Source: Gammaproteobacteria bacterium (GTDB lineage Bacteria; Pseudomonadota; Gammaproteobacteria; UBA4575). Taken from it: a stretch of 64,000 bases of DNA. The position numbers were made by a program, and so were the translations under genes. This document shows, piece after piece, positions 1-64,000 of the stretch. Under the pieces are notes generated by a model, which was not told the DNA's origin, did no database searches, and was given only the letters and a program-made list of their open reading frames with translations. Every line of letters begins with the position of its first letter. The first letter of the stretch is position 1. Location: the NCBI GenBank assembly GCA_965222615.1, contig CBDCUI010000009.1, forward strand, positions 768,001 to 832,000. The letters run 5' to 3'.

Positions 1-428
1 AAAAGGCTCGACATGACTATTTTATTATTGAAAAAATTGAAGCTGGCATTGTACTTGAAGGCTGGGAAGTAAAAAGTTTACGTGCAAAAAACATACAATT
101 GAAGGAAAGTTATGTTCTGGTCAAAAATATGGAAGCATGGTTATTAGGCGCACATATTAGTCCACTACCTACTGCCTCTACCCATAAAACAATCGACCCC
201 ATTCGCACAAGAAAACTACTTTTACACAGAAGTGAATTGGCTAAATTAATTGGAGCTGTTGAAAGAAAAGGCTTTACCATCGTGCCATTGTCAATGTATT
301 GGAAGAAGGGAATCGCCAAAATTGAAATTGGTATAGCTCGGGGCAAACAGAAACAAGATAAACGCGCAAGTATAAAAGAACGAGATTGGCAACGTGATAA
401 ACAAAGGCTGTTAAAACACGGGAAGTAA
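1..428 (+). CDS. smpB: SsrA-binding protein SmpB (5' end outside window)
   Basis: Frame from nt 3 reads [27 protein letters not shown]...RTRKLLLH...[15 protein letters not shown], the SmpB signature; the ORF-track start at 99 is internal. Confidence 0.97.
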
Positions 429-513
429 TAACAACTTTGACTTTGTTATATTTTGCGTTCGCTCAAATACTTTGTTTTTGTATAACAGCTTTTGAAAAAC
501 TGAGAAAGCGAGT

Positions 514-744
514 CTATTCGACTCTTATGCCACAGTTAAATATTCCTGATTTTGCCTGCTTTTGTGTTTCTGCTATGCACTCCTCATATGAATCAAATTC
601 TCCAACCTCTGAAGAAGATTTAGTATTTGCATTTGCATACACTTCACCCACCCATTTACCACCGGCTGCACCACCATCATCCCCACACGCTGTTAACATT
701 AAAGGCAAAACAATACCTACAGCTGCAAAAAGTTTTTGTCTCAT
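514..744 (-). CDS. Small hypothetical lipoprotein
   Basis: From ATG 744: MRQKLFAAVGIVLPLMLTAC (lipobox LTAC), mature part with a Cys pair (YEECI...FNCG). Confidence 0.7.
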   Translation of the reverse strand: MRQKLFAAVGIVLPLMLTACGDDGGAAGGKWVGEVYANANTKSSSEVGEFDSYEECIAETQKQAKSGIFNCGIRVE

Positions 745-839
745 AACGAGTTCTCCAAAAAATGGCGAGTGTTTATTAACACGAAATGTAACGAAAATCG
801 TGTAGTACAGCAACCGCAATACATCTTATGCTGATATAA

Positions 840-1556
840 TTAGTTAGAATGGCCTTTGGTCCAGATACAGCCGGAATCACTCTCCTGCTGAATTTTATTT
901 AAAATAAGCTCATGCTCCTGCAATTCTTCTTCATTTGCATAAATTATATTTAGCGTAGGTCGATCACGCATTGCTTCTAGGTCAGTTTTACTTTGATGTG
1001 CCGATTTTTCTGTATTTGCAGCTAAACTCAACGTCGCCTGGCCGCCAGTCATAGCCAAATATACATCTGCTAAAATCTTCGCATCAAGCAAAGCCCCATG
1101 TAATTCACGTTGGGAATTGTCGATTTCATATCGTGCACACAACGCATCCAAACTATTTTTTTGGCCCGGATGCAACGTTCTTGCCAGCTCAAGGGTATCT
1201 ACTACCTCACAGCAGTCATTTATATCAGTAATATGGTGTTTGGCTTGCATTAGCTCCGCATTAATAAATCCGATATCAAATGAGGCATTGTGGATAATTA
1301 CCTCAGCACCATCGATAAATTGAAGCAGGTCATCAGCAATATTTGAAAATCTTGGTTTATCTTGTAGAAATTCCTGCTTAATACCATGCACTTCTAACGC
1401 ACCATCATCGATTTCACGTTCAGGATTTAAAAAGTAATGAAACGTTCGATTGGTAATTCGTCGATGCATGATTTCGACACATCCAATCTCGATGATACGA
1501 TGACCTTGGGAAACTTCTAAACCAGTAGTTTCTGTATCTAATACTATTTGTCGCAT
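840..1556 (-). CDS. dnaQ: DNA polymerase III epsilon subunit
   Basis: MRQIVLDTETTG, HNASFD and HGALLDA exonuclease motifs. Confidence 0.97.
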   Translation of the reverse strand: MRQIVLDTETTGLEVSQGHRIIEIGCVEIMHRRITNRTFHYFLNPEREIDDGALEVHGIKQEFLQDKPRFSNIADDLLQFIDGAEVIIHNASFDIGFINAELMQAKHHITDINDCCEVVDTLELARTLHPGQKNSLDALCARYEIDNSQRELHGALLDAKILADVYLAMTGGQATLSLAANTEKSAHQSKTDLEAMRDRPTLNIIYANEEELQEHELILNKIQQESDSGCIWTKGHSN

Positions 1557-1613
1557 TTCATAATTAGAGCTAAGACTAAGAAGTTTAATAATACAACTTT
1601 TATGCTCACACGG

Positions 1614-2054
1614 TTAGGATAACAAATCATCAATGGCTTCATTCGCTAGCTGGTCTACTCGCTCGTTTTCGACGTGCCCACTATGACCTTTGACCCATTT
1701 CCATTTCACTATATGTTGTTCAACTAATTTATCCAATTCACGCCATAAGTCATCATTTTTTACTGGCTTTTTTGAGGAAGTCTTCCAACCATTTTGTTTC
1801 CAATTTGGTAACCAGCGCTGTATTCCATCCATTAAATAACGTGAGTCAGTTGTAATACAAACTTTACATGGACGCTTTAATTTTTGTAGTGCCGATACTG
1901 CAGCTTGTAGCTCCATGCGGTTATTAGTAGTTTCCGCTTGCGCCCCACTAATTAATGTTTCTTTATTTCCATAACGCAATATGGCGGCCCATCCCCCCGG
2001 CCCGGGGTTACCGCGACAGGCACCATCAGTGTAAATATCGACTTGCTTGGGCAT
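1614..2054 (-). CDS. rnhA: Ribonuclease HI
   Basis: [39 protein letters not shown]; start taken at MPKQ (2054). Confidence 0.97.
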
Positions 2055-2808
2055 GCGGAGTCTGTCTAGCGGAAGGTTCCGCCACATTTACGGGCAGAAT
2101 TGAGCGACGTGGACGCCATGGTTGAGGTCTTGGAGTGAGGGTTAATACTCTCTTTTGCGCAACAAAAATTTGGATGTCACCAACACGCCCCATACCAAAA
2201 CGCTGCATTTTGTTTAATACCTCTAAACGTTGTTGTACCCGCATATTTTGAATTGGAGGCCGAAATCCAACGCGTTGTGTTTTCAATATCGTAAAATCTA
2301 AAAGCGCCAACCAATCTTTTAATCTTCGTGCTGTATAAAAATGGCCTGTCCAAGGCACACGTTTACTACGCGTTAATAAAAGCTTAGTCAAACCCATCAT
2401 GCTCAAAGGATTAAATGCAATTAATACTAAATGACCTTCTGAAATTAACACTCGATATACTTCACGTAATACCTGATGGGGATCGTGAGAAAACTCTAGA
2501 GTGTGTGGCATCACAATTAAATCGATAGTGTCTTGCGGAAAAGGTAATGCTAAAGGAGTAGCAGAGATATTGCCTTGACTAGGCGCAATGGCCATATGGA
2601 TTTTTTTGCTTATCGTGCTACTTGCTAAAAGATCTATGTCATTACCGAGAGAACCTATCTGCAATGCAAAGTAACCAAACAGATTTGGCAATAGCATTTC
2701 CATTTTGTCTTTGAGTTCATTGCTCAAAATTTGTCCAGCTGGACTCGTATACCATTCCTGCAATTGCAACGAGAATTTTTCGGAATTTTGTAAAAGTGAT
2801 TCTTGCAT
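2026..2808 (-). CDS. SAM-dependent methyltransferase (YafS-like, Methyltransf_11)
   Basis: [34 protein letters not shown]; usual position between rnhA and mltD. Confidence 0.85.
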
Positions 2809-2944
2809 AAATGTAATTCTACCTTAAAACAACTGGTTGTGAGAAAATCTTTCTAAAAAGAATTAAAGTTAGCCATAACTTACGCTAATTCAATCAAATA
2901 ATTATTGTTGATCTCTTTATTTTGTATCTCTATGCTTCACGCAC

Positions 2945-4369
2945 ATGGAGGATTATGTCTCGAATAAAACTTACCTACTACTTGTCTTTGTAACATTTTT
3001 CTTTTGCTTTAGTTGTAGTCATTCTCCAACACATACAAGCCATTCTTCTGTCGAAGTCCCGCTTGAAAAACAAGAAGAGGTCTTAGACATTGCTGACGAA
3101 AATCTTTTGCCAGATTTTATCGTGCCACCGATTAGTTCTCAGGCATTAAAGCTCCCAAAAGTAAATACTGTCAGCAACAACACATCCATTTGGCAACATA
3201 TTGCTAAAAACTTTGCACTCTCTGAATTTTTTAATCACCCTCGTGTAGTCAAACAAAAACAAAAGTATCTAAATAAACCAAATTACCTTGCTGATGTAAC
3301 ACAACGATCTGAGACATTTATTCATTTTGTCTTAAGTGAAGTTGAACGACGTAATTTACCAGCAGAATTAGTAATATTACCGATGGTAGAAAGCAACTAT
3401 TTTCCTAAAGCGCGTTCGCGTGCAAGAGCTGTCGGATTATGGCAATTTATGCCTTATACTGCCAAGGAATATGGCTTAAAAAGAACCTACAGCTATGATG
3501 GGCGTCACGATGTCTACGCATCTACTATTGCAGCACTCGACTATCTTGAACAACTTAATAAAAAATTTGATGGCAATTGGCTATTAACTTTAGCCGCATA
3601 CAATGCAGGCCCACATCGAATTAACCGAGCATTAAAAACAAGTTCGATTCCAGAAAATGAAAATGCCTATTGGAATTTAAAACTGCCTCGTGAGACATGC
3701 AACTATATCCCTAAAATATTAGCATTGAGCTCGATAGTAAATGATCTAAATTTAAGCGAAACATTGTTGCACCCCATCGAGGACAAATCATTTATTGAAC
3801 CAGTAGCAATAAAAAAACGTATTTCACCAGCAAAGTTAGTGCAAGCATCTGGTATAAGTGCCGATGAGCTACATAAACTAAATCCAGCACTACGCTTCTT
3901 AAACTATCCTCTACCTGAGGGGTATCACATGTTAGTGCCCAAGCAACAAGCACAACTTATTTCGATGACAGTTAATTCACTGCCCGAAGAGAATTTTCAA
4001 AACTTAGAGAAACATCTAATTAAAGATGGTGAGTCTTTAAGTGTCATTGCAAAGCTATATGGAACAACAATTACTGCAATACAAAATGCGAACAACTTGA
4101 CAGGAAATAAAATTGTAGCAGGGCGTACACTTTTAATACCTTTACACAACGATGATAAAAAACCAATTGCTCGAACCCAAACATCGCAAAAACAAGCAGC
4201 AACTAAACCCAAAGAAGCTAGTGGCCCATATTTTTATGTTGTAGCCATGGGTGATAGCTTTTGGAAAATAGCCTCTCGCAACAACACTACGGTCAACCGC
4301 CTAGCGATAATCAATGACAGAAACCCCAATCAGCCCCTCCAACCAGGCGAATCTATCCTGATCGATTAG
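2945..4369 (+). CDS. mltD: Membrane-bound lytic murein transglycosylase D (SLT + 2 LysM)
   Basis: LPMVES catalytic Glu, AVGLWQFM, AAYNAG, LPRET, two C-terminal LysM repeats, N-terminal lipoprotein-like Cys. Confidence 0.9.
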   Translation: MEDYVSNKTYLLLVFVTFFFCFSCSHSPTHTSHSSVEVPLEKQEEVLDIADENLLPDFIVPPISSQALKLPKVNTVSNNTSIWQHIAKNFALSEFFNHPRVVKQKQKYLNKPNYLADVTQRSETFIHFVLSEVERRNLPAELVILPMVESNYFPKARSRARAVGLWQFMPYTAKEYGLKRTYSYDGRHDVYASTIAALDYLEQLNKKFDGNWLLTLAAYNAGPHRINRALKTSSIPENENAYWNLKLPRETCNYIPKILALSSIVNDLNLSETLLHPIEDKSFIEPVAIKKRISPAKLVQASGISADELHKLNPALRFLNYPLPEGYHMLVPKQQAQLISMTVNSLPEENFQNLEKHLIKDGESLSVIAKLYGTTITAIQNANNLTGNKIVAGRTLLIPLHNDDKKPIARTQTSQKQAATKPKEASGPYFYVVAMGDSFWKIASRNNTTVNRLAIINDRNPNQPLQPGESILID

Positions 4370-4680
4370 CGGCTCAGATGCCGATTTGCTTGTCTAAACA
4401 ACTGAATTTTATACCTACATATCCCTAAAATTAGATTCTTCGTCGCGCCCTGAGGCGCCAATTATGGTGAAGGGATAGATGACTGTAGTATCCTCCAAAA
4501 GCTCGTAACTACCTTAATGATAGAGGAAATATGCGCTGTTTAAGTGGCTTTTAAGTCACTGATCAGAAATCAGTTACATGAATTCAAATCTACCGGCTAT
4601 AAGCTTTTAAACCAAGCAGTATTTAAATGGATATCTGGTCAATGAGCTAGACAGTTGCTCAATTGTGCAAAATAGTGAGT

Positions 4681-6168
4681 ATGTCAAAAGCAACTAAAAT
4701 AAGTAATAAATGGATCGGATTTGGTCTATTTGGTCTGATAGTGATTACATCAGCACAATGGAGTTTGCAACTTTCTCCTTGGGTTACAATTTTTGCAGTA
4801 CTTATTCTCATTATAAGTGCATACTTTTTTCTACGTACCGCAACTCATGAAATCGCTGACACTGATGAAAATGCTGCTGCGGATCGTTTCCTCTCACGAA
4901 ATAATGCACGAAGTGTAGGACTAAAACTTCAAGGTCTTGGTAAACTAAGCCTAGCATTTGAAAAATTTAAACAATGCTCTCACAATCACGATTCAGCCAA
5001 TCTTTTATACAATTTAGCGATTGATTTTCAAATCAAAAGTGAACCCGAAAACGCTAAACGGGTACTACAATATATCGCTACATTTGAGCCCAACTTTAAA
5101 GATGTAAAAGAACGTTTAAGTTTCTTCGAACCCGAACCAATTACAATAGTAGATGATAGTATTGCTGAGGATCTAGAAGAGGAAGAACCTACTGCAATTG
5201 AGCCTTATGTAGAGAAACGCTCTTTTATAGATACTATCCAGGAAAAATTTTTAAAAACTGCAGATAAACTAGAATCACAACCAGATACAGAAGAGCATGA
5301 AACTTCCGACATCGATGAAGAGCTTAGCGATTATCCACGTCTTTATGGCAGTCGCTACAAAGTTATTAAGCTCCTTGGCAAAGGGACTACTGGAGCAGTC
5401 TTTAAAGGTAAAGATTTAGCTGCAGATAGGCTACTTGCTATCAAAGTATTAAACCTTACTAGTGAACTAGACCCAGATCAGTTAGACGAATATAAATTTC
5501 GTTTTCATCGTGAGGCAGATACTGCGGGTAATCTCGAGCACCCAAATATAGTCAAGATTTATGATAATGGGGAAACCGAAGGTTTTGCCTATATTGTCAT
5601 GGAATACGTAGATGGTATAAATTTACGCTACTATGCGCGTGCAGATAAACTTCTACACCCTAAGAAAGTATTAAAATTGATTGCTCAGTCAGCTGACGCA
5701 CTTACCTACGCCCATAAACAAAGCCTGATTCATCGCGATATCAAGCCTGCTAATATTCTGTATAACCAAAGCGACGATTTTGTTAAGCTGACTGATTTCG
5801 GAATTGCAAAAATACCTGACTCAACACGAACTCGTGCAGGTTCAATACTAGGTACACCTTTATATATGTCTCCTGAGCAACTTGCAGGAGAAACCTTAGA
5901 TGCTCGCTCCGATTTATATTCTCTAGGCGTAACCTTATATCATCTATTAACCGGTTCACCACCCTTTCGTCCAAAAACTATGGCAGAATTACTGCGTTCT
6001 ATCACACATGAAAGGCATAAAGATATCGCCGAAATTAACCCAGGCACACCTGCTTGCATAGCTTGGACTGTCAACAAGGCATTAGAGAAAGATCCAGACA
6101 AACGCTTTCAATCTGCTGCAAGCATGGCCAACAAACTACGCGAATGCGAGATGATGCTTGATGGCTAA
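4681..6168 (+). CDS. Hanks-type Ser/Thr protein kinase with N-terminal TM helices and TPR-like segment
   Basis: LGKGTTGAV, AIK, HRDIKPAN, DFG, GTPLYMSPEQ, SDLYSLG; start taken at MSKATK. Confidence 0.93.
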   Translation: MSKATKISNKWIGFGLFGLIVITSAQWSLQLSPWVTIFAVLILIISAYFFLRTATHEIADTDENAAADRFLSRNNARSVGLKLQGLGKLSLAFEKFKQCSHNHDSANLLYNLAIDFQIKSEPENAKRVLQYIATFEPNFKDVKERLSFFEPEPITIVDDSIAEDLEEEEPTAIEPYVEKRSFIDTIQEKFLKTADKLESQPDTEEHETSDIDEELSDYPRLYGSRYKVIKLLGKGTTGAVFKGKDLAADRLLAIKVLNLTSELDPDQLDEYKFRFHREADTAGNLEHPNIVKIYDNGETEGFAYIVMEYVDGINLRYYARADKLLHPKKVLKLIAQSADALTYAHKQSLIHRDIKPANILYNQSDDFVKLTDFGIAKIPDSTRTRAGSILGTPLYMSPEQLAGETLDARSDLYSLGVTLYHLLTGSPPFRPKTMAELLRSITHERHKDIAEINPGTPACIAWTVNKALEKDPDKRFQSAASMANKLRECEMMLDG

Positions 6169-6177
6169 ACAATCCCT

Positions 6178-7005
6178 ATGAACTTAAAAGGTACACTTGA
6201 TATTGCTGGACGCTCAAACACAGGACTAGTGCGTGCAAACAATGAAGACAAAATAGGCGAAGATCAAGAAATTGGTTTAGTCGTACTAGCAGATGGTATG
6301 GGTGGCTATAAGGGTGGAGAAGTTGCAAGCCGTATTGCAGTTAATACTATTTTAGAAGAATTACGTACAGAAATTCCTAATCTCATACCAGGAGAAATAG
6401 ACGAACAAACTGGGTATACAAAGGAAAGTTTAGCTGCGCGTAAATCTATTGTTAAAGCCAACGAATCAATTTTTACAGTAAGTACAAGTGAACCACAATA
6501 TCGTGGCATGGGCACAACACTTGTAATGGGAATCTTTTACGATAACCAAATCACTATTGCACATGTCGGTGACTCAAGGATGTATCGTTATCGAGATGGA
6601 AATTTTCAACAAGTAACAGTAGATCATACTCTGTTACAGGAACTCGTTGATCGTGGTTTTTATACGCAAGAAGAAGCAAACTCATCGCTCAATAAAAATT
6701 TAGTCACGCGTGCACTAGGCATTGAAGGTAGTATCGCAGTAGATATCAAAGAAGATTTGGCAATGCCTGATGACATTTACTTGCTATGCTCCGATGGTCT
6801 GACAGATATGGTCGATGATCAGGAAATTCATGCAACGGTAACGGCATTTAAGGATAATCTTGATGAATTGGCGGATAAGTTGATTGCAATTGCTAATGAG
6901 AATGGGGGCCGAGACAACGTTTCGGTATTATTAGCAAAACCAAATAAAGAGTTTCCTGGTAAGAAAACTTGGAAGAAAAAGTTTAGTAAATTTCTCCACA
7001 AGTAG
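6178..7005 (+). CDS. PP2C-family Ser/Thr phosphatase (Stp1/PppA-like)
   Basis: RANNED, LADGMGG, HVGDSR, LCSDGL, GGRDN. Confidence 0.93.
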   Translation: MNLKGTLDIAGRSNTGLVRANNEDKIGEDQEIGLVVLADGMGGYKGGEVASRIAVNTILEELRTEIPNLIPGEIDEQTGYTKESLAARKSIVKANESIFTVSTSEPQYRGMGTTLVMGIFYDNQITIAHVGDSRMYRYRDGNFQQVTVDHTLLQELVDRGFYTQEEANSSLNKNLVTRALGIEGSIAVDIKEDLAMPDDIYLLCSDGLTDMVDDQEIHATVTAFKDNLDELADKLIAIANENGGRDNVSVLLAKPNKEFPGKKTWKKKFSKFLHK

Positions 7006-7014
7006 AATTGTGAC

Positions 7015-7971
7015 ATGCCTAAATTAATTTTAAGCGTCGATGATAAGATCATTGACGAATTCAATATAGATAAAGACACTGTCACCATCGGTCGACGAAC
7101 AGACAATGATATCTGTTTGGATAATCTTGCGATCAGTGGTTATCATTCTCAAATTACTACTGTGCTCAATGATTCTTTTTTGGAAGATTTGAACAGCACA
7201 AATGGGACATTTGTAAACTCTAAAATTGTCAAAAAGCATGCATTGAAAGATGGCGATATTATCGATATCGGAAACCATCGTATTAAATATATCAATCATC
7301 TTGCCACTAGTTCAGCCAATAGCGAATTTGAAAAAACAGTGGTAATAAGCCCCAACTACAATGAGAAAAAAATTGATGCTTCGATTGAAAACTTAGAAAG
7401 TGAAATTGAAGCGCTTATCGATACAAAAGAAGATGCCGACAATGACTCTCAAGATAGCAATAATAATGAACAAGCCGTTGCACTGATCGATGCAATCTAT
7501 GATGGACATGAAGATACCTCTCTAAAAATACCATCTATAGAAGATTCACCAGCTTCAGAAGAACCAGAGCTCAAAAAAGAATCATCTGCTGAAAATTTAG
7601 CTGATGAAAAATTAAGTTCTGAAGAAATGGGCCCTGTAGAAGCTACTATAGAAAAATCATCACCTAAAAAAGAAACTCCTTCCAAATCAGATGATAATGA
7701 AAACAAACTAGGCCGTATTCAAATTCTCAGTGGCAGTAATTGTGGTAAAGAATTAACTCTCGATAAGACTTTAACAACCTTAGGCAAGCCTGAGGTCGCG
7801 GTAGTTGGCATCACTAAACGCCGCAGTGGTTATTTCATCGTACATATCGATGGCAGTGAAGGTAATGCCTCTAGATTGAATGGTGAAATTATTAAAGGCA
7901 AAGCCCAGCCTCTAGAAGATCATGACATCATCGATGTCGCTGGGATTAAGTTAGAGTTTTTTGTCGAATAA
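7015..7971 (+). CDS. FHA-domain protein (N-terminal FHA, acidic linker, C-terminal FHA-like domain)
   Basis: IGRRTDND, SGYHS, DLNSTNGTFVN; second FHA-like fold at the C-terminus. Confidence 0.9.
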   Translation: MPKLILSVDDKIIDEFNIDKDTVTIGRRTDNDICLDNLAISGYHSQITTVLNDSFLEDLNSTNGTFVNSKIVKKHALKDGDIIDIGNHRIKYINHLATSSANSEFEKTVVISPNYNEKKIDASIENLESEIEALIDTKEDADNDSQDSNNNEQAVALIDAIYDGHEDTSLKIPSIEDSPASEEPELKKESSAENLADEKLSSEEMGPVEATIEKSSPKKETPSKSDDNENKLGRIQILSGSNCGKELTLDKTLTTLGKPEVAVVGITKRRSGYFIVHIDGSEGNASRLNGEIIKGKAQPLEDHDIIDVAGIKLEFFVE

Positions 7972-8006
7972 TCTCGAAGTATTTTTCATTAAGCTGTTTG
8001 AAACAA

Positions 8007-8510
8007 CTATAACTTATAAGTGACTGCTTTTGAGTCAAAGCATACTAGCTTGTGTGTTTTTACACTGTACTTAAATTTATGCTTTAAAAGCCTTAGCAAA
8101 TTAGATAATAACTCATTAACTGAATTAACCATAACATCAACAGTTAAAGCCCCTTCAAGCAGGACCCCTTCAAGCCCACCTTTTTGATTTACCACTGGCA
8201 CAGAGCTAACCCCAGCATCTCTCATATGTGCAATTGTCTCTATTATGTAGTCGTCTTCTACGGCAGTTAATATTTCATTACTAATAACATACTTCACAGC
8301 AACGTCATTCAGATTTATCTCATTGATCAACATATCAGTCACGACATCCCTATCTGCTAACGCGCCTATAGGTAAGTGTTGATTATCCTTATATTCAACT
8401 ACGACAATATCCCCAACGTGATTGTTACGCATAGTTTGAGCTGCTTTTTGTATTGAGTCGTCAGGTTGGCATATGACTACATTTTGATTTCTTAATTTGT
8501 CGATATACAT
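8007..8510 (-). CDS. CBS-domain protein, possibly degenerating
   Basis: AAQTMRNNHVGDIVVV...DRDVV and MRDAGVSSVPVV CBS pair; a short tandem duplication gives LEGVLLEGAL. Confidence 0.75.
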   Translation of the reverse strand: MYIDKLRNQNVVICQPDDSIQKAAQTMRNNHVGDIVVVEYKDNQHLPIGALADRDVVTDMLINEINLNDVAVKYVISNEILTAVEDDYIIETIAHMRDAGVSSVPVVNQKGGLEGVLLEGALTVDVMVNSVNELLSNLLRLLKHKFKYSVKTHKLVCFDSKAVTYKL

Positions 8511-8582
8511 AGTTTCTTACCCTTTAACTTTTAAGAGAACGTCCTTGTTCATTAGTTGTCCGTAGTATTTTTTACCAAAATA

Positions 8583-9275
8583 TTATTTAGCTGGCACAAA
8601 GATTGCTGCACGAATCGGCGGTAAAGGATTACCCATGGGATCAAGATCATCATGATCAGTAGTTAGATCTGTTATCCATGATGTATCACCAAGCATTGTC
8701 TCCATAGGAAGATCATGTATAGCCAACGCAATATGAACATCTGCCTTGAACCCATGACCTCGTTTTAATCCAACATCACTATTCTTGCCCAGTCCTTTAT
8801 TTATGTGTATTCCCTCTGGTATTTTTCCTGCAACTGTCTTGGCATGAATATTGACCACGCCATTGCCCATTCCATCGTCGGTACTAATTGCACTGCCTGC
8901 ATAATAAACTGCTGTTTGTGTGTCTGGATTTGAAATATCACTAAGAGCACACTTTGTTAATACTTCTCCATCTGGACCTTTCACTACAGTTTCATCATCG
9001 CACTTGTTTGGTTTGTTAAATATGATAAACCAAGCGGTAACGGGTACACCTGGATTTGGCACTAATGACATAATATTCGCTTTTAATTCATTTTTTTTAC
9101 GAAATAATGTCGCGGCACCTGTATATAGTGAACTCTCACTAACACCACCTTGACTACCATCAAATGTAAGCACATCTGCTGCTTGATACGCTAATTTCAT
9201 ATCGCCAGAGGAAGCATGAGCTGGAGAGCAAATAAATATTGCGGTAATAAATGAAATTAAAAATATTTTTTTCAT
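8583..9275 (-). CDS. Secreted hypothetical protein (cassette cargo 1)
   Basis: Sec signal MKKIFLISFITAIFICSPAHA; WFIIFNKPNKC...C motif; preceded by shared leader copy 1. Confidence 0.85.
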   Translation of the reverse strand: MKKIFLISFITAIFICSPAHASSGDMKLAYQAADVLTFDGSQGGVSESSLYTGAATLFRKKNELKANIMSLVPNPGVPVTAWFIIFNKPNKCDDETVVKGPDGEVLTKCALSDISNPDTQTAVYYAGSAISTDDGMGNGVVNIHAKTVAGKIPEGIHINKGLGKNSDVGLKRGHGFKADVHIALAIHDLPMETMLGDTSWITDLTTDHDDLDPMGNPLPPIRAAIFVPAK

Positions 9276-9424
9276 AAGTTATTCCCCTTCTTTTCTAATA
9301 AAAATTTTATAAAGTTATGAAAATTAGTGAATGCTGTTTCCAGCATTCAGGTTTACTTGAGCAAAAATTTATTTGCTTAAGTTACTAGTAAAGATGGGAG
9401 ATAGATAAAATTGTCAGAAAAAAT
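9276..9424 (-). repeat. Shared promoter/5'-leader module, copy 1
   Basis: Aligns along its length with 10147-10294 and 18927-19074 (ccttcttttctaat...attttataaagttatgaaa...gtaaagatggg.gata...ttgtcagaaaa). Confidence 0.95.
9392..9418 (-). promoter_or_regulatory. Predicted ECF-sigma promoter TCTGACA-N15-CATCT
   Basis: Minus strand tctgaca attttatctatctcc catct; motif recurs at four other intergenic sites in the locus. Confidence 0.8.
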
Positions 9425-9633
9425 TTTTGAGGCTAGTGAAAAGACAGATGTTTGGTACGGTTGCTTGTGCCAATAATGGTATTCAGTGGTACACAAGTTA
9501 TCTCAGTGGGTTTCAGAGTGGCCCGTAATTGACACATTGATTCAGATTAGCCTTTATGCGGCCTACCGTACTGAACAAACCGATACTTCGCTACTCCTGA
9601 AGTTCTATACCCTGCATTCAGAAATGCCCAACC

Positions 9634-10146
9634 TTAGTCATCGTCGCTTCTGTCATTATCTTCGGAGTTTAACAAGTCCAGGCGTCGGCCCTCATAGGTA
9701 ATGAATCCGAATGGAAACTCTACGTCTGGCGTACCATTCAAATCTGGAAAATCTTCGCTATTGGCAGCGTTCACGAAATACTGTTTTATACCTATGTCAC
9801 CCTTCAGAATATCGTTGTCGAGCTTCAGCTGTAACGTCGCCAACGTTATGTGCTGTTGCACTCCGGTACTGTCGTAATGGATATTGATTAGTTTAACCAG
9901 GATATTCTTGCGACTAATTTTTTCCCAGTTTCCATATGCCACTGAATCAAATCCATCACTGAAATCTGAAGTGTCCACCGACGTCGCGGTGCCATCCTGA
10001 TGTAGTGTTAAGATACGATGAAACAGGAGGTCATCTAAAATCGAAACATTACCAGGGAATACGCCAACCAGATTCGAATCCGCATCAGCACTTAATGTGA
10101 TACACAGAAATAGAATTGTCGATAAAAAACGGACTATTATTTTCAT
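9634..10146 (-). CDS. Secreted hypothetical protein, probably beta-barrel/lipocalin-like (cassette cargo 2)
   Basis: Signal MKIIVRFLSTILFLCITLSADA; LTLHQDGT...YGNWEK beta-rich pattern; preceded by leader copy 2. Confidence 0.8.
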   Translation of the reverse strand: MKIIVRFLSTILFLCITLSADADSNLVGVFPGNVSILDDLLFHRILTLHQDGTATSVDTSDFSDGFDSVAYGNWEKISRKNILVKLINIHYDSTGVQQHITLATLQLKLDNDILKGDIGIKQYFVNAANSEDFPDLNGTPDVEFPFGFITYEGRRLDLLNSEDNDRSDDD

Positions 10147-10294
10147 CTGAACTCCCCTTCTTTTCTAATAAAAATTTTATAAAGTTATGAAAATTGATAA
10201 ATACTGTTACCAATTTTTACGTTTGCTTGAGAAAATGTTTAATTACTCAAGTTACTGGTAAAGATGGGGGATAGATGAATTTGTCAGAAAAATT
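10147..10294 (-). repeat. Shared promoter/5'-leader module, copy 2 (promoter 10262-10288)
   Basis: Minus strand tctgaca aattcatctatcccc catct; same spacing to ATG as copies 1 and 3. Confidence 0.95.
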
Positions 10295-10364
10295 TTTATT
10301 ATTTTATGATTTAAAATAACCAAGAAGGCAGAAATAATATTTTGGGCTAGCAAAATACAGATGC

Positions 10365-11030
10365 TTATTGCATAACCACTAATTTATAGCGGGCTTTCGA
10401 TGTTCTTCCTTTTAAATCTGCTATCCTTACAGTTAACAAGTGTTGACCGCTCGGAAGGCTCATTTTTTTAATATTGAGTTGATTAGATTTAATCTTTGAT
10501 GATCTCAAAATACGTTCAGTTATGTCTGCATTCAATAAGCCGTATGTCAATTGAAAACTCTTTGCATCTATTTCTGAGTTTGGTGATGCTTCAAACGAGA
10601 GCTTAAACGCAAATGGTGATGTAATATTTTTTATATCTTTAGGTTTTTCGAGTGTAATTATTGGAAATTCTGGATCAATTGACATTTCTACTGCTTCCAA
10701 GGAAAGAAGTTGCTCCTTTGTCAAAGAAGCTATGTACTGATTTTCCGCATTAACATCTTTTTGGCTAATCAGCGGAAGCTGTGTAGGAACTAATTGTGTA
10801 TACAGCAAAATAGATACTGATAAAACTATAGTGGCTGCAATAGCAAAATAGGTAGGAGTGCTTAAATGTTTATTACGATCACTGGGTTCATCTGCATTTA
10901 TCTGGTTATTTACTTTTTGCATCAACTTGGATTTGAATGACTCAATGTCTGTGTCACTCACTAACGTTTCAAAATGCTTTTGTTCACGTTCTAAAGTCGT
11001 TTTCAGTTGTTCTTCAGCAGAATCACTCAT
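10365..11030 (-). CDS. Putative anti-sigma factor (short cytoplasmic N-terminus, one TM helix, periplasmic Ig-like domain)
   Basis: Directly downstream of the ECF gene; TM YFAIAATIVLSVSILLY; C-terminal beta-rich domain (LPSGQHLLTVRIADLKGR). Confidence 0.7.
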   Translation of the reverse strand: MSDSAEEQLKTTLEREQKHFETLVSDTDIESFKSKLMQKVNNQINADEPSDRNKHLSTPTYFAIAATIVLSVSILLYTQLVPTQLPLISQKDVNAENQYIASLTKEQLLSLEAVEMSIDPEFPIITLEKPKDIKNITSPFAFKLSFEASPNSEIDAKSFQLTYGLLNADITERILRSSKIKSNQLNIKKMSLPSGQHLLTVRIADLKGRTSKARYKLVVMQ

Positions 11031-11047
11031 ATTAATCTTCTACAAAT

Positions 11048-11629
11048 TTAACTAATCGTACTAATGTTTAATAAAACATCTTCACCACAAAATTTTTTTA
11101 TTAATTCTTGTAATTTCTTTCTTGCTTGTGAAACATATTCACGTGTAGCACCATAAGTCTTATCCATAAAAACTGCCACATCTTTTAGGCTCCATCCATT
11201 CAGCACTGATAATTCAATGATCAAAGCTTCATCATAAGAGCGCTTTCGAAGTGCGCTGATGGCTTCACCCAAACAATTTTCCAATAATAAATCATTAACA
11301 GTATACGTGCTCAAAATTTCTTCTAGTTGGTCGTTTTCCAACGAGTATTCTTTAATTGTGGATTGTTCTCGTAAATATTCGTTGAATGAGTTAAAAAACA
11401 TTCTCCATAAATAAGGGCGTATTTGATTTGCTTTTGCGATGAGCTTCGGTTTATTAGCTATTTTTAAAAATACGTTTTGAATAATATCCTCCGCATCGGC
11501 ATTGGATACACCCCTTTTATATAGATGACCCAGATACTTCTGCGCTAATTCATCATATAAATACGAAATGGCTTGAATCACTTGTTTCTTTTCCCCCAAT
11601 AAGTATTTTTTTATCAAAATATCATCCAT
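11048..11629 (-). CDS. ECF (group 4) sigma-70 factor
   Basis: Region 2 DAEDIIQNVFLKI...YLWRMFFN and region 4 GWSLKDVAVFMDKTYGATREYVSQARKKL; 193 aa. Confidence 0.92.
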   Translation of the reverse strand: MDDILIKKYLLGEKKQVIQAISYLYDELAQKYLGHLYKRGVSNADAEDIIQNVFLKIANKPKLIAKANQIRPYLWRMFFNSFNEYLREQSTIKEYSLENDQLEEILSTYTVNDLLLENCLGEAISALRKRSYDEALIIELSVLNGWSLKDVAVFMDKTYGATREYVSQARKKLQELIKKFCGEDVLLNISTIS

Positions 11630-11686
11630 TGACCATACTCATATTAGTGTTATCAAACATCAAATTATCTACGTATATTTAATTAT

Positions 11687-11714
11687 AGTTGCCTTTATGA
11701 AGTAAAATGTCAGA
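11687..11714 (-). promoter_or_regulatory. Putative autoregulatory ECF promoter TCTGACA-N16-CAACT upstream of the sigma gene
   Basis: Minus strand tctgaca ttttacttcataaagg caact; one mismatch and +1 spacer relative to the other sites. Confidence 0.6.
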
Positions 11715-11834
11715 ATATATTGCTTGTCAACAAGAAATATCTAATCTTTTTTCAAATCACGAAGAATTGGTTGGAGGCTATTATGCAATTAGTTACAAAT
11801 TGGTTACAACTCAGAATCCTGATATTAGTTAGAA

Positions 11835-11861
11835 TCTGACAGTTTCATCAAGTAACCATCT
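11835..11861 (+). promoter_or_regulatory. Predicted ECF promoter TCTGACA-N15-CATCT for the ompA-caspase operon
   Basis: tctgaca gtttcatcaagtaac catct; same boxes and spacer length as the leader copies but a different spacer sequence. Confidence 0.8.
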
Positions 11862-11897
11862 ATGACCATCGATTCCATGTCAGTTCACTTAAAAATA

Positions 11898-12461
11898 ATG
11901 GAATTTATAAAGTTATTTGTAACATTTGCATCCTGTTTAATAGGGACAATTATATTTGCTCAGGATGTTGATGTAATCATGGATAGTGGGACCATTGTAG
12001 AAGATTTACTAAAAGAGGATGGGATGACTCGCGGCATAAACGTTCAAGCAGTCAGTACCCCTTCATCTGATAAAACAAAGTCAGTAAGCAAAAGCGACGA
12101 AAAAAGCCCAAGTGTAGTTGCATTAAATATCCAATTTCATTTTGATTCAGCAAAATTAACAGAATCGGCTATTCTTCAATTAAATGAATTAGGTAAAGCT
12201 ATCACATCAAAACAACTTAACCATTATACATTCGAACTGATGGGTCATACCGACAGCGTAGGAAACCATGAATATAATCAATGGCTTTCTGAACAACGCG
12301 CTCTATCAACTAAGCACTATCTAATCAAAAATTTTAATGTAAAAAAGAATAAGTTGATTACATATGGTTATGGCGAAGAAAAACCACTGTTATTAAATGA
12401 TCCTACAAATAGCATTAATAGAAGGGTTGAAATACGAATACTTACAAGAACAAATAATTAA
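11898..12461 (+). CDS. OmpA/MotB C-terminal (peptidoglycan-binding) domain protein, secreted
   Basis: IQFHFDSAKL, GHTDSVG, NQWLSEQRA, GYGEEKP, NRRVEI; the ATG at 11862 abuts the -10 box, so MEFIKLF (11898) is the preferred start. Confidence 0.9.
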   Translation: MEFIKLFVTFASCLIGTIIFAQDVDVIMDSGTIVEDLLKEDGMTRGINVQAVSTPSSDKTKSVSKSDEKSPSVVALNIQFHFDSAKLTESAILQLNELGKAITSKQLNHYTFELMGHTDSVGNHEYNQWLSEQRALSTKHYLIKNFNVKKNKLITYGYGEEKPLLLNDPTNSINRRVEIRILTRTNN

Positions 12462-12490
12462 TATTCAAAAATAATAAATTGGGACCGCTT

Positions 12491-13912
12491 ATGAAATTAT
12501 ACAACAAAATAATTTTTTGTATTGCAGTCTTAAATGGGCTGTTTATTTCATGTGAAAATGTTATTGCTGCACAAAAAGCATTGTTGGTAGGTGTTGGTGA
12601 ATATCAAATACCAAACAAAGAATTACCAGGTATTGATGTTGACATACAGTTGATGAAAGAGATACTGGCAAGATTAGGTTACGCAGAAAGCGAAATAAAA
12701 ATATTACATAACAAAGATGCAACATTGCAAAATATAAAAAAAGCGATTACAAATTGGCTTGTCGACGGCGTACAAAAAAATGACCGAATTGTTATATATT
12801 TTGGTACTCATGGGAGCAGAATATACGACGTTGACGGAGATGAAGAAGATCAAGTAGATGAAGTCTTACTCGCCCATGATGCGAAGTTTTTCACAACAAA
12901 ACATGGGCGCACACTTAAAAATGTAGTTATTGATGATGATTTAGCAAATTGGCTTGCTAATATTCCAAGTGAAAATATTTTTGTTTTAGTTGATGCATGT
13001 AATAGTGGCTCGGTTACAAGGAGTGTTAAATTATCAAATTTATCCTTAGGTGTTGAGACCGCAGCAGCTAAATTCTTTTACTATGACGGCATTCCAGATG
13101 AGAGTGGCTCGACATTTACTAGGTCACTAGTCAATCGAAGTCTTGATCAAAACGTTAATTATATTGCTATTTCAGCTGCAAAAGATCATGAAATGGCCCT
13201 TTCAACTGAACAAGGAAGTTTTTTCACACTTGGTATTTTTGATGGAATAAACAAAGCATCTAACGGATCAGGCACAATTACTGTCGAGCAATTACATCGC
13301 CATGCAGATAGCTATATTGCTAAAACAATCTCAAGAGAAAAAAGATATCACCCACAACTTCATGGTAATGAATATTTAGCAAAGAAAAAATATAAACTAT
13401 TCAAGTTTATGCAAGGGCATGGCTCAAAATGGCAATCATTAGAAAAAATATCCAACCAGGTACAAGATTTAGAGTTATCTTTAAATCAAGAAGAATATGC
13501 CTTACAAGACAGTGTATATATCGCTGTAGATCTTCCTAAAGTAGGTTATCTTAATATAGTTTCAGTAAATGCATACGATCAGGGCACCATTCTTTTCCCA
13601 AATAAATTTAACTTGGATAATTATGTAAATAGTACAAACTTAACTATTCCATCAAAAAACATGCCGTTTAAGCTCGCTGCGGTTAAACCCACCGGACCAA
13701 CATTGATAGTTGGGTTCTTATCAACTGCACCGATAAATCTTTATGAACTGAGTTATGAAGGTCGTGATATCGGTGGTGCTTTAAATAAAGCTTTTGCAAC
13801 ACTATCTTACAGTGGTATTCGTGCTATAACTTTAGAATCAGAAAAAACGAAGCAAAACTATGAAGATGTTTTATACAGCAAATCTGTATACACAAATATT
13901 AAAATGAAATAA
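12491..13912 (+). CDS. Secreted caspase-family (peptidase C14, metacaspase/orthocaspase-like) protease with C-terminal DUF4384-like domain
   Basis: Signal peptide; KALLVGVGEY, YFGTHGS (His) and LVDACNSG (Cys); C-terminal GYLNIVSVNAYDQGTILFPN pattern. Confidence 0.9.
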   Translation: MKLYNKIIFCIAVLNGLFISCENVIAAQKALLVGVGEYQIPNKELPGIDVDIQLMKEILARLGYAESEIKILHNKDATLQNIKKAITNWLVDGVQKNDRIVIYFGTHGSRIYDVDGDEEDQVDEVLLAHDAKFFTTKHGRTLKNVVIDDDLANWLANIPSENIFVLVDACNSGSVTRSVKLSNLSLGVETAAAKFFYYDGIPDESGSTFTRSLVNRSLDQNVNYIAISAAKDHEMALSTEQGSFFTLGIFDGINKASNGSGTITVEQLHRHADSYIAKTISREKRYHPQLHGNEYLAKKKYKLFKFMQGHGSKWQSLEKISNQVQDLELSLNQEEYALQDSVYIAVDLPKVGYLNIVSVNAYDQGTILFPNKFNLDNYVNSTNLTIPSKNMPFKLAAVKPTGPTLIVGFLSTAPINLYELSYEGRDIGGALNKAFATLSYSGIRAITLESEKTKQNYEDVLYSKSVYTNIKMK

Positions 13913-15271
13913 ATGTATACAAAAATCACCATTATTTTAGTTTTTTTATTATCAATAAATATTTCATATGCAACAAATCGCTATGCGCTCGTTATAGGCA
14001 ATTCTGATTATCCGTTTGGTCAGCTAAGGAATCCTAGTAATGATGCACAAGATGTTGCCTCAGAATTTGAGAAATACGGATTCGATGTAGATTTAAAAAC
14101 CAATGCGACCGCATTCCAACTAAAACAATCCTTGGATAGCTTACAAAGTAAGCTGCAGTCCAGTAGAGGAATTGGCATCATTTATTTCGCTGGGCATGGC
14201 GTGCAGTTTCAAGCCGAAAACTTTTTACTCCCTGTCGATGTTTCAACTACTTCTGCAACCGAACTTAAACGTACAGCCTTATCACTAAATACGGTCGTGA
14301 ACACGTTAGACCAGGCGCAGAACAAACTCAATTTAGTCATTCTCGATGCCTGTCGTAATAATCCATTCAAGAGTAGTTCACTTACGAGTGTTTCTCGAGG
14401 TCTACAAGCCGAGGCTAAAAAAGAACAAGATGGCTTAGCCCCGGTAGCGATCAGTGTGTCGTCCGGAACGGTGTTTTGGTATGCCACGCGTCCTGGGGAT
14501 GTGGCTTTAGACGGTAGTGGTCGCAATAGTCCTTTTACTTCGAGTCTGCTGCAAGTCCTTAATAATCATGCTGTACCGGCACGCTCGATTATCAGTCAAG
14601 TTGCAATACGAATGCGTAATTTAAAAATTAATCAACAGCCCTGGCAAGAAGGTATTTGGTTAGAAGACTTTCATTTTGATGAGTCAAGTAACCATAAAAA
14701 TGTCCCCGTGCAAATCGCTAAATATGATTCATTTCAGGAAGATATATATCGTGACTATATTAAGAATTGCAAAAAGTCTGGTAAAAAATGTAAACATTTA
14801 GCTAGCGTCGAAAAAATAATTGAGGAGTCGGATAAAAAAACAACTATAGCAAACACAAAACTCGAAAATGCTGCACCTAGCAAAATTGATGGATACGATG
14901 ATTGGCTTGGGCAGTGGCAATGCACGTGGGCGCATAATGATAATTCGAATAAGGGAACAAGCATTGTTAAATTTTACAAATTTGAAAAAAATATTCTATA
15001 TGGTACTTCGAGTCTTTCGACATGCCCTCAAGCTTCTAAATTTAAATTGGATACTACTGAATCACCTTTGAAATATACATTACTCCCCTGCTGTGCATCT
15101 TGGACTTGGAAAACCACGATGTGTAATGCAATGCTTAGAATAACAATCGAAAAAATTCCTAAATTAGGAGAACAACAAGCTATGAAGTCCTCATACACTA
15201 CAGATTTTTTTAACCTTCCTTCAAGCAGTCTTAGTATAGGTGGCGAACAAACTTGTATAAAAATTTACTAG
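13913..15271 (+). CDS. Secreted caspase-family (C14, paracaspase-like) protease with Cys-rich C-terminal domain
   Basis: Signal peptide; RYALVIGNSDY, LRNPSNDA, YFAGHG, ILDACRNNP, YATRPG, NSPFT. Confidence 0.92.
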   Translation: MYTKITIILVFLLSINISYATNRYALVIGNSDYPFGQLRNPSNDAQDVASEFEKYGFDVDLKTNATAFQLKQSLDSLQSKLQSSRGIGIIYFAGHGVQFQAENFLLPVDVSTTSATELKRTALSLNTVVNTLDQAQNKLNLVILDACRNNPFKSSSLTSVSRGLQAEAKKEQDGLAPVAISVSSGTVFWYATRPGDVALDGSGRNSPFTSSLLQVLNNHAVPARSIISQVAIRMRNLKINQQPWQEGIWLEDFHFDESSNHKNVPVQIAKYDSFQEDIYRDYIKNCKKSGKKCKHLASVEKIIEESDKKTTIANTKLENAAPSKIDGYDDWLGQWQCTWAHNDNSNKGTSIVKFYKFEKNILYGTSSLSTCPQASKFKLDTTESPLKYTLLPCCASWTWKTTMCNAMLRITIEKIPKLGEQQAMKSSYTTDFFNLPSSSLSIGGEQTCIKIY

Positions 15272-15280
15272 GAGCTATAT

Positions 15281-15314
15281 TGAATAAACGCTTTTGGCCA
15301 ATAGCGTTTATTCA
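15281..15314. repeat. 34-bp palindrome tgaataaacgct-tttggccaat-agcgtttattca
   Basis: Perfect 12-bp arms 10 nt after the caspase-2 stop codon; related hairpins at 17402, 17478 and 19113/19394. Confidence 0.75.
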
Positions 15315-15356
15315 TGTAAATACATTTTTTATATAAAACCAAGATTTTATAAGAAA

Positions 15357-15384
15357 AAAATAGGCGCCCGAAGGCGCCTATTTT
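15357..15384 (-). terminator. Rho-independent (probably bidirectional) terminator
   Basis: aaaataggcgcc-cgaa-ggcgcctatttt between convergent caspase-2 and porin genes. Confidence 0.9.
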
Positions 15385-15408
15385 GGGTAAAACTAGAGTC
15401 TTATTCAG

Positions 15409-16815
15409 TTAGAATAACTGAACCAAACCCACTGCGACCATTTCAAGATCACCTCCAACACCATTACCCGCTGAATTGATACCGAAATCATAATTGGCGT
15501 TTCTGTCATTAGAGACTTCAGAGTAGATTACACGTAATTCGGTGCCGGCTGGGAAGGTGTAGAACAAACCAATGTTATACGCATCACCACTTGAACTGCT
15601 GTCGGATAGACCATTATTACAGGTACTACTACCTGCACCGGAATCACAATCCAAATCATCAGCATCCATATAGGAGAAGCGGATATCAAACGGTCCTGGA
15701 AAGTTGTGTTTACCCGATATCATCCAAGCATCGCGTTCCACTTCGTTTCTATTGCCAGCTACACCGTTACCACCGAGTATACCAGCACCTGTAGCACAAT
15801 CTTTATGAACATACTTAATTTCTTCATACATGCCGGAGAACCAAGTTGAGTGGCCATTGCCCCAATCGTGAATGTAACGACCCGCGATACGCCATGAATC
15901 ATCATCAGAATCTCTACAGCCAAAATCGGCTGCAGCCCAATCATCATGTTTTTCATAAGTGAGGGCACCCCAAATGGTGGATCTACCTTTACCGACGTCG
16001 TTTTCGTAGGCAACCCCCATAGACCAAATACGTGGGTCTATTTTTTTCGTAGTACCAGAAGCCGTGGTTACCTGCACATCGCCATTACCAGAAAAGTAGT
16101 TCAAGCCAGGGTCGTTATGAGCATTGGAGGTCGCAATACGGGCTGTAAAGCCATTCCAATTAGGTGAGAACCACTGTACCACACCGTTTTGACGTCGGTT
16201 AAAACCATTGTTTTGAGGACCAAAGTTCGCACCAAAGGGACCAAAATTGGTCGGTCCACCAAAACCACCACCGTTATCAAAACCGAAGCCACCGTTAAAG
16301 AAACGGGTACCGAAGCCGACTGAGCCCATGATGGAGCTGGTAGAATCCGCACCTGCATCACCGAAAGGGTCAATCCATGGAAATACCATTTCATTATGAG
16401 GTAGCAACCAATGAGCAAACATCACTTCGCCCCAAACACCAGCCAAGCCTAGCTTACTGTTACGATTACAGAAATCATTAAAGCCAAAAATGCCTGAACC
16501 AGTAAGTCGGTTAATAAAAAGGAATTGTTCACAACGAAAGGTTGCTATGATCGGGGTTTCGCCAACAGTAAAACCGGTATCGATTTGTGCATCAAAACCT
16601 AAATGCGCAACATTAGCACTGATACGAGACATATCTCTGTCATCCCCTGGGCCATAATAGTTTTCAGACTCTACCCATTCATATGAGTAGTTCTGATATG
16701 CATAAATAGTCCAGTTTGAGTTAGCATTACCGCCACTTATCCCTCCAGCAAATGGTGCTAGTGGTAACGCTACAAGGACGAATGCAAAAGCAGCTCTTAT
16801 TAGATTAGTTTTCAT
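15409..16815 (-). CDS. Outer-membrane porin (Gram-negative porin-like), Cys-containing
   Basis: Signal peptide; NRNSKLGLAGVWGEV, RRQNGVVQWFSPNWNGFT, amphipathic strands, terminal ...VGLVQLF beta-signal. Confidence 0.85.
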   Translation of the reverse strand: MKTNLIRAAFAFVLVALPLAPFAGGISGGNANSNWTIYAYQNYSYEWVESENYYGPGDDRDMSRISANVAHLGFDAQIDTGFTVGETPIIATFRCEQFLFINRLTGSGIFGFNDFCNRNSKLGLAGVWGEVMFAHWLLPHNEMVFPWIDPFGDAGADSTSSIMGSVGFGTRFFNGGFGFDNGGGFGGPTNFGPFGANFGPQNNGFNRRQNGVVQWFSPNWNGFTARIATSNAHNDPGLNYFSGNGDVQVTTASGTTKKIDPRIWSMGVAYENDVGKGRSTIWGALTYEKHDDWAAADFGCRDSDDDSWRIAGRYIHDWGNGHSTWFSGMYEEIKYVHKDCATGAGILGGNGVAGNRNEVERDAWMISGKHNFPGPFDIRFSYMDADDLDCDSGAGSSTCNNGLSDSSSSGDAYNIGLFYTFPAGTELRVIYSEVSNDRNANYDFGINSAGNGVGGDLEMVAVGLVQLF

Positions 16816-17075
16816 GTAATTTCCCTCCCGTGCAATTTACAGGAGCTTTTCATACGCTCCTTTAAATTGTTATTGATTTTTATTTGAAAGCTTTTAATTA
16901 AAGCTTTATGCGCAAATAAGATTTAACTTATTAACATTAGATTTTACATTAAAGTGGATAATTGATGATCAATGAATATTTATTTTTTATTGACTAGTTT
17001 ATTGACTTAATGCAATTCTTAATTTTTTTTAAAGCTCATAGTTTTTTTATTGAGAAATATAAGATATTGCTAAGC

Positions 17076-17393
17076 AATAAATTTTACGAAGGAAAGATAT
17101 TATGTCTGCTTATGAGATTTAAATAAAACTTTCGCAGCACTATCTTATAGTAGTATTCGAGCTATAACTTTGGAATCAGAAAGATAAAATTAAATGTAAC
17201 ACAAAAACCTTTAAGTTATACAGTGCATCATGCATCGACGTTGTATTATAGACAATGCACAATAAAAGTATTTACTATCGACCAGATTACTACTTCTCAA
17301 GAACAACTCATTTTCAATGCCACTTATACTAATAGCCAACACAACGGTCTCCTACTTGAGCGTGGTAAACAAACTTGTATAAAAATTTTATAA
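17076..17393 (+). pseudogene. Relic of a second caspase pair: caspase-1 3' segment fused to a divergent caspase-2 C-terminus
   Basis: 17119-17183 reads LNKTFAALSYSSIRAITLESE (cf. LNKAFATLSYSGIRAITLESE); the next frame reads KIKLNVTQKPLSYT...GKQTCIKIL* (cf. KFKLDTTESPLKYT...GEQTCIKIY*). Confidence 0.85.
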
Positions 17394-17517
17394 AACATTG
17401 TTGAACATCTGCTATGAGTGGTTACCAGACATTTCAAGTTTGTAAACCCTTGATTCCAACAAATTCGTCCCTAAATTTGCCCGCCTTCAGCCAATAGCGG
17501 CCACTAACTCTGTTATA

Positions 17518-17546
17518 AAAAAGCCCCACTATAAAGGTGAGGCTTC
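17518..17546 (-). terminator. Probable terminator of the beta-helix gene
   Basis: aaaaagccccac-tataaag-gtgaggctt hairpin with a U-tract on the minus strand. Confidence 0.6.
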
Positions 17547-17573
17547 GTAATTTAGTCGGATGACTATCTTGTT

Positions 17574-18926
17574 TTAATCGTCGTTGCCAACAAGCCTGAC
17601 TTCATTGTTGATACCTAGATCAACTACCAGTAGACAGCCCGGTGTGCTGCATGATGCGCCTGGATACACATTTACAACTTCTATTGGACCTGGAGCCACA
17701 GCAGTTACAAGGTTGTTGAAACTTGGTCCGGTAATTGGCGCACCATTGCTACCATTTTTTTCGGGCCCATTCGTGTTATCAAAAAACACATCAACATCAT
17801 TGTCTTGTAATTTTGTTTTGAGGAATCTGTTATTGCCACTAAAACTTTGTTCAACGTTGACCCCAAAGTCGCAGTTGCGTACCTCATTATTTTTCCACAC
17901 GGTATCAACTTCTTCGTTATTAGCACAAAGTCCATTGAAGCAAGCATGTATATAATTATCCTTAATTCGTGCACGAGTATTTTTCTTAGCAGAATCAGCC
18001 CCTATAGCAAAAACCGAAGCTGCTACGCTCGTGGCAATAGCGCAACCTTGATTACGAAATAAACTACCAGGTATTACCTCTTTTATACCATTTAACATGG
18101 TATTGCCTTTTACCTTGGTGTCTTCAGTGCCAAGCATTTGAACAGCATAATTGCCATATCCATTAAACAAGTTATTTTTGATCACAGTATTCTTAACTTG
18201 ATCCTCTTCTTCATTTTCGGTAACTACTTCAAAAGAAAAGGTATTAAAATTGAAGCAAATAGAACCTCCACCTAATAGCCTCACACCCGCAGAATTTATC
18301 CCTGTTATATTTGTCATTTTATTGTTCTTAACTTGAAGACGGTTAACAGAGCCTGCATTCACCCCAAAGGTGACATTATCGAAATAATTATCCTTAATGA
18401 CGATATTATTAAACGAGCCCGGTATATAATTATTTTCATCACAGTTTAAACTCGGACTATTATAATTAGTAATTGACACAGCTCGGTTAAACAGCTCGAA
18501 CTTAAGATCATGTATTTTAATGTTTTCAATGGTGCCGTTCAGAGGCGTAGGGCCGATCAAAAGCCCTCTATTTCTAAATTCTGTCGTAAAAGGATCATCA
18601 GAAAGAGGGCTACCAGGAAGACAACCAGGAGTATTTTGACCACATTCGGTACCACGCAATACAGTCCAATCATTATTAGCACCTTTTATGGTTAGGTTTG
18701 AGCGTTGAATAGAAACAAACGTATCATCAAATTGGCAAATTCCTTTGAGCTCAACGACACGATTGTTTGTATTGTCAACTGCAGCTTGAATTTTCGCTCT
18801 ATCAGATGCGATGTCGTTTTCACACTGGACCACTTGCATATTGCCGTCATTGTCGTCAGCGAAAGAAAAACTTGGTACCACCAAAAGTAATGCCAAGCCT
18901 ATTTGAATAAAGTGTATGGTTTTCAT
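17574..18926 (-). CDS. Secreted right-handed parallel beta-helix protein (pectate-lyase-like fold; cassette cargo 3)
   Basis: Signal peptide; DRAKIQAAVD cap helix; repeated IKDNYF/IKNNLF/VKGNTM/IKDNYI beta-helix rungs; preceded by leader copy 3. Confidence 0.85.
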   Translation of the reverse strand: MKTIHFIQIGLALLLVVPSFSFADDNDGNMQVVQCENDIASDRAKIQAAVDNTNNRVVELKGICQFDDTFVSIQRSNLTIKGANNDWTVLRGTECGQNTPGCLPGSPLSDDPFTTEFRNRGLLIGPTPLNGTIENIKIHDLKFELFNRAVSITNYNSPSLNCDENNYIPGSFNNIVIKDNYFDNVTFGVNAGSVNRLQVKNNKMTNITGINSAGVRLLGGGSICFNFNTFSFEVVTENEEEDQVKNTVIKNNLFNGYGNYAVQMLGTEDTKVKGNTMLNGIKEVIPGSLFRNQGCAIATSVAASVFAIGADSAKKNTRARIKDNYIHACFNGLCANNEEVDTVWKNNEVRNCDFGVNVEQSFSGNNRFLKTKLQDNDVDVFFDNTNGPEKNGSNGAPITGPSFNNLVTAVAPGPIEVVNVYPGASCSTPGCLLVVDLGINNEVRLVGNDD

Positions 18927-19074
18927 CTGAACCTCCCTTCTTTTCTAATGGAAATTTTATAAAGTTATGAAAGTTAACTAATATTGTTACCAGCATTTAG
19001 GCTTACTAGTGCAAACGCTTAATCGCTTAAGCTATTAGTAAAGACGGGGGATAAATTAAATTGTCAGAAAATTT
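18927..19074 (-). repeat. Shared promoter/5'-leader module, copy 3 (promoter 19042-19068)
   Basis: Minus strand tctgaca atttaatttatcccc cgtct; rest of module aligns with copies 1 and 2. Confidence 0.93.
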
Positions 19075-19125
19075 TCATTTAAAAAATTAAAAAGACAGCA
19101 TCTATAGCAGCGAATGTCTACTTTG

Positions 19126-19381
19126 GGCTGCCGATTCAATCGGTCAATGCAACACCTTGCTAAACTTTTAGTAATAAAGAGGTTGACTCAAACGGATGAC
19201 CATTTAGTGTTGAGTTGTTTTTGGATGAACCGGTTACATTAAATACTGCATTATTACTTGCTTCGAGCCATCTTTTATTGATCTACTCTTAAGATGTTGA
19301 TGTAATTGCATTTCTCTTAGCTTTTGCAGCCTTTTTTCACTCTATTTCAAAGTGTTGCATCGACCTATTGAGACCACAGCC
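19126..19381. mobile_element. Internally deleted IS30-family-like element (MITE-like)
   Basis: 30-bp terminal inverted repeats ggctgccgattcaatcggtcaatgcaacac / ggctgtggtctcaataggtcgatgcaacac (24/30 identical); ...GGTCGATGCAACAC resembles IS30-family ends; no transposase inside. Confidence 0.7.
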
Positions 19382-19476
19382 GTTAGCGGACATTTTAAAA
19401 TTTTATTTGAGTTTCCCAACTTGTTCCTCATTTAAGCCCACCTAACTTTAATCAGTTCCAACATCCATGTTATATC

Positions 19477-21171
19477 TCATATTCGCATATCCCTAGGCTC
19501 ACGCTCAGGCGGTACCAGCTTGGGTACTGCCGCTAATAATTTCTTTGTATAGTCATGTTGTGGGTTGGTTAGAACCTCAACCACTTCTCCCTCTTCCACA
19601 ATCTTTCCTTGATACATTACCGCAACACGGTCTGCAAAATAGGCAACTACAGACATGTTGTGGGTGATAAACAAATAACTAATTCCATATTTGTCTTGTA
19701 AGTTATTTAACAAATCTAGAATTTGTGCTTGTACGGATACATCTAACGCACTTGTGGGTTCATCGCATATAATAATTTTAGGATCCACTGCTAAGGCCCT
19801 AGCAATACAAATGCGCTGTCGTTGGCCGCCTGAAAATTCATGTGGGTAACGCAGATGTGCATCTTTAGACAAACCTACTTGTTCCAAAAGCTCTAACACG
19901 CGTTGTTTACGTGCTACCGAATCCGGCAATACATTTAGTGCCTTCATTCCTTCTTCAATAATTTCACCTATTAACATGCGCGGATTCATCGAAGAATAAG
20001 GATCTTGAAATACAATTTGCAAATTAGTGCGCTGCTCTAGTAGTTGTTGTTTATCGATGTCATGAATCGGCAATCCTAAATAATGAACCTCGCCCGAAGT
20101 CGGCTGTACCAGTCGTAAAATGCCTTTTCCAACTGTTGTTTTACCGCTACCAGACTCTCCTACCAAGGCTACTGTTTGACCCGGTGGAATTTCCAGTGAC
20201 ACACCATCCACTGCTTTGACATAGCCAACTGTGCGTTTAAAAATTCCCTTTTGAATGGGGAAATGCACTTTTAAATCAGTAACTCGTAAAGTGTCATTTT
20301 CATCAACTTTTAAATCCTCTATCTTTTGATTAGAAATGTCATTTGCTGCCAGTAAAGGCTTACCACGTTTTTCGATAGCCGGTAATGCGGCGAACAAGTC
20401 CCAGCTATATTGATGTTGCGGGGCGGAGAAAAATATTTGATTACTGGATTGTTCAACAATTTTCCCCTGTTTCATCACCGCTATGTGATCTGAGACCTGT
20501 TTAACCACTGCCAAATCATGCGTAATGAAAAGAATTGCCATTTTAAATTTCTGCTGCAATTCATTAATTAAATCCAATACGCGCGCCTGTACCGTAACAT
20601 CCAATGCAGTAGTAGGCTCATCTGCAATTAATAATTTCGGCTCACACGCCAAAGCAATCGCAATCATCACACGTTGTTTCATACCGCCAGATAACTCATG
20701 CGCAAAAGTATCAATAGTGTGTTTAGGATTTTTAATATTAACAGCATCGAGTAAATCCAAAGCACGTTGTCGAGCCTGGGCCTTACTCATATCTTGATGT
20801 CGAATCAATACCTCAGCTATTTGTTTACCAACTTTCACCACTGGGTTTAATGAAGTCATCGGTTCTTGAAAGATCATCGAAATACCACTACCGCGTATAT
20901 CACGCATCTCACGTTCTGGTAGGGTTAAAAGATCTTTACCTTCAAAATGCACTGCACCTGTAGTTACCTGAGCAGATTCAGGCAATAAACGAATCACTGA
21001 AAGTGCAGTAACCGATTTTCCACTCCCAGATTCCCCTACCAAAGCAAAAGTCTCACCTTCATTAATTTGAAAGCTGACTTTATCTACGGCAGTAACTTTG
21101 CGTGTACCGGTTTCAAATACTGTGCTTAAATTTTCCACACGTAGTAATGGAGACTGCTTTGATTCTGACAT
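19477..21171 (-). CDS. Peptide ABC transporter ATP-binding protein (fused double ATPase)
   Basis: Two GESGSGK Walker A motifs, LSGGMKQR/FSGGQRQR signatures, DEPT. Confidence 0.95.
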   Translation of the reverse strand: MSESKQSPLLRVENLSTVFETGTRKVTAVDKVSFQINEGETFALVGESGSGKSVTALSVIRLLPESAQVTTGAVHFEGKDLLTLPEREMRDIRGSGISMIFQEPMTSLNPVVKVGKQIAEVLIRHQDMSKAQARQRALDLLDAVNIKNPKHTIDTFAHELSGGMKQRVMIAIALACEPKLLIADEPTTALDVTVQARVLDLINELQQKFKMAILFITHDLAVVKQVSDHIAVMKQGKIVEQSSNQIFFSAPQHQYSWDLFAALPAIEKRGKPLLAANDISNQKIEDLKVDENDTLRVTDLKVHFPIQKGIFKRTVGYVKAVDGVSLEIPPGQTVALVGESGSGKTTVGKGILRLVQPTSGEVHYLGLPIHDIDKQQLLEQRTNLQIVFQDPYSSMNPRMLIGEIIEEGMKALNVLPDSVARKQRVLELLEQVGLSKDAHLRYPHEFSGGQRQRICIARALAVDPKIIICDEPTSALDVSVQAQILDLLNNLQDKYGISYLFITHNMSVVAYFADRVAVMYQGKIVEEGEVVEVLTNPQHDYTKKLLAAVPKLVPPEREPRDMRI

Positions 21172-21188
21172 TTCTTATTACTTAGCGA

Positions 21189-22604
21189 TTACTGTTTAGC
21201 AATTCTGGGATCTAGCGCATCTCGCACTACATCGGCAAATAAATTGGCAAATAAAACTAGGGTAAACATAAAAAACAGAGATGCTGCAAGTGACCACCAC
21301 ACCACAGGTTCACGCGCCATCTCCAAACGCGCACTGTTGATCATGTTGCCCCAACTATTCATCGTCGGATCTACACCGATATTTATATAAGACAACACCG
21401 CCTCAGCTAGCACCAAACCACTGAAATCCAAAACCAATGTGATCAATACGATATGCATCAAATTAGGCAGGATGTGTTGAAAAATTGTTTGCGTGGAACT
21501 AACCCCAAAGGCCGATGCCGCTTGTACGAAATCTACTTCACGTAATTTGAGCGTTTCTGCTCGCAATAAGCGGCACAAACCTGTCCAACTGGTTAGACCT
21601 AAAATCAAACATAAAAATAATAAACGCAGATCGGCACGTTGAGTCAAACTGGCAAAATCCTCTGCATGTTTACTCATATACACATTCAACATAAGCACGG
21701 CTGCAGCAATCAACAACACACCAGGAATAGAATTTAGTGTGGTGTATAAATATTGAATCACATCATCAATCCAACCACGGAAATAACCGGCCATAATCCC
21801 TAGAGTGATTGCAAACGGTAGCATTAATAAAGTGGTTAAAGTACCAATTACTACGCCAGTGCGAATACTTTTTAAGGCTTGATATAAAACATCTTCACCA
21901 ACCTTATCCGTACCAAGCACATGATATTTTGTTGCCCACTCAGCCCCGACAAATAACACCAACAATATAATCGCCAAGGTAATTGCTGCAGTCCGCCATG
22001 GAATTTCAGATTCGCCATTCATTATGTTTTTGATCACAGTGGCAACAGCATTTTTAGTTTTTGCCGATAAAATCACACATAACAAACCCATTAAAACAAT
22101 CCATGCAATCACAGCTTTAATCAGACCGATTAAAGCTAATTTGAAGATATCCGCAGTTTTTTCCTTTTGTGGATTGTCTAAATGAATACCGCCCCAAGCT
22201 AAACGTGGGTATACACGTTGCTTACTTCCATCCGGCAATTGCACAGTCTCTTTAGCAAATAAATAGGCTGCAAAAGGTGCTGAATAAGTTTTTTCAGTGC
22301 TATTTCGTAATTCTGAAACAAGCAAGTCAAATACACTTTGCACTTCACCACTGTATTGCAGTTCCCCAGAAGAATTATTTGAATTATCTAACCTGGGATG
22401 AAAATGAATAGAATCCAGTAGCGCTATACCGATGTACAACAAAAGAATCATCATCGATATCACGCCAGCTTTACTACGTACAACTTGTCTCCAGGGTTTT
22501 CTCAAATGTGGCTTGCGCATTGCATATAAAAAAAAGCTGACGATACAAAGCACTACTCCAAAAATGAGTATGTCCGTGATTAAAAAGACAGGTTTACCAA
22601 ACAT
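21189..22604 (-). CDS. Peptide ABC transporter permease (DppC/OppC-like)
   Basis: LGTDKVG, EAA-loop FVQAASAFG, HILPN, RDALDPR. Confidence 0.93.
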   Translation of the reverse strand: MFGKPVFLITDILIFGVVLCIVSFFLYAMRKPHLRKPWRQVVRSKAGVISMMILLLYIGIALLDSIHFHPRLDNSNNSSGELQYSGEVQSVFDLLVSELRNSTEKTYSAPFAAYLFAKETVQLPDGSKQRVYPRLAWGGIHLDNPQKEKTADIFKLALIGLIKAVIAWIVLMGLLCVILSAKTKNAVATVIKNIMNGESEIPWRTAAITLAIILLVLFVGAEWATKYHVLGTDKVGEDVLYQALKSIRTGVVIGTLTTLLMLPFAITLGIMAGYFRGWIDDVIQYLYTTLNSIPGVLLIAAAVLMLNVYMSKHAEDFASLTQRADLRLLFLCLILGLTSWTGLCRLLRAETLKLREVDFVQAASAFGVSSTQTIFQHILPNLMHIVLITLVLDFSGLVLAEAVLSYINIGVDPTMNSWGNMINSARLEMAREPVVWWSLAASLFFMFTLVLFANLFADVVRDALDPRIAKQ

Positions 22605-22641
22605 GATCTAATTTAATCTCACAACTAATTCAATCTAACAA

Positions 22642-23619
22642 CTAGTTTAATCTCACTCTGGGATCAACAATGGTGTATGAAATATCGGTCAACAATAAAC
22701 CGATGATATATAAAACGGCACCTAGGAATACCATCGAACGCACTATAGAAAAATCTTGTCGGTTGATGGCATCGATAGTGTAGCTTCCGAGTCCAGGTAT
22801 ACCAAAAAAGGACTCCGTGATTAAACTGCCCATAAATAACAACGGCAAAATCACCACTACGCCGGTAAGAATAGGTATTAACGCATTGCGTAAAACATGT
22901 TTAAACAACACCATTTGTTCAGATATGCCTTTGGCACGCGCAGTACGCACATAGTCTTTATTAATTTCTTCAAGAAAAATAGTTCGATACCAACGTGTAC
23001 TTGAACCAATACCGCCAATAATGCCGATTAATACTGGTAGCACTAAAAATTTGACCCCAAACACTCCAGATTCAAACCCAGAAATCGGCACTACCCGCAA
23101 TATTTTCCCCATAACGAACTGCCCACCAATAATATAAAACAGGCTAGAAATAGACATGAGTGCCACGCAAATCACTACCGCCCAATAATCGATATAGGTG
23201 CCACGGAAAAAGGCGATTAATAAAGCAAGCGAAATGGTAACCAGTAACCCCACAATTAATTGTGGTACTGCAATCGCTAAGCTGGGCCACATTCGTTGAC
23301 TAATATCAAAACTGATATCTCGACCACTATCGGAACGACCAAAATCAAATACAAACAAACGTATCGATTTCGTATAAAAAATTGTCTTAGTAAACTTTTC
23401 TACGCCTTTTGCTTCGCTATTACAAAAAAGCGGATAGTGATAACCACGCTCGGTTTTCCAGTCTTCGATCTGCTCTTCCGTTACATGTTTTTGCCCTAAA
23501 AACATACGCGCCATGTCATCAGGCGAGTTCACCACAAAAAAGAGCAAAAATGTAAGTATGTTTACACCGATAATTATAGGAATGGCATATAAAATACGGC
23601 GGATAATGTAGGCAATCAT
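22642..23619 (-). CDS. Peptide ABC transporter permease (DppB/OppB-like)
   Basis: YIIRRIL, DYVRTARAKG, KHVLRNAL, DPRVRL. Confidence 0.93.
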   Translation of the reverse strand: MIAYIIRRILYAIPIIIGVNILTFLLFFVVNSPDDMARMFLGQKHVTEEQIEDWKTERGYHYPLFCNSEAKGVEKFTKTIFYTKSIRLFVFDFGRSDSGRDISFDISQRMWPSLAIAVPQLIVGLLVTISLALLIAFFRGTYIDYWAVVICVALMSISSLFYIIGGQFVMGKILRVVPISGFESGVFGVKFLVLPVLIGIIGGIGSSTRWYRTIFLEEINKDYVRTARAKGISEQMVLFKHVLRNALIPILTGVVVILPLLFMGSLITESFFGIPGLGSYTIDAINRQDFSIVRSMVFLGAVLYIIGLLLTDISYTIVDPRVRLN

Positions 23620-25769
23620 TTCAATGTGCTCCGCTCGCGTTTACGGAAAGCTACAATCGCTGGAATTAGCGAAACAAGCAAAAATAAAAACAAAATTATC
23701 AATGGCCAATAATTAGGTTGATTCCATTGTGCACGTTTCTGTTTACGAAGATCACCATCTACACGTTTATATTTTAAAAGATTATTCGCCATTAAGTTCG
23801 GTTTTACGTTTTTATACCAATCATGAAATAGTGAAAAAGCCTTTGGATGAAAGCCCCATAGCCACGGCGCATCATGTTGCAATATCTTTGTCATTTGTTT
23901 AATGATCTCTAAACGCTCAGGCCCGTTTTTAATATTTTTCATTTGCTCGAACAAACGATCGAATTCTGGATTCGTATAATTCGCCGCATTTTCACCATGG
24001 TGCTCTACTTTTGCATTAGGCCCATACAAGAGAAAAAAGAAATTTTCAGGATCAGGATAGTCTGCATTCCAGCCCCATTGGAAAATTTGACTGGTGCCGT
24101 TGCGCATTTTTTCTTGAAAGCGGTTGTAATCCGTCGCGCGTATGACCAATTGAATGCCCAGCTTTTGATATTGTTTGCGCATCCAATTCAGTTGCGCTTT
24201 GGCATCAGGTCCTGCCGCAGGGGTGTCGAAATTTAATACCAGAGGTCGATTTGTTTTGGGATCAATACCCTCCTCATAGCCTGCCTCAGTCATTAATCTT
24301 TTGGCAATTGCAATGTCTTTTCTTTTGGGTTCACCATGTTTCCAATCGTATATATAGGAATTGACACCCGCCTCACCCTCAACATGGCCAAAAATTCCTG
24401 GTGGAATCGGGCCTTGTGATGCCACTCCACGGCCATTGGCAAAAATTGAAATGTATTCCTCATAATCTACAGCAATAGAAATCGCACGACGTAATAAACG
24501 TGCACGCTCAGAGTCTCCACCTACAACAGGATCTAACATATTGAAACCCATATAGAAAATTGATGTAGTTACAGCAGTTTCTAGCTGGATCCCTTTGTTT
24601 TGCATCAGCTCCGTTAACTGCACATCCCCTGCAGAACTAAACTGGATCGCCTGATCAAAACTATCGGATGACACACCAGAGGCATCATAATAGCCTTGTA
24701 AAAATTTATTCCAGTATGGAATATTTTCTTTCTCCAAACTGTAAACGGCCTTTTGCACTAAAGGCAGTGGTTTCCCAGCATCCACCAATAAACCATTTTC
24801 TTCGTCTTCTGGTTCACCTTTAGTTGGATAACGTTCACCGTGAAAGTTTGGGTTTTTCTCCATCACCATGCGTAAGTTTGGATTGTTTTCCGTTAACATA
24901 AATGGGCCCGTACCTACTGGATACCAATTCAACGAGATATTGCGTTCTTCCATACCAGGTTGACTGTAAAATTTTTCTGCTTCCCATGGCATCGGTGAAA
25001 AAAAAGGCATCGCCAACCAAAAAACAAGCTGTGGATATTTACCTTTGATTCGAATTCGATAGGTATAACGATCAATAATCGTCACCCCTTCAAAATTAAT
25101 ATCGCGTAGATCATGCCATCCTTCATTTGGATTCGGATAAACTTTACCTATCTGTTTACGAAACTCATCAAACCCAACAATGTATTCACGCATGACACCC
25201 GCAATAGGAGAATGCAAAAAAGGGCTCGCAATGCGCTTTATTTGATATACATAATCCGCAGCAGTAAGTTCACGTGAACCTGTTGCATCAAAGTCACTCA
25301 AGGTATGCACATTTTCAAGATCATCTTCTGTTAAATTCAAATACAATGGATCACCTTGTTCGCCGATCGCAAATGCTGGATGTGGTTGATAACGAGTGTC
25401 TGGTCGAATGGAAATGGTATATTCAGAAAATGCAATCTCAGAAGTTTGCTCTTCAGAAACTTCGTCCTCACTTGCGTTTAAATAACGTACTTGTGGTAAT
25501 TTTTCTGCAGTAAGTGGAATTAGTGTGTAAGGACGCAATAAATAATGATATTGCAGCGGTGGTTCATAAATCTGTGCAATAAACTGGTATTCATTTGCAC
25601 TATACGAGCTTACTGGATCCAAACGTTTCGGCCGTTCAGCAAAAGAAGAATAAACAACATCAGAGGTATCAGCTTCACTTGGATAAGGATTATTCCAGAC
25701 ACTATCAGCACATGCACTGAGCATGAAAATTGTACTGATGAAAAAGTAAATTGCGGAACGGCTGTTCAC
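23616..25769 (-). CDS. Peptide ABC transporter substrate-binding lipoprotein (family 5)
   Basis: Lipobox MLSAC, PVGTGPF, WGWNADYPDPENF; probable GTG start near 25769 because the track ORF overlaps fabI. Confidence 0.88.
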   Translation of the reverse strand: MNSRSAIYFFISTIFMLSACADSVWNNPYPSEADTSDVVYSSFAERPKRLDPVSSYSANEYQFIAQIYEPPLQYHYLLRPYTLIPLTAEKLPQVRYLNASEDEVSEEQTSEIAFSEYTISIRPDTRYQPHPAFAIGEQGDPLYLNLTEDDLENVHTLSDFDATGSRELTAADYVYQIKRIASPFLHSPIAGVMREYIVGFDEFRKQIGKVYPNPNEGWHDLRDINFEGVTIIDRYTYRIRIKGKYPQLVFWLAMPFFSPMPWEAEKFYSQPGMEERNISLNWYPVGTGPFMLTENNPNLRMVMEKNPNFHGERYPTKGEPEDEENGLLVDAGKPLPLVQKAVYSLEKENIPYWNKFLQGYYDASGVSSDSFDQAIQFSSAGDVQLTELMQNKGIQLETAVTTSIFYMGFNMLDPVVGGDSERARLLRRAISIAVDYEEYISIFANGRGVASQGPIPPGIFGHVEGEAGVNSYIYDWKHGEPKRKDIAIAKRLMTEAGYEEGIDPKTNRPLVLNFDTPAAGPDAKAQLNWMRKQYQKLGIQLVIRATDYNRFQEKMRNGTSQIFQWGWNADYPDPENFFFLLYGPNAKVEHHGENAANYTNPEFDRLFEQMKNIKNGPERLEIIKQMTKILQHDAPWLWGFHPKAFSLFHDWYKNVKPNLMANNLLKYKRVDGDLRKQKRAQWNQPNYWPLIILFLFLLVSLIPAIVAFRKRERSTLK

Positions 25770-25909
25770 GTGATGATATGATAGTCTAACAATGATGAAA
25801 TTTCTTCCTTGAAGCACAATTATAGACTGTTTACCCAAGAAAATAATTCCGTATACATTATGTATAACAATTAACCTTAAAATGAAACCAAAGAAGTGAG
25901 AAAAGGCCA

Positions 25910-26695
25910 ATGGGATTTTTAGCTGGAAAACGTGCCTTAATTGTAGGCATTGCAAGCAACCGCTCCATTGCCTGGGGCATTGCCGAAGCCATGAAGCGCG
26001 AGGGTGCTGAACTCGCCTTCACTTATCAAAATGATAAGCTCAAGACACGCGTGGAAAAATTTGCGTCTGAATGTGGAGCTGAAATTACCCTACCCTGCGA
26101 TTTAGGTGTTGATGCGGATATCACCAATTTGTTTGCTGAGCTTGGGAAATCCTGGGACAACCTCGATATCCTGGTACACTCTGCCGCTTTTGCCCCCAAA
26201 GAAGAATTAGCCGGTGATTTCGTCGACATGACCAGTCGTGAAGGCTCTAAAATCGCTCATGATATCAGTAGCTATAGCCTCACCGCATTGGCCAAGGCAG
26301 CTAGACCCATGATGAAGGGACGCAATGCAGCTATTGTTTCACTTACCTATATGGGCTCGGTTCGTGCGATGCCGAATTACAACGTCATGGGCCTTGCCAA
26401 AGCCAGCCTGGAAGCCAATATTCGCTATATGGCCTATGCATTAGGCCCTGATGGAATTCGTGTAAATGGGGTCTCCGCAGGCCCTATCCGCACGCTAGCG
26501 GCCGCAGGTATTGGGGATTTCAGAAAAATGCTTGATCACGTCGAACAAAACGCTCCACTACGTAAAAACGTGACCATCGAAGAGGTAGGTAACACCGCTG
26601 CATTTTTATGCTCCGATTTAGCCAGTGGTATCACTGGTGAAATAACCTATGTCGACGCAGGATTCAATATTGTGGGAATGTCTGGTTACAATTGA
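25910..26695 (+). CDS. fabI: Enoyl-ACP reductase FabI
   Basis: [48 protein letters not shown]. Confidence 0.97.
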
Positions 26696-26757
26696 TTTTG
26701 GTCGTTTAGATATAGCTAACCTTAATTACTTATTCTCATTTCAACCATGAATATCCC

Positions 26758-27717
26758 CTATAAATTTGCAATGCTAGATTTATATGCACTATTTACTGTT
26801 GAAATAGCAAATAAGTCAGTCTGCATATTACTTTCTATTGCATCGATATCTACAGGATTACCTGAAACCTCATAAAGCTCATAACCCATATTTTGAAGAT
26901 ACTCCAATATTTCACGCGAGTTTATATCCCTCTGCTTGTAAAAGTCAGGACTATATTCAAACAAAATAAGCTCAATACTATTGTTCTTAAGGAGCGATTC
27001 AGCACCTTGAAGCACTTCTAGTTCGAATCCCTCTACATCAATTTTAAGTATGGAAATATTCTCAATATTGTTTTCCATACAAAATTGGTCAATTGTGACA
27101 GTAGGCACCTCAACAGTGCCAACTGTTTTATCTGGTCTTATATTCGCAAGCGAATGTAAACCAATATATGGCTTTAAGTATAATGTCGCACGTCCTATCT
27201 TGTTTGATACAGCACAATTCACTATCTCTACGTTATCTAAGTTGCGTATTTTTTTTATTTGATTGATCTTAGCAACATTATCTTCATTTGGTTCAAACGA
27301 GTAGACAAATTTTGCACGCTCTGCGAACCAAGCTGTTGTTAGCCCAGAATTCACGCCCACATCAAATACAATATTTGGCTCAAACTTTAGTTTATCTAGC
27401 GCACGTATCCAACTATCAGAGTCAGTAGCAACATTACCAGGTAAAAACAATTCTTCTTTTAATGTGAGAAAAAGACGTGTTATGTCAGATTTCCATTCCA
27501 ATACGTTTAATTCAGGGTGGTATACATATAAATCTAATGGTGTATCTAGAGTCAATTCATTCATAGAAGATAATACAGATTTTCTAAATCTTGTATTATC
27601 TGATAAAAGTTTTTTGATCGTCCGCTTATCGATAAATCGGACTGCAATTGGCTGTATAAGAGATCTTATGGAACGACCAAAGAAACTTCTAATGTTTTGA
27701 ACTTTTGACAAAGACAT
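26758..27717 (-). CDS. FkbM-family methyltransferase
   Basis: FDVGVNSG, YSFEP, LKIDVEGFELEVLQG. Confidence 0.9.
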   Translation of the reverse strand: MSLSKVQNIRSFFGRSIRSLIQPIAVRFIDKRTIKKLLSDNTRFRKSVLSSMNELTLDTPLDLYVYHPELNVLEWKSDITRLFLTLKEELFLPGNVATDSDSWIRALDKLKFEPNIVFDVGVNSGLTTAWFAERAKFVYSFEPNEDNVAKINQIKKIRNLDNVEIVNCAVSNKIGRATLYLKPYIGLHSLANIRPDKTVGTVEVPTVTIDQFCMENNIENISILKIDVEGFELEVLQGAESLLKNNSIELILFEYSPDFYKQRDINSREILEYLQNMGYELYEVSGNPVDIDAIESNMQTDLFAISTVNSAYKSSIANL

Positions 27718-27859
27718 TCGATCACCTCAATTGATATCATGGCATTACATATTATTAGTTCAGATTTTTTTATTTAAGCTTGCTAGTTGTTTCACGCAGA
27801 TAACTATTCTTTTTTTAATTTAAATACGCATAGATTAAATTAAGTATTGCGCCAAAAAT

Positions 27860-28099
27860 TAAACCAAAGCAAGAATAACTACTATAGCAACTAAACTTAT
27901 TGATGGGTTTCGCGAATCGGGCATATTACCTACCTCATTCGGTCCTTAACAACTGCCAATATTGGCAATTTCAGGAAAATGCTTCATTGCGTAGAAACCT
28001 TACCATCAAAGAAGTAAGGAATTAATTAGCCTTTTAATGTCTTAATTAACTGGTGAAATTACCTATGCCGATGCAGGATTCAATATCGTCGGGATGTAG
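27860..28099 (+). pseudogene. Decayed duplicate of the 3' part of fabI
   Basis: tttcaggaaaatgctt, accatcaaagaagta and actggtgaaattacctatgccgatgcaggattcaatatcgtcgggatg match fabI ~26450-26680 collinearly, with deletions. Confidence 0.85.
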
Positions 28100-28149
28100 T
28101 TAAAGTTATGTTTGTGTACTTTGTACAACTTAGATTAATTCAAGTCCAA

Positions 28150-28297
28150 TTACTTAAAGTCTGATTTTAATATAATTTGATAACGCGCTTTATTTGCTTC
28201 TAAAATGTTCAAATGCATCATTTACATCACTCATTACAAATTCTTCCGTAATAGGCAACGTCGAATGACGTGCACAAAACTTTAAGATTTTTTATAT
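28150..28297 (-). pseudogene. C-terminal fragment of a Zn-dependent alcohol dehydrogenase/aldehyde reductase (Ahr/YjgB-like)
   Basis: KILKFCARHSTLPITEEFVMSDVNDAFEH, then a frameshift, then LEANKARYQIILKSDFK*, resembling the Ahr C-terminus (...KARYRVVLKADF). Confidence 0.7.
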
Positions 28298-28498
28298 CTA
28301 ATCTTTAGGAGATCCTTCATCACATTTTTTACATTCCAGTTGATACCCAAGCATTTCTTCTCGCCCCTTCTCGGTTGTTACCCATGGACGACTAACCATA
28401 GGAGGGTCATGTCGAACATGTTGATAATGGCCGCAGACAAGTTCTGCAACCCAATGACCTTCATCATCTTTATGATACCCAACAATACTCTGCTTCAT
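28298..28498 (-). CDS. DUF3565-like small protein
   Basis: MKQSIVGYHKDDEGHWVAELVCGHYQHVRHDPP...CKKCD. Confidence 0.85.
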   Translation of the reverse strand: MKQSIVGYHKDDEGHWVAELVCGHYQHVRHDPPMVSRPWVTTEKGREEMLGYQLECKKCDEGSPKD

Positions 28499-28519
28499 GC
28501 ATTTAGTAATGCTAGGCAA

Positions 28520-28885
28520 TCAACGTTCGAGCCAATTTTCGGCTTCTGTTTCTTCATCGAGATCAAATGCTTTAATCTCCAGACCCGGAATTAAGGCACC
28601 TTCGATCTCACTTGCTTTCTTAAGCCATTTCTCATTAACTAATACTGCTGCTCGATCGAATTTTCTGATAAACCTAAACGCCTCAGGAAGGCGTGAAAGC
28701 TCTACACCAATTGCACCAAGAGTTGGAAGATCAAAATCCTTAACGCGATATAGCATTCGTCCATGCTTAATATCCGTTCCACTACTAAATAGCTCATCAA
28801 GCGCAGCTTTCATCTCATTACTATCAAGCTTTCCACCAAAATCGATATCTATTCTGTTAGCACCATTTTTTACTACTTTAAACAC
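28520..28885 (-). CDS. STAS/SEC14 (SpoIIAA-like) domain protein
   Basis: GGKLDSNEM...FDRAAVL...IKAFDLDEETEAENWL; GTG start assumed. Confidence 0.8.
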   Translation of the reverse strand: MFKVVKNGANRIDIDFGGKLDSNEMKAALDELFSSGTDIKHGRMLYRVKDFDLPTLGAIGVELSRLPEAFRFIRKFDRAAVLVNEKWLKKASEIEGALIPGLEIKAFDLDEETEAENWLER

Positions 28886-29123
28886 GGGGATACTCCTTAA
28901 ACAATGCACAATACTATGTCAAATGAAAATACAACTTTTACACATAAGCTGTCGTTGATATAAATCAACGCTCATTGATAAAAACAACAGACTAGTTATT
29001 GCTCAGCATACAGCAAGAAAGATCCAATTCATTTCAGCAGGGAATCAGTTTTACACTAAACCAACAGCTAAAGCTGATTCACTTTTTAGAGAATTAATTA
29101 AGCCTAATCTAGTATTTACCTTA

Positions 29124-29516
29124 TCAGTACGGTAAATAACCATACCTTAGTGCTTCGATATCACGCAAAACTCCATTTTCAAATCGTAGGCGCCGCATTA
29201 GTCGACGTGGACCAAAATTATATACCCACTCTTCTACAACTATTTCTATTTGTTTACCACGCTCGATTCTGACTGAGCCATCTTCAATTAGGTGCGTATC
29301 ATCCTTATATTTTATTAATCGAACATGCCCTGGAAATGAAATACGTTTTTCTCGATAGATTGTATACGTATCAATTGCCAATGGGTCACCACACTTGTAT
29401 CGAACTTCTTCAATATAATCACCTTCGGAAACAAGCCTATGACCACAGCGAAGCGCAAAGGCAGATTCAGTAATACCCAATAATAAAAACAAAGCGATTA
29501 ATATACGAGTCATCAT
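29124..29516 (-). CDS. DUF2845-like secreted protein
   Basis: AFALRCGHRLVSEGD...KCGDP...EEWVYNFGPRRLMRRLRFENG. Confidence 0.85.
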   Translation of the reverse strand: MMTRILIALFLLLGITESAFALRCGHRLVSEGDYIEEVRYKCGDPLAIDTYTIYREKRISFPGHVRLIKYKDDTHLIEDGSVRIERGKQIEIVVEEWVYNFGPRRLMRRLRFENGVLRDIEALRYGYLPY

Positions 29517-29626
29517 GAATACCTCACCATGTGAGACAATACCATACGACATAAGGTTCAATGCGCAAAAAATGTGGCAATTGTGAAAATTCGAAAAACT
29601 ACAGCATTATCTATGTTTTGATTTAG

Positions 29627-30067
29627 CTATTGGGTTGCTTGATAAGCGCATGACTCAACTTTAGCACTCACTCTATCGGTAAATTGTAAAAAATCTGGTT
29701 GCTTAATCGTAGTAAAAAGATGTGTGTGACACTTGCAATCGCTACAACCAAATCCTTTTATTGAAAAGGTATTAGCCATGTTTGAAAACAGCTGTGCCCA
29801 TTCATGTTCTAAATGTATCGAACCATAGTTGCACCATGCGTAAACTGGATTGGTGAACTCACGCAAATAATCGATATGCCAGTGCTTTGCTTTTGCCTGA
29901 CGAAAATGTCGTAACACTCGAGCTCGTACACCTCCTGGACCAAATGCACTACCTACATAAATATAGTAACTAGGTTCAATTACAAGCTTGCCCCATTGAC
30001 CAATTTGCACGGTTGCTTTCGAATTACTTTGCAGAATTAATGCATACGTTCCAGATTTTGGTTTCAT
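29627..30067 (-). CDS. GIY-YIG family (DUF123-like) nuclease
   Basis: GTYAL, YIYVGSAFGPGG, HWHIDYL, GFGCSDCKCHTHL. Confidence 0.85.
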   Translation of the reverse strand: MKPKSGTYALILQSNSKATVQIGQWGKLVIEPSYYIYVGSAFGPGGVRARVLRHFRQAKAKHWHIDYLREFTNPVYAWCNYGSIHLEHEWAQLFSNMANTFSIKGFGCSDCKCHTHLFTTIKQPDFLQFTDRVSAKVESCAYQATQ

Positions 30068-30124
30068 AAACTTAATCTACTGTTTAATATGAAACTAATT
30101 AAAATTCAGCTCCAGTTGTCAAAG

Positions 30125-30373
30125 TTAAGAAGCTTGTTTGCAGCCTTCAGGTTTATATACTCGTTCAGTAGATGCAGGAAACTCTTTAAGTTTATATGCT
30201 GGACGACGTGGCCTAGGCACTAATTCGCCACCACAATTTGGACATTTGCCATTAAGTATAGAATCTACACATGACACGCAAAACGTACACTCGAAAGAAC
30301 AAATTCTTGCCTCTGTAGACTCAGGCGGTAGATCTTTATTACAACATTCGCAGTTTGGTTTTAGTAAAAGCAT
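30125..30373 (-). CDS. DUF1272-like Cys-rich small protein
   Basis: LKPNCECCNKDLPP...ICSFECTFC...CPNCGGELVPRP. Confidence 0.88.
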   Translation of the reverse strand: MLLLKPNCECCNKDLPPESTEARICSFECTFCVSCVDSILNGKCPNCGGELVPRPRRPAYKLKEFPASTERVYKPEGCKQAS

Positions 30374-30522
30374 TTTTTACTCCTTGCAAAATTGAAGTTT
30401 AGGCGAAAATCTCATTTCGACCAAATACTACGCTATGTCAAACAAAATACTCCACTAAGTAAAACGTGATAATACACATAATATAAGACTCATTTATTCT
30501 TTTTATAAAATCGAACTTTTTG

Positions 30523-31233
30523 TTATTTAATAATCTTCCTCAAGAAGCTCATAATTACTTGAGAAGTTTGCTTAGGTTTCGTTTGCAAAAGCATATGCGG
30601 AGCGTCAAATTTTTCGACGGTTACTTTTTTACCATATTTTTGAACTAGCTTCATTGAACTTGCGTGAACCAACCGGTCTTTTCTTGCACGCAAATACAAA
30701 ACAGGTAACTTACATTTTTCTAATATACCGGTAACATCCACATCTGCTATTTCTCTTAGCCGATAAAAATAAACTTCGCGTGTCAATTCACGAGTTGCTG
30801 CTTGTATATTGCGAATTAACTTATCATCCGTCACACCATTCATTAACATCGTTTTGATATGCCAAGCAGGTGTTACTTTTTGAATATGTTTAGGCTTTAA
30901 AAAAGGTCGAATTAATTTGGAAAATAAAACCTGAGGATTTCGAACAAAGCTAACGCAAAGAATTATCCCTTTTAGATTTTCATCAGCATGTCGTGAAAGC
31001 ATCAATGCCAAAGGACCACCAAAAGATTCTCCAAGAATTACATACGGAGTATTTGGCAACTCATCTTTGAGATAGTGACACAGTTCATAATAAGTCATCA
31101 CCTTATCGTTAGGGTAAGAAAGAATTAATGTATTTACGCTACCGGATAATTGTTTACGTAGTGGAGAAAACAATCTACCAGTTCCATCAAACCCTGGTAA
31201 CAAAACTAATATAGGAGTTATACATTTACCCAC
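30523..31233 (-). CDS. Alpha/beta hydrolase
   Basis: LLPGFDGTG, GESFGG nucleophile elbow, APHMLL. Confidence 0.85.
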   Translation of the reverse strand: MGKCITPILVLLPGFDGTGRLFSPLRKQLSGSVNTLILSYPNDKVMTYYELCHYLKDELPNTPYVILGESFGGPLALMLSRHADENLKGIILCVSFVRNPQVLFSKLIRPFLKPKHIQKVTPAWHIKTMLMNGVTDDKLIRNIQAATRELTREVYFYRLREIADVDVTGILEKCKLPVLYLRARKDRLVHASSMKLVQKYGKKVTVEKFDAPHMLLQTKPKQTSQVIMSFLRKIIK

Positions 31234-31247
31234 TTTAGATCGTTGTA

Positions 31248-31838
31248 TTAAGATATGGGATTATTGAGAAAGTGTGTTGTTAGTTCAGTCTCTAAGTTTT
31301 GCAGCCCTCGAATGGCATCATTGTACTTTCGTGGCTTACCTTCATACATTTCAACTTTTTCACGTAAGTATAAGTGTATATCATTCCGATATTTTCTTAA
31401 CGAATGCATTTGATCTTTAAGATTATCAGAAATAATTCCATTGCAATGCAAAGCATTTATGGTCTTCTTAAAGGTTATATTCCCATTTGATAATTGATAC
31501 TGACACACGTACTCGTACATTAGTGTTTCAATAACAGCAATTACTGGAAGGCTGCAATGCCACTCCCACATAGTTCCTGCAGTCAACCCTATTTCCCATA
31601 AATTTAAGTGCCATCTATTAACGTCACAGAGTTGGATTGTACAAGCTACAGTTCTTTTTCTATCATCTGATAAATATGGCCATCTGTGGTAATGACTATC
31701 TAGAGACCGAATAATTCTTCGAGGAAATTTTACTTTTAGACATTCTTTTTCATTTTCAATATGCTGAGATAACAAATCTGCTATTTGCTGAGATATTTCT
31801 TCAAATTTAATAATTGCTTCTCTAAGATTTTCTTCCAT
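31248..31838 (-). CDS. Hypothetical protein with a HEPN-like C-terminus
   Basis: Helical C-terminus with LRKYRNDIH (R-x-x-R-N-x-x-H). Confidence 0.6.
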   Translation of the reverse strand: MEENLREAIIKFEEISQQIADLLSQHIENEKECLKVKFPRRIIRSLDSHYHRWPYLSDDRKRTVACTIQLCDVNRWHLNLWEIGLTAGTMWEWHCSLPVIAVIETLMYEYVCQYQLSNGNITFKKTINALHCNGIISDNLKDQMHSLRKYRNDIHLYLREKVEMYEGKPRKYNDAIRGLQNLETELTTHFLNNPIS

Positions 31839-31890
31839 AATTCATCCAACCTAGTCATAGTAAACTTTTAATCTTAATAATCCCATTATT

Positions 31891-32078
31891 TGCTTGACGA
31901 GCAAGCAGATAAGACTGCCAACAAATGGACACGGATGTTCATTTGAGGCGCGTGACACCTGGATGGTGTCTCGTGCCGACGGCATAGTTGTTCTGTGAAG
32001 CGAGTGTCCCGTTGGGCAAGCAAATTTGGGTGTCCTTTCTTTTGGTTCGTTTTCTTTGGACAAGCAAAGAAAATGAAC
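31891..32078. repeat. GC-richer structured intergenic repeat (MITE/REP-like)
   Basis: Terminal hairpin gttcgttttctttg-gacaag-caaagaaaatgaac plus internal stems; resembles widespread proteobacterial TTCTTTGG...GCAAAGAAA repeats. Confidence 0.6.
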
Positions 32079-32198
32079 AACTAAACTTTTTTAATTTAAT
32101 TAAAGAACTGAACGTTCACTTCTTGCCGAAAACTAAAACAACCTAAGCCCCTCAACCCTTCGTTTAAAAACTTTCTACCTTATGCTGAAGCTTGTACC

Positions 32199-33464
32199 TC
32201 AAGCTCGCAAAATTCCCTTCTCTCCTTCAGTACGCCCTATTATAACCGCCCCACAGGAATCACTAAACACATTGACTGCTGTTCTACACATGTCTAGCAC
32301 TCGATCTACTGCCAGAATCAAGCCAATACCTTCTGCAGGCAATCCAATCGCCGCTAATATGATGGCAATGGCAACCAAACTTGCCGAGGGTATACCTGCA
32401 ACTCCAATGGAAGTCATCAAAGCCAACACAATAATGGAAAATTGCGTGGCAACCGTTAGATCTAAACCATATGCCTGGGCAATAAAGATTGCGGCTACAC
32501 ATTCATATAATGCCGTGCCATCCATATTGACTGTCGCACCGAGTGGCAACACAAAACTGGTAACGCGATTGGAGACACCTGCACGATCTTGTACACAATC
32601 GATAGTGACGGGCAATGTTGCAGAGGACGACGCCGTAGAAAATGCAGTTAACAATGCAGGAGCCATTGCTTGGTAATGTTTAATCGGATTCACACCACCA
32701 ACAAACCGCAACAGTAACGGCATAACCACGACAATATGAATGAGTAAAGCGATAATTACCGTGATAAAAAATGTAAGCAGTGGTTTAAAGGCATCAAATC
32801 CTGAAATCACTACGACTTTGGCTACCAATGCAAACACGCCGATAGGAGCAAATTTCATTACTAAGTCTGTAATGAGCATCATGACATCAAACACTCCTTG
32901 CCAAAATGTTTGCAGCACTTTTTGAGTATCTAGTTTTATCTTAGTCATGAAAAAGCCAAACAACAGACTGAAAAAGATCAGTCCCAACATTTGCCCTTCT
33001 GCAGCAGCTTTAACAATATTGGTTGGAATCATGCGCAGAAAAATTCCCACTACATCACCAGCCGATTTACCTTCTACTTTTTCCATAACTTCACTGGTGT
33101 CTTCACTGAGACCCAACATTTCTTTTGCAGGCGTGCCATCGACGATACCAGGCTGCACAATATTAACGACTGTAATACCAATCAGAATGGCGAACGTACT
33201 TGTGATCACATAGTAAAGTAAGGTTTTGCCACCCAAACGCCCAAAGGCATCACTAGAACCAAGATTGCTCACGCCCATAATGATCGAAGAAGCGATCAAG
33301 GGAACAATAATCATCTTCAAGGCGTTTAAAAACAGCTTGCCAACAAAATCAAAAATGGAAACTAAGGATACCCCTAACAAAGTTGATTCAGGATTGACTA
33401 ACCAACCGACAAATACTGCCAATAGCAGTGCAATGAGAATTTGCCAATGAAGTTTAAGCTTCAT
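32199..33464 (-). CDS. Dicarboxylate/amino acid:cation symporter (GltP/DAACS family)
   Basis: FLNALKMIIVPLI, AFSTASSSATLP, LPLGATVNMDGTALY, DMCRTAVNV. Confidence 0.95.
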   Translation of the reverse strand: MKLKLHWQILIALLLAVFVGWLVNPESTLLGVSLVSIFDFVGKLFLNALKMIIVPLIASSIIMGVSNLGSSDAFGRLGGKTLLYYVITSTFAILIGITVVNIVQPGIVDGTPAKEMLGLSEDTSEVMEKVEGKSAGDVVGIFLRMIPTNIVKAAAEGQMLGLIFFSLLFGFFMTKIKLDTQKVLQTFWQGVFDVMMLITDLVMKFAPIGVFALVAKVVVISGFDAFKPLLTFFITVIIALLIHIVVVMPLLLRFVGGVNPIKHYQAMAPALLTAFSTASSSATLPVTIDCVQDRAGVSNRVTSFVLPLGATVNMDGTALYECVAAIFIAQAYGLDLTVATQFSIIVLALMTSIGVAGIPSASLVAIAIILAAIGLPAEGIGLILAVDRVLDMCRTAVNVFSDSCGAVIIGRTEGEKGILRA

Positions 33465-33517
33465 GGCCAAAGAGTATAACAGAATTAACTATACTAAATT
33501 TTTAAAGACTATGTATG

Positions 33518-35431
33518 CTATTGCGCGCTTAAACTATCTTCAAAAATCTGCACATCAGCAGTTTGTCGGATAGCATCGATTACTGCATTGAATTCGCGAC
33601 GGCCATAATTAACTCGTTGTGAAAGTTGCGCTGCTTTCTCGTCATCTAATTCTGCAGCATCTTCTTTCACTTCACTTAGTTCAAGTAAGACATAGGTTCC
33701 ATCCGGCATTTCCATACCGTCTTTAATGACCTGCCCAGTATCTGGTCGTGGGAGATTAAATACATGCTGCATAAGCGTAAACGCTACACTGCTATCATCA
33801 CGCTTTAATGCACCAGGATTTTTCAGCTCGAGTGAATGCTCAGAAGCTATTTTTTCCAATGAGGCTCCTGCTTGAAGATCTGCTAACAGCTTCTTTCCCT
33901 CTGTAGTGGCTTGCTCAGCTGCTTTGCGCACAGCTATTGCGCCTTTTATTTCATCTGTTACTTCTTCCAATGGCTTTGTAGATGACTCTTTATATTCCAG
34001 TAAGCGAAACGCAATGACATGTCCATCGGCAACTTGTATTAACTCACTATTTAGTTCTTCTTTTAGAATATTTTGAGAAAATGCTAGAGCTTTAACCTTA
34101 GGAAATTCAAAAATTTCAGCATTACTATTTGATGCAAGCCAATCAGTTTGTTTAATTTCCAAATCATAATCACCAGAAACTTCAGGTAATTCATCGGGTT
34201 GTTCAAACACCAAATTTGATAGCTCTTCAGCGATTTCAATAAATTGCTCTTGCGCTAATTGACCTTTACGTTCATTTATTATCTTTTCGCGTACAGATTC
34301 GAAAGGTTTTTGTTCCGAAGCTTGTATTTCATCTAACTTAAAAATCTGAATACCTTGTTCTGTGCGTACTGGTCTTGAATACTCGCCAACTTTTAATGAA
34401 AACAACGTATCCTCTAATTCCTTATTCGTGAAATCTCCAGCCGCAATTAAACCAATTTCGCCACCTTTGTCTGCAGACAAACTATCCTGTGAATGCTGTG
34501 TAGCCAATTCAGCAAAGTCGCCACCATCATCCAGTTGCTTAACTAATTCATTCGCTTTATCTAAGGCCTCATCCCATTCCAGACCATCTGCCCCCGCTTC
34601 ATTCGGTACTTTGAGTAAGATATGACGAGTCTTTCGTAACTCATCTGTCATATAGCGTTCAGGTTGTCCATCGTAGATTGCCCGCACGTCTTCTGCATTA
34701 ACCGTGATTTCTTTTACTAAATCTTCTTCTTTTAACTCAACATAGGCGAGCTTGACTTGTTCAGGAGTTTGAAATAGTTGTTGATTTTCATTGTAGTAAT
34801 TACGACTTTCTTCATCTGATACTGAAATCGTATCCGAACTGACTTTTACAATGGCATAGTCGAAATCTCGTGTTTGTTCAGAAAGTTTTTGAAAACGCTG
34901 CAAATCTGCTTTGGGTATAAAAGATGACGCCGCTAACGATGCTTCCATTTGTCTTAATTGTTCTTGCTCACGTATTTCACGTTCAAATTGCGCCTTGTTA
35001 TAGCGACCTGCTGATAATGACCGTTCATACAATGCAGGATCAAACTTTCCATCTTGTTGGAATTGGGGAATTTGCTGAATATTTTTAATTAAACTGGCAT
35101 CACTAATTCGATAACCAGCATCGGTAACTTCTTGACGCAATAATTCTGTCCGTACCATGGAATTAATGACGTCTTTCCTAATTGCACCTTCATCAGGATA
35201 CTGTTGTTGGTAGTTGTTTCCCAAGATAGCTCGCAATCTTTGTTTATATTGCTGAAACTGATTATTAAACTGAACTTGTGAGATTTCGTTTCCATTAATC
35301 TCAGCTACAGGTACAGTCGCTCCCCCACCAAAATATTCTTGAATCCCCCAAAGTGCAAAAGACAATACTAATAATCCAATAATGATATAGGCCACCCAAC
35401 TACTAGCTCTGTCACGAATTTCAATAAGCAT
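33518..35431 (-). CDS. ppiD: Periplasmic chaperone/PPIase PpiD
   Basis: N-terminal TM + SurA-like domain, parvulin RHILL...FAELATQHSQDSLSADKGGEIG; position after hupB/tRNAs. Confidence 0.92.
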   Translation of the reverse strand: MLIEIRDRASSWVAYIIIGLLVLSFALWGIQEYFGGGATVPVAEINGNEISQVQFNNQFQQYKQRLRAILGNNYQQQYPDEGAIRKDVINSMVRTELLRQEVTDAGYRISDASLIKNIQQIPQFQQDGKFDPALYERSLSAGRYNKAQFEREIREQEQLRQMEASLAASSFIPKADLQRFQKLSEQTRDFDYAIVKVSSDTISVSDEESRNYYNENQQLFQTPEQVKLAYVELKEEDLVKEITVNAEDVRAIYDGQPERYMTDELRKTRHILLKVPNEAGADGLEWDEALDKANELVKQLDDGGDFAELATQHSQDSLSADKGGEIGLIAAGDFTNKELEDTLFSLKVGEYSRPVRTEQGIQIFKLDEIQASEQKPFESVREKIINERKGQLAQEQFIEIAEELSNLVFEQPDELPEVSGDYDLEIKQTDWLASNSNAEIFEFPKVKALAFSQNILKEELNSELIQVADGHVIAFRLLEYKESSTKPLEEVTDEIKGAIAVRKAAEQATTEGKKLLADLQAGASLEKIASEHSLELKNPGALKRDDSSVAFTLMQHVFNLPRPDTGQVIKDGMEMPDGTYVLLELSEVKEDAAELDDEKAAQLSQRVNYGRREFNAVIDAIRQTADVQIFEDSLSAQ

Positions 35432-35630
35432 TTTTTATTTTATTCCTTGCAAATCTCTTTAAATTACAAGCTTCAATAAATATGAAAACTTATGCATTTT
35501 TTAAGAATTAAGTTCAACCACTAAAGTTAAGCTTGTGATTGTATAGGTGATTTTAAGTGACGCGCATTATAATAGATGGCGAGTATTTTGGCTCGCACTT
35601 CAGTCTTACATAAAATGTTGCCCAGAAAAA

Positions 35631-35707
35631 TGGCGGAGTGGACGGGATTCGAACCCGCGACCCCCGGCGTGACAGGCCGGTATTCTAACCAGCTGAACTA
35701 CCACTCC
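35631..35707 (-). tRNA. tRNA-Asp(GTC)
   Basis: GGAGTGGTAGTTCAGCTGGTTAGAATACCGGCCTGTCACGCCGG...GGTTCGAATCCC...CCA cloverleaf. Confidence 0.97.
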
Positions 35708-35715
35708 GTCATGCG

Positions 35716-35791
35716 TGGTGGGTGCTGAGGGATTCGAACCCCCGACATCCGCCTTGTAAGGGCGACGCTCTACCAGCTGAGCTAAGCACCC
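35716..35791 (-). tRNA. tRNA-Val(TAC)
   Basis: GGGTGCTTAGCTCAGCTGGTAGAGCGTCGCCCTTACAAGGCG...CCA. Confidence 0.97.
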
Positions 35792-35802
35792 CAAAAGGCG
35801 CG

Positions 35803-36075
35803 CTAGTTTACGGCATCCTTTAAACCTTTGCCAGCTTTGAAACTAGGCACTTTAGAGGCTGCAATTTGAATGGTTTCACCGGTGCGCGGATTGCGGCCGG
35901 TACGAGCATTACGTTGCTTTACTTGAAAGGTGCCAAATCCTACTAAAGACACCGAATCACCTCGACACAGTGCAGCAGTAATGGAATCTAATACGGCATC
36001 GACCGCTCGTGCACCATCGGCTTTAGACGCATTGGTTGCATTCGCCACTGCATCTGCAAGTTCACTTTTATTCAT
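35803..36075 (-). CDS. hupB: DNA-binding protein HU
   Basis: [11 protein letters not shown]...GFGTF...[14 protein letters not shown]; follows lon. Confidence 0.95.
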
Positions 36076-36285
36076 TGAACAAACTCCCCCTAGTTGATAT
36101 GCAATTAAAAAAATACATGTTAAATGTAAGAGACGATAACAGTTCATATATCTCGATATCATCATACGAGATATGCAGAAGCGTGTTTGTTGATAACTGA
36201 TTTTTGATGATCGCTTGGCTACTAGACAATTAAACGCTAGTGTTATACCAAGCGCTTCCGAAGCAAGTCAATAAACAAAGAACAA

Positions 36286-38730
36286 TTAATGTGCTTGTAC
36301 TGGCTTACGTTTTTGTGCAGATTTCTTGCGTTTCCCGGCTACGGTACCCACCTCATCAGCTTCCGCTAATGGTTCAGGCATGTTTACCAATGCAACTTGA
36401 AGTACTTCATCAATCCACTGTACTGGAATGATTTCAAGCTTTTGTTTGATATTCTTAGGAATCTCGCTTAAATCTTTTTCATTCTCTTTGGGAATCAAAA
36501 CCGTCTTAATTTCACCTCGATGAGCGGCCAAAAGCTTCTCTTTTAGGCCTCCAATAGGCAAAACTTCGCCTCTTAAAGTAATTTCTCCAGTCATGGCCAC
36601 ATCTGCCCGAACTGGAATTTTTGTCAATGCAGAGACAATGGCAGTGGTCATGCCAACACCGGCACTAGGCCCGTCTTTCTTAACGGCACCCTCTGGAACG
36701 TGGATATGGATATCGGAACTCTCATAAAAGTCGGCTGCAATACCCAAAATAGCGGCACGACTGCGCACCACGGTGTGAGCTACTTGTATAGACTCTTGCA
36801 TCACATCTTCTAACTGTCCGGTGCGGCTGGTTTTGCCTTTACCTGGAACTACTACCGCTTCAATCGTGAGCAATTCTCCACCGACTTCTGTCCAAGCCAG
36901 ACCTGTAACTTGACCGACTTGATCATTTTCATCTGCTAAACCATAACGAAAACGTTTCACGCCAAGATATTTTTCTAGAGAACGCGGTGTGATAGACACA
37001 ACTTTTTTACTATCACCTAACACAATTGACTTCACTACTTTACGACAAATTTTTGAAATTTCTCTTTCCAGATTTCGCACACCTGCTTCTCGTGTGTAAT
37101 AACGAATCATGTCGCGTATTGCTGTGTCGCTAATTTTTATTTCATTTTCTTTTAAACCATTTGCTTTAAGCTGCTTGGGCACTAGATAACGTATAGCAAT
37201 ATTTTTCTTTTCATCTTCGGTATAGCCAGGCAAGCGAATAACTTCCATACGATCTAATAGCGGTCCTGGAATATTCAAGCTATTTGCAGTCGCTACAAAC
37301 ATGACATCAGATAAATCAAAATCTACTTCTAAGTAGTGATCAGCAAAGGTATGGTTTTGCTCAGGATCAAGCACCTCCAACATTGCAGAAGCTGGATCAC
37401 CACGAAAGTCCATCGCCATTTTGTCGATCTCATCTAACAAAAATAATGGATTGCGCACGCCGACTTTAGATAAATTTTGAATAATCTTGCCTGGTAACGA
37501 ACCGATATAGGTACGACGGTGCCCACGTATTTCTGCTTCATCTCGTACACCACCTAACGACATACGCGTAAACTTTCTACTGGTCGCCCGTGCAATTGAT
37601 TTTCCAATGGATGTCTTACCTACACCGGGAGGACCCACTAAACATAAAATAGGCCCTTTAGACTTTTTCACGCGCTGTTGCACAGCAAGATATTCAATAA
37701 TCCGTTCTTTTACTTTTTCAAGACCATAATGGTCTTCTTCTAATATCTGCTCTGCGGTAGTTAAATCTTTGCGTACTTTGGATTTCTTTCTCCAAGGCGC
37801 GCTCACTAACCAATCAATGTAATTGCGAACCACAGTCGCCTCAGCAGACATTGGCGACATCATTTTGAGTTTGTTGAGTTCCGCAGTGGCTTTCTTTTTA
37901 GCCTCTTTAGACATGCCCACTTTTTCGATTTTTTCCGCGAGCTCATCTACTTCATTAGGCGCTTCTTCGAGCTCACCCAATTCCTTTTGAATAGCTTTCA
38001 TTTGCTCGTTTAAGTAATACTCGCGCTGCGATTTCTCCATTTGCTGTTTGACACGACCACGTATGCGTTTTTCAATTTGCAATACATCGAGTTCGCCTTC
38101 TATTAAGCTAACTAAATGCTCAAGTCGTTTACGCACACTACTAATCTCGAGTACATGTTGCTTTTCATCTAGCTTTAATGACATATGTGCGGCTATAGTA
38201 TCGGCAAGTCGGGTGGGCTCATCAATACCCGCTAACGAAGTTAAAACTTCTGGAGGTACTTTTTTATTGAGCTTGACATATTGTTCAAACAAATTAGTTA
38301 CAGAACGGGCTAATACTTCTAGCTCTTTTTCATCATCTGTTTCATCATCAGAACTTAGCAATGATATTTGTGCACTAAAAAATTCTTCGTCATCAATATA
38401 TTCATCAACTTGTGCACGTTCGACACCTTCGACTAATACCTTTATGGTGCCATCGGGTAATTTCAACAGCTGCAAGATGGTTGATAGCGTGCCAATCTGG
38501 TGAATTTCTTCTGTACCTGGTTCATCCAGCTCAGCACTTTTTTGCGCAACTAATAAGATCTGCTTGTTATCTGCCATAGCGGCATCTAAGGCCTTGATGG
38601 ATTTATCTCGGCCAACAAACAATGGAATCACCATATGTGGATAGACCACAACGTCACGCAACGGCAACACGGGAACTACTTGGATATTGGGTCGATCGAT
38701 CACTTCAGTTGGAACTTGCTCATCACTCAT
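36286..38730 (-). CDS. lon: Lon protease
   Basis: [32 protein letters not shown]. Confidence 0.98.
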
Positions 38731-38902
38731 AAAAAATCTTCTTTTAGATTTGCATTAGAATTACATATAGTTGGGTTTATCAACTATTTAACGGCTTTAG
38801 GGAAAAGACATTTAGCCTAAAGATGGGGGCTTTTACACTAAAATTCAAGGCTTTTTAGGTATAACTGGATGTTGTTGTGAGCTCGAGGGCTCAGTTTTGA
38901 CA

Positions 38903-40189
38903 TTAACCGTCGTCTGATGCCGCCTTTTCGTATTCAGAGCCTTCGTAAATCAGATAAGGCTTGGAATCACCCATGATGACAGATTCATCAATCACAACCT
39001 TACTGATACTGTTTTGCGAGGGTATGTCATACATGGTATCCAACAACACATTCTCCAAGATTGTGCGCAAACCTCTGGCACCGGTTTTACGATCCATCGC
39101 TTTTCGTGCTACTGCATAGAGTGCATTTTCACGAAACTCGATTTCAACGCCTTCCATCTCGAATAAGCGGTGATATTGTTTGGTGATGGCATTTTTGGGC
39201 TCCGTCAATATTCGTACCAGTGCTTCCTCATCTAACTCTTCTAAGGTAGCCACTACTGGCAAACGGCCTACGAATTCTGGAATAAGTCCGTACTTAATTA
39301 AATCCTCAGGTTCAACATTATGCAAAATCTCACCCAACTTAATTGCATTTTCTTTAGTACGTACTTCGGCTGAAAAACCAATACCACCTTTTTCTGTGCG
39401 ATCGAGAATAACTTTATCAAGACCGGCAAATGCGCCACCACAAATGAAAAGAATGTTACTGGTATCTACTTGTAAGAATTCTTGTTGCGGGTGCTTACGT
39501 CCACCTTGCGGAGGAACAGATGCTATTGTGCCCTCAATTAATTTTAATAACGCCTGTTGAACGCCTTCGCCAGATACATCGCGAGTAATAGATGGATTAT
39601 CTGATTTGCGAGAAATTTTATCGATCTCATCTATGTAAACAATTCCCGTCTGCGCTTTATCAACATCGTAATCGCATTTTTGCAATAGCTTCTGAATGAT
39701 ATTTTCTACATCTTCTCCCACATAACCCGCTTCGGTTAATGTAGTCGCATCCGCTATAGTAAATGGAACGTTTAACAAACGCGCTAAGGTTTCTGCTAAT
39801 AATGTTTTACCTGAACCAGTTGGACCCACTAAGAGAATGTTACTTTTCGCTAATTCAACTACATTCTTACTAGTACTTCGTGCATCCAATCTCTTATAGT
39901 GGTTATAGACCGCTACCGATAAAACTTTTTTAGCGCGATCCTGACCAATTACATATTCATCAAGGATTGAATTAATTTCTACAGGTTTGGGCAGCTTTGA
40001 GCCACCAGTTGGAGACTGATCCTGCATCTCCTCACGAATGATGTCGTTACACAATTCGACACATTCATCACATATGAATACCGACGGACCAGCGATAAGT
40101 TTGCGGACCTCATGCTGACTTTTGCCACAAAAAGAGCAGTATAGAAGTTTGCCGCTGTCCTGATCCTTGGTTGTATTTTCGTCACTCAT
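38903..40189 (-). CDS. clpX: ClpX ATPase
   Basis: CSFCGK zinc finger, [25 protein letters not shown] loop. Confidence 0.98.
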
Positions 40190-40366
40190 GGCAACTTGCT
40201 GGGCAATGAAATAATTAAGACGCCGTCACTTGGCTATGGTTTAACTGAATATATCTGATATTCCGTAAGGAAATATGCCTCTAGTTAGCATTACTATACG
40301 CTTAAATGTTGTTGTTGTGCAGGTCTATTCGTGATCAATATTTGACCACAGACACAAAAATAACAC

Positions 40367-41011
40367 TTAGCTTGATGGCTTTTCTCTACGTTTCTCTAGC
40401 AGCTCATCGATTAACCCATACTCCTTTGCCTCCTTACTATTCATAAAGTTATCGCGTTCGGTATCTTGAGCAATGCGCTCAACTGGTTGACCTGTGTGAT
40501 AGGCAAATATCTGATTGAGCTCTTCGCGAATCTTTAATATTTCCTTAGCATGAATATCGATATCCGTAGCTTGTCCCTGAAAACCCCCTAACGGTTGATG
40601 AATCATGACTCTAGAATGCGGTAATGCATAACGCTTATTTTTAGCACCACCAGCAAGTAACAACGCACCCATGCTAGCTGCTTGTCCTACGCATAAAGTA
40701 CTCACGTCTGGACTGGTAAATTGCATGGTGTCATAAATCGCCATTCCAGCACTTACAGATCCACCCGGTGAATTGATGTACACCGAAATGTCTTTGTCAG
40801 GATTTTCTGATTCAAGAAATAACAATTGCGCAACTACTAAATTAGCCATTTGATCTTCAATTGGCCCGACAATAAAAACGACGCGCTCTTTTAATAATCG
40901 CGAATAAATATCATACGCGCGTTCGCCACGGGCAGATTGCTCCACCACCATCGGCACTAAATTTAATGCTTGCGTATTTAGACCACCACTATTCGATTGA
41001 ACTTTTCCCAT
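40367..41011 (-). CDS. clpP: ClpP protease subunit
   Basis: [28 protein letters not shown]; start taken at MGKVQ. Confidence 0.98.
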
Positions 41012-41030
41012 AATACTTGCCCTATATGTT

Positions 41031-42323
41031 TTAACCCTGTTTATTAACAAACTCATCAAATGTAAAAGATTTAGAAATTTGTTTGGCCTGGCTAAGGATC
41101 CATTCTACTGCTTGCTCCTCCATTACAACTGACTCAATACTTGCCATCGCTTGTGGATTATTTCGATAGTAACTAACTACTTCCTCAGGCCTACCGTAAC
41201 TTGCCGCAATCATATTGATATGATCATTTACCTTTCCGTTATCCAATTTTATTTCATTTTGCTGCACAATTTCTCCAATCATCAGCCCTAATGATATTCT
41301 ACGTTTTGCCTCTTCTTCAAATAATGTATCGGGCAATTTCGATTCATCTTTAAGATTCATTTCCTGCATGCTTTGTTCACGCAGTGCGTGAATTTCACGG
41401 TGGACTAATGAGTTGGGAACGACAAACTCATTTTTATCTAGCAGACATTGCATCACTTGAGCTTTATCAAAAGCCATTTTACGCTGGGTAAGCTCCGCCT
41501 GCATACTTTCTTTAAGCTGTTCCTTCAAAGTATCTATGCTGCCATCTTCTATACCAAGCCCCTTGATAAAATCTTCGTCAACTTCAGGCAATTCACCGGT
41601 CTCTACTTTATGCACCTTCACCTCAAAAGCTGCCGTTTTTTCAGCCAAGTCCTTTTGCATATAGTCTTTGGGGAAAGTCACATCAAAGGTCTTTTGTTCG
41701 TCTTTTTTCACACCTTCAAGCTGGTTTTCAAATTCAGGTAGCAAATTGCTATTGCCCAATACGACAGAAAAATTTTCGCTAGTTCCCCCTGGAAACAACT
41801 CCCCATCAATTGCGCCCTTAAAATCTATTGTAACCTGATCATCATTTTTAGCAGCACGATCAACTTCACTCCACTGCACTTTTTGTTTGCGTAATTTTTC
41901 AAGCACATTATCGGTATCCTGATCTGTAATCTCGACATCCGCGACTTCAATCTCAAATGTGCTCACATCGGCTAAATCAATTTCGGGATAGACTTCAAAA
42001 GTTGCAATATATTTTAAGTCTTGTTCGTTCTCTACATTCAGCGGCTCAATTTTCGGACTTCCTGCAGGCCGTAATTTTTCCTGAAGAATCGCCTCTTGAT
42101 AACTAGATTGCATTGTATCTGCAACAACTTCTTGAAATACTTGCTTGCCAAAACGTTGCTTTACAATGTTTAAAGGCACTTTCCCTGGACGAAAACCAGA
42201 GATTTTTACTTGCTGCCGCATTTTTTGTAAGCGCTGCTCAATCGCCGAAGTTACTTTTTCGGCAGGCACTTCAACCGTCATCTTGCGTTCTAAGGTGCCA
42301 GTGGTTTCTAGAGATACTTGCAT
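41031..42323 (-). CDS. tig: Trigger factor
   Basis: [23 protein letters not shown] ribosome-binding motif, FKBP domain. Confidence 0.97.
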
Positions 42324-42715
42324 ATTTGGTTTTGTATTTTTAATAAAGGTAACCGAGTATATATGAATTCACGGATTATAAAGACCTAGTATTGGTGGAT
42401 ATTAAGTCGGCTAAGAGTTCAGCAATTATTTGTGCTAGCCTACAAAGGTACATAAATTATGCTTATTCAGTATTATCCTTGCTCGCTATAAATTTCTTGC
42501 CTAACGTCATCAGTAGTATTCTTGCTAGCTATAATCGATCGTGCGAGCACCTCTTATCCTGCATGGAAGCAATTCTTAATTAACTGAGCAGAATAGAAGT
42601 CTAGGTTTACCTAAACACTGCTATTCGTGCCCTCTATAAAAACAAATCATGCTTGGTCAGTATTATCCTTGCATAACTTAGCGCTCTTGCCCTACTCATT
42701 GTAGTGCAAGGCTCT

Positions 42716-42801
<86 letters not shown>

Positions 42802-42918
42802 TAACGTATGTACATCTGGCCAATTTATAATAGCCGGGCCTTAATTATAACTGAAAATTAAATATACTAACGTTAATCTAGTATTAGCAATACTCAACAA
42901 ACCACCCAATAATTATTT

Positions 42919-43800
42919 ATGCCTGCCCTGATTGTATTTATTGCTTTATTTATATTTGCACTGATTGCAGGAGCAATGCTTGCTTACCCTGTGCACATTC
43001 TTTTATCTAACTGGTTTGAACTAGATTTTGAACGTGTAATTAGTCGCAGCGTTGTCATTATGGTCCTCGTATTATTTTTATTAATGTTTAGAAAACTAGG
43101 TTTTAATTCCTGGAGAGATATTGGCTATAGCCACAACAAAAAAGAATTTTGGTCTGAATTTCCAAAAGGGTTTGGCCTTGGACTATTAATTATGTTACCT
43201 GTTGTTGCAGGGCTATTAATTGCTAAGACAAGACTCATTGATCCTGCTTGGGATTGGTCTTTTACGAGTATAGTCACATTAATCATCACCGCACTGTTAA
43301 GTGGATTGATCATTGCATTTATCGAGGAAACCTTGTTTCGTGGCGCCATGTTGACTGCCATTCGACGGCAAGCTTCCAATCTATTCGCCGTAGTATCCAC
43401 AAGCTTGGTTTACGCATTTGTACATTTTCTACAACCTGAAACTCATTTAACCCAAAATCCTCTAAATTGGACGAGCGGATTAACTGTATTAAAAAACGCA
43501 TTTACACCTTTATTTCAGCCCACAGAACATATTGACTCTTTTATCGCATTATTTCTTGCGGGTGTATTACTTGCATTAGTTAAGAACCACACAAACAAGC
43601 TCGCTATTTGCATCGGATTACATACTGGTTGGGTGTTTATTATCAAGGTATTTAGACGTCTGACAAACTCAAACATCAACACCGATTATTCTTTTTTAGC
43701 TGGCAGCTACGACAAAGTTATTGGCTACCTGGCCGCATTTTGTATTGCTATTGCAATTGTGATCTTTATAAAAATTAAAAATCGACCACAACTTAATTAA
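42919..43800 (+). CDS. CPBP (CAAX protease/Abi) intramembrane metalloprotease
   Basis: EETLFRG, AFVHF, IGLHTGW; multiple TM helices. Confidence 0.9.
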   Translation: MPALIVFIALFIFALIAGAMLAYPVHILLSNWFELDFERVISRSVVIMVLVLFLLMFRKLGFNSWRDIGYSHNKKEFWSEFPKGFGLGLLIMLPVVAGLLIAKTRLIDPAWDWSFTSIVTLIITALLSGLIIAFIEETLFRGAMLTAIRRQASNLFAVVSTSLVYAFVHFLQPETHLTQNPLNWTSGLTVLKNAFTPLFQPTEHIDSFIALFLAGVLLALVKNHTNKLAICIGLHTGWVFIIKVFRRLTNSNINTDYSFLAGSYDKVIGYLAAFCIAIAIVIFIKIKNRPQLN

Positions 43801-44429
43801 TGCCTGTTTATTAAAACTCGTTTCCAGCCTATTAGATAAGCATCTAATAACCAATATCGCTCAGAATGATTCACATAAGGAATAGTACGGGCAAAATTAT
43901 TACTCCATTTTAAATTTAGATAATTTTGTTCTACTACTTGTACTGTGGATTGTTGCTCATTAATTGCAACCACTACCGCCACATGGCCGGTGCCAAGATA
44001 TTCTCTACCGTAGATGAGCAAATCGCCTCTCTGTGGCTTAGCCTTAGCGCCATTCACGATGGAGTTAAATAGATGTGCTTCATCTGTGAGGGGATTGATG
44101 ACGTTTTCAAGATCCCAAATATCTGCAGCTATATCAACGTCCCCATAAACGACACCTAATTCTTGCAATAACCAACGCCTGGCATATTCCACACACTGCC
44201 ATTTAATACCGGTATAGATGCCTTTGTGGTGGTTAGGTTCGAATATCACACAATCTGAACTACAATTTGAATAGGCTGGAATACCCGCTGGTGATTTCCC
44301 AAGTTCTAATCCATACTGCGTTTCGCAGTCTATACTACACTGCTGAGGTATAGATTCGACATTCTCTGACAACACTATTTTACTAGGCAGTAGAAGTACT
44401 AATGAAAGATATAACTGCAGCAATTTCAT
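43797..44429 (-). CDS. Secreted CHAP-domain amidase (glutathionylspermidine-amidase-like)
   Basis: GIKWQCVEYARRW (Cys), GHVAVV (His), EQN; signal-like N-terminus MKLLQLY. Confidence 0.88.
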   Translation of the reverse strand: MKLLQLYLSLVLLLPSKIVLSENVESIPQQCSIDCETQYGLELGKSPAGIPAYSNCSSDCVIFEPNHHKGIYTGIKWQCVEYARRWLLQELGVVYGDVDIAADIWDLENVINPLTDEAHLFNSIVNGAKAKPQRGDLLIYGREYLGTGHVAVVVAINEQQSTVQVVEQNYLNLKWSNNFARTIPYVNHSERYWLLDAYLIGWKRVLINRH

Positions 44430-44630
44430 TCTGTAAAATATGATTATTAGAGTTTCTATACTTGAATCGGACTGATTAGAATACAACCATTATCGTTTAT
44501 CAATATGCAATCTAGCCCGAAAAGTGCTAGACGTTTACAACTAAAAGTGTGCGATTGGGGGAAGAATTTAATGGAAATTCTGGTATAAAATTATTACTTT
44601 ACACATTGCTAAATATATTTAGGAGTACTT

Positions 44631-44831
44631 GTGGGCCTTAAAGTGAATTGTTCCGATCTAGCGGCTATATTTGGTGTTAGCCAAGCGAAAATTGATACCT
44701 GGACCGAACAAGGCTTGCCATATTCTGTTAAACCTAGAAGAGACTCCAAAAGTATAAACAGTTCTAAAGATTATATTTTTGATACAACTGAAGTTATCGA
44801 ATGGTGTATCAAAAATAAAATTTCACTTTAA
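44631..44831 (+). CDS. Small winged-HTH protein resembling the lambda Nu1 (terminase small subunit) DNA-binding domain
   Basis: KVNCSDLAAIFGVSQAKIDTWTEQGLP...FDTTEVIEW vs Nu1 EVNKKQLADIFGASIRTIQNWQEQGMP...YDSAAVIKW; RBS aggag. Confidence 0.75.
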   Translation: MGLKVNCSDLAAIFGVSQAKIDTWTEQGLPYSVKPRRDSKSINSSKDYIFDTTEVIEWCIKNKISL

Positions 44832-44847
44832 GACTATTCTCCAAGAC

Positions 44848-44889
44848 ATAAAAAAAGCCCACGTTTTATAAAACGTGGGCTTTTTATTT
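44848..44889. terminator. Bidirectional rho-independent terminator
   Basis: ataaaaaaagcccacgtttt-at-aaaacgtgggctttttttat between convergent genes. Confidence 0.92.
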
Positions 44890-44900
44890 ATATGCGCAGA

Positions 44901-45680
44901 CTAATTATGTACGCGCAATTCTACTCTTCTATTTTGAGCACGGCCTTCACTAGTACTGTTATCTGCAACTGGCTGTGATTCTCCATAACCTGAAGCTGAT
45001 AAACGCGAACTACTGACACCCTGAGAAACCAGATAGTCTCTTACCGCATTGGCACGGCGCTCTGACAATCCTTGGTTATAACCAGCATCACCGACACTAT
45101 CTGTATGACCTGCAATTTCTACTGCCACACCGGGGTTAGCATTCAATGTCTCAGCAGTAGCATTGAGTACCGCAATGGACTCGCTCTTCAGCTCAGCCGA
45201 ATCTGTAACGAAATAGATTCCACTAAGTGAAATAGCCTTGGCTTTAACCTCGCAACCTTGTGCATCGACCTTTGTGCCGCGTGGGGTTCCAGGACATGCA
45301 TCTTTACTGTCCACTACACCATCACCATCACTATCCAGTTCACAGCCATTACTGTCGACTTTCACGCCTGGTGGGGTCCCTGGGCATCGATCATTATTAT
45401 CAATGACGCCATCTCCATCTGAATCACTTGGTTCAGGTTCTGGCTCGGGTTCAGGCTCAGGCTCCTCAGCAGAGCTTGGGCAAATAATAAAACCTAATAT
45501 TCCACCAACTGCAGCACCGACTAGTGCGCCATCACCATCATCGGCAGCACCTCCAACTGCAGTTCCACCAACTGCACCTGCTGCCGCACAAGCCATACGG
45601 CTATCCCAAGCGCGAGTAGCACAACCAGATGCCAATAAGATCATAAGTACGATTAGGACTATCGTTTTCAAGTTATTCAT
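44901..45680 (-). CDS. OmpA-family lipoprotein with glycine zipper and thrombospondin type-3 Ca-binding repeats
   Basis: LASGC lipobox, (EP)n linker, DSDGDGV..D.CPGTP repeats, GHTDSVG...NRRVEL. Confidence 0.93.
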   Translation of the reverse strand: MNNLKTIVLIVLMILLASGCATRAWDSRMACAAAGAVGGTAVGGAADDGDGALVGAAVGGILGFIICPSSAEEPEPEPEPEPEPSDSDGDGVIDNNDRCPGTPPGVKVDSNGCELDSDGDGVVDSKDACPGTPRGTKVDAQGCEVKAKAISLSGIYFVTDSAELKSESIAVLNATAETLNANPGVAVEIAGHTDSVGDAGYNQGLSERRANAVRDYLVSQGVSSSRLSASGYGESQPVADNSTSEGRAQNRRVELRVHN

Positions 45681-45876
45681 AATTTTAGACTCGGTAGTTA
45701 TTAAAATTTAGTGACGTCATTGTGTTAGCCCACAACTTTGACGAAGTTAAAGTCAATTGTAAACATTACTATTTACTATTTGCAATATTTAACATCCTAT
45801 CATGATCTAGCTAAGTAGCGCAGTTGATAAAAATGAAAACTAAAAACTATTTTTGTAACCTTCGCCAGGTCATGTT

Positions 45877-45953
45877 TGGGGTGAGCGATGGGGATCGAAC
45901 CCACGACCACAGGAATCACAATCCTGCGCTCTACCAACTGAGCTACGCTCACC
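45877..45953 (-). tRNA. tRNA-His(GTG)
   Basis: GGTGAGCGTAGCTCAGTTGGTAGAGCGCAGGATTGTGATTCCTG...CCA. Confidence 0.96.
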
Positions 45954-46174
45954 ATAAGAACTTAAATATTAACGCATTTGCGTCAGACATGACCATGATA
46001 CTCATTAAAATTTTTACTTAATAACCGAATCAATCATGATCGCATTAGCCTTTTTAATGTTTTAATTTCAAAAGTCAACTAGTTATCAATTTGTAATGAT
46101 TAGCTTTATCAAAGAACTCATATGGGATGAATAGAATAGCTATTCGACAGCTTTATTTACTTGTACTCAGAGAT

Positions 46175-46218
46175 GAATCGCTACGCGATCATTTATTTGC
46201 GCATAGTACCCATGCGCA
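46175..46218. repeat. 44-nt two-hairpin repeat, copy A (3' of tRNA-Arg)
   Basis: gaatcgctacgcgatcatttatttgcgcatagtacccatgcgca aligns without gaps to 53543-53586 and 53792-53835. Confidence 0.75.
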
Positions 46219-46233
46219 TGTGTCACGCAAGTC

Positions 46234-46310
46234 TGGCGCGCCCGAGAGGACTCGAACCTCTAACCCTCGGCTTAGAAGGCCGATGCTCTATCCGGTTGAG
46301 CTACGGGCGC
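46234..46310 (-). tRNA. tRNA-Arg(TCT)
   Basis: GCGCCCGTAGCTCAACCGGATAGAGCATCGGCCTTCTAAGCCGA...CCA. Confidence 0.96.
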
Positions 46311-46451
46311 AGTACAGGTTCTTGTTAGTGTAGCATTGGAATTTTCACCATGTGAATGGATGCTTCCACTTGAGATCAATGAGCTGTTAAACAAATGAGC
46401 TATTGCACAAGTAGTCTAGCGACTAGTTAGCAATGATTGCGAAATGACAAA

Positions 46452-46730
46452 TTAGATATCAGATTTATGATGACGCTCAATCCAAGCATGCTGGACTCGA
46501 ACCAACCCAGAAGAGCATAGATAAAAAATGTTTGCATTGATATGGGGAAGATGCCAAGTAAATGACTTATTGCGCAATACTTGTGGCTCTACTTCTCTCA
46601 AGTAATTAAGTACAAAACCGAGCAACACAACACAGGCTACCAGGGGTACTGCAATCACAGACAAAAGCAGCAACACGCTCAGCGTGATGAATTTCAAGAG
46701 ATTTATGAGAGCGTAGATAATCCAATGCAT
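46452..46730 (-). CDS. Small hypothetical membrane protein
   Basis: 92-aa ORF with hydrophobic N-half and a plausible RBS (gggaag); no family recognised. Confidence 0.5.
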   Translation of the reverse strand: MHWIIYALINLLKFITLSVLLLLSVIAVPLVACVVLLGFVLNYLREVEPQVLRNKSFTWHLPHINANIFYLCSSGLVRVQHAWIERHHKSDI

Positions 46731-46941
46731 ATTCGATATCTTCCCTGTTCTTATGGTTATTGTGACTAGATCTTTTAAAAAAAGTTTTGATGGGCTTCAA
46801 AAATCACCTGTCTAAGTCCATCATTTATAAGCAATTAGCTCACATTTTCACCGAGTTACAGCTTTATCCTTATAGAGGTTATTAATAAATTTAATCAGCC
46901 CAAATATTAGCTCAGCACTCAAAAATCTTCAATAAATATCT

Positions 46942-47802
46942 ATGTATTTTCCTTTAGTCATCAAGCTGTTAGCAAAATTACCCTTATCTGTATTACATGC
47001 CTTCAGCTGGATCGCTTACGTCCTACTTTTCCACATATTCGGCGTGCGCAAGCAACTTACTCTGCAAAACATAAGAAAATCACTTACTAATTATTCTGAA
47101 ACCGAACAACAGCAAATTGCCAAGAATCATTACAAAAGTATATGCATGGTATTTGCAGAAACGATTAAGTCATTTAGCTTAAACAAAGAGCAAATTAAAC
47201 AACGTGTAAAATTTATCAATTTAGAAATTTTAGAAAAATATTTAGCGAATAATCAATCAGCAATTGTTGTTACCGCACATCACTGCAATCCAGAATGGGC
47301 ATTACTAGCAATTGCTCAGCATGTAAATTTTCCTGTAGATATGATTTATCGAACTCAACGTGTCGCTTGGCTTGATAAACTATTTTATGAGCTCCGCACC
47401 AAATTCGGAATCACCCCATTACCAATGCAAACCTGTATTGCTGATTCAGTTAAGCGCTCAAAAATTACAAGAGTGATCACCTTGGCGGCAGATCAATCCC
47501 CTAAAGTAAATGATACTCCGTATTGGCATACATTTTTAAATCGCGATACAGCATTTCATACAGGAACAGAAAAAATTGCCAAAGCTTTTAAATATCCCCT
47601 TATATTTATGTCAATGAAAAGACAACGCAAAGGTTATTATGAAGCTACACTAAAGTTGTTAGCTGAACCGCCTTACACTTTAAAATCTAATGAGCTTATG
47701 CAAAAGTATATTACTGAATTAGAGGCATTAGTAACCGCGAGTCCTAAAGACTGGCTATGGGCATATCGCCGCTGGAAAATTGTCAAGCCGGTTTATGACT
47801 AG
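46942..47802 (+). CDS. Lipid A biosynthesis acyltransferase family (LpxL/HtrB-like), copy 1
   Basis: AHHCNPE (H-x4-E), ADQSP, DWLWAYRRWK. Confidence 0.88.
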   Translation: MYFPLVIKLLAKLPLSVLHAFSWIAYVLLFHIFGVRKQLTLQNIRKSLTNYSETEQQQIAKNHYKSICMVFAETIKSFSLNKEQIKQRVKFINLEILEKYLANNQSAIVVTAHHCNPEWALLAIAQHVNFPVDMIYRTQRVAWLDKLFYELRTKFGITPLPMQTCIADSVKRSKITRVITLAADQSPKVNDTPYWHTFLNRDTAFHTGTEKIAKAFKYPLIFMSMKRQRKGYYEATLKLLAEPPYTLKSNELMQKYITELEALVTASPKDWLWAYRRWKIVKPVYD

Positions 47803-48512
47803 CTATCCTGATAAGAAAGTCTTTGCAAATATAAAAAGATTGCTGCAGAAATTCCCGAAGAACCAAATAACACACTCATAATTACAATTTGGTATTTCGC
47901 AGCTACTAAAGGCGAAACACCCGATAAGATTTGCCCAGTCATCATCCCTGGTAAAGCCACCAATCCAACTGCGAAAAATGTATTGATCGATGGAATCAAT
48001 GATGCCGTAAAAGCATTATTACGTGCATGTATATAATTATTTAAAACCGGACTATCTGCCTCAAAACGTTCTGCTGCCAAACTAACCGTATTCATTGCAT
48101 TAGAAAAAATCATACCTGCTAACGGAATTACGTATTGTGGTTCATACCAATAATCAATTCTAAGGACAGCAACAGTAGTCAGCATAAGTGTAGAGACTCC
48201 ACCTATGAATATGGCAAATAATGCCTCTAGAAATTTACGCAAAGAACGTTGCTTAAGTGGTCTCAGTGCAATCCAACTCGCTGCCAATAACATTATGGAT
48301 AATACAAACAACACAATACTCGAATTATTTAAAGAAAATATGGAAGTCAAAATATATCCAATAGCGATTAATTGAATTAACATGCGAACTGAAGCATAAA
48401 CCGCTGTTTTACTGTTCAACGACCAGACCGCCAAAATTACAACCACGACTACGATAGGAATCAATGCAACGGCTAAGTCAAATAACCCAATTTCATATAA
48501 ACTAATTTTCAT
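47799..48512 (-). CDS. ABC-type permease UPF0014 (FetB/YbbM-like)
   Basis: RMLIQLIAIGYIL, IPLAGM, GLVALPGMMTGQILSGVSPLVAAKYQI; partner ATPase not adjacent. Confidence 0.88.
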   Translation of the reverse strand: MKISLYEIGLFDLAVALIPIVVVVVILAVWSLNSKTAVYASVRMLIQLIAIGYILTSIFSLNNSSIVLFVLSIMLLAASWIALRPLKQRSLRKFLEALFAIFIGGVSTLMLTTVAVLRIDYWYEPQYVIPLAGMIFSNAMNTVSLAAERFEADSPVLNNYIHARNNAFTASLIPSINTFFAVGLVALPGMMTGQILSGVSPLVAAKYQIVIMSVLFGSSGISAAIFLYLQRLSYQDS

Positions 48513-48616
48513 ATATTTTCCTCAGTCTACTTCGAGCAGTATTTTTAAACATACCAGTGAATCCACTTTACTTTATTAAAACATATTAGTTTCTGAATCT
48601 ATTTACTGACTTAAGA

Positions 48617-49474
48617 ATGCTAAAACAAATAGTTAATCTTATTGCTGCGATGCCGATGTCAGTACTTTATGGCATTTCTAAACCGCTTTATTTTTTACTT
48701 TTTCATATTTTACGCTTGAAACGTGATATTGCAGAAAAAAATATAACTAACTCATTCCCAGATATGGATAAGAGCGAACAACAGCAGCTTCTTAAAAACC
48801 ATTACCGAAATTTATGCGATGTTATATTGGAGATAATTAAAAGCTTTAGAATGAAACCAGATCAGCTCAGTGATCATGTCAAATTCACCAATACAGATCT
48901 CATTGAACAAACACTAAAACAAGAAAAACCAATTTTATTAGCGGTTGCACATCACTGTAACCAAGAATGGGCCATGCTTGCAGCCAGCCAGCATTTTGAT
49001 ACTCCGATCGACGCGGTGTACAAACCACTACATGTAAAATGGCTTGATCAACTAGCCAATGAATCCCGCTCTCGTTTTAACATCACGTTAATTCCGGCGA
49101 AAACCTGTGTAACAGATTTAATTAAACGCGCTAATCTGACACGCATTATTGCAATTGCAGCAGATCAAGCACCGCGGCGCAGAGACGAAGCATATTGGAC
49201 TAAATTTATGCATCAAGATACGCCTTTCTACTTAGGACTTGAAAAGATTGCCTTATTATTTAAGTACCCAGTTTTTTTTATGGAGCTTGAGCGTCTTAGC
49301 CCAGGAAAATATCAAGCTAATTTCAAGCAAATCTCTAGTCCACCGTATGAGAAAGAGTCACATCTAATAACTGCACACTATGCAAGAGCCGTAGAAGAAC
49401 AAATATTACGTCGGCCAGAAGATTGGCTGTGGACTCATAAAAGATGGAAAAAGAAAAAGTCTTTATATGATTAA
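48617..49474 (+). CDS. Lipid A biosynthesis acyltransferase family (LpxL/HtrB-like), copy 2
   Basis: AHHCNQE, AADQAP, DWLWTHKRWK; paralogue of 46942-47802. Confidence 0.88.
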   Translation: MLKQIVNLIAAMPMSVLYGISKPLYFLLFHILRLKRDIAEKNITNSFPDMDKSEQQQLLKNHYRNLCDVILEIIKSFRMKPDQLSDHVKFTNTDLIEQTLKQEKPILLAVAHHCNQEWAMLAASQHFDTPIDAVYKPLHVKWLDQLANESRSRFNITLIPAKTCVTDLIKRANLTRIIAIAADQAPRRRDEAYWTKFMHQDTPFYLGLEKIALLFKYPVFFMELERLSPGKYQANFKQISSPPYEKESHLITAHYARAVEEQILRRPEDWLWTHKRWKKKKSLYD

Positions 49475-51421
49475 TTCACTTTTTGCGCGCTCGCGTAAAA
49501 AATTTGCTAGATCATAAATACTTGGATGTTCGACTAGATCCGTTATTTCTACCTTCCCTGGATAGAGCTCATCTAATCCAGTATGTATTTCAACTAAGGC
49601 CAATGAGCTTGCCCCAATCTCTAACAGGCTATCATGAATACTAAAGGATTTATCAGGCAAGGCCTCTATACAAATTTGTCTAATTGAATTCAAAATTGCA
49701 TCACTTTGGTCTTCTGAATCATCTGCTTTATTTTTCTCTTCCAGATCGGTTAATTGCTCAATCACTTCATCATACAAACCAGCTTGATAATTATCTGCTA
49801 AAGCCGATCGCTGCACTTTGCCACTGGTTGTTTTCGGAACCTTCTTGATAGGGATGACTTGATGAACTTCTATGCCAAATTGCTCATTTACCAACGCCTT
49901 AACTTTTGCCGATAACGGTAAAAATTCTTCTGGTTTTCCCTTGTGCAATATAAACACAAGCACTTCTTCCAGATCAGTCCGTTTAGATGGCGCTCCCGCA
50001 ACCACAACCTTGCCCAACTCAATATCGGGAAGTCCTTGCAACATTTCTTCAATATCATAGGGATAATAATTCTGCCCATTTACAAAGAGTATTTCTTTAT
50101 AGCGACCTGTGATGAACAAACTTTTTTCACCTACAAAACCCAGATCACCCGTATCGACCCAACCACCTTCATAAAATATCCCACCCTCATCGCCAATAAT
50201 TTTTTCGGTTACGTTAGTTCCGCCAATATGGATGTGCCCTACGGTATTGCCAGCCAACTCATTACCATCGTGGTCACTAATTCTTACTTTGCAGTTTTTG
50301 ATAGGTGTACCCACCCCTACCAGTGCAACACTCGACTCAGAATCCTGATCGATTTCGATGGACCCTCCTATCGAAAGCGACGCACGCAACACCTTCGCGA
50401 CTTCTAAACCCGCACCAATTTCAGGAAAACTAACCGCTAAACTTGCCTCGGCCAAGCCATAAACCGGAAACATGCTATGTTCGGGCAATCCATACTTTTT
50501 CATTGCAGACATAAACTGCTCACAAAGATTTACCGAAATAGGCTCAGCGCCATTAAAAATCAAACGAACATGCGATAAATCAATATCACTTAAGCCTTTA
50601 CGTTTAAATGCATTTAAAAAATGTTTGTAGCCAAAATTTGGTGAACACAGCACAGTGGCTTTTTTTTCACTGGTGGCAGTCATCCAATACAAAGGCCGAC
50701 GCACGAACAATTCAGTGCGCATAATGTAATGACTATAATTACAAACAATTGGATTTAGATGAAAACCAATTAAGCCCATATCATGAGTTAACGGCATCCA
50801 GCTCAAACTAATATCATGCGTAGAGAAGGCAGCATCTTGTTGAATACCTTCTATATTAGCGATTAAATTTCGATGTTTTAAAACAACGCCTTTTGGACTA
50901 CCTGTAGAACCAGAGGAAAACTGAATAAAAGAGACATCTTGTGGATCAACCTTTTCAATTTCACCTGGCGAAGAAATATCTACAATCTCATCTGTAAGAA
51001 CAGTGTTTTTTTCCAACTGTGTATAGATTGAAGTTAGATCAGATTCTTGTGCACTTGCGGATAATTTAAATAAATTTTTACGATTGGTATATAGATATGG
51101 GTTACCAAGTTTTTGTGCAACATTAAATACTTTTTGACGATGTTGATCACTGATTCCTACTGCTAGTGGCACCGGGATTATTCCGCCAAATTGACATGCC
51201 CAAAAGACATCGATCATTTGTTCATTATTATTCAAGAATAAAATTAGGTAATCGCCTTTACCTATGTTTCTTTGCTGAAGGACTTTGAGCAACCCCAAAG
51301 AACGTTGATATAAAGACTCAAACGTGATTTGTTTTTCTTCATCTTGTCCCTCGATAAAGCCAACAAATCGTTGTTCACCACGATTTTGCTCTAAGGCATC
51401 GGTTAAGGTTTGAAACTGCAT
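49463..51421 (-). CDS. Fatty acyl-AMP ligase-like adenylation domain fused to a carrier (ACP/PCP) domain
   Basis: IQFSSGSTGSPKG, SWMPLTHDMGLIG, NGAEPI, YGLAEA, TGDLG, KTTSGK; C-terminal EIGASSL phosphopantetheine site. Confidence 0.9.
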   Translation of the reverse strand: MQFQTLTDALEQNRGEQRFVGFIEGQDEEKQITFESLYQRSLGLLKVLQQRNIGKGDYLILFLNNNEQMIDVFWACQFGGIIPVPLAVGISDQHRQKVFNVAQKLGNPYLYTNRKNLFKLSASAQESDLTSIYTQLEKNTVLTDEIVDISSPGEIEKVDPQDVSFIQFSSGSTGSPKGVVLKHRNLIANIEGIQQDAAFSTHDISLSWMPLTHDMGLIGFHLNPIVCNYSHYIMRTELFVRRPLYWMTATSEKKATVLCSPNFGYKHFLNAFKRKGLSDIDLSHVRLIFNGAEPISVNLCEQFMSAMKKYGLPEHSMFPVYGLAEASLAVSFPEIGAGLEVAKVLRASLSIGGSIEIDQDSESSVALVGVGTPIKNCKVRISDHDGNELAGNTVGHIHIGGTNVTEKIIGDEGGIFYEGGWVDTGDLGFVGEKSLFITGRYKEILFVNGQNYYPYDIEEMLQGLPDIELGKVVVAGAPSKRTDLEEVLVFILHKGKPEEFLPLSAKVKALVNEQFGIEVHQVIPIKKVPKTTSGKVQRSALADNYQAGLYDEVIEQLTDLEEKNKADDSEDQSDAILNSIRQICIEALPDKSFSIHDSLLEIGASSLALVEIHTGLDELYPGKVEITDLVEHPSIYDLANFLRERAKSELII

Positions 51422-51526
51422 GTAGTATTGAATTTTTTATTAACTGGTTCAGGTAGTTAGAATATAACAGGCGAGTTTTATCCTTAATTGAATAATGAAA
51501 ATTTATGATTATAATTTAGTAGGATT

Positions 51527-51565
51527 AATGCTAAGAATACGTCCTTAGGACGTATTCTTAGCATT
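51527..51565. promoter_or_regulatory. 39-bp palindrome, putative AbiEi operator 1
   Basis: aatgctaagaatacgtcct-t-aggacgtattcttagcatt (perfect 19-bp arms). Confidence 0.85.
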
Positions 51566-51628
51566 TAATTAACCAATTGTCAACACCCTTTTAGCCTTAT
51601 AATCAGGCACTACATAGACTCTAAATAT

Positions 51629-51674
51629 TTGACATTCGTCGTAATATAGGGTATACGTCCTAAGGACGTATACC
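51629..51674 (+). promoter_or_regulatory. Sigma70-type promoter (TTGACA-17-TATACG) overlapped by 25-bp palindrome, putative AbiEi operator 2
   Basis: ggtatacgtcct-a-aggacgtatacc (51650-51674) shares the atacgtcctNaggacgtat core with operator 1. Confidence 0.8.
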
Positions 51675-51686
51675 TCTTTATGCTAT

Positions 51687-52583
51687 ATGAAGCTCACTAA
51701 AGCAGTATCCCTTAGTTTAGGCGATCTAGACCAGCCGGTAGTCACCTCATACCAGCTTGGATTAATCATATACAACTTGTATTTCTCAAAAAGTTATAAG
51801 AATGAACAAATTAAGCAAATAAAAAAACAAGCTGCAGACTACCAAGATTTCACAAGAATTGTCAGAAACCTCTATGAAGAAGGAATTTTATCCCGTTGCA
51901 AGGGATTACCTATAAAAGCTGCGTACAGTGTACTAGGTAGAAAACCCAACTCACCAGATGAAGTTGTTTGTTTAGTAGATCCTTTCTGTTATTTATCACA
52001 TTTAAGTGCCTTAAGTTACCATGGTATGACAAACAGAATTCCCGCTAAAGTATTTATCTCAACACCAACAAATGATCAGTGGAAAATATTCGCATTTGAA
52101 AAAATGAGTAAAGATCTAAAAAAACACTTACATAAATACATTAATAGTGGCTTTCCTAAATTGACAAAAATTAAAATCTCTAAGATTAATAAAAAAGATA
52201 TACATATTATGAACAGCTCACATTTAGGTGCGTACCGAAATGTTAAAGATAGAGCTTTGCGCGTTTCTACAATTGGAAGAACTTTTTTAGATATGTTACG
52301 TAATCCAGAGTTATGTGGTGGTATAAACCATGTTCTTGAAATTTTTGAAAATCATGCTGCCGATTACCTAGATTTGATTATTGATGAAATAGACCAACAT
52401 GGTCGGCCAATTGACAAGGTTAGAGCAGGGTACATAATTGATGAAGTTTTAAACTTATCCAGTGATCGTATAGACAAATGGCTTTCTTTTGTTCAAAGAG
52501 GTGGTTCAAGAAAACTAGATTCGACTCAAGAATATATGCCTGAGCATTCTGCCAAATGGTGCATTTCCATAAATACATATTAA
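51687..52583 (+). CDS. abiEi: Type IV TA antitoxin / transcriptional regulator (AbiEi-like)
   Basis: YLSHLSALSYHGMT, RVSTIGRTFLDML..P.LCGG, C-terminal W.I.IN; upstream of a nucleotidyltransferase gene. Confidence 0.85.
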   Translation: MKLTKAVSLSLGDLDQPVVTSYQLGLIIYNLYFSKSYKNEQIKQIKKQAADYQDFTRIVRNLYEEGILSRCKGLPIKAAYSVLGRKPNSPDEVVCLVDPFCYLSHLSALSYHGMTNRIPAKVFISTPTNDQWKIFAFEKMSKDLKKHLHKYINSGFPKLTKIKISKINKKDIHIMNSSHLGAYRNVKDRALRVSTIGRTFLDMLRNPELCGGINHVLEIFENHAADYLDLIIDEIDQHGRPIDKVRAGYIIDEVLNLSSDRIDKWLSFVQRGGSRKLDSTQEYMPEHSAKWCISINTY

Positions 52584-52587
52584 AATT

Positions 52588-53460
52588 GTGTCTCAAAATA
52601 TAGAAGAATACGATATTACATCCTGGGTTTCTGATATAGATGATGAAAACCAAAAAGAATTTAGACAAGCTGTACATACAATTTTAATTGCTATTGCTAA
52701 AAATGATGAATTAAAAGCTAGCATGATAATAAAAGGAGGGATTCTCCTTGCAGTCAGATACCACAGTCCAAGATTTACGACAGATATCGATTTTTCAACA
52801 AATGATAACCTAGATGAAGCTTATAGAAATAAGATATACGAATCCCTAAATACAAGCCTGAAGAAAGTTGTTGAATCACTCGATTATGGATTAGATTGTC
52901 AAGTTCAAAGTTGCAGAATACAACCTACAAACATACAGAATCCCACATTCCCGGAACTAAAAATAACTATAGGCTATGCATACAAAGGTTCTGATAAACA
53001 TCAAAGATTAATTGCAGGTCAATCTCCAGATATAGTTTCAATAGATTTCAGTTTTAATGAAGTAATCAATAAAATTGAACACATCACTTTGGACAATAAC
53101 TGTCAAATACAAGCGTATTCTATTACAGATGTTGTATCTGAAAAGTATAGATCAGTTTTACAACAAAAAGTAAGAAATCGTAATAGAAGACAAGATGTAT
53201 ACGATTTATTTTTAATCTTAAACAGTATTAAAACATTCAATGTAGAAGAAAAGAAATTAATTCTTACAAGTCTAATTTCAAAATCAGAAAATAAAGGGAT
53301 ATCGCCTAATCGACATTCCCTTAGAGATGAAGAGACAATAAAAAGAGCAAAACATGAATATTCGAGTCTTGAGTTTGAAATTAATGAAGAATTACCAGAA
53401 TTTGATAATTCTTACTCTACAGTTCGAGAGTTTTATGAGTCATTACCATGGAATAATTAA
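52588..53460 (+). CDS. abiEii: Type IV TA toxin, AbiEii/AbiGii nucleotidyltransferase
   Basis: IIKGGILL...RFTTDIDFS, SEKYRS, RRQDVYDL. Confidence 0.9.
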   Translation: MSQNIEEYDITSWVSDIDDENQKEFRQAVHTILIAIAKNDELKASMIIKGGILLAVRYHSPRFTTDIDFSTNDNLDEAYRNKIYESLNTSLKKVVESLDYGLDCQVQSCRIQPTNIQNPTFPELKITIGYAYKGSDKHQRLIAGQSPDIVSIDFSFNEVINKIEHITLDNNCQIQAYSITDVVSEKYRSVLQQKVRNRNRRQDVYDLFLILNSIKTFNVEEKKLILTSLISKSENKGISPNRHSLRDEETIKRAKHEYSSLEFEINEELPEFDNSYSTVREFYESLPWNN

Positions 53461-53542
53461 TCAACATTTATTTATTGTTTAATGTGCACATTTTTTAATT
53501 TGTACCCCTTTATACTTTTCTGTTTTTCCCAATTAATATAAG

Positions 53543-53835
53543 GAATGGCTTCGCCATATTTAATTTGCGCATAATATCCATGCGCACGTGCGGGCAGAGG
53601 GATTTACTCGAGCCATTCATGGAAAATATCATATTAAATGAGCGCATCCTCCCTGATGCGAAATCTCACTCGCGTATCCCTACACTCGCCAAACAAATTT
53701 GTGAACCCTATTGTGGTTCCACTCCCCTCGACTCTGCGTCTTTAAAATAAAAGAGACCTCACTTTGAGTGAATAATTATTATATTGATAATGAATGGCTT
53801 CGCCATACTTAACTTGCGTGTAGTACCTACACGCA
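53543..53835. repeat. Two 44-nt two-hairpin direct repeats (53543-53586, 53792-53835) enclosing a split tRNA-Pro-like 3' fragment
   Basis: gaatggcttcgccata.ttaa.ttgcg...cgca repeated; gggcagagggattt (53592-53605) is identical to tRNA-Pro 60264-60277. Confidence 0.75.
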
Positions 53836-54160
53836 AAGGTGGTCTGCATTAACGTGATTACTGCACCCAGAGCACTAAGTGCCTGAATTAAAAGCATTCT
53901 TTTTTAATCTGAAAGGACCCCCCTGGGGGCAAATTTGCCTCCATAGATACACAAATAGTGGGTCCCAGAGTCTAAAAATTTTTAATATTTTTGAAATTTT
54001 TAATATAACTATATATCCCTATTATTTATAGGGTTTACAGTTATGATAAACAGAACTCTAAAATTTGATATGAACTATAGAGGATCAGATTTATTCCATA
54101 AATCAGAATAAGAATATATCTCAATCAATGAAGTTGGTATTTATCACCAATTTTATGCTT

Positions 54161-54964
54161 TTACCCTGCACTTCTAAAAACAATAAATGTAGCATCATCT
54201 TTATGATCTAGATTTTCAGCAATTTTAAAAAATTTATTAGACAATAAATTAGCTGCTTTTTTTAAGGGTCCAGATTTTATAAGTTTTAGACACTCATCAA
54301 GTGGTATCAAATCCGTTATACCGTCACTACACATAAACAAAGTGTCTGACTTTTTAAGTTCAATTTCTGGACCTATTTCAATATGCATGTCCGTATTACC
54401 TACTAAGTGAAACACTTCATGTGAAATTTCTGAATCCAAATGCTCTTCTGTAACGAGCTCAGATCGAAGTGCATACCCTAATGGCGAGTGTTCCGTATTA
54501 CGATAAATAAGTTTTCCTCGTTGTCCAGTAATCGCAATCACAGAATCACCCACATGAAAGGGTCTGCATCGATTTTCTTCGATGGAAACAATACACGCTG
54601 TTGCGCCTGCACCGGTTTTCAACTCCATCACAGATTTATTCGCAAATTCAATTGCATTTAAGATCGATGCGCGAATTATTTGATCTTCGTTAGAGTCATG
54701 TAGCAGTTCTTTCTTTAATTCATTAATAACGATTTGTGAGGCTTGTTGCCCACCTAACTGTCCACCTGCTCCATCGGATAATCCAAGTACTAGCTCGTGG
54801 TGATTTAAAGGTATCAGAATAGCGCTATCTTGATTGTCCTCTGCAATGTTCGAGGAAGGAAAACTAAATGCAGCAACTTCACCCGCGCTAAATAGGCTAA
54901 TTTCAGGCTTTTTAAGCAGTGATGATTTGTATACAACCGTGCTGTTTGCTAATTCATTCATCAT
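54161..54964 (-). CDS. PP2C/SpoIIE-like protein phosphatase
   Basis: NQDS, SDGAGG, HVGDS, CSDGI, DDAT. Confidence 0.85.
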   Translation of the reverse strand: MMNELANSTVVYKSSLLKKPEISLFSAGEVAAFSFPSSNIAEDNQDSAILIPLNHHELVLGLSDGAGGQLGGQQASQIVINELKKELLHDSNEDQIIRASILNAIEFANKSVMELKTGAGATACIVSIEENRCRPFHVGDSVIAITGQRGKLIYRNTEHSPLGYALRSELVTEEHLDSEISHEVFHLVGNTDMHIEIGPEIELKKSDTLFMCSDGITDLIPLDECLKLIKSGPLKKAANLLSNKFFKIAENLDHKDDATFIVFRSAG

Positions 54965-54988
54965 ACATCACTAGTTTTCAATACTTTT

Positions 54989-56365
54989 TTAAAACAACGG
55001 AAGCATAAGGGTCGCAATGCTCAGAACTAAAAAGAATCCACATAAATCGGTGATTGTTGTTAGTACAGGGCCTGATGCCACCGCTGGATCCACATTAATC
55101 CATCGTAATAAAAGCGGTACTGTACCACCGATTGACACTGCTACAAGCGTATTGAGTGCAAGTGCAACACCCACGACAAAACTTAAAACTAAATTGCTTT
55201 GCCATAAATAGGCAACGATACCAAGCAAAATTCCTAAAGCAACGCCGTTAATTAAGCCCACTTTCGCTTCTTTGAACCATACGTGTAATACATCTAGAGG
55301 TTTGACGAGCCCTAATGAAAGTTCTCGCATACTTACTGCTACTGCCTGATTGCCGGAGCATCCACTCATATCCGAAACGATAGGTAAAAACACTGCTAAC
55401 GCAATAACAGCACTCAGAGTATCCGTAAACATCGCAATAACGCTTGCAGAGATTACGTTAAGGATAATATTTATACTTAACCAAGAAAGGCGGCGTCGGG
55501 AACGAGTTGCAGTAGGCATACTCCTCGTTTCTTCACCTACAACAATACCTTTAGATTTTAGCTGTGCTATATCAGCACGCTCTGCAATTGCACGTAAAAC
55601 ATCTTGTCGCCTAACGACGCCTACTAATCGACTTGCATCATCGACAACTGGAACACCATAAAAATCATGCGCATCAAATAATTCTTTAAGTTCATCTAAT
55701 GAAGAGGATAATTGAACATAAACTGGGGTTATTAATATCTCTTTTAAAGCTGTTTCTCTTGATACCAATAACAGTTTTCGCGAACTTACAACGCCCAGTA
55801 ATTTATTTTTTTCCGAAGTTACGTAAAAGTTCGCCTCAAACTCTGATCGATCTTTCGTTGTTTGTTGGAGAAAATTTATAACATCATTGACTTGTGAAAA
55901 CTCTTTGAAGGAAACATATTCTGTAACCATCAAGCCGCCTGCCTCATCATCCGGAAATGTTGCAAGCTCTCGAACTTCAGCCGCTTCTGCAGGATCCATT
56001 TCTGCTAAAATTGCCTCGGCTTCGTCCACATCAAGATCACCAACAATATCAGCTTGTTCATGACTTTCCATTTCTTCTAAGATGGAGGCCGCATCTTTTG
56101 AAGGAAGCTGCTCCACTAAATCAGCTGCTTGTTCATCCGGGACATCAAGGATAATCTCCGCAGCATCTATAGGAGCTAAACTGGATAATAGTTTTTGCTG
56201 ATCTTCATTACTTAATCGACTAAACACCCGCAGTGTTTCATCTGATTCAAGACTATTTAAGAATGCACTTGTTTCATGAACATTACTTGCCATGATAAGT
56301 TCATGTAGTTTTTCCCACGGTTCGATTGATTTTTCACTACTAAAATTTTCATGCATATCAGACAT
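54989..56365 (-). CDS. mgtE: Magnesium transporter MgtE
   Basis: AGGLM, CBS pair, RRRLSWL, GCSGNQ, DPAVASGPVLTTITD. Confidence 0.93.
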   Translation of the reverse strand: MSDMHENFSSEKSIEPWEKLHELIMASNVHETSAFLNSLESDETLRVFSRLSNEDQQKLLSSLAPIDAAEIILDVPDEQAADLVEQLPSKDAASILEEMESHEQADIVGDLDVDEAEAILAEMDPAEAAEVRELATFPDDEAGGLMVTEYVSFKEFSQVNDVINFLQQTTKDRSEFEANFYVTSEKNKLLGVVSSRKLLLVSRETALKEILITPVYVQLSSSLDELKELFDAHDFYGVPVVDDASRLVGVVRRQDVLRAIAERADIAQLKSKGIVVGEETRSMPTATRSRRRLSWLSINIILNVISASVIAMFTDTLSAVIALAVFLPIVSDMSGCSGNQAVAVSMRELSLGLVKPLDVLHVWFKEAKVGLINGVALGILLGIVAYLWQSNLVLSFVVGVALALNTLVAVSIGGTVPLLLRWINVDPAVASGPVLTTITDLCGFFLVLSIATLMLPLF

Positions 56366-56510
56366 TTTCTTGTACCTAAAATATTTATCTATTTAAAGAT
56401 GTATTACATTCTTGAAAAAATTATTAAATTTACTTCACACATAAATTCATATAAATAAAAAAGGCTGCATCTGCAGCCCAATTTTTAAATGCAAAGTTAT
56501 GCACATCAGC

Positions 56511-57524
56511 TTATGTTGTTTGCACAAATTCATAGTTATCAAGACTTTCTACAACTTTCTCAACATTTCTAAAGTATGCAATGTGATACAGTGGATCACC
56601 TTCATATACAAGTGGAATGTTTGACTTACCAATTACAATCCCATCGTCAGGAGCTAATACATTTACTGGGCTAAATGATCCACTAACATCTTCTACACTT
56701 CCTATAATTTGATTTTTTAGGATTTGTTTTCCTAATCGAGTTTTTGATCTAAAGATCCCGCTTATTGGGGCACGCATCCAGCTACTCGTCTTTGCAATCT
56801 GAGGTTCAGCTATATTTGACTTATTTTTTTGTGGCAAATCTATCATACCAAGATGCTTCATGACCCTTAGTATTCCACTTATCCCTGCTTTAATGTTTGC
56901 TTCATTGAAACGCATCGCTTCACCTGCTTCATATACTAGTACATGCACATTACTCGCACGTGCAGCTTCACGTAATGAGCCATCACGCAACTTAGAATTA
57001 ACGATCACGGGCACACCAAATGATATTGCTAAATCTTTCGTTTCACTGTCACTTAAATCCGCGCGAATTTGAGGTAAGTTATCGCGATTTAATGCAGCGG
57101 TATGTAAATCGATACCATGAGTACAATTAGCAACGATTTCATTCATAAATAAATTTGCAAGACGAGCTGCCAAAGATCCTTGTGAAGATCCAGGAAAACT
57201 ACGATTTAAATCACGACGATCAGGTAAATAACGCGAGTGCTGCAACATCCCGTAAACATTTACTACTGGAACAGCAATCAAGGTGCCCATAAGTTTTTTC
57301 ACAGAAATTCGTTTAATAAGTCGCCTTACAATTTCTACGCCATTTAGTTCATCTCCATGAATCGCAGCACTTACAAATAATTTAGGCCCATCTTCCCCGC
57401 CACGAATGACATGTACAGGCATAGTCAGTGGTGCGTTTGTATATAAAGGTGGGAGCTCAAGTTGCAATATTGTACTTGTAGCCGGTTTAATAACTATATT
57501 CGACAGTGTTAATTCTTCACTCAA
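56511..57524 (-). CDS. Succinylglutamate desuccinylase/aspartoacylase-family (M14-like) peptidase
   Basis: AAIHGDELNG, RRDLNRSFPG, IDLHT, YEAGE. Confidence 0.92.
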   Translation of the reverse strand: MSEELTLSNIVIKPATSTILQLELPPLYTNAPLTMPVHVIRGGEDGPKLFVSAAIHGDELNGVEIVRRLIKRISVKKLMGTLIAVPVVNVYGMLQHSRYLPDRRDLNRSFPGSSQGSLAARLANLFMNEIVANCTHGIDLHTAALNRDNLPQIRADLSDSETKDLAISFGVPVIVNSKLRDGSLREAARASNVHVLVYEAGEAMRFNEANIKAGISGILRVMKHLGMIDLPQKNKSNIAEPQIAKTSSWMRAPISGIFRSKTRLGKQILKNQIIGSVEDVSGSFSPVNVLAPDDGIVIGKSNIPLVYEGDPLYHIAYFRNVEKVVESLDNYEFVQTT

Positions 57525-57570
57525 TTTATTTCAATACCTAGTAGGAAAAAATTTGAGACATTTGACTCTA

Positions 57571-58479
57571 TTAGCCTTTTCCACGTGTTCGTGTTCTATT
57601 TGGTCTAGCATTTTTCTCAATAAATTCGATAATCATCCCTGCAACGTCTTTTTGAGTAGCTTTCTCTATTCCCTCGAGTCCGGGTGAAGAATTCACTTCC
57701 ATTATTACAGGTCCACGATCAGAACGAAGTAAATCGACTCCCGCGACATTTAATCCCATTTTTTTTGCTGCTTTTATAGCAGTAGCTCTTTCTTGTGGAG
57801 TTAATTTCACAAGTGTTGCTGTACCACCTCGATGTAGATTTGAACGAAACTCACCTTCAGATGCTTGGCGCATCATTGCAGCAACGACCTTTTCACCTAT
57901 AACAAAGGCACGTATATCTGCACCACCCGCTTCTTTAATAAACTCTTGTACCAAAAAATTAGCGCCAAGTTGTCGAAATGCATCGATAATCGTTTCTGCG
58001 GCTTTCTGAGTTTCGGCTAGAACAATACCTTTTCCCTGTGTACCCTCAATTAGCTTTACAACCAACGGGGCACCATTCACTAAACTAATCAGATCTTTTG
58101 TATTTTTCGTAGAATTAGCAAAACCTGTTAGTGGCAACCCAACACCTGCACGTGCGAGAATTTGTAATGAGCGTAATTTGTCTCTAGAACGTGTAATTGC
58201 GATCGATTCATTTAGCGGATACGTTCCCATCATTTCAAATTGGCGTACGACCGCACAGCCATAAAAAGTGATTGAGGCACCAATCCGTGGAATAACTGCA
58301 TCAAACCGAGGTAACTCTTTACCTTTTAAATGAACGCATGGTTTATCAGTAGCGATGTCCATATAACAATCGACTGTATTTACAATCTCAATGTTATGTT
58401 GGCGTTCTTTTGCTGCTTCAATGAGTCGCTTATTTGAATATAACCTGTCTCCACCTTTAGTTAGTAATGCAATATTCAT
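57571..58479 (-). CDS. rimK: RimK alpha-L-glutamate ligase (ATP-grasp)
   Basis: [53 protein letters not shown]. Confidence 0.96.
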
Positions 58480-58483
58480 ATTT

Positions 58484-58936
58484 TTAATTTAGCCATTTTT
58501 TACCAATTAAATAGGAACGTGCAGGATTAACAATAAACCGGTTCTTAATAGCTTCACGACCCAGTAACATTCTAAACAACATGTTTTCTCTATCTGTGAG
58601 TGTAATTTCAGCATTCCACTCAAAATGGCCCAATTTAATGGGGGTTTCAATTACATATCTTTTTTCACGATGGCCACCGGAGTCTGTGACCGTTCTTGTG
58701 TCTAAGACCTTGCTTTTACATTCTACAATTTTGGTTTTATTTCGTTGTAGTGGATGGAGTCCAAACTTTACAAATAACTGCCCTTTATTATTATGGTATG
58801 GCTCAATGTAGAATGCATGTAAAGCAGAAGTCCTTGCACCCGTATCAACTTTACATTTAATTTTATCAATACCAAGTTTAGGTAAAGAAATCCATTCGCG
58901 CCAACCAATTAAATTATCAGGATTATTTTTCTTCAT
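58484..58936 (-). CDS. RimK-associated retropepsin-like protease (RimB/DUF785)
   Basis: [26 protein letters not shown]. Confidence 0.9.
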
Positions 58937-58986
58937 AGACTGCTACAAGATATATTAATTTATGTAAAAAGGTGACTATTTATATC

Positions 58987-59127
58987 TTATATTGCAAAAT
59001 CTTGTTCAAATTGTTCATCTAATAAATCGAGTTCGTATGATTCTAACTCATATAAAATATCATCAAATTCGTCTTCGTCTTCGTCTTTACTAGGACAAAG
59101 CACTATTTTGTTTTTTTTACTTCCCAT
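58987..59127 (-). CDS. 46-aa highly acidic micro-protein (below ORF-track cutoff)
   Basis: MGSKKNKIVLCPSKDEDEDEFDDILYELESYELDLLDEQFEQDFAI*, co-oriented between the RRM gene and rimB. Confidence 0.5.
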   Translation of the reverse strand: MGSKKNKIVLCPSKDEDEDEFDDILYELESYELDLLDEQFEQDFAI

Positions 59128-59145
59128 GCCTTACTATACTTAGAG

Positions 59146-59379
59146 CTAGTGAGTTTTATAAATACGTAGAGTTCTAAAATCAATTTCATGACCGTTGAGT
59201 CTTACCATTGCAAGTTCTCCGGACTCATCTGACATTTCAACTGTACCCATGCCACGAGATTTCCCAGTATCCCAATCAGTAATCACTGTTGCATTGATCA
59301 CTTCGCCTACAGAGCAAAACAGTTCTTTCAAGTCAAAATCCGTAAAAACATAAGGAATGTTTTCAATTAATAGTTTCAT
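59146..59379 (-). CDS. Single-RRM RNA-binding protein
   Basis: RNP2-like LLIENIP, RNP1-like TGKSRGMGTVEM, LNGHEIDFRTLRI. Confidence 0.85.
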   Translation of the reverse strand: MKLLIENIPYVFTDFDLKELFCSVGEVINATVITDWDTGKSRGMGTVEMSDESGELAMVRLNGHEIDFRTLRIYKTH

Positions 59380-59812
59380 TGCATCCGTCTCCTAGCTCAA
59401 TAATAGAGCTTTTGTGTGCGCATTTTTTTAGTATGCACAATCCGTAACTTCCAAAGAAGCATTTTCTAAGGAACCTATGAATTAGAAGCGACTACAGATT
59501 TCTGGCTGAAAACCTCAGGAAGAATATCGGAGTGAGGGCCCTAATTTGAGTGGAGAATACTCTTGAAATAACTCAAACGCGAGAAATTTTAAAAAGAACA
59601 GGTTCACAATTTTGAGTAAAAAAACTGGGTCAACTAGCTACTTAATTTTTTAAATTATTAATTAAAAAAACGTCAAATTTAGCTCCGTTTCTGAACCAAA
59701 ACTGCTCCTCTAAGTAGATATATACGAGGCCAAAAGTTAGGAGGATTATCCGCGCGCCTTTAGTAATTAGAGGCCTATTTTTAACTTGTTTTATTTGAAA
59801 GGATGAGTTGTT

Positions 59813-60064
59813 ATGAGCTATGGGTCTAATACTAAAAAAGTATTTCAGAAAATGCTTGAAAGAGCTTGTAAGGATAGCGTAGTCACACCAAAAGAGTTGT
59901 TACGCGAACTGGTAAGTTCAGGCTACAAAAATATTTATGATATGGAAATCACACTTGATGAATTAAAATCAATTTGTGAAGATCTTGAAGATAGTAAAGA
60001 AATTGAAGAACTCCACAGCCATAAAGCTGGAGTTAAATCAAACTTTGATTCTATGGAAATTTAA
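59813..60064 (+). CDS. Hypothetical protein
   Basis: 83-aa ORF with RBS (aaggatga); no family recognised. Confidence 0.5.
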   Translation: MSYGSNTKKVFQKMLERACKDSVVTPKELLRELVSSGYKNIYDMEITLDELKSICEDLEDSKEIEELHSHKAGVKSNFDSMEI

Positions 60065-60177
60065 TGTGGTACATCAATCAGAGGAAAGACTACGTACCAT
60101 TATCCCAGTCTAAATTTAGTTAGATTGAATCTCCCCATTTTGGACACACTGGTAGCAGCGTGGGAGCACTTACTAGA

Positions 60178-60190
60178 AATCAATGATTTA
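60178..60190 (+). promoter_or_regulatory. IHF consensus site near the tRNA-Pro 3' end (att-like region)
   Basis: aatcaatgattta fits WATCAANNNNTTR; nearby tggtagca/tgggagca repeats resemble integrase arm sites. Confidence 0.45.
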
Positions 60191-60257
60191 AACTACAAGA
60201 TAAACGTAGGAAACACTCTTAAATTCTTAATAATAAACGACGAAAGGTGTTGTAAAG

Positions 60258-60334
60258 TGGTCGGGGCAGAGGGATTTGAACCCCCGACCCTCTGCTCCCA
60301 AAGCAGATGCGCTACCAGACTGCGCTATGCCCCG
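60258..60334 (-). tRNA. tRNA-Pro(TGG)
   Basis: CGGGGCATAGCGCAGTCTGGTAGCGCATCTGCTTTGGGAGCAGA...CCA. Confidence 0.96.
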
Positions 60335-60562
60335 ATATTGAGTAGTGTATACGATATTTCGAGTGCGAATCATACGTTCTAGATGTTCTTTAGGTCAATG
60401 CCGCTTAACAGTCATTAATCGTGTTTGTATCCCGCAACCTAGAATTGATCCCGATTTTTTGCATACATTAGCTTGAGTTATTGATTGAAACTTTCATCCT
60501 TATTTACGGACAAATAACTGAAAAATAGATATCATTCAGCCACATTCAAAAACGGAGCAAAT

Positions 60563-61141
60563 ATGAATACTTTACTTAAGCGTTCTCTTCTGACTGTATT
60601 CATGGTTATTCTTATGACGACATCAAATGTACAAGCAGAAATGACGACTGTAATCATGGAAACGAACAAGGGTGCAATCACGATTGAACTCGATGGTGAC
60701 AAAGCACCGAATACGGTTGCTAATTTCTTAACCTATGTTAAAGAAGGATTTTATGACGGCACGATCTTTCACCGTGTCATATCAAATTTTATGATTCAAG
60801 GCGGTGGGTTCACCGAAGATATGTCTCAAAAAACCACCCATGATCCCATTAAAAACGAAGCCAATAATGGCCTAGGCAATGATACCGGAACCATTGCCAT
60901 GGCGCGCACTGGTGACCCTCATTCTGCGACTGCGCAATTTTTTATTAACGTAAAAGACAATGATTTTCTAAATTTCAGTAGTGAAACTTCTCAAGGTTGG
61001 GGCTATGCTGTGTTTGGCAAAGTCACTGAAGGCATGGACGTTGTCAATGCGATTAAAGATGTTGCCACAACAACTAAAGGCCCTTACCAAGATGTGCCTG
61101 CTGAGACGGTAAGGATTGAAAAAGTCATGGTTGTCGAATAA
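60563..61141 (+). CDS. ppiB: Cyclophilin-type peptidyl-prolyl isomerase (PpiB position, with N-terminal signal-like extension)
   Basis: [46 protein letters not shown]; upstream of lpxH. Confidence 0.9.
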
Positions 61142-61153
61142 GCACATGGTGTA

Positions 61154-61876
61154 ATGCCACAAACTCTTTTTGTTTCAGATTTACACTTAGATAACAAAAG
61201 GCCGCATATCGTTGCGGCCTTTTGTCGTTTTCTGAATGAGATTACTGATGCCGATGCACTCTATATACTAGGTGATCTATTTGAATTCTGGATTGGAGAT
61301 GACGATCCAGCACTCGGCCTCGAATCTGTTATTGAAGCCTTAAAAAATTTAAGCGGCTCTGGTGTTCCCATCCATTTTATCCATGGTAATCGAGACTTTT
61401 TATTAGGCAAGAAATTTGCAAACAATACCAACTGCAAAATCCTTCCAGAAGAAGCGATTATCGACTTATATGGAACCCCTACTCTGATTATGCATGGAGA
61501 TACATTGTGTACTGATGATATTGCTTACCAAAAATATCGAGCCAAAGCCCGTAACAAGTGGATTCAAAAAACTTTATTACTGTTAAGCGTAAAGCAACGG
61601 CTTAAAATTGCCGAAAGACTGAGAAATAAAAGCATCTCTGCCACTCAAGGCAAGCACCCTGAGATCATGGATGTCAATCAGAATACAGTTGAACAAATTA
61701 TGCTTTCGCATAATGTACAGCATTTGATTCATGGACATACACATCGACCTGCTATTCACAATTTCACCATCAATAATCAAGAATATAAGCGTATTGTATT
61801 AGGTGATTGGTATGAACAAGGCAGCGTACTAAGATGCACACCAGATAGCATGACACTAGAGACAATAAACGCTTAA
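61154..61876 (+). CDS. lpxH: UDP-2,3-diacylglucosamine hydrolase
   Basis: SDLHL, GDLFEFWIGDD, GNRDF, HGDTLCTDD, HGHTHRP, LGDW. Confidence 0.96.
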   Translation: MPQTLFVSDLHLDNKRPHIVAAFCRFLNEITDADALYILGDLFEFWIGDDDPALGLESVIEALKNLSGSGVPIHFIHGNRDFLLGKKFANNTNCKILPEEAIIDLYGTPTLIMHGDTLCTDDIAYQKYRAKARNKWIQKTLLLLSVKQRLKIAERLRNKSISATQGKHPEIMDVNQNTVEQIMLSHNVQHLIHGHTHRPAIHNFTINNQEYKRIVLGDWYEQGSVLRCTPDSMTLETINA

Positions 61877-62067
61877 ATGCCCGTATCGACCCAAAGTTAC
61901 CATTCAATTTATTACCTTTAATACGATAAACACCCCATATAAGCGTGACTCTGGTTTACTCATTCGATAAAACCAGGACCATATTAATCCATCATTACAT
62001 GTTTAATTTACTTGCGTAATAGGCGAGTTAATTGGGGATAATAAAGGATTAAATTATTAGCAAGATC

Positions 62068-62574
62068 ATGAGGGACAAAAAAATATTATTTCTAATTACT
62101 ATGTTCCTAGTAGTCATACTTTTATCTGGGGTTTTCTTAATTCAATATTTAGAAAAAAGGAGGAATTTAGAGCTTGTCGAAAAAATTACTTCACTCGAAT
62201 TGTTTGATATTAATGTAATTAAAATTGCGAAATTAAAAAACTGGAAGCCTGAAGATTGTTTGGTAATTAACAAACGAGAGAATGTTGAAGCATTCATGGA
62301 AGTGTTCAAACAAGTCAAGCCAGGAGGCATCGATGATGAAGAAACCATAGCGGTTGAGAGATTTGTAATTATTGATACCGATTATGGAACCCGCACTTAT
62401 CTAGCAACCATATATGAAACCGCCCCAGAGAAAATAATAATTACCCAAGATATTTATAAAGTGAAAAGGCATAGTAACTACAACCTAAAATTTTCTGGAA
62501 AAGAAGTGAGTCTTAATAATCAATCTAATTGGTTTCTTGATTTACTAAGGTCAAACAACTGTCTAGCTCGGTAA
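62068..62574 (+). CDS. Hypothetical membrane-anchored protein
   Basis: 168-aa ORF with one N-terminal TM helix. Confidence 0.65.
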   Translation: MRDKKILFLITMFLVVILLSGVFLIQYLEKRRNLELVEKITSLELFDINVIKIAKLKNWKPEDCLVINKRENVEAFMEVFKQVKPGGIDDEETIAVERFVIIDTDYGTRTYLATIYETAPEKIIITQDIYKVKRHSNYNLKFSGKEVSLNNQSNWFLDLLRSNNCLAR

Positions 62575-62824
62575 TTTGAGCGTCACTCCTGTTATATCTC
62601 TAAACCGAGACAGTTATTCGTATAGGTAACACTCCTGTATTCGTATTATCGCCCGATAGGCGGTACTAATTTACATTATAGCTAACTGATAATTATGAAG
62701 AATTTGTATTGAAGGATGGATAGCATATTAAGTCGCTATCTAAACATTGAATTGTTACTCATCTACCGGGGGTCGTATGTATATTTCTTTCATGGCGTGC
62801 AACAAAATTCATATATCGAATACT

Positions 62825-64000
62825 ATGCTTTCTATTAACAAGCTTGTTTTCGCAAGCGTTTTTATTTTTTCAATAGTTATTATTTTCGGATGCGATGTAG
62901 GTACAGTTAATGATGCAGTAGAAACAATTTCTAAATTGGTTGATGAGAAAAAAAGACAAAAAAATCTTGAACAACAAAAAAATCGATATGAAGGTTCTTT
63001 AAATAATAAACCTGTATATTTGGGCGAAACTGAAGTTGCAAAACAAGGGCGCTACTTTAAAGCTGTGTACCCAGATGCATTCGATGTTATGGATGCAGTT
63101 TACAAAGAATCATTTGAGGCATTGGAGTTTCATTTTAGTGAGCTGAATAAAAACTATAGTAACAATGATGATATACAAACAGAAAAAATGTATAGCATAT
63201 TTTATGGAGGGTTTGGTAATACGGACCCTCGTTTAGAAGATTTATTTAATAAATGGATAAATCAATATCCAGACTCACATACGGCCTATACTGCAAGAGG
63301 TTTATATTACAAGAGTATCGCTGGGGCAAAACGCGGAGGCAAATATATTTCTGATACTGAAGACCATCAGATCAAAGGTATGCATGAATATCTGTCTTTA
63401 GCGAAGAATGATTTATTAAAAGCAATTGAACTCAATGATCATACACTCATGGCATATAATGGTTTATTGGGTCTCTATAATTTAACTGGCGATGATCGTG
63501 CTGAACAAGAAGTTCAAGATAAAGTTTTATCAATTTTTCCAAAATCTATCATTATACGAAGCACTCTAATATTTTCTTTGCAACCAAAATGGGGGGGTTC
63601 AATACATGAGATTGAACAACTTATTCAAAATAGCAAAAAAGTTTATGAGGATGATGACCCACGCCTAGAATATCTACGTAATTACCTTCATTACACTAAA
63701 GCTGAGATAAAAAGACGAACTGATAGAAAGGCAGCAATTCCCTTATATGATGCAGCTGTAGGCGATGGAAACCATTCTTTGTTTTTATATGCTCGCGGTT
63801 CAAACTATTACTATTTAAAACAATATGATAAAGCTCTTGAGGATTTAGACGCAGCAATTAAAAGAAGCCCATATTTACCAGGCTCACGCCTGAAAAGGTC
63901 TAGAGTACTAGAGAAACTGGGTCGAAACGAAGAAGCACTAGAGGATTTAAATGTAGCACTTGAAATTGATTCATTTGATGAGGATTATTTGAGGGCAAGA
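62825..64000 (+). CDS. DUF4034-like + TPR lipoprotein (runs off window end; absent from ORF track)
   Basis: Open frame from MLSINKLVFASVFIFSIVIIFGC; KWINQYPDSHTAY...AKRGGKYI, LQPKWGGS, then TPRs (YDKALEDLDAAIKRSP). Confidence 0.85.
   Translation, partial: MLSINKLVFASVFIFSIVIIFGCDVGTVNDAVETISKLVDEKKRQKNLEQQKNRYEGSLNNKPVYLGETEVAKQGRYFKAVYPDAFDVMDAVYKESFEALEFHFSELNKNYSNNDDIQTEKMYSIFYGGFGNTDPRLEDLFNKWINQYPDSHTAYTARGLYYKSIAGAKRGGKYISDTEDHQIKGMHEYLSLAKNDLLKAIELNDHTLMAYNGLLGLYNLTGDDRAEQEVQDKVLSIFPKSIIIRSTLIFSLQPKWGGSIHEIEQLIQNSKKVYEDDDPRLEYLRNYLHYTKAEIKRRTDRKAAIPLYDAAVGDGNHSLFLYARGSNYYYLKQYDKALEDLDAAIKRSPYLPGSRLKRSRVLEKLGRNEEALEDLNVALEIDSFDEDYLRAR

Follow-up and report, generated by a model that had tools for sequence, protein, structure and literature searches.

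The window analysed here (a stretch of DNA of 64 kb) carries, between positions 8583 and 19074, a gene for an ECF-type sigma factor close to the genes for two putative secreted caspases, and this raises the question of whether such proteases govern the sigma factor, are governed by it, or simply share its neighbourhood. We favour an envelope-to-transcription switch in which the caspases would act on an anti-sigma factor, the sigma factor would be freed, and the caspase operon and secreted cargo genes would be induced; the whole of this reading, including the putative cleavage, is given a probability of roughly 0.5. We infer the direction of signalling and the input signal, whereas the gene set, the conservation of the promoter motif, the mobility of the locus, the complex model and the association of the sensor domain with caspases were computed.

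Gene order and domains were as described earlier: gene calls and Pfam/NCBIfam profiles confirmed that the sigma factor and a single-pass partner are encoded divergently from an operon for an OmpA-like protein, caspase-1 with a DUF4384 domain, and caspase-2. The sigma factor (11048..11629, minus strand; 193 aa) is very divergent. It scored 24.8 bits against Pfam Sigma70_r2 (cut-off 24), 25.1 bits against Sigma70_r4_2, slightly below the cut-off of 25.7, and 49.3 bits against the NCBIfam sigma70-ECF model TIGR02937 (cut-off 42.9), and it has the make-up of an ECF (group 4) protein, that is, domains 2 and 4 only, a length of about 200 aa and a match to the superfamily model. Since the best specific NCBIfam model, SigZ, has a cut-off of 168.65 bits and gave 52, the protein falls outside every named NCBIfam subfamily. 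A word-indexed search of 5.8 billion sequences returned only nine proteins at E ≤ 1e-10, the protein itself included, all at least 64% identical.

The divergent operon starts with the gene for a predicted OmpA-like peptidoglycan-binding protein (11862..12461, plus strand; Pfam OmpA 69.2 bits versus 27.2), which has an OmpA_C-like domain; the NCBIfam anchor-lipoprotein models all matched it below their cut-offs. It is followed by caspase-1 (12479..13912, plus strand), a putative secreted protein with Peptidase_C14 (75 bits) and DUF4384 (45 bits) domains, and by caspase-2 (13913..15271, plus strand), also putatively secreted, with a Peptidase_C14 domain (121 bits) and a Cys-rich C-terminal region of about 200 aa for which no family match was found. 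Both can be assigned, as far as sequence allows, to peptidase family C14 (clan CD). Their His-Gly and Asp-Ala-Cys columns are kept in all 17 aligned caspase domains, so that the intact dyads noted in the preliminary description hold for both, and the signal peptides that it assigned to them are consistent with N-termini that, by eye, run from basic to hydrophobic to small-x-small and are thus putative signals.

The partner gene (10365..11030, minus strand) begins 17 nt downstream of the sigma gene and encodes a 221-aa protein with one hydrophobic helix that matched no Pfam family (E ≤ 0.01) and no NCBIfam family. Its AlphaFold model (mean pLDDT 86) comprises a cytoplasmic two-helix segment at residues 5-45 (helices 5-25 and 28-45), a transmembrane helix at 60-78, two short helices at 90-112 and a periplasmic Ig-like domain, PCD, at 124-219. 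When residues 1-60 were modelled with the sigma factor, ipSAE values of 0.83, 0.85 and 0.83 were obtained against 0.00 for the best control; of 80 solved complexes, 58 come up to the mark set for this tool, as do 2 of 110 mismatched pairs. At least 95% of the contacts agreed between runs, with a partner pLDDT of at least 76, and the cytoplasmic segment was placed on sigma domains 2 and 4 (contacts at sigma residues 14-59, 112-143 and 177-188). The modelling that had been proposed for this pair thus gave a complex that stands clear of its controls, and the partner is predicted to bind the sigma factor as a candidate anti-sigma factor, a prediction that may reflect likeness to known structures since sigma/anti-sigma complexes have already been solved. 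The zinc-binding class I anti-sigma factors (ZAS, HxxxCxxC) were considered as a home for the partner and rejected, as its residues 1-60 contain no Cys, match no Pfam family at E ≤ 0.01 and are modelled as two helices.

Four matches to the motif CTGACA-N15/16-CRTCT were counted in the 64-kb window, where 0.14 would be expected and none of 100 shuffles gave as many. Each match is upstream of, and faces, the ompA operon or one of the genes at 8583, 9634 and 17574. With the strict form TCTGACA-N15-CRTCT, the 3.1-Mb genome gave five matches, four of them at this locus. A motif search located the predicted promoter of the ompA-caspase operon at 11835..11861 (plus strand; TCTGACA-N15-CATCT). Because its -10 element abuts the first ATG (11862), the OmpA-like protein probably starts at a downstream ATG, 11877 or 11898. 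For the sigma operon, a promoter that is probably autoregulatory was recognised by eye at 11687..11714 (minus strand; TCTGACA-N16-CAACT); it is imperfect, with one extra nucleotide in the spacer and CAACT as the -10 element. The same arrangement of genes is found in a MAG from another genus (G014), where the orthologous ompA site is kept and the sigma-operon site is exact (TCTGACA-N16-CATCT). There the motif stands before ompA (N15), before sigma (N16) and twice downstream of the anti-sigma gene, and 4 of the 7 genome-wide matches fall at the locus (3 of 6 in genome G000), with 0 and 2 matches, respectively, for the reversed-pattern control. The proposal that one motif precedes the protease operon, the sigma operon and three secreted-protein genes therefore stood for the first and the last, but for the sigma operon the site is imperfect in the window and exact only in G014. 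Conservation of the motif at both the caspase and the sigma operons of G014 also supports the view that the ECF sigma and anti-sigma genes form a unit complete in itself, promoter motif included.

The three cargo genes are all on the minus strand. Cargo 1 (8583..9275) encodes a putative secreted protein of 230 aa with a signal-like N-terminus and without Pfam, NCBIfam or PADLOC matches, whose Atlas neighbours are all annotated as hypothetical protein. Cargo 2 (9634..10146; 170 aa, putatively secreted) belongs to no Pfam, NCBIfam or PADLOC family. Cargo 3 (17574..18926; 450 aa, putatively secreted) has no Pfam match and is probably a right-handed beta-helix, given that the 10 best family-bearing Atlas matches all fall in beta-helix families or their clan (top score 0.97), which is to be taken as a lead only. 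BLASTP found no similarity among the three at E ≤ 1, in agreement with their earlier description as unrelated. Each follows a copy of a promoter-plus-leader repeat of about 161 nt (9265..9425, 10135..10295 and 18915..19075, all minus strand), with TCTGACA-N15-CATCT at 9392-9418 in the first, the motif at 10262-10288 in the second and TCTGACA-N15-CGTCT at 19042-19068 in the third. The copies are 79-80% identical and are the only three full ones in the genome; as they represent one duplicated element, the three cargo promoters count as a single observation. The term cassette is used for the cargo descriptively only: integron-type gene cassettes were considered and rejected, since the proteins of the locus include no integrase domain and what is repeated is a promoter plus leader upstream of the cargo rather than an attC-like element downstream. 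That the outputs are swappable, as had been suggested, is supported by G014, where the motif precedes a different cargo gene, encoding a Rhs/Tc-like giant protein. A further minus-strand gene (15409..16815) encodes a candidate secreted protein of 468 aa that ends in Phe and looks porin-like by eye; it has no Pfam or NCBIfam family, and the motif is absent from its upstream region (16816-17573).

As the caspase operon carries a predicted sigma-dependent promoter, the caspases would be at least outputs of the system. They may be nothing more: some unrelated protease or signal might free the sigma factor, whose regulon would consist of the OmpA/caspase operon together with the cargo; the caspases might then process or activate secreted cargo or remodel the envelope, and PCD would sense something else. 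The sigma-type promoter that the cargo genes have in common with the caspase operon fits this explanation, as do caspase/OmpA/DUF4384 clusters without a sigma factor (none of four fetched clusters has one), and the available text of the ECF reclassification cautions that a neighbour is not necessarily a regulator and may be a target (PMC7826278). We regard it as unlikely, although a serious possibility, since it leaves unexplained the association of the anti-sigma sensor with caspase-clan genes described below.

It could also be asked whether the two operons belong together at all. The genes lie on an island of about 11.5 kb (window ~7973-19476) that is horizontally acquired and mobile. In a genome of the same genus (G001) the island is absent and the two flanks of the equivalent site are about 475 bp apart, and in G014 the unit occupies another position in the chromosome, beside an integrase fragment. 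The inserted segment includes a CBS-domain gene (8007..8510, minus strand; Pfam CBS 53 bits) that has no orthologue at the equivalent site of G001 or G014 and only 25-26% identical matches elsewhere. A second, degenerate copy of the terminator and of the 3' ends of both caspase genes also lies in it (17118..17499, plus strand), seen as the direct repeats D2 (65 nt, 89%), D3 (27 nt, 93%) and D11 (18 nt, 83%). Against PADLOC-DB 2.0, the island gave only generic domain-level matches (caspase PDLC02987 at 54 and 33 bits; ZorB/MotB models on the OmpA domain) and no match to a system-specific model, and a known anti-phage defence system was rejected. All five core genes recur in G014 in the identical divergent layout, their products being 68% (sigma), 47% (partner), 44% (OmpA-like), 51% (caspase-1) and 43% (caspase-2) identical, so that the survey of sigma homologues that had been suggested again finds OmpA-like, caspase-1 and caspase-2 genes as neighbours. 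The arrangement is carried by two genomes only, the window's own and one other, among 185,579 species genomes, and none was found in the JGI metagenome contigs searched. Such rarity would suit a sigma/partner pair and a caspase operon that are unrelated and merely together on an island. We consider this very improbable and already disfavoured, as another genus has these five genes elsewhere in its chromosome, with the same layout and motif, and PCD is linked to caspases independently.

This link emerged from a profile search with the partner, which retrieved 730 representatives of an uncurated PCD family at E ≤ 1e-3. Three of them cover the N-terminal part of the partner; the others match residues ~117-220 only, and most family members are secreted proteins of about 155 aa. 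Among the PCD proteins scanned were one C14+DUF4384+PCD fusion (P0136), which through its caspase part aligns with caspase-1 over 427 aa (36% identity, E 1e-103), and two OmpA+PCD fusions, in one of which (P0082) the OmpA part is 36% identical to the island's OmpA-like protein over 112 aa. Two samples, each of about 400 genomes, yielded 16 places with PCD genes in 13 genomes, and at 14 of these places (12 genomes, 8 of 9 families; four of the 14 from one genus) a C14 or CHAT gene lies within about 5 kb. One of the two remaining places has trypsin-like proteases and DUF4384 and the other has none. The output-only explanation fails to account for an anti-sigma sensor of a kind that neighbours caspase-clan genes at 14 of 16 places and is also known as a fusion with a homologue of caspase-1. 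Since the outside sensor of the inhibitor normally sits beside, or fused to, secreted caspase-like proteases, the neighbouring proteases probably control the switch. No ECF gene was detected with the local profile at any of the 16 places or at four caspase-1-type clusters examined elsewhere, and caspase/PCD modules therefore normally work without a sigma factor.

The fold of PCD, a generic Ig-like sandwich, offers no functional clue, and the domain could equally be an inhibitor, an adaptor or a substrate. PCD may be a caspase inhibitor or docking partner, with an anti-sigma factor that senses free versus engaged caspase, or tethers and silences the caspase, and with no site-1 cut. Free PCDs are small, stable-looking domains encoded 1:1 beside proteases, like many inhibitor and immunity proteins, and serpins in one related caspase cluster (L032) indicate that such clusters do carry inhibitors. 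PCD itself resembles no known inhibitor family, and the closest characterised system, DdvA, is argued in the available text, also as a hypothesis, to act by proteolysis (PMC11506125). We judge this non-proteolytic or reversed coupling quite unlikely. The association of PCD with caspases and the fusions are new, and they make a stronger argument for the switch than those of the preliminary description.

In the switch that we favour, the 221-aa partner would clamp sigma domains 2 and 4 with its first ~45 residues and retain the sigma factor at the inner membrane. The exported caspases, probably held at the cell wall by the OmpA-like protein, would act on PCD or the juxtamembrane part of the anti-sigma factor, most likely as a site-1 cut. 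An RseP-type protease would then finish the processing and free the sigma factor; the genome does contain a Peptidase_M50 (RseP-type) gene (236 bits). Free sigma factor would read TCTGACA-N15/16-CATCT and raise expression of the caspase operon and of secreted cargo genes, which vary between islands; a positive feedback on the sigma operon itself is probable. Anti-sigma factors are well established as targets of regulated intramembrane proteolysis, as with RseA, cut by DegS and then RseP, and RsiW, cut by PrsW and then RasP. The proposed island scheme follows the same logic of a periplasmic site-1 cut, an M50 site-2 protease, sigma release and autoregulation, but its site-1 protease would be a clan CD cysteine protease encoded in the regulon itself and its sensor a dedicated protease-partner module.

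The term candidate new system, applied earlier to this locus, is too strong, because sigma-70/metacaspase and OmpA/metacaspase operons as well as DdvA/DdvS are already in print (PMC3501461, PMC11506125, as far as their available text goes). In that text, the 2012 survey of Asplund-Samuelsson et al. reports C14 protease/sigma associations in four operons of M. xanthus and in Anaeromyxobacter, Haliangium, Sorangium, Ralstonia and Fibrobacter, and C14/OmpA-domain associations in 14 operons; it appears there as a catalogue without an anti-sigma sensor domain, promoter or mechanism (PMC3501461). The word-indexed search gave the island sigma factor no relative below 64% identity. DdvS/DdvA of Myxococcus xanthus (2024), as presented in the available text, likewise has an ECF sigma factor held by a single-pass anti-sigma factor, a caspase-clan protease on the periplasmic side with a proposed site-1 cut followed by RseP (a hypothesis in both systems), and an accessory island as regulon; DdvA truncated of its periplasmic TPR-CHAT is degraded RseP-dependently (PMC11506125). 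DdvA, however, carries ~900 residues of TPR-CHAT within the anti-sigma factor and a cytoplasmic zinc-binding three-helix bundle, and its outputs are CBASS or CRISPR (PMC11506125, same text), whereas the island has a PCD sensor of about 100 residues, a two-helix N-terminus without Cys, two separate C14 caspases and an OmpA-like protein in a divergent operon, and secreted proteins as outputs. A DdvA-type anti-sigma factor was rejected on these grounds, the partner having no CHAT or TPR match, an Ig-like periplasmic domain of ~100 aa, and proteases in separate genes. In the type III-E craspase, as far as the available text describes it, Cas7-11/Csx29 cleaves Csx30 and releases an RpoE-like sigma factor, so that there too the target of a caspase-clan protease is a complex of sigma factor and inhibitor, and DUF4384, the domain also present in caspase-1, makes up one group of the C-terminal domains of Csx30 (bioRxiv 10.1101/2022.08.17.504292). 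Unlike the island, the craspase is cytoplasmic, RNA-guided and CRISPR-linked. A type III-E module was rejected, since cas, Csx and CHAT families are absent among the island proteins and CAS_III-E_sigma gave 29.2 bits against a cut-off of 100; the analogy drawn earlier thus holds for the mechanism and does not extend to the genes.

The system is thus a rare variant of an already described association between sigma factors and caspase-type proteases, and the sensor-caspase link is among what is new. A bolder idea, which we put forward tentatively and consider rather unlikely, is that PCD would be a dedicated recognition or cleavage module of periplasmic caspase-clan proteases, grafted onto an anti-sigma stub to couple an envelope 'caspase alarm' to the transcription of secreted weapons. 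The trigger would be damage to, or attack on, the cell wall or outer membrane, and the weapons would be, in the sister genome, a polymorphic toxin of the Rhs/Tc-like type and, here, the beta-helix protein and secreted proteins of unknown type. If true, nature would have supplied a reporter-ready read-out for exported orthocaspases of bacteria, whose function has long been obscure.

The segment carries, on the minus strand of the window, a CBS gene (within 8007-19476), two small secreted-protein genes (8583-9275 and 9634-10146), a gene for a 221-aa single-pass membrane protein, hereafter the partner (10365-11030), and, 17 nt upstream of the partner gene, the gene for a 193-aa ECF-type sigma factor (11048-11629). 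Divergent from the sigma and partner genes lie, on the plus strand, an OmpA-like gene (11862-12461), caspase-1 (12479-13912; Peptidase_C14 plus DUF4384) and, following caspase-1 with zero gap, caspase-2 (13913-15271; Peptidase_C14 plus a Cys-rich tail without family). A porin-like gene (15409-16815) and a third secreted-protein gene, encoding a 450-aa and probably beta-helical product (17574-18926), are again on the minus strand. Gene order and domains are thus as claimed in the preliminary description. The catalytic His-Gly and Asp-Ala-Cys columns are intact in both caspases, also as claimed, and are conserved in 17 of 17 aligned caspase domains; by our own reading, the two N-termini look signal-peptide-like. 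A PADLOC search of the island proteins produced generic domain matches only. Between caspase-2 and the porin-like gene, a GC-rich hairpin of 12 bp flanked by T-runs on either side is predicted (15357-15384); it is likely a bidirectional terminator and accounts for the only Rfam hits obtained, sub-threshold sRNA matches at 15300-15428.

With regard to the partner, no Pfam or NCBIfam family was matched, and the lack of cysteine in residues 1-60 indicates that it is not an anti-sigma factor of the zinc type. Its AlphaFold model (mean pLDDT 86) has cytoplasmic helices at residues 5-25 and 28-45, a membrane helix at 60-78 and, on the outer side, two short helices at 90-112 followed by a beta-sandwich at 124-219. 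When the sigma factor was modelled in complex with partner residues 1-60, ipSAE values of 0.83, 0.85 and 0.83 were obtained, compared to 0.00 for the best control; of solved complexes, 58 of 80 reach the mark applied, as do 2 of 110 mismatched pairs. The runs agreed in at least 95% of contacts, with a partner pLDDT of at least 76, and the modelled contacts involve sigma residues 14-59, 112-143 and 177-188, i.e. both sigma domains. The modelling supports binding of the partner to the sigma factor, although it should be underlined that sigma/anti-sigma complexes have already been solved, so that the pass may partly reflect likeness to these. As judged by these models, the partner looks like an anti-sigma factor, in line with the role first proposed for it.

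A common promoter had been claimed for the ompA operon, the sigma operon and the three secreted-protein (cargo) genes. The pattern CTGACA-N15/16-CRTCT matches four times in the window, where 0.14 matches are expected, and none of 100 shuffles reached four. In its strict form, TCTGACA-N15-CRTCT, the motif has five sites across the 3.1-Mb genome. The island contains four of them, each lying upstream of a gene and oriented toward it: one for the ompA operon and one for each cargo gene. The three cargo sites belong to copies of one promoter-plus-leader of about 161 nt that reaches the start codon (79-80% identical; just three copies genome-wide). Since these copies are not independent, the ompA site is the sole independent match in the island's own genome. 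Upstream of the sigma gene the -35 word is exact, but the spacer is 16 nt and is followed by CAACT. The claim therefore holds for the ompA operon and the cargo genes, whereas the match at the sigma operon is imperfect here. Motif matches outside the island (C8:116852, C8:942582 and C9:1101286 on contigs of the same genome, and three in the relative G014 described below) were considered as regulon members and rejected; these sites are either intragenic or without the leading T/C context, and their count is within the chance range (by our own estimate, about 0.7 strict-form matches). An RNA structure in the leader was likewise rejected, since on reading the alignment two hairpins of copy 1 have no compensatory changes in copies 2 and 3; Rfam gave no match at any leader copy. 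The final 45 nt or so of the leader (9276-9322, 10147-10192 and 18927-18972) are almost invariant across the three cargo genes, are better conserved than its middle and end in a strong purine-rich ribosome site. This near-invariant end could be a site of translational control.

The periplasmic Ig-like domain of the partner is termed PCD here. It is covered by no Pfam or NCBIfam model, and a fold search with the partner model found only generic Ig-like, CopC, PKD and FN3 domains. A relationship to DUF4384 was rejected (hhalign profile-profile probability 0.6%, E 0.1), and the two are treated as different domains. A profile of the partner matched 730 of 1.84 billion representative proteins at E<=1e-3 (281 at E<=1e-10), of which three cover the partner's cytoplasmic part and the others only residues ~117-220. 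The PCD proteins are mostly 150-165 aa long; besides the Ig-like domain they have a signal peptide and a conserved L-V/I-T/S-x-x-E stretch. When 17 of the 150 listed matches, including all longer than about 195 aa, were scanned for fusions, one Peptidase_C14-DUF4384-PCD protein and two OmpA-PCD proteins were found. Over 427 residues, the caspase portion of the former shares 36% identity with caspase-1 (E 1e-103).

The genomic neighbourhoods of PCD genes point in the same direction. In two samples of 401 genomes each, both drawn evenly, one from the phylum and one from another class of that phylum, PCD genes occurred at 16 places in 13 genomes (the window's own not counted), and 8-19 kb around each place was inspected. 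A Peptidase_C14 or TPR-CHAT gene lay within about 5 kb, and often adjacent, at 14 of the 16 places (12 genomes, eight of nine families; four of the 14 come from a single genus). One further place had trypsin-like proteases with DUF4384 and no caspase, and one had none of these. In three genomes OmpA and a C14-DUF4384 protein share the array of the PCD gene, as in the island, and most proteases near PCD genes start with signal-like sequences. A local profile detected no ECF gene at the 16 places, nor did Pfam in the subset to which it was applied. Seen from the other side, at least two C14 genes are present at each of the four best caspase-1-like loci from a class sample of 400 genomes; three of these loci have OmpA, one has PCD, and a sigma factor is absent from all four. 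On this comparative evidence, an envelope module that combines OmpA, exported caspases, DUF4384 and in some cases PCD is widespread, and in this rare island PCD appears to carry an anti-sigma stub and a membrane anchor instead of a signal peptide. Our main new result is that PCD, as a putative sensor domain, links the sigma switch to the caspases. Other envelope clusters with related contents were also seen: one caspase cluster with two serpins (L032), two loci with trypsin-C14-DUF4384 triple fusions (L031 and L063), a single protein with papain-C1, DUF4384 and PCD (L053), and a protein, P0104, whose N-terminal region matches nothing in Pfam and by our own reading resembles a trypsin-type protease fused to PCD. 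Together these hint at multi-protease cascades with inhibitors.

The best reading of the data is regulated proteolysis of the partner followed by release of the sigma factor. The exported caspases would act on the partner's periplasmic part, an RseP-type M50 protease, whose gene is present in the genome, would then cut within the membrane, and the freed sigma factor would raise expression of the caspase operon, probably of its own operon, and of the cargo. As less probable rivals, an output-only model and a model in which PCD is a caspase inhibitor or docking partner also fit these data. The interpretation in the preliminary description, a caspase cascade that activates the sigma factor, finds partial support, and the PCD evidence reinforces it where it was weakest.

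Among 40 relatives, an orthologous sigma factor was found in G014 alone, a metagenome-assembled genome of another genus in the same family (69% identical by genome search, 68% by BLASTP); the other sigma matches are unrelated ECFs with at most 28% identity. Scanning 185,579 species genomes with a pattern returned the G014 locus only, and JGI metagenome contigs yielded no locus of the sigma-linked form. A word-indexed search of 5.8 billion proteins gave nine sigma proteins, including the window's own, all at least 64% identical; the eight others sit on ENA/Logan contigs, one of which is 44.8 kb long. In G014 the five core genes have the same divergent layout (partner 47%, OmpA-like 44%, caspase-1 51% and caspase-2 43% identical). 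This second genome settles that sigma factor, partner, OmpA-like protein, caspase-1 and caspase-2 form one unit. The motif is present before the G014 ompA gene (N15, CATCT) and sigma gene (N16, CATCT) and twice more downstream of the anti-sigma gene; four of the seven genome-wide matches are thus at the locus, and a reversed-pattern control gave none. Downstream of the last site is an open frame that exceeds 1958 codons and has SpvB, FG-GAP, TcdB-middle and RHS domains, an architecture resembling Rhs/Tc-like polymorphic toxins. The other downstream copy (13638-13663 of the G014 locus, L013) is followed by about 280 nt without an open frame over 52 codons; this copy may have been the promoter for a cargo gene that has since been lost, or may drive a small RNA. 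In the 20 kb of G014 examined, all cargo genes of the window are absent. Core and promoter are kept while the cargo differs, which supports the earlier suggestion of exchangeable outputs, as far as two examples can.

Comparison with relatives also indicates that the segment is a mobile island. In G001, a same-genus relative without it, the matches to window positions 4873-7407 (kinase, phosphatase, FHA) and 19508-23999 (ABC transporter) are about 475 bp apart; in G014 these flanks are 2.5 kb apart, and its own copy of the system is about 310 kb away beside an integrase fragment. Directly beside that copy, a 139-aa frame (L013 8203-8622) resembles, by our own reading, a C-terminal fragment of a tyrosine recombinase. 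No orthologue of the CBS gene was found at the flank sites of G001 or G014. G+C content falls to 32-33% across 10-14 kb in the window, compared to about 39% in the large contigs. The triad at 4663-7971, a Ser/Thr kinase (with an N-terminal region of about 230 aa without Pfam match), a PP2C phosphatase and an FHA protein, was considered as part of the system and rejected as conserved flank, because it is adjacent to the ABC-transporter genes in both G001 and G014 at sites without the island. The transporter genes are of oligopeptide type, and the triad belongs to the core genome. A contig from run X1 joining window positions 7035 and 19696 was rejected as an empty-site allele, its shorter side of 21 letters being too weak. 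Decayed direct repeats were seen between the porin-like gene and the third cargo gene, within 17118-17499: of the caspase-1 3' end (17118-17182; 65 nt, 89%), of the caspase-2 3' end (17362-17388; 27 nt, 93%) and of the terminator region (17482-17499). These repeats speak for earlier duplication and rearrangement within the island, and suggest that the porin-like gene sits within an old duplication of the operon end.

The same genome has a second accessory locus outside the window (C8:27144-33399). One strand carries an ECF sigma factor, a 221-aa membrane protein and an S8 subtilase; opposite and convergent are genes for a barrel-like protein, an OmpA-like protein, a TPR-Peptidase_C14 protein and a lipoprotein. 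Its caspase was found in none of 24 same-family relatives at E<=1e-15, and the other 16 relatives gave one weak match (G034; 32% over residues 199-431, E 1.3e-17).

The proposal of a candidate new system did not hold in its categorical form. Asplund-Samuelsson et al. (2012, PMC3501461) already record 14 metacaspase operons with OmpA; they also place sigma-70 factors in such operons of Myxococcus and of five further genera. In the DdvA/DdvS pair (PMC11506125), DdvA is a transmembrane anti-sigma factor with a fused periplasmic TPR-CHAT, and autoproteolysis followed by RseP is proposed there, unproven. The island differs from this in its compact split layout, having a 221-aa candidate anti-sigma factor and separate small caspases, whereas in DdvA the TPR-CHAT part is fused to the anti-sigma factor. 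A review (PMC8999054) places CHAT, subtilase and carboxypeptidase genes around ECF54, while a term search of the main text of the ECF reclassification paper (PMC7826278) met neither caspase nor OmpA. DUF4384 also makes up one group of the Csx30 C-terminal domains in type III-E systems. Literature searches brought up no account of the PCD family or of the split layout among the titles and abstracts listed, which for two of the queries were the best 15 of 73 and the best 12 of 1,407 matches. The island is a rare, mobile, split version of a known kind with an unproven mechanism.

Exported bacterial caspase homologues are common, and release of an ECF sigma factor by a periplasmic caspase-clan protease is so far a proposal, for DdvA as well. 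The island brings together a sigma factor, a candidate anti-sigma factor, an OmpA-like protein and a pair of small caspases with defined promoters, all of which can be transferred to a laboratory host along with a reporter, so that such release is directly testable. Apart from the switch, the PCD family with its 730 representatives is a lead that the field can use, PCD being a candidate partner or substrate domain of many C14, CHAT and trypsin-DUF4384 envelope modules.

Follow-up and report, generated by a model that had tools for sequence, protein, structure and literature searches.

Three genes for otherwise unrelated secreted proteins each begin with a copy of the same block of about 150 nt, within a small, strain-specific island of a 3.1-Mb genome (G000, the genome with all three blocks). 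Our comparisons suggest that this block joins an ECF promoter (~35 nt: CTGACA, 15 nt, CRTCTTTA) to a 5' untranslated leader of ~105-110 nt, a Shine-Dalgarno (SD) sequence and four codons. We consider it probable, taking both parts of the reading together, that an ECF promoter was copied with its leader, SD and start as one block, and that a 40-nt core of the leader is a translation-initiation/stability element. The transcription start, the sigma dependence and the role of the leader are what we infer from sequence.

The repeated block and its copies

The three copies, all on the minus strand, lie at 9276-9424 (A), 10147-10294 (B) and 18927-19074 (C) of the window, that is, the whole 64,000-nt stretch of DNA analysed. 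They align from end to end, as a preliminary description of this DNA had claimed. When 120 nt of flank per side were included in the alignment, 11-19 of every 20 columns were invariant within the block and 1-7 in the flanks. Both edges are sharp, with AAAATTTTTCTGACA as the 5' limit and ATG AAA NNN ATA as the 3' limit, the point just past which similarity had been said to end. Pairwise identity over 165 columns was 82.4% for A-B, 77.0% for A-C and 78.0% for B-C, and BLASTN between copies gave 85% across 145 nt and 82% across 137 nt.

In copy A, CTGACA is found at 9412-9417, CATCT at 9392-9396 and the ATG at 9273-9275; the corresponding positions are 10282-10287, 10262-10266 and 10144-10146 in copy B, and 19062-19067, 19042-19046 (here CGTCT) and 18924-18926 in copy C. 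The distance from the start of CTGACA to the A of the ATG was measured as 142, 141 and 141 nt; the earlier figures for the -35 box (143, 142 and 142 bp) differ by a one-base convention. The ORFs that start at the block ends, likewise on the minus strand, span 8583-9275 (A), 9634-10146 (B) and 17574-18926 (C).

BLASTN against the whole 3.1-Mb genome returned three significant matches (E 1e-79 to 4e-34; next E 0.23), and an nhmmer profile found the same three (E 1e-45 to 1e-48; next E 0.56). There are thus only three copies, each directly before an ATG, and the repeat is well beyond chance expectation. This supports the original proposal that promoter, leader and ribosome-binding site are one homologous module, which forms a small regulon.

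The sigma factor system and its promoter motif

Matches to TIGR02937 (49.3 bits, cut-off 42.9) and Sigma70_r2 (24.8 bits, cut-off 24) identify the ORF at 11048-11629 (minus strand) as a predicted ECF-type sigma factor; Sigma70_r4_2 scored 25.1 bits, slightly under its cut-off of 25.7. With sigma-70 regions 2 and 4 only, in ~190 aa, the predicted product has the make-up of ECF (group 4) sigma factors. The gene for P0004 (10365-11030, minus strand, 221 aa) starts 17 nt after the sigma gene, and this sigma/anti-sigma-like pair is located directly upstream of copy B. Neither the pair nor the surrounding island had been noticed in the preliminary description. P0004 has one hydrophobic span, identified by eye, and matched no family, anti-sigma families included.

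Divergently oriented is an operon on the plus strand (11862-15271). Its first gene encodes an OmpA-like lipoprotein (11862-12461; the true start is likely Met13, ahead of a lipobox). The other two, at 12479-13912 (with DUF4384) and 13913-15271, encode exported proteins with a caspase domain (Peptidase_C14). The caspase proteins scored 40 and 60 bits against NCBIfam 'caspase_w_EACC1', far under the cut-off of 140. The excerpted part of PMC8195603 describes caspase-domain proteins that adjoin an ECF sigma factor, as here, and proposes that the sigma factor in such bacterial systems switches on many genes. In that part, the systems have EACC2/TRADD-N and TPR partners, whereas here caspases with signal peptides stand beside an OmpA-like lipoprotein. 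Signal peptides are present in all three cargo proteins and likewise in the products of the OmpA-caspase operon, which fits a single regulon directed at the envelope.

The first ~35 nt of the block have the form CTGACA-N15-CRTCT. Similar sites precede the sigma gene (11687-11713, minus strand, CTGACAT-N15-CAACT) and the OmpA-caspase operon (11836-11861, plus strand, CTGACAG-N14-CATCT). The -35 box reads GAC, as against the AAC that is typical of ECF promoters at this position, and two of the three modules have CATCT as their -10 box. Across the whole G000 genome, CTGACA-N15/16-C[AG][AT]CT occurs at nine sites, with 9.3 expected from composition. The genome-wide total is at chance level, and significance lies only in the clustering: five of the nine sites fall within the island, all of them intergenic and facing genes (the three modules, the sigma gene and the ompA operon), although three of these five are homologous copies and hence not independent. 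A related pattern gave four matches in the 64-kb window against 0.21 expected.

The pattern, defined on G000, was then applied as an independent test to a 2.4-Mb relative used for comparison (G014); no other genome had a close orthologue of the sigma factor (69% identity in G014). The gene following this orthologue encodes a protein with 47% identity to P0004. Ten matches were found in G014 and two with a reversed-pattern control. Four of the ten cluster within 1.93 kb at the sigma locus: one before the sigma gene, one before ompA and two past the anti-sigma-like gene, the last of them ~80 nt ahead of an SpvB/FG-GAP/TcdB_mid ORF (a Tc-like toxin gene). When the sigma-ompA intergenic regions of the two genomes were aligned, the site before the sigma gene stood out as the one stretch of good conservation ahead of the start-codon region. 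Sigma factor, anti-sigma-like protein, OmpA and two caspases are common to both genomes, and the cargo differs.

Because the motif recurs before the sigma gene, before the ompA operon and around the G014 orthologue, the 5' ~35 nt of the block are best read as a predicted ECF-dependent promoter, most likely one read by the island's own sigma factor. ECF sigma factors often regulate their own genes, and this property has been used to predict target promoters (excerpt of PMC7826278). The regulons of this excerpt resemble our system in two further respects, namely a small sigma factor with regions 2 and 4 followed by a membrane protein, and a two-box motif before the sigma gene and neighbouring targets, conserved together with the sigma orthologue. 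We propose that the island sigma factor (11048-11629) would read the promoters of the three blocks and also those of the divergent OmpA-caspase operon and of the sigma gene itself. Release of the sigma factor by the membrane anti-sigma-like protein would then turn on five transcription units together, three of them for unrelated secreted proteins. The suggestion of a plug-in regulon stands at the promoter level, as G014 has different cargo behind the same promoter type; the swapping mechanism that went with it was not seen.

The leader and its conserved core

The remaining ~105-110 nt of the block, the leader, were found within G000 only. The search of relatives proposed at the outset gave no leader in any of the 55 other family genomes, covariance-model search included, and two contig collections yielded no real match. 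Conservation along the leader is uneven. In the AU-rich core, the 40 nt adjoining the SD, 37 of 40 columns are invariant, compared with 33 of 58 in the leader middle. For 20-column windows (core 37/40, middle 35/60) the difference gave Fisher p = 0.0002 for segments picked after inspection. In copy A the near-invariant core with the SD occupies 9284-9323, and a hairpin with a GAAA loop (hairpin 2) occupies 9328-9349, both on the minus strand; the core 16-mer of copy B lies at 10168-10183. Gene conversion among the copies could keep a 40-nt core alike without selection.

Only copy A folded with a strong z-score (-5.1); those of B (-1.7) and C (-0.8) were weak. Hairpins 1 and 2 are perfect in copy A only and eroded in B and C, while the loop of hairpin 2 keeps the form G-N-purine-A in all copies (GAAA, GUAA, GUAA). 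Covariation was no better than in shuffles, with 2 of 36 pairs compensatory and 291 of 500 shuffles reaching the observed value, a comparison that has no power with three sequences. Hairpin 2 was also considered as an intrinsic terminator or attenuator and rejected, since copy A (9328-9349) was the only one in which it was flagged; terminator-like sites numbered 9 against 8.1 expected.

The block copies are not recent: the leader middle has drifted, whereas the promoter boxes were retained, as were the 40 nt adjoining the start codon. We propose that the 40-nt AU-rich stretch and the SD serve as a shared translation-initiation and stability element. The 5' UTR of enterobacterial ompA, which serves an abundant envelope protein, is ~110-130 nt long; two hairpins, the first of them 5'-proximal, are combined in it with an AU-rich single-stranded segment that includes the ribosome-binding site. 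The core may act in the same manner, with a 5' hairpin, a second hairpin and a single-stranded AU-rich region for ribosome loading, and it is possibly the target of a trans-acting factor. The layout is similar, but there is no sequence homology, and the ompA leader serves one gene whereas this one stands before three unrelated genes, where a stabilising role is putative.

The strongest competing explanation, credible although not likely, is that the promoter is functional and the leader is mere history. Here, the segment was duplicated twice and the copies are alike through age and occasional gene conversion, with only the SD being useful. The missing covariation signal and the erosion of hairpins 1 and 2 in B and C agree with this. 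Moreover, promoters of this type in G014 are followed by leaders quite unlike that of G000, and therefore the sigma system does not need the G000 leader. However, simple history does not readily account for such strongly uneven divergence between the core and the adjacent columns, and gene conversion would have had to strike the same short tract in all three copies.

A doubtful account of the leader, in our view, is that of a novel cis-regulatory RNA, for example a thermosensor or a switch responding to a ligand or a protein, which would hide the start region by means of the invariant box UUUCAUAACUUU. In the three MFE folds and in the consensus fold this box is paired with AUGAAA and the 3' end of the SD, and such pairing would explain why similarity runs exactly through ATG AAA. 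The loop type kept in all three copies, the two compensatory pairs and the presence of Hfq and CsrA genes in the genome would also fit. Yet the 3' hairpin alone is weak (-6.1 to -8.8 kcal/mol; z -1.0, -1.8 and -0.1), and the pair statistics equal those of shuffles. In Rfam, the modules had no match at the gathering score and none at E up to 5. The riboswitches and cis-regulatory leaders of Rfam likewise include one conserved leader before non-homologous genes of one genome, but the leader described here differs from them in lacking an Rfam match, covariation and any occurrence outside G000.

The variable island and the origin of the blocks

The island (7972-19476, ~11.5 kb) holds the three modules, their cargo, the sigma system and a CBS-domain gene (8007-8510). 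It is located between conserved chromosomal genes, and in four related genera without it the flanks are only 0.5-0.9 kb apart. It also includes a porin-like gene (P0007, 15409-16815, minus strand), whose product carries a signal peptide, ends in Phe and matched no family; a strong terminator (15357-15384) lies nearby. A MITE-like repeat of 282 bp (19113-19394) with 47-nt imperfect inverted ends is found 39 nt upstream of module C, and at least five further copies with 93-99% identity are present in the genome. The spacer at 16816-17573 is scrambled: it contains fragments resembling the 3' ends of the two caspase genes (17118-17182 and 17362-17388), and the piece at 17417-17498 resembles a dispersed repeat. 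The module's 16-mer also recurs there once without mismatch, on the minus strand at 17379-17394. The MITE at the edge and the caspase-gene fragments in the spacer show that the island has been rearranged. The module itself was rejected as a MITE or other small mobile element, given three copies that are all in ATG register. In the favoured reading, the three long blocks would have arisen by copying of one promoter-leader-start segment inside this rearrangement-prone island.

A more far-reaching interpretation, which we consider unlikely, is a portable cassette that combines the ECF promoter with a dedicated leader; the invariant 40-nt core of this leader would either fold back on the start codon or be bound by a specific trans-acting factor. 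A mobile sigma/anti-sigma/caspase island would then enrol newly acquired, unrelated genes for secreted proteins into its regulon at codon 4, and the Tc-like toxin of G014 and the three small proteins of G000 would be alternative payloads of one module for delivery and control.

Very improbable is the proposal that cargo is exchanged by recombination within the leader or signal-peptide start, with the block being, or travelling with, a cassette that is mobile or active in recombination and changes its cargo at a fixed joint. Both joints are sharp, the cargo differs between the two genomes with the sigma system, and the MITE lies close to copy C; in addition, contigs of runs X3 and X4 that are several-fold deeper than the strain have small indels at the junction of module A and the ATG, a possible sign of such activity. 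On the other hand, the three copies keep a constant orientation and ATG register, terminal inverted repeats are absent from the block, and the island lacks a recombinase. Comparison of strains at the same site, the check suggested for this idea, revealed no variant cargo in four public runs, which represent either the same strain or a relative missing the entire island. No sign of an active swapping mechanism in the leader or signal-peptide start was seen.

P0001 (cargo A, 230 aa) has a signal peptide called by eye (MKK...AHA, then SS), matched no Pfam or NCBIfam family and has one homologue, P0005 (68% identity). P0002 (cargo B, 170 aa) combines a signal peptide with an uncharacterised beta-rich domain and has eight remote relatives, some with the domain in two or three copies. 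A signal peptide is likewise present in P0003 (cargo C, 450 aa), for which language-model features point to a right-handed beta-helix, as a lead only; a search for sequence homologues found none. Among themselves, the three showed no BLASTP similarity (E >= 1.8), and hhalign between their profiles gave a probability of ~1% with only the signal peptides aligned, in agreement with the initial view that the products are otherwise unrelated. It is hardly credible that the cargo genes are very diverged paralogues from plain duplication, with only the upstream part recognisable: all three are secreted and start with MK(K/I/T)I, and AlphaFold models (pLDDT 39 and 34) were too low to inform on fold or paralogy, but their lengths differ, neither BLASTP nor profile comparison relates them beyond the signal peptides, P0002 has its own domain family, P0003 has beta-helix features, and non-coding DNA that is 77-82% identical beside dissimilar coding DNA is the reverse of what duplication and drift would leave.

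Unrelated genes under a common sigma-factor promoter are textbook knowledge. A usual ECF regulon shares only the ~30-nt promoter, whereas here the three targets have the homologous ~110-nt leader in common as well, together with the SD and the first codons. A homologous stretch of this extent before three unrelated genes is uncommon in bacteria, and the system is an unusual variant of an ordinary regulon type. The UHB genes of Borrelia also share leader peptides and form families, while the similarity described here stops after four codons. As far as the excerpt of PMC7002432 goes, these erp/ospE/ospF genes resemble our case in having similar promoters before different outer-surface protein genes of one genome, but they are carried on multi-copy cp32 prophage plasmids, in contrast to three copies in one chromosomal island. 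A gene family of the Borrelia UHB type was rejected on this ground (a chromosomal island, not cp32-type plasmids), and the likeness is one of analogy only.

The island offers a clean natural example of regulon growth by copying a whole expression block instead of evolving a new promoter. Should the 40-nt core turn out to be a switch or a binding site, it would represent a new element of post-transcriptional control; otherwise, the blocks would go back to local duplication of an ordinary kind within a variable island. The system, a single sigma factor with one anti-sigma-like protein and five promoters, is small enough for full testing, and it links an uncharacterised ECF group and exported caspase-like peptidases to variable secreted cargo, including a Tc-like toxin in the related genome.

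Three copies of one block in front of unrelated genes

The preliminary description had reported three stretches that align end to end, with similarity that stops just past the start codon, and both observations were confirmed. Module copies A (9276-9424), B (10147-10294) and C (18927-19074), all on the minus strand, aligned over their full length, with pairwise identities over 165 columns of 82.4% (A-B), 77.0% (A-C) and 78.0% (B-C). When the alignment was extended by 120 nt on each side, 11-19 columns per 20 were invariant in all three copies inside the block, compared with 1-7 per 20 outside. Similarity begins abruptly at AAAATTTTTCTGACA and reaches its 3' limit at ATG AAA NNN ATA. The ATG at the end of each copy opens a reading frame on the minus strand: 8583-9275 for cargo A (P0001, 230 aa), 9634-10146 for cargo B (P0002, 170 aa) and 17574-18926 for cargo C (P0003, 450 aa).

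The genome (G000) was searched as a 3.1-Mb assembly of 9 contigs that is 99.8% complete. BLASTN returned the three modules (E 1e-79 to 4e-34) and a next best match at E 0.23; a profile built from the three copies recovered them at E 1e-45 to 1e-48, with the next best match at E 0.56. Only three module copies are present in the assembly, each directly before the ATG of an ORF.

As judged by eye, all three cargo products start with a typical signal peptide, and none matched a Pfam or NCBIfam family. Their proposed lack of any other relationship holds at the level of sequence and profile: BLASTP among them detected no similarity (E at least 1.8), and in profile-profile comparison the signal peptides alone aligned, at a probability of about 1%. 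The AlphaFold models of P0002 and P0001 (pLDDT 39.3 and 33.7, respectively) were too low in confidence for fold comparison. P0003 resembled right-handed beta-helix proteins in its language-model features (score 0.97), and we treat this predicted fold as a lead only; a word-indexed search found no homologue of this protein. For P0002, a search of 1.84 billion representatives found eight remote relatives (E 3e-14 to 7e-4). Some of these are 415-675 aa long with two or three copies of the domain, none gave an informative Pfam match above the curated cut-off, and the single-domain relatives also have signal-peptide-like starts. P0001 has one homologue, P0005 (68% identity), encoded on a public contig of 1440 nt. 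In 60 related genomes none of the three proteins was found (1/61 each, the one being G000 itself).

The same applies to the module. BLASTN against these 60 relatives and all 56 family genomes found no copy beyond G000, only chance-sized matches of 24-31 nt in three relatives (G014, G074 and G029), and a covariance model found none in the 55 other family genomes. An exact pattern of 34 core positions had no match in public genome contigs or metagenome contigs, and Rfam gave no family match, even at E up to 5. A 20-mer of the module occurs at 33 metagenome loci, which match the module profile within its seed part; with scores of at most 13.2 bits, they were rejected as chance resemblance. Judged from these searches, the leader appears to be private to G000 among the genomes and contig collections covered.

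A variable island around an ECF sigma factor

In four related genomes from four genera, the flanking parts of the window (up to 7399 and from 19508) lie approximately 0.5-0.9 kb apart, compared with 12.1 kb here. Because the flanks are nearly adjacent in relatives, the three modules, their cargo and the sigma factor can be assigned to a single island of approximately 11.5 kb. In the public sequencing runs, a contig of a relative connects 7346 with 20498 through 1526 letters of other sequence. On the left flank (6178-7971), the gene for a PP2C phosphatase comes first and an FHA-domain gene second; the N-terminal part of the FHA gene is kept in relatives up to 7399, and the remainder is divergent.

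Two genes lie directly upstream of copy B: one (11048-11629) for an ECF-type sigma factor, which scores 49.3 bits with TIGR02937 (cut-off 42.9), and one (10365-11030) for P0004, an anti-sigma-like protein of 221 aa with a single hydrophobic span. Divergent from the sigma gene are genes for an OmpA-like lipoprotein and two caspase-domain proteins, one of which also carries DUF4384; all three products have export signals. The island further encodes a porin-like protein (15409-16815) and a CBS-domain protein (8007-8510).

Traces of rearrangement are visible in the island sequence. At its right edge, 39 nt upstream of copy C, lies a MITE-like element of 282 bp (19113-19394) with imperfect inverted ends of 47 nt (74% complementary); at least five other copies with 93-99% identity occur in the genome, on contigs C8 and C9. 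Public assemblies break at this element. One contig of run X3 agrees with this sequence as far as 19409, beyond which its next 194 letters are unlike; this may mark a variant junction, either at the MITE or at the edge of the island. The 758-nt spacer between cargo C and the porin-like gene (16816-17573) contains fragments of both caspase genes: a 65-nt piece shares 89% identity with the 3' part of caspase gene 1 (13780-13844), and a 27-nt piece shares 93% (25/27) with the end of caspase gene 2 (15240-15266). An additional piece of about 80 nt resembles a dispersed repeat (71-76% identity). The pieces resemble remnants left by an old duplication of the caspase operon.

The same spacer holds, at 17379-17394, the third of only three occurrences in the genome of a module 16-mer, TTTATAAAATTTTTAT. 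A relic fourth module was suggested by MAFFT and nhmmer (E 0.017 within the 758 nt) and was largely rejected; the aligned stretch overlaps the 27-nt caspase-2 fragment and the dispersed-repeat piece, and the resemblance is probably patchwork combined with AT-rich chance.

A putative ECF promoter followed by a long leader

Each module starts with CTGACA, 15 nt and C(A/G)TCTTTA. The pattern CTGACA-N15/16-C(A/G)(A/T)CT occurs nine times in the G000 genome, compared with 9.3 occurrences predicted by composition, and five of the nine lie inside the island, each intergenic and facing a gene: those of the three modules, one before the sigma gene (11687-11713) and one before the ompA-caspase operon (11836-11861). 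An initial candidate for the sigma promoter, TGACAAG...CATTT (11705-11729), was replaced by 11687-11713, the site conserved in G014.

G014, a metagenome-assembled genome, is the only one of the 56 family genomes with a close orthologue of the sigma factor (69% identity); in 21 other genomes with matches identity was at most 28%. G014 has the same core as the island: beside the sigma gene, an anti-sigma-like gene with 47% identity, an OmpA gene in divergent orientation and a pair of caspase genes. A shared chromosomal site was rejected, as the Pfam neighbours in G014 are an EamA transporter gene and a truncated integrase (8203-8622 of locus L096, C1:916000-935900), not PP2C and FHA. The pattern defined in G000 had 10 matches in the 2.4-Mb genome of G014, compared with two for a reversed-pattern control. 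Four of the 10 fall within 1.93 kb at the sigma locus: one precedes sigma, one precedes ompA and two follow the anti-sigma gene. The second of these two lies approximately 80 nt upstream of a large ORF with SpvB, FG-GAP and TcdB_mid domains. This Tc/Rhs-like ORF, the next gene beyond the anti-sigma gene, occupies L096 from 14027 to its end, off which it runs after more than 1950 aa, and contains 354-nt tandem repeats (15128-16265). When the sigma-ompA intergenic regions of G000 and G014 were aligned, good conservation upstream of the start-codon region was confined to the site before sigma. In G328, where a distant anti-sigma relative (30% identity over the C-terminal part) is encoded, this motif was not found near that gene.

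ECF sigma factors commonly regulate their own expression, and this is an accepted basis of promoter prediction, according to the relevant passages of PMC7826278. Considering this, the clustering in the island and the recurrence in G014 with its conserved pre-sigma site, we infer that the first ~35 nt of the module are a promoter dependent on the island's sigma factor, a reading that is well supported. The three cargo genes would thus belong to a regulon of five promoters. Recognition by sigma-70 was considered and rejected: a consensus scan found promoter-like sites to be rarer than in shuffles (34 against 48.2), and the only site inside the modules, TTCACT-16-TAAAAT, is found in copy A alone. 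Within 11862-11898, the annotated ATG of the OmpA-like gene abuts the -10 box of the putative promoter; the true start of the gene is probably Met13 (MEFIKLFVTFASC, with a lipobox), which would leave a leader of about 30 nt.

What the modules have in common with the two additional promoters of G014 is limited to the two boxes and a few bases after them. The leader is not evenly conserved: in the 40 nt that precede the SD-ATG spacer (UUUUCAUAACUUUAUAAAAUUUUUAUUAGAAAAGAAGGGG for copy A), 37 of 40 columns are invariant, compared with 33 of 58 in the leader middle (35/60 by 20-column windows; Fisher p = 0.0002 for segments picked after inspection). Roughly one quarter of the middle differs from copy to copy, and therefore the copies are not recent. 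The 40-nt core looks constrained; alternatively, gene conversion could keep it alike. Most of the differences are confined to a single copy: C has 20 of this kind, A has 13, of which five cluster in the SD-ATG spacer, and B has 11. Together, the differences form a star-like pattern with no clear mosaic tracts.

Two hairpins are predicted in the variable middle of the leader. In each copy the loop of hairpin 2 has the form G-N-purine-A (GAAA, GUAA and GUAA), and this hairpin has two compensatory pairs. In a weak third predicted helix, the invariant UUUCAUAACUUU box pairs with the 3' end of the SD and AUGAAA, which would account neatly for a similarity that extends just through the first codons. 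These predictions received no statistical support: the third helix was no more stable than shuffles (z -1.0, -1.8 and -0.1). For the folding as a whole, only copy A was markedly better than shuffles (z -5.1, compared with -1.7 for B and -0.8 for C), and base-pair statistics of the leader equalled those of shuffled controls. As a working reading, the leader would act as a shared element for translation initiation and stability, by analogy with the long ompA leader. Hfq and CsrA are both encoded in the genome, and a factor such as one of these may possibly bind the leader; CsrA-type GGA loops were dropped, as they are present only in hairpin 2 of copy A.

The -10 region (CCCAUCUUUACUAGUAA, 9385-9400) is complementary to the SD region (UUAUUAGAAAAGAAGGGG, 9284-9302), with 16 pairs in three runs, and the same was observed in copies B and C. 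If a read-through transcript of the upstream gene includes the -10 region, the SD would be masked, whereas transcripts from the module's own promoter would lack it. The complementarity could also be chance, a polypyrimidine run facing a polypurine run.

Origin of the copies and relation to known systems

The preliminary description had proposed that an expression cassette was copied onto new cargo or that cargo is swapped. The simplest account is the former: a promoter-leader-start segment was duplicated twice, locally, in an island prone to rearrangement, and every copy was fused in frame to a gene already equipped with a signal peptide of its own. The signal-peptide-like starts of the single-domain relatives of P0002 support this last step. 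An active swapping system is not supported, because no recombinase was found in the island, no inverted ends on the block and no variant cargo. Strains were compared on the covered parts of contigs from four runs of one study, which hold this strain or the relative with the 7346-20498 junction; no cargo differing at the same site was seen among them.

Contigs lying on the junction of module A and its ATG (~9260-9269) have depths of 17.8 in run X3 and 15.6 in run X4, several-fold above the ~2-7 of this strain in these runs, and carry deletions of 1 and 4 nt. A related, more abundant organism in these samples may carry a similar block.

Couplings of caspases and ECF sigma factors have been described in other bacterial systems, whose partners, within the account given in PMC8195603, are unlike those of this island; the island caspases score well below the relevant NCBIfam cut-off. 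The nearest precedent that could be documented for the module is the upstream homology box of Borrelia (PMC7002432), which precedes different surface-protein genes on multi-copy prophage plasmids. A regulon of an auto-regulated ECF sigma factor is of an already known kind; what is unusual here is that whole expression blocks, and not promoter boxes alone, are common to non-homologous genes.
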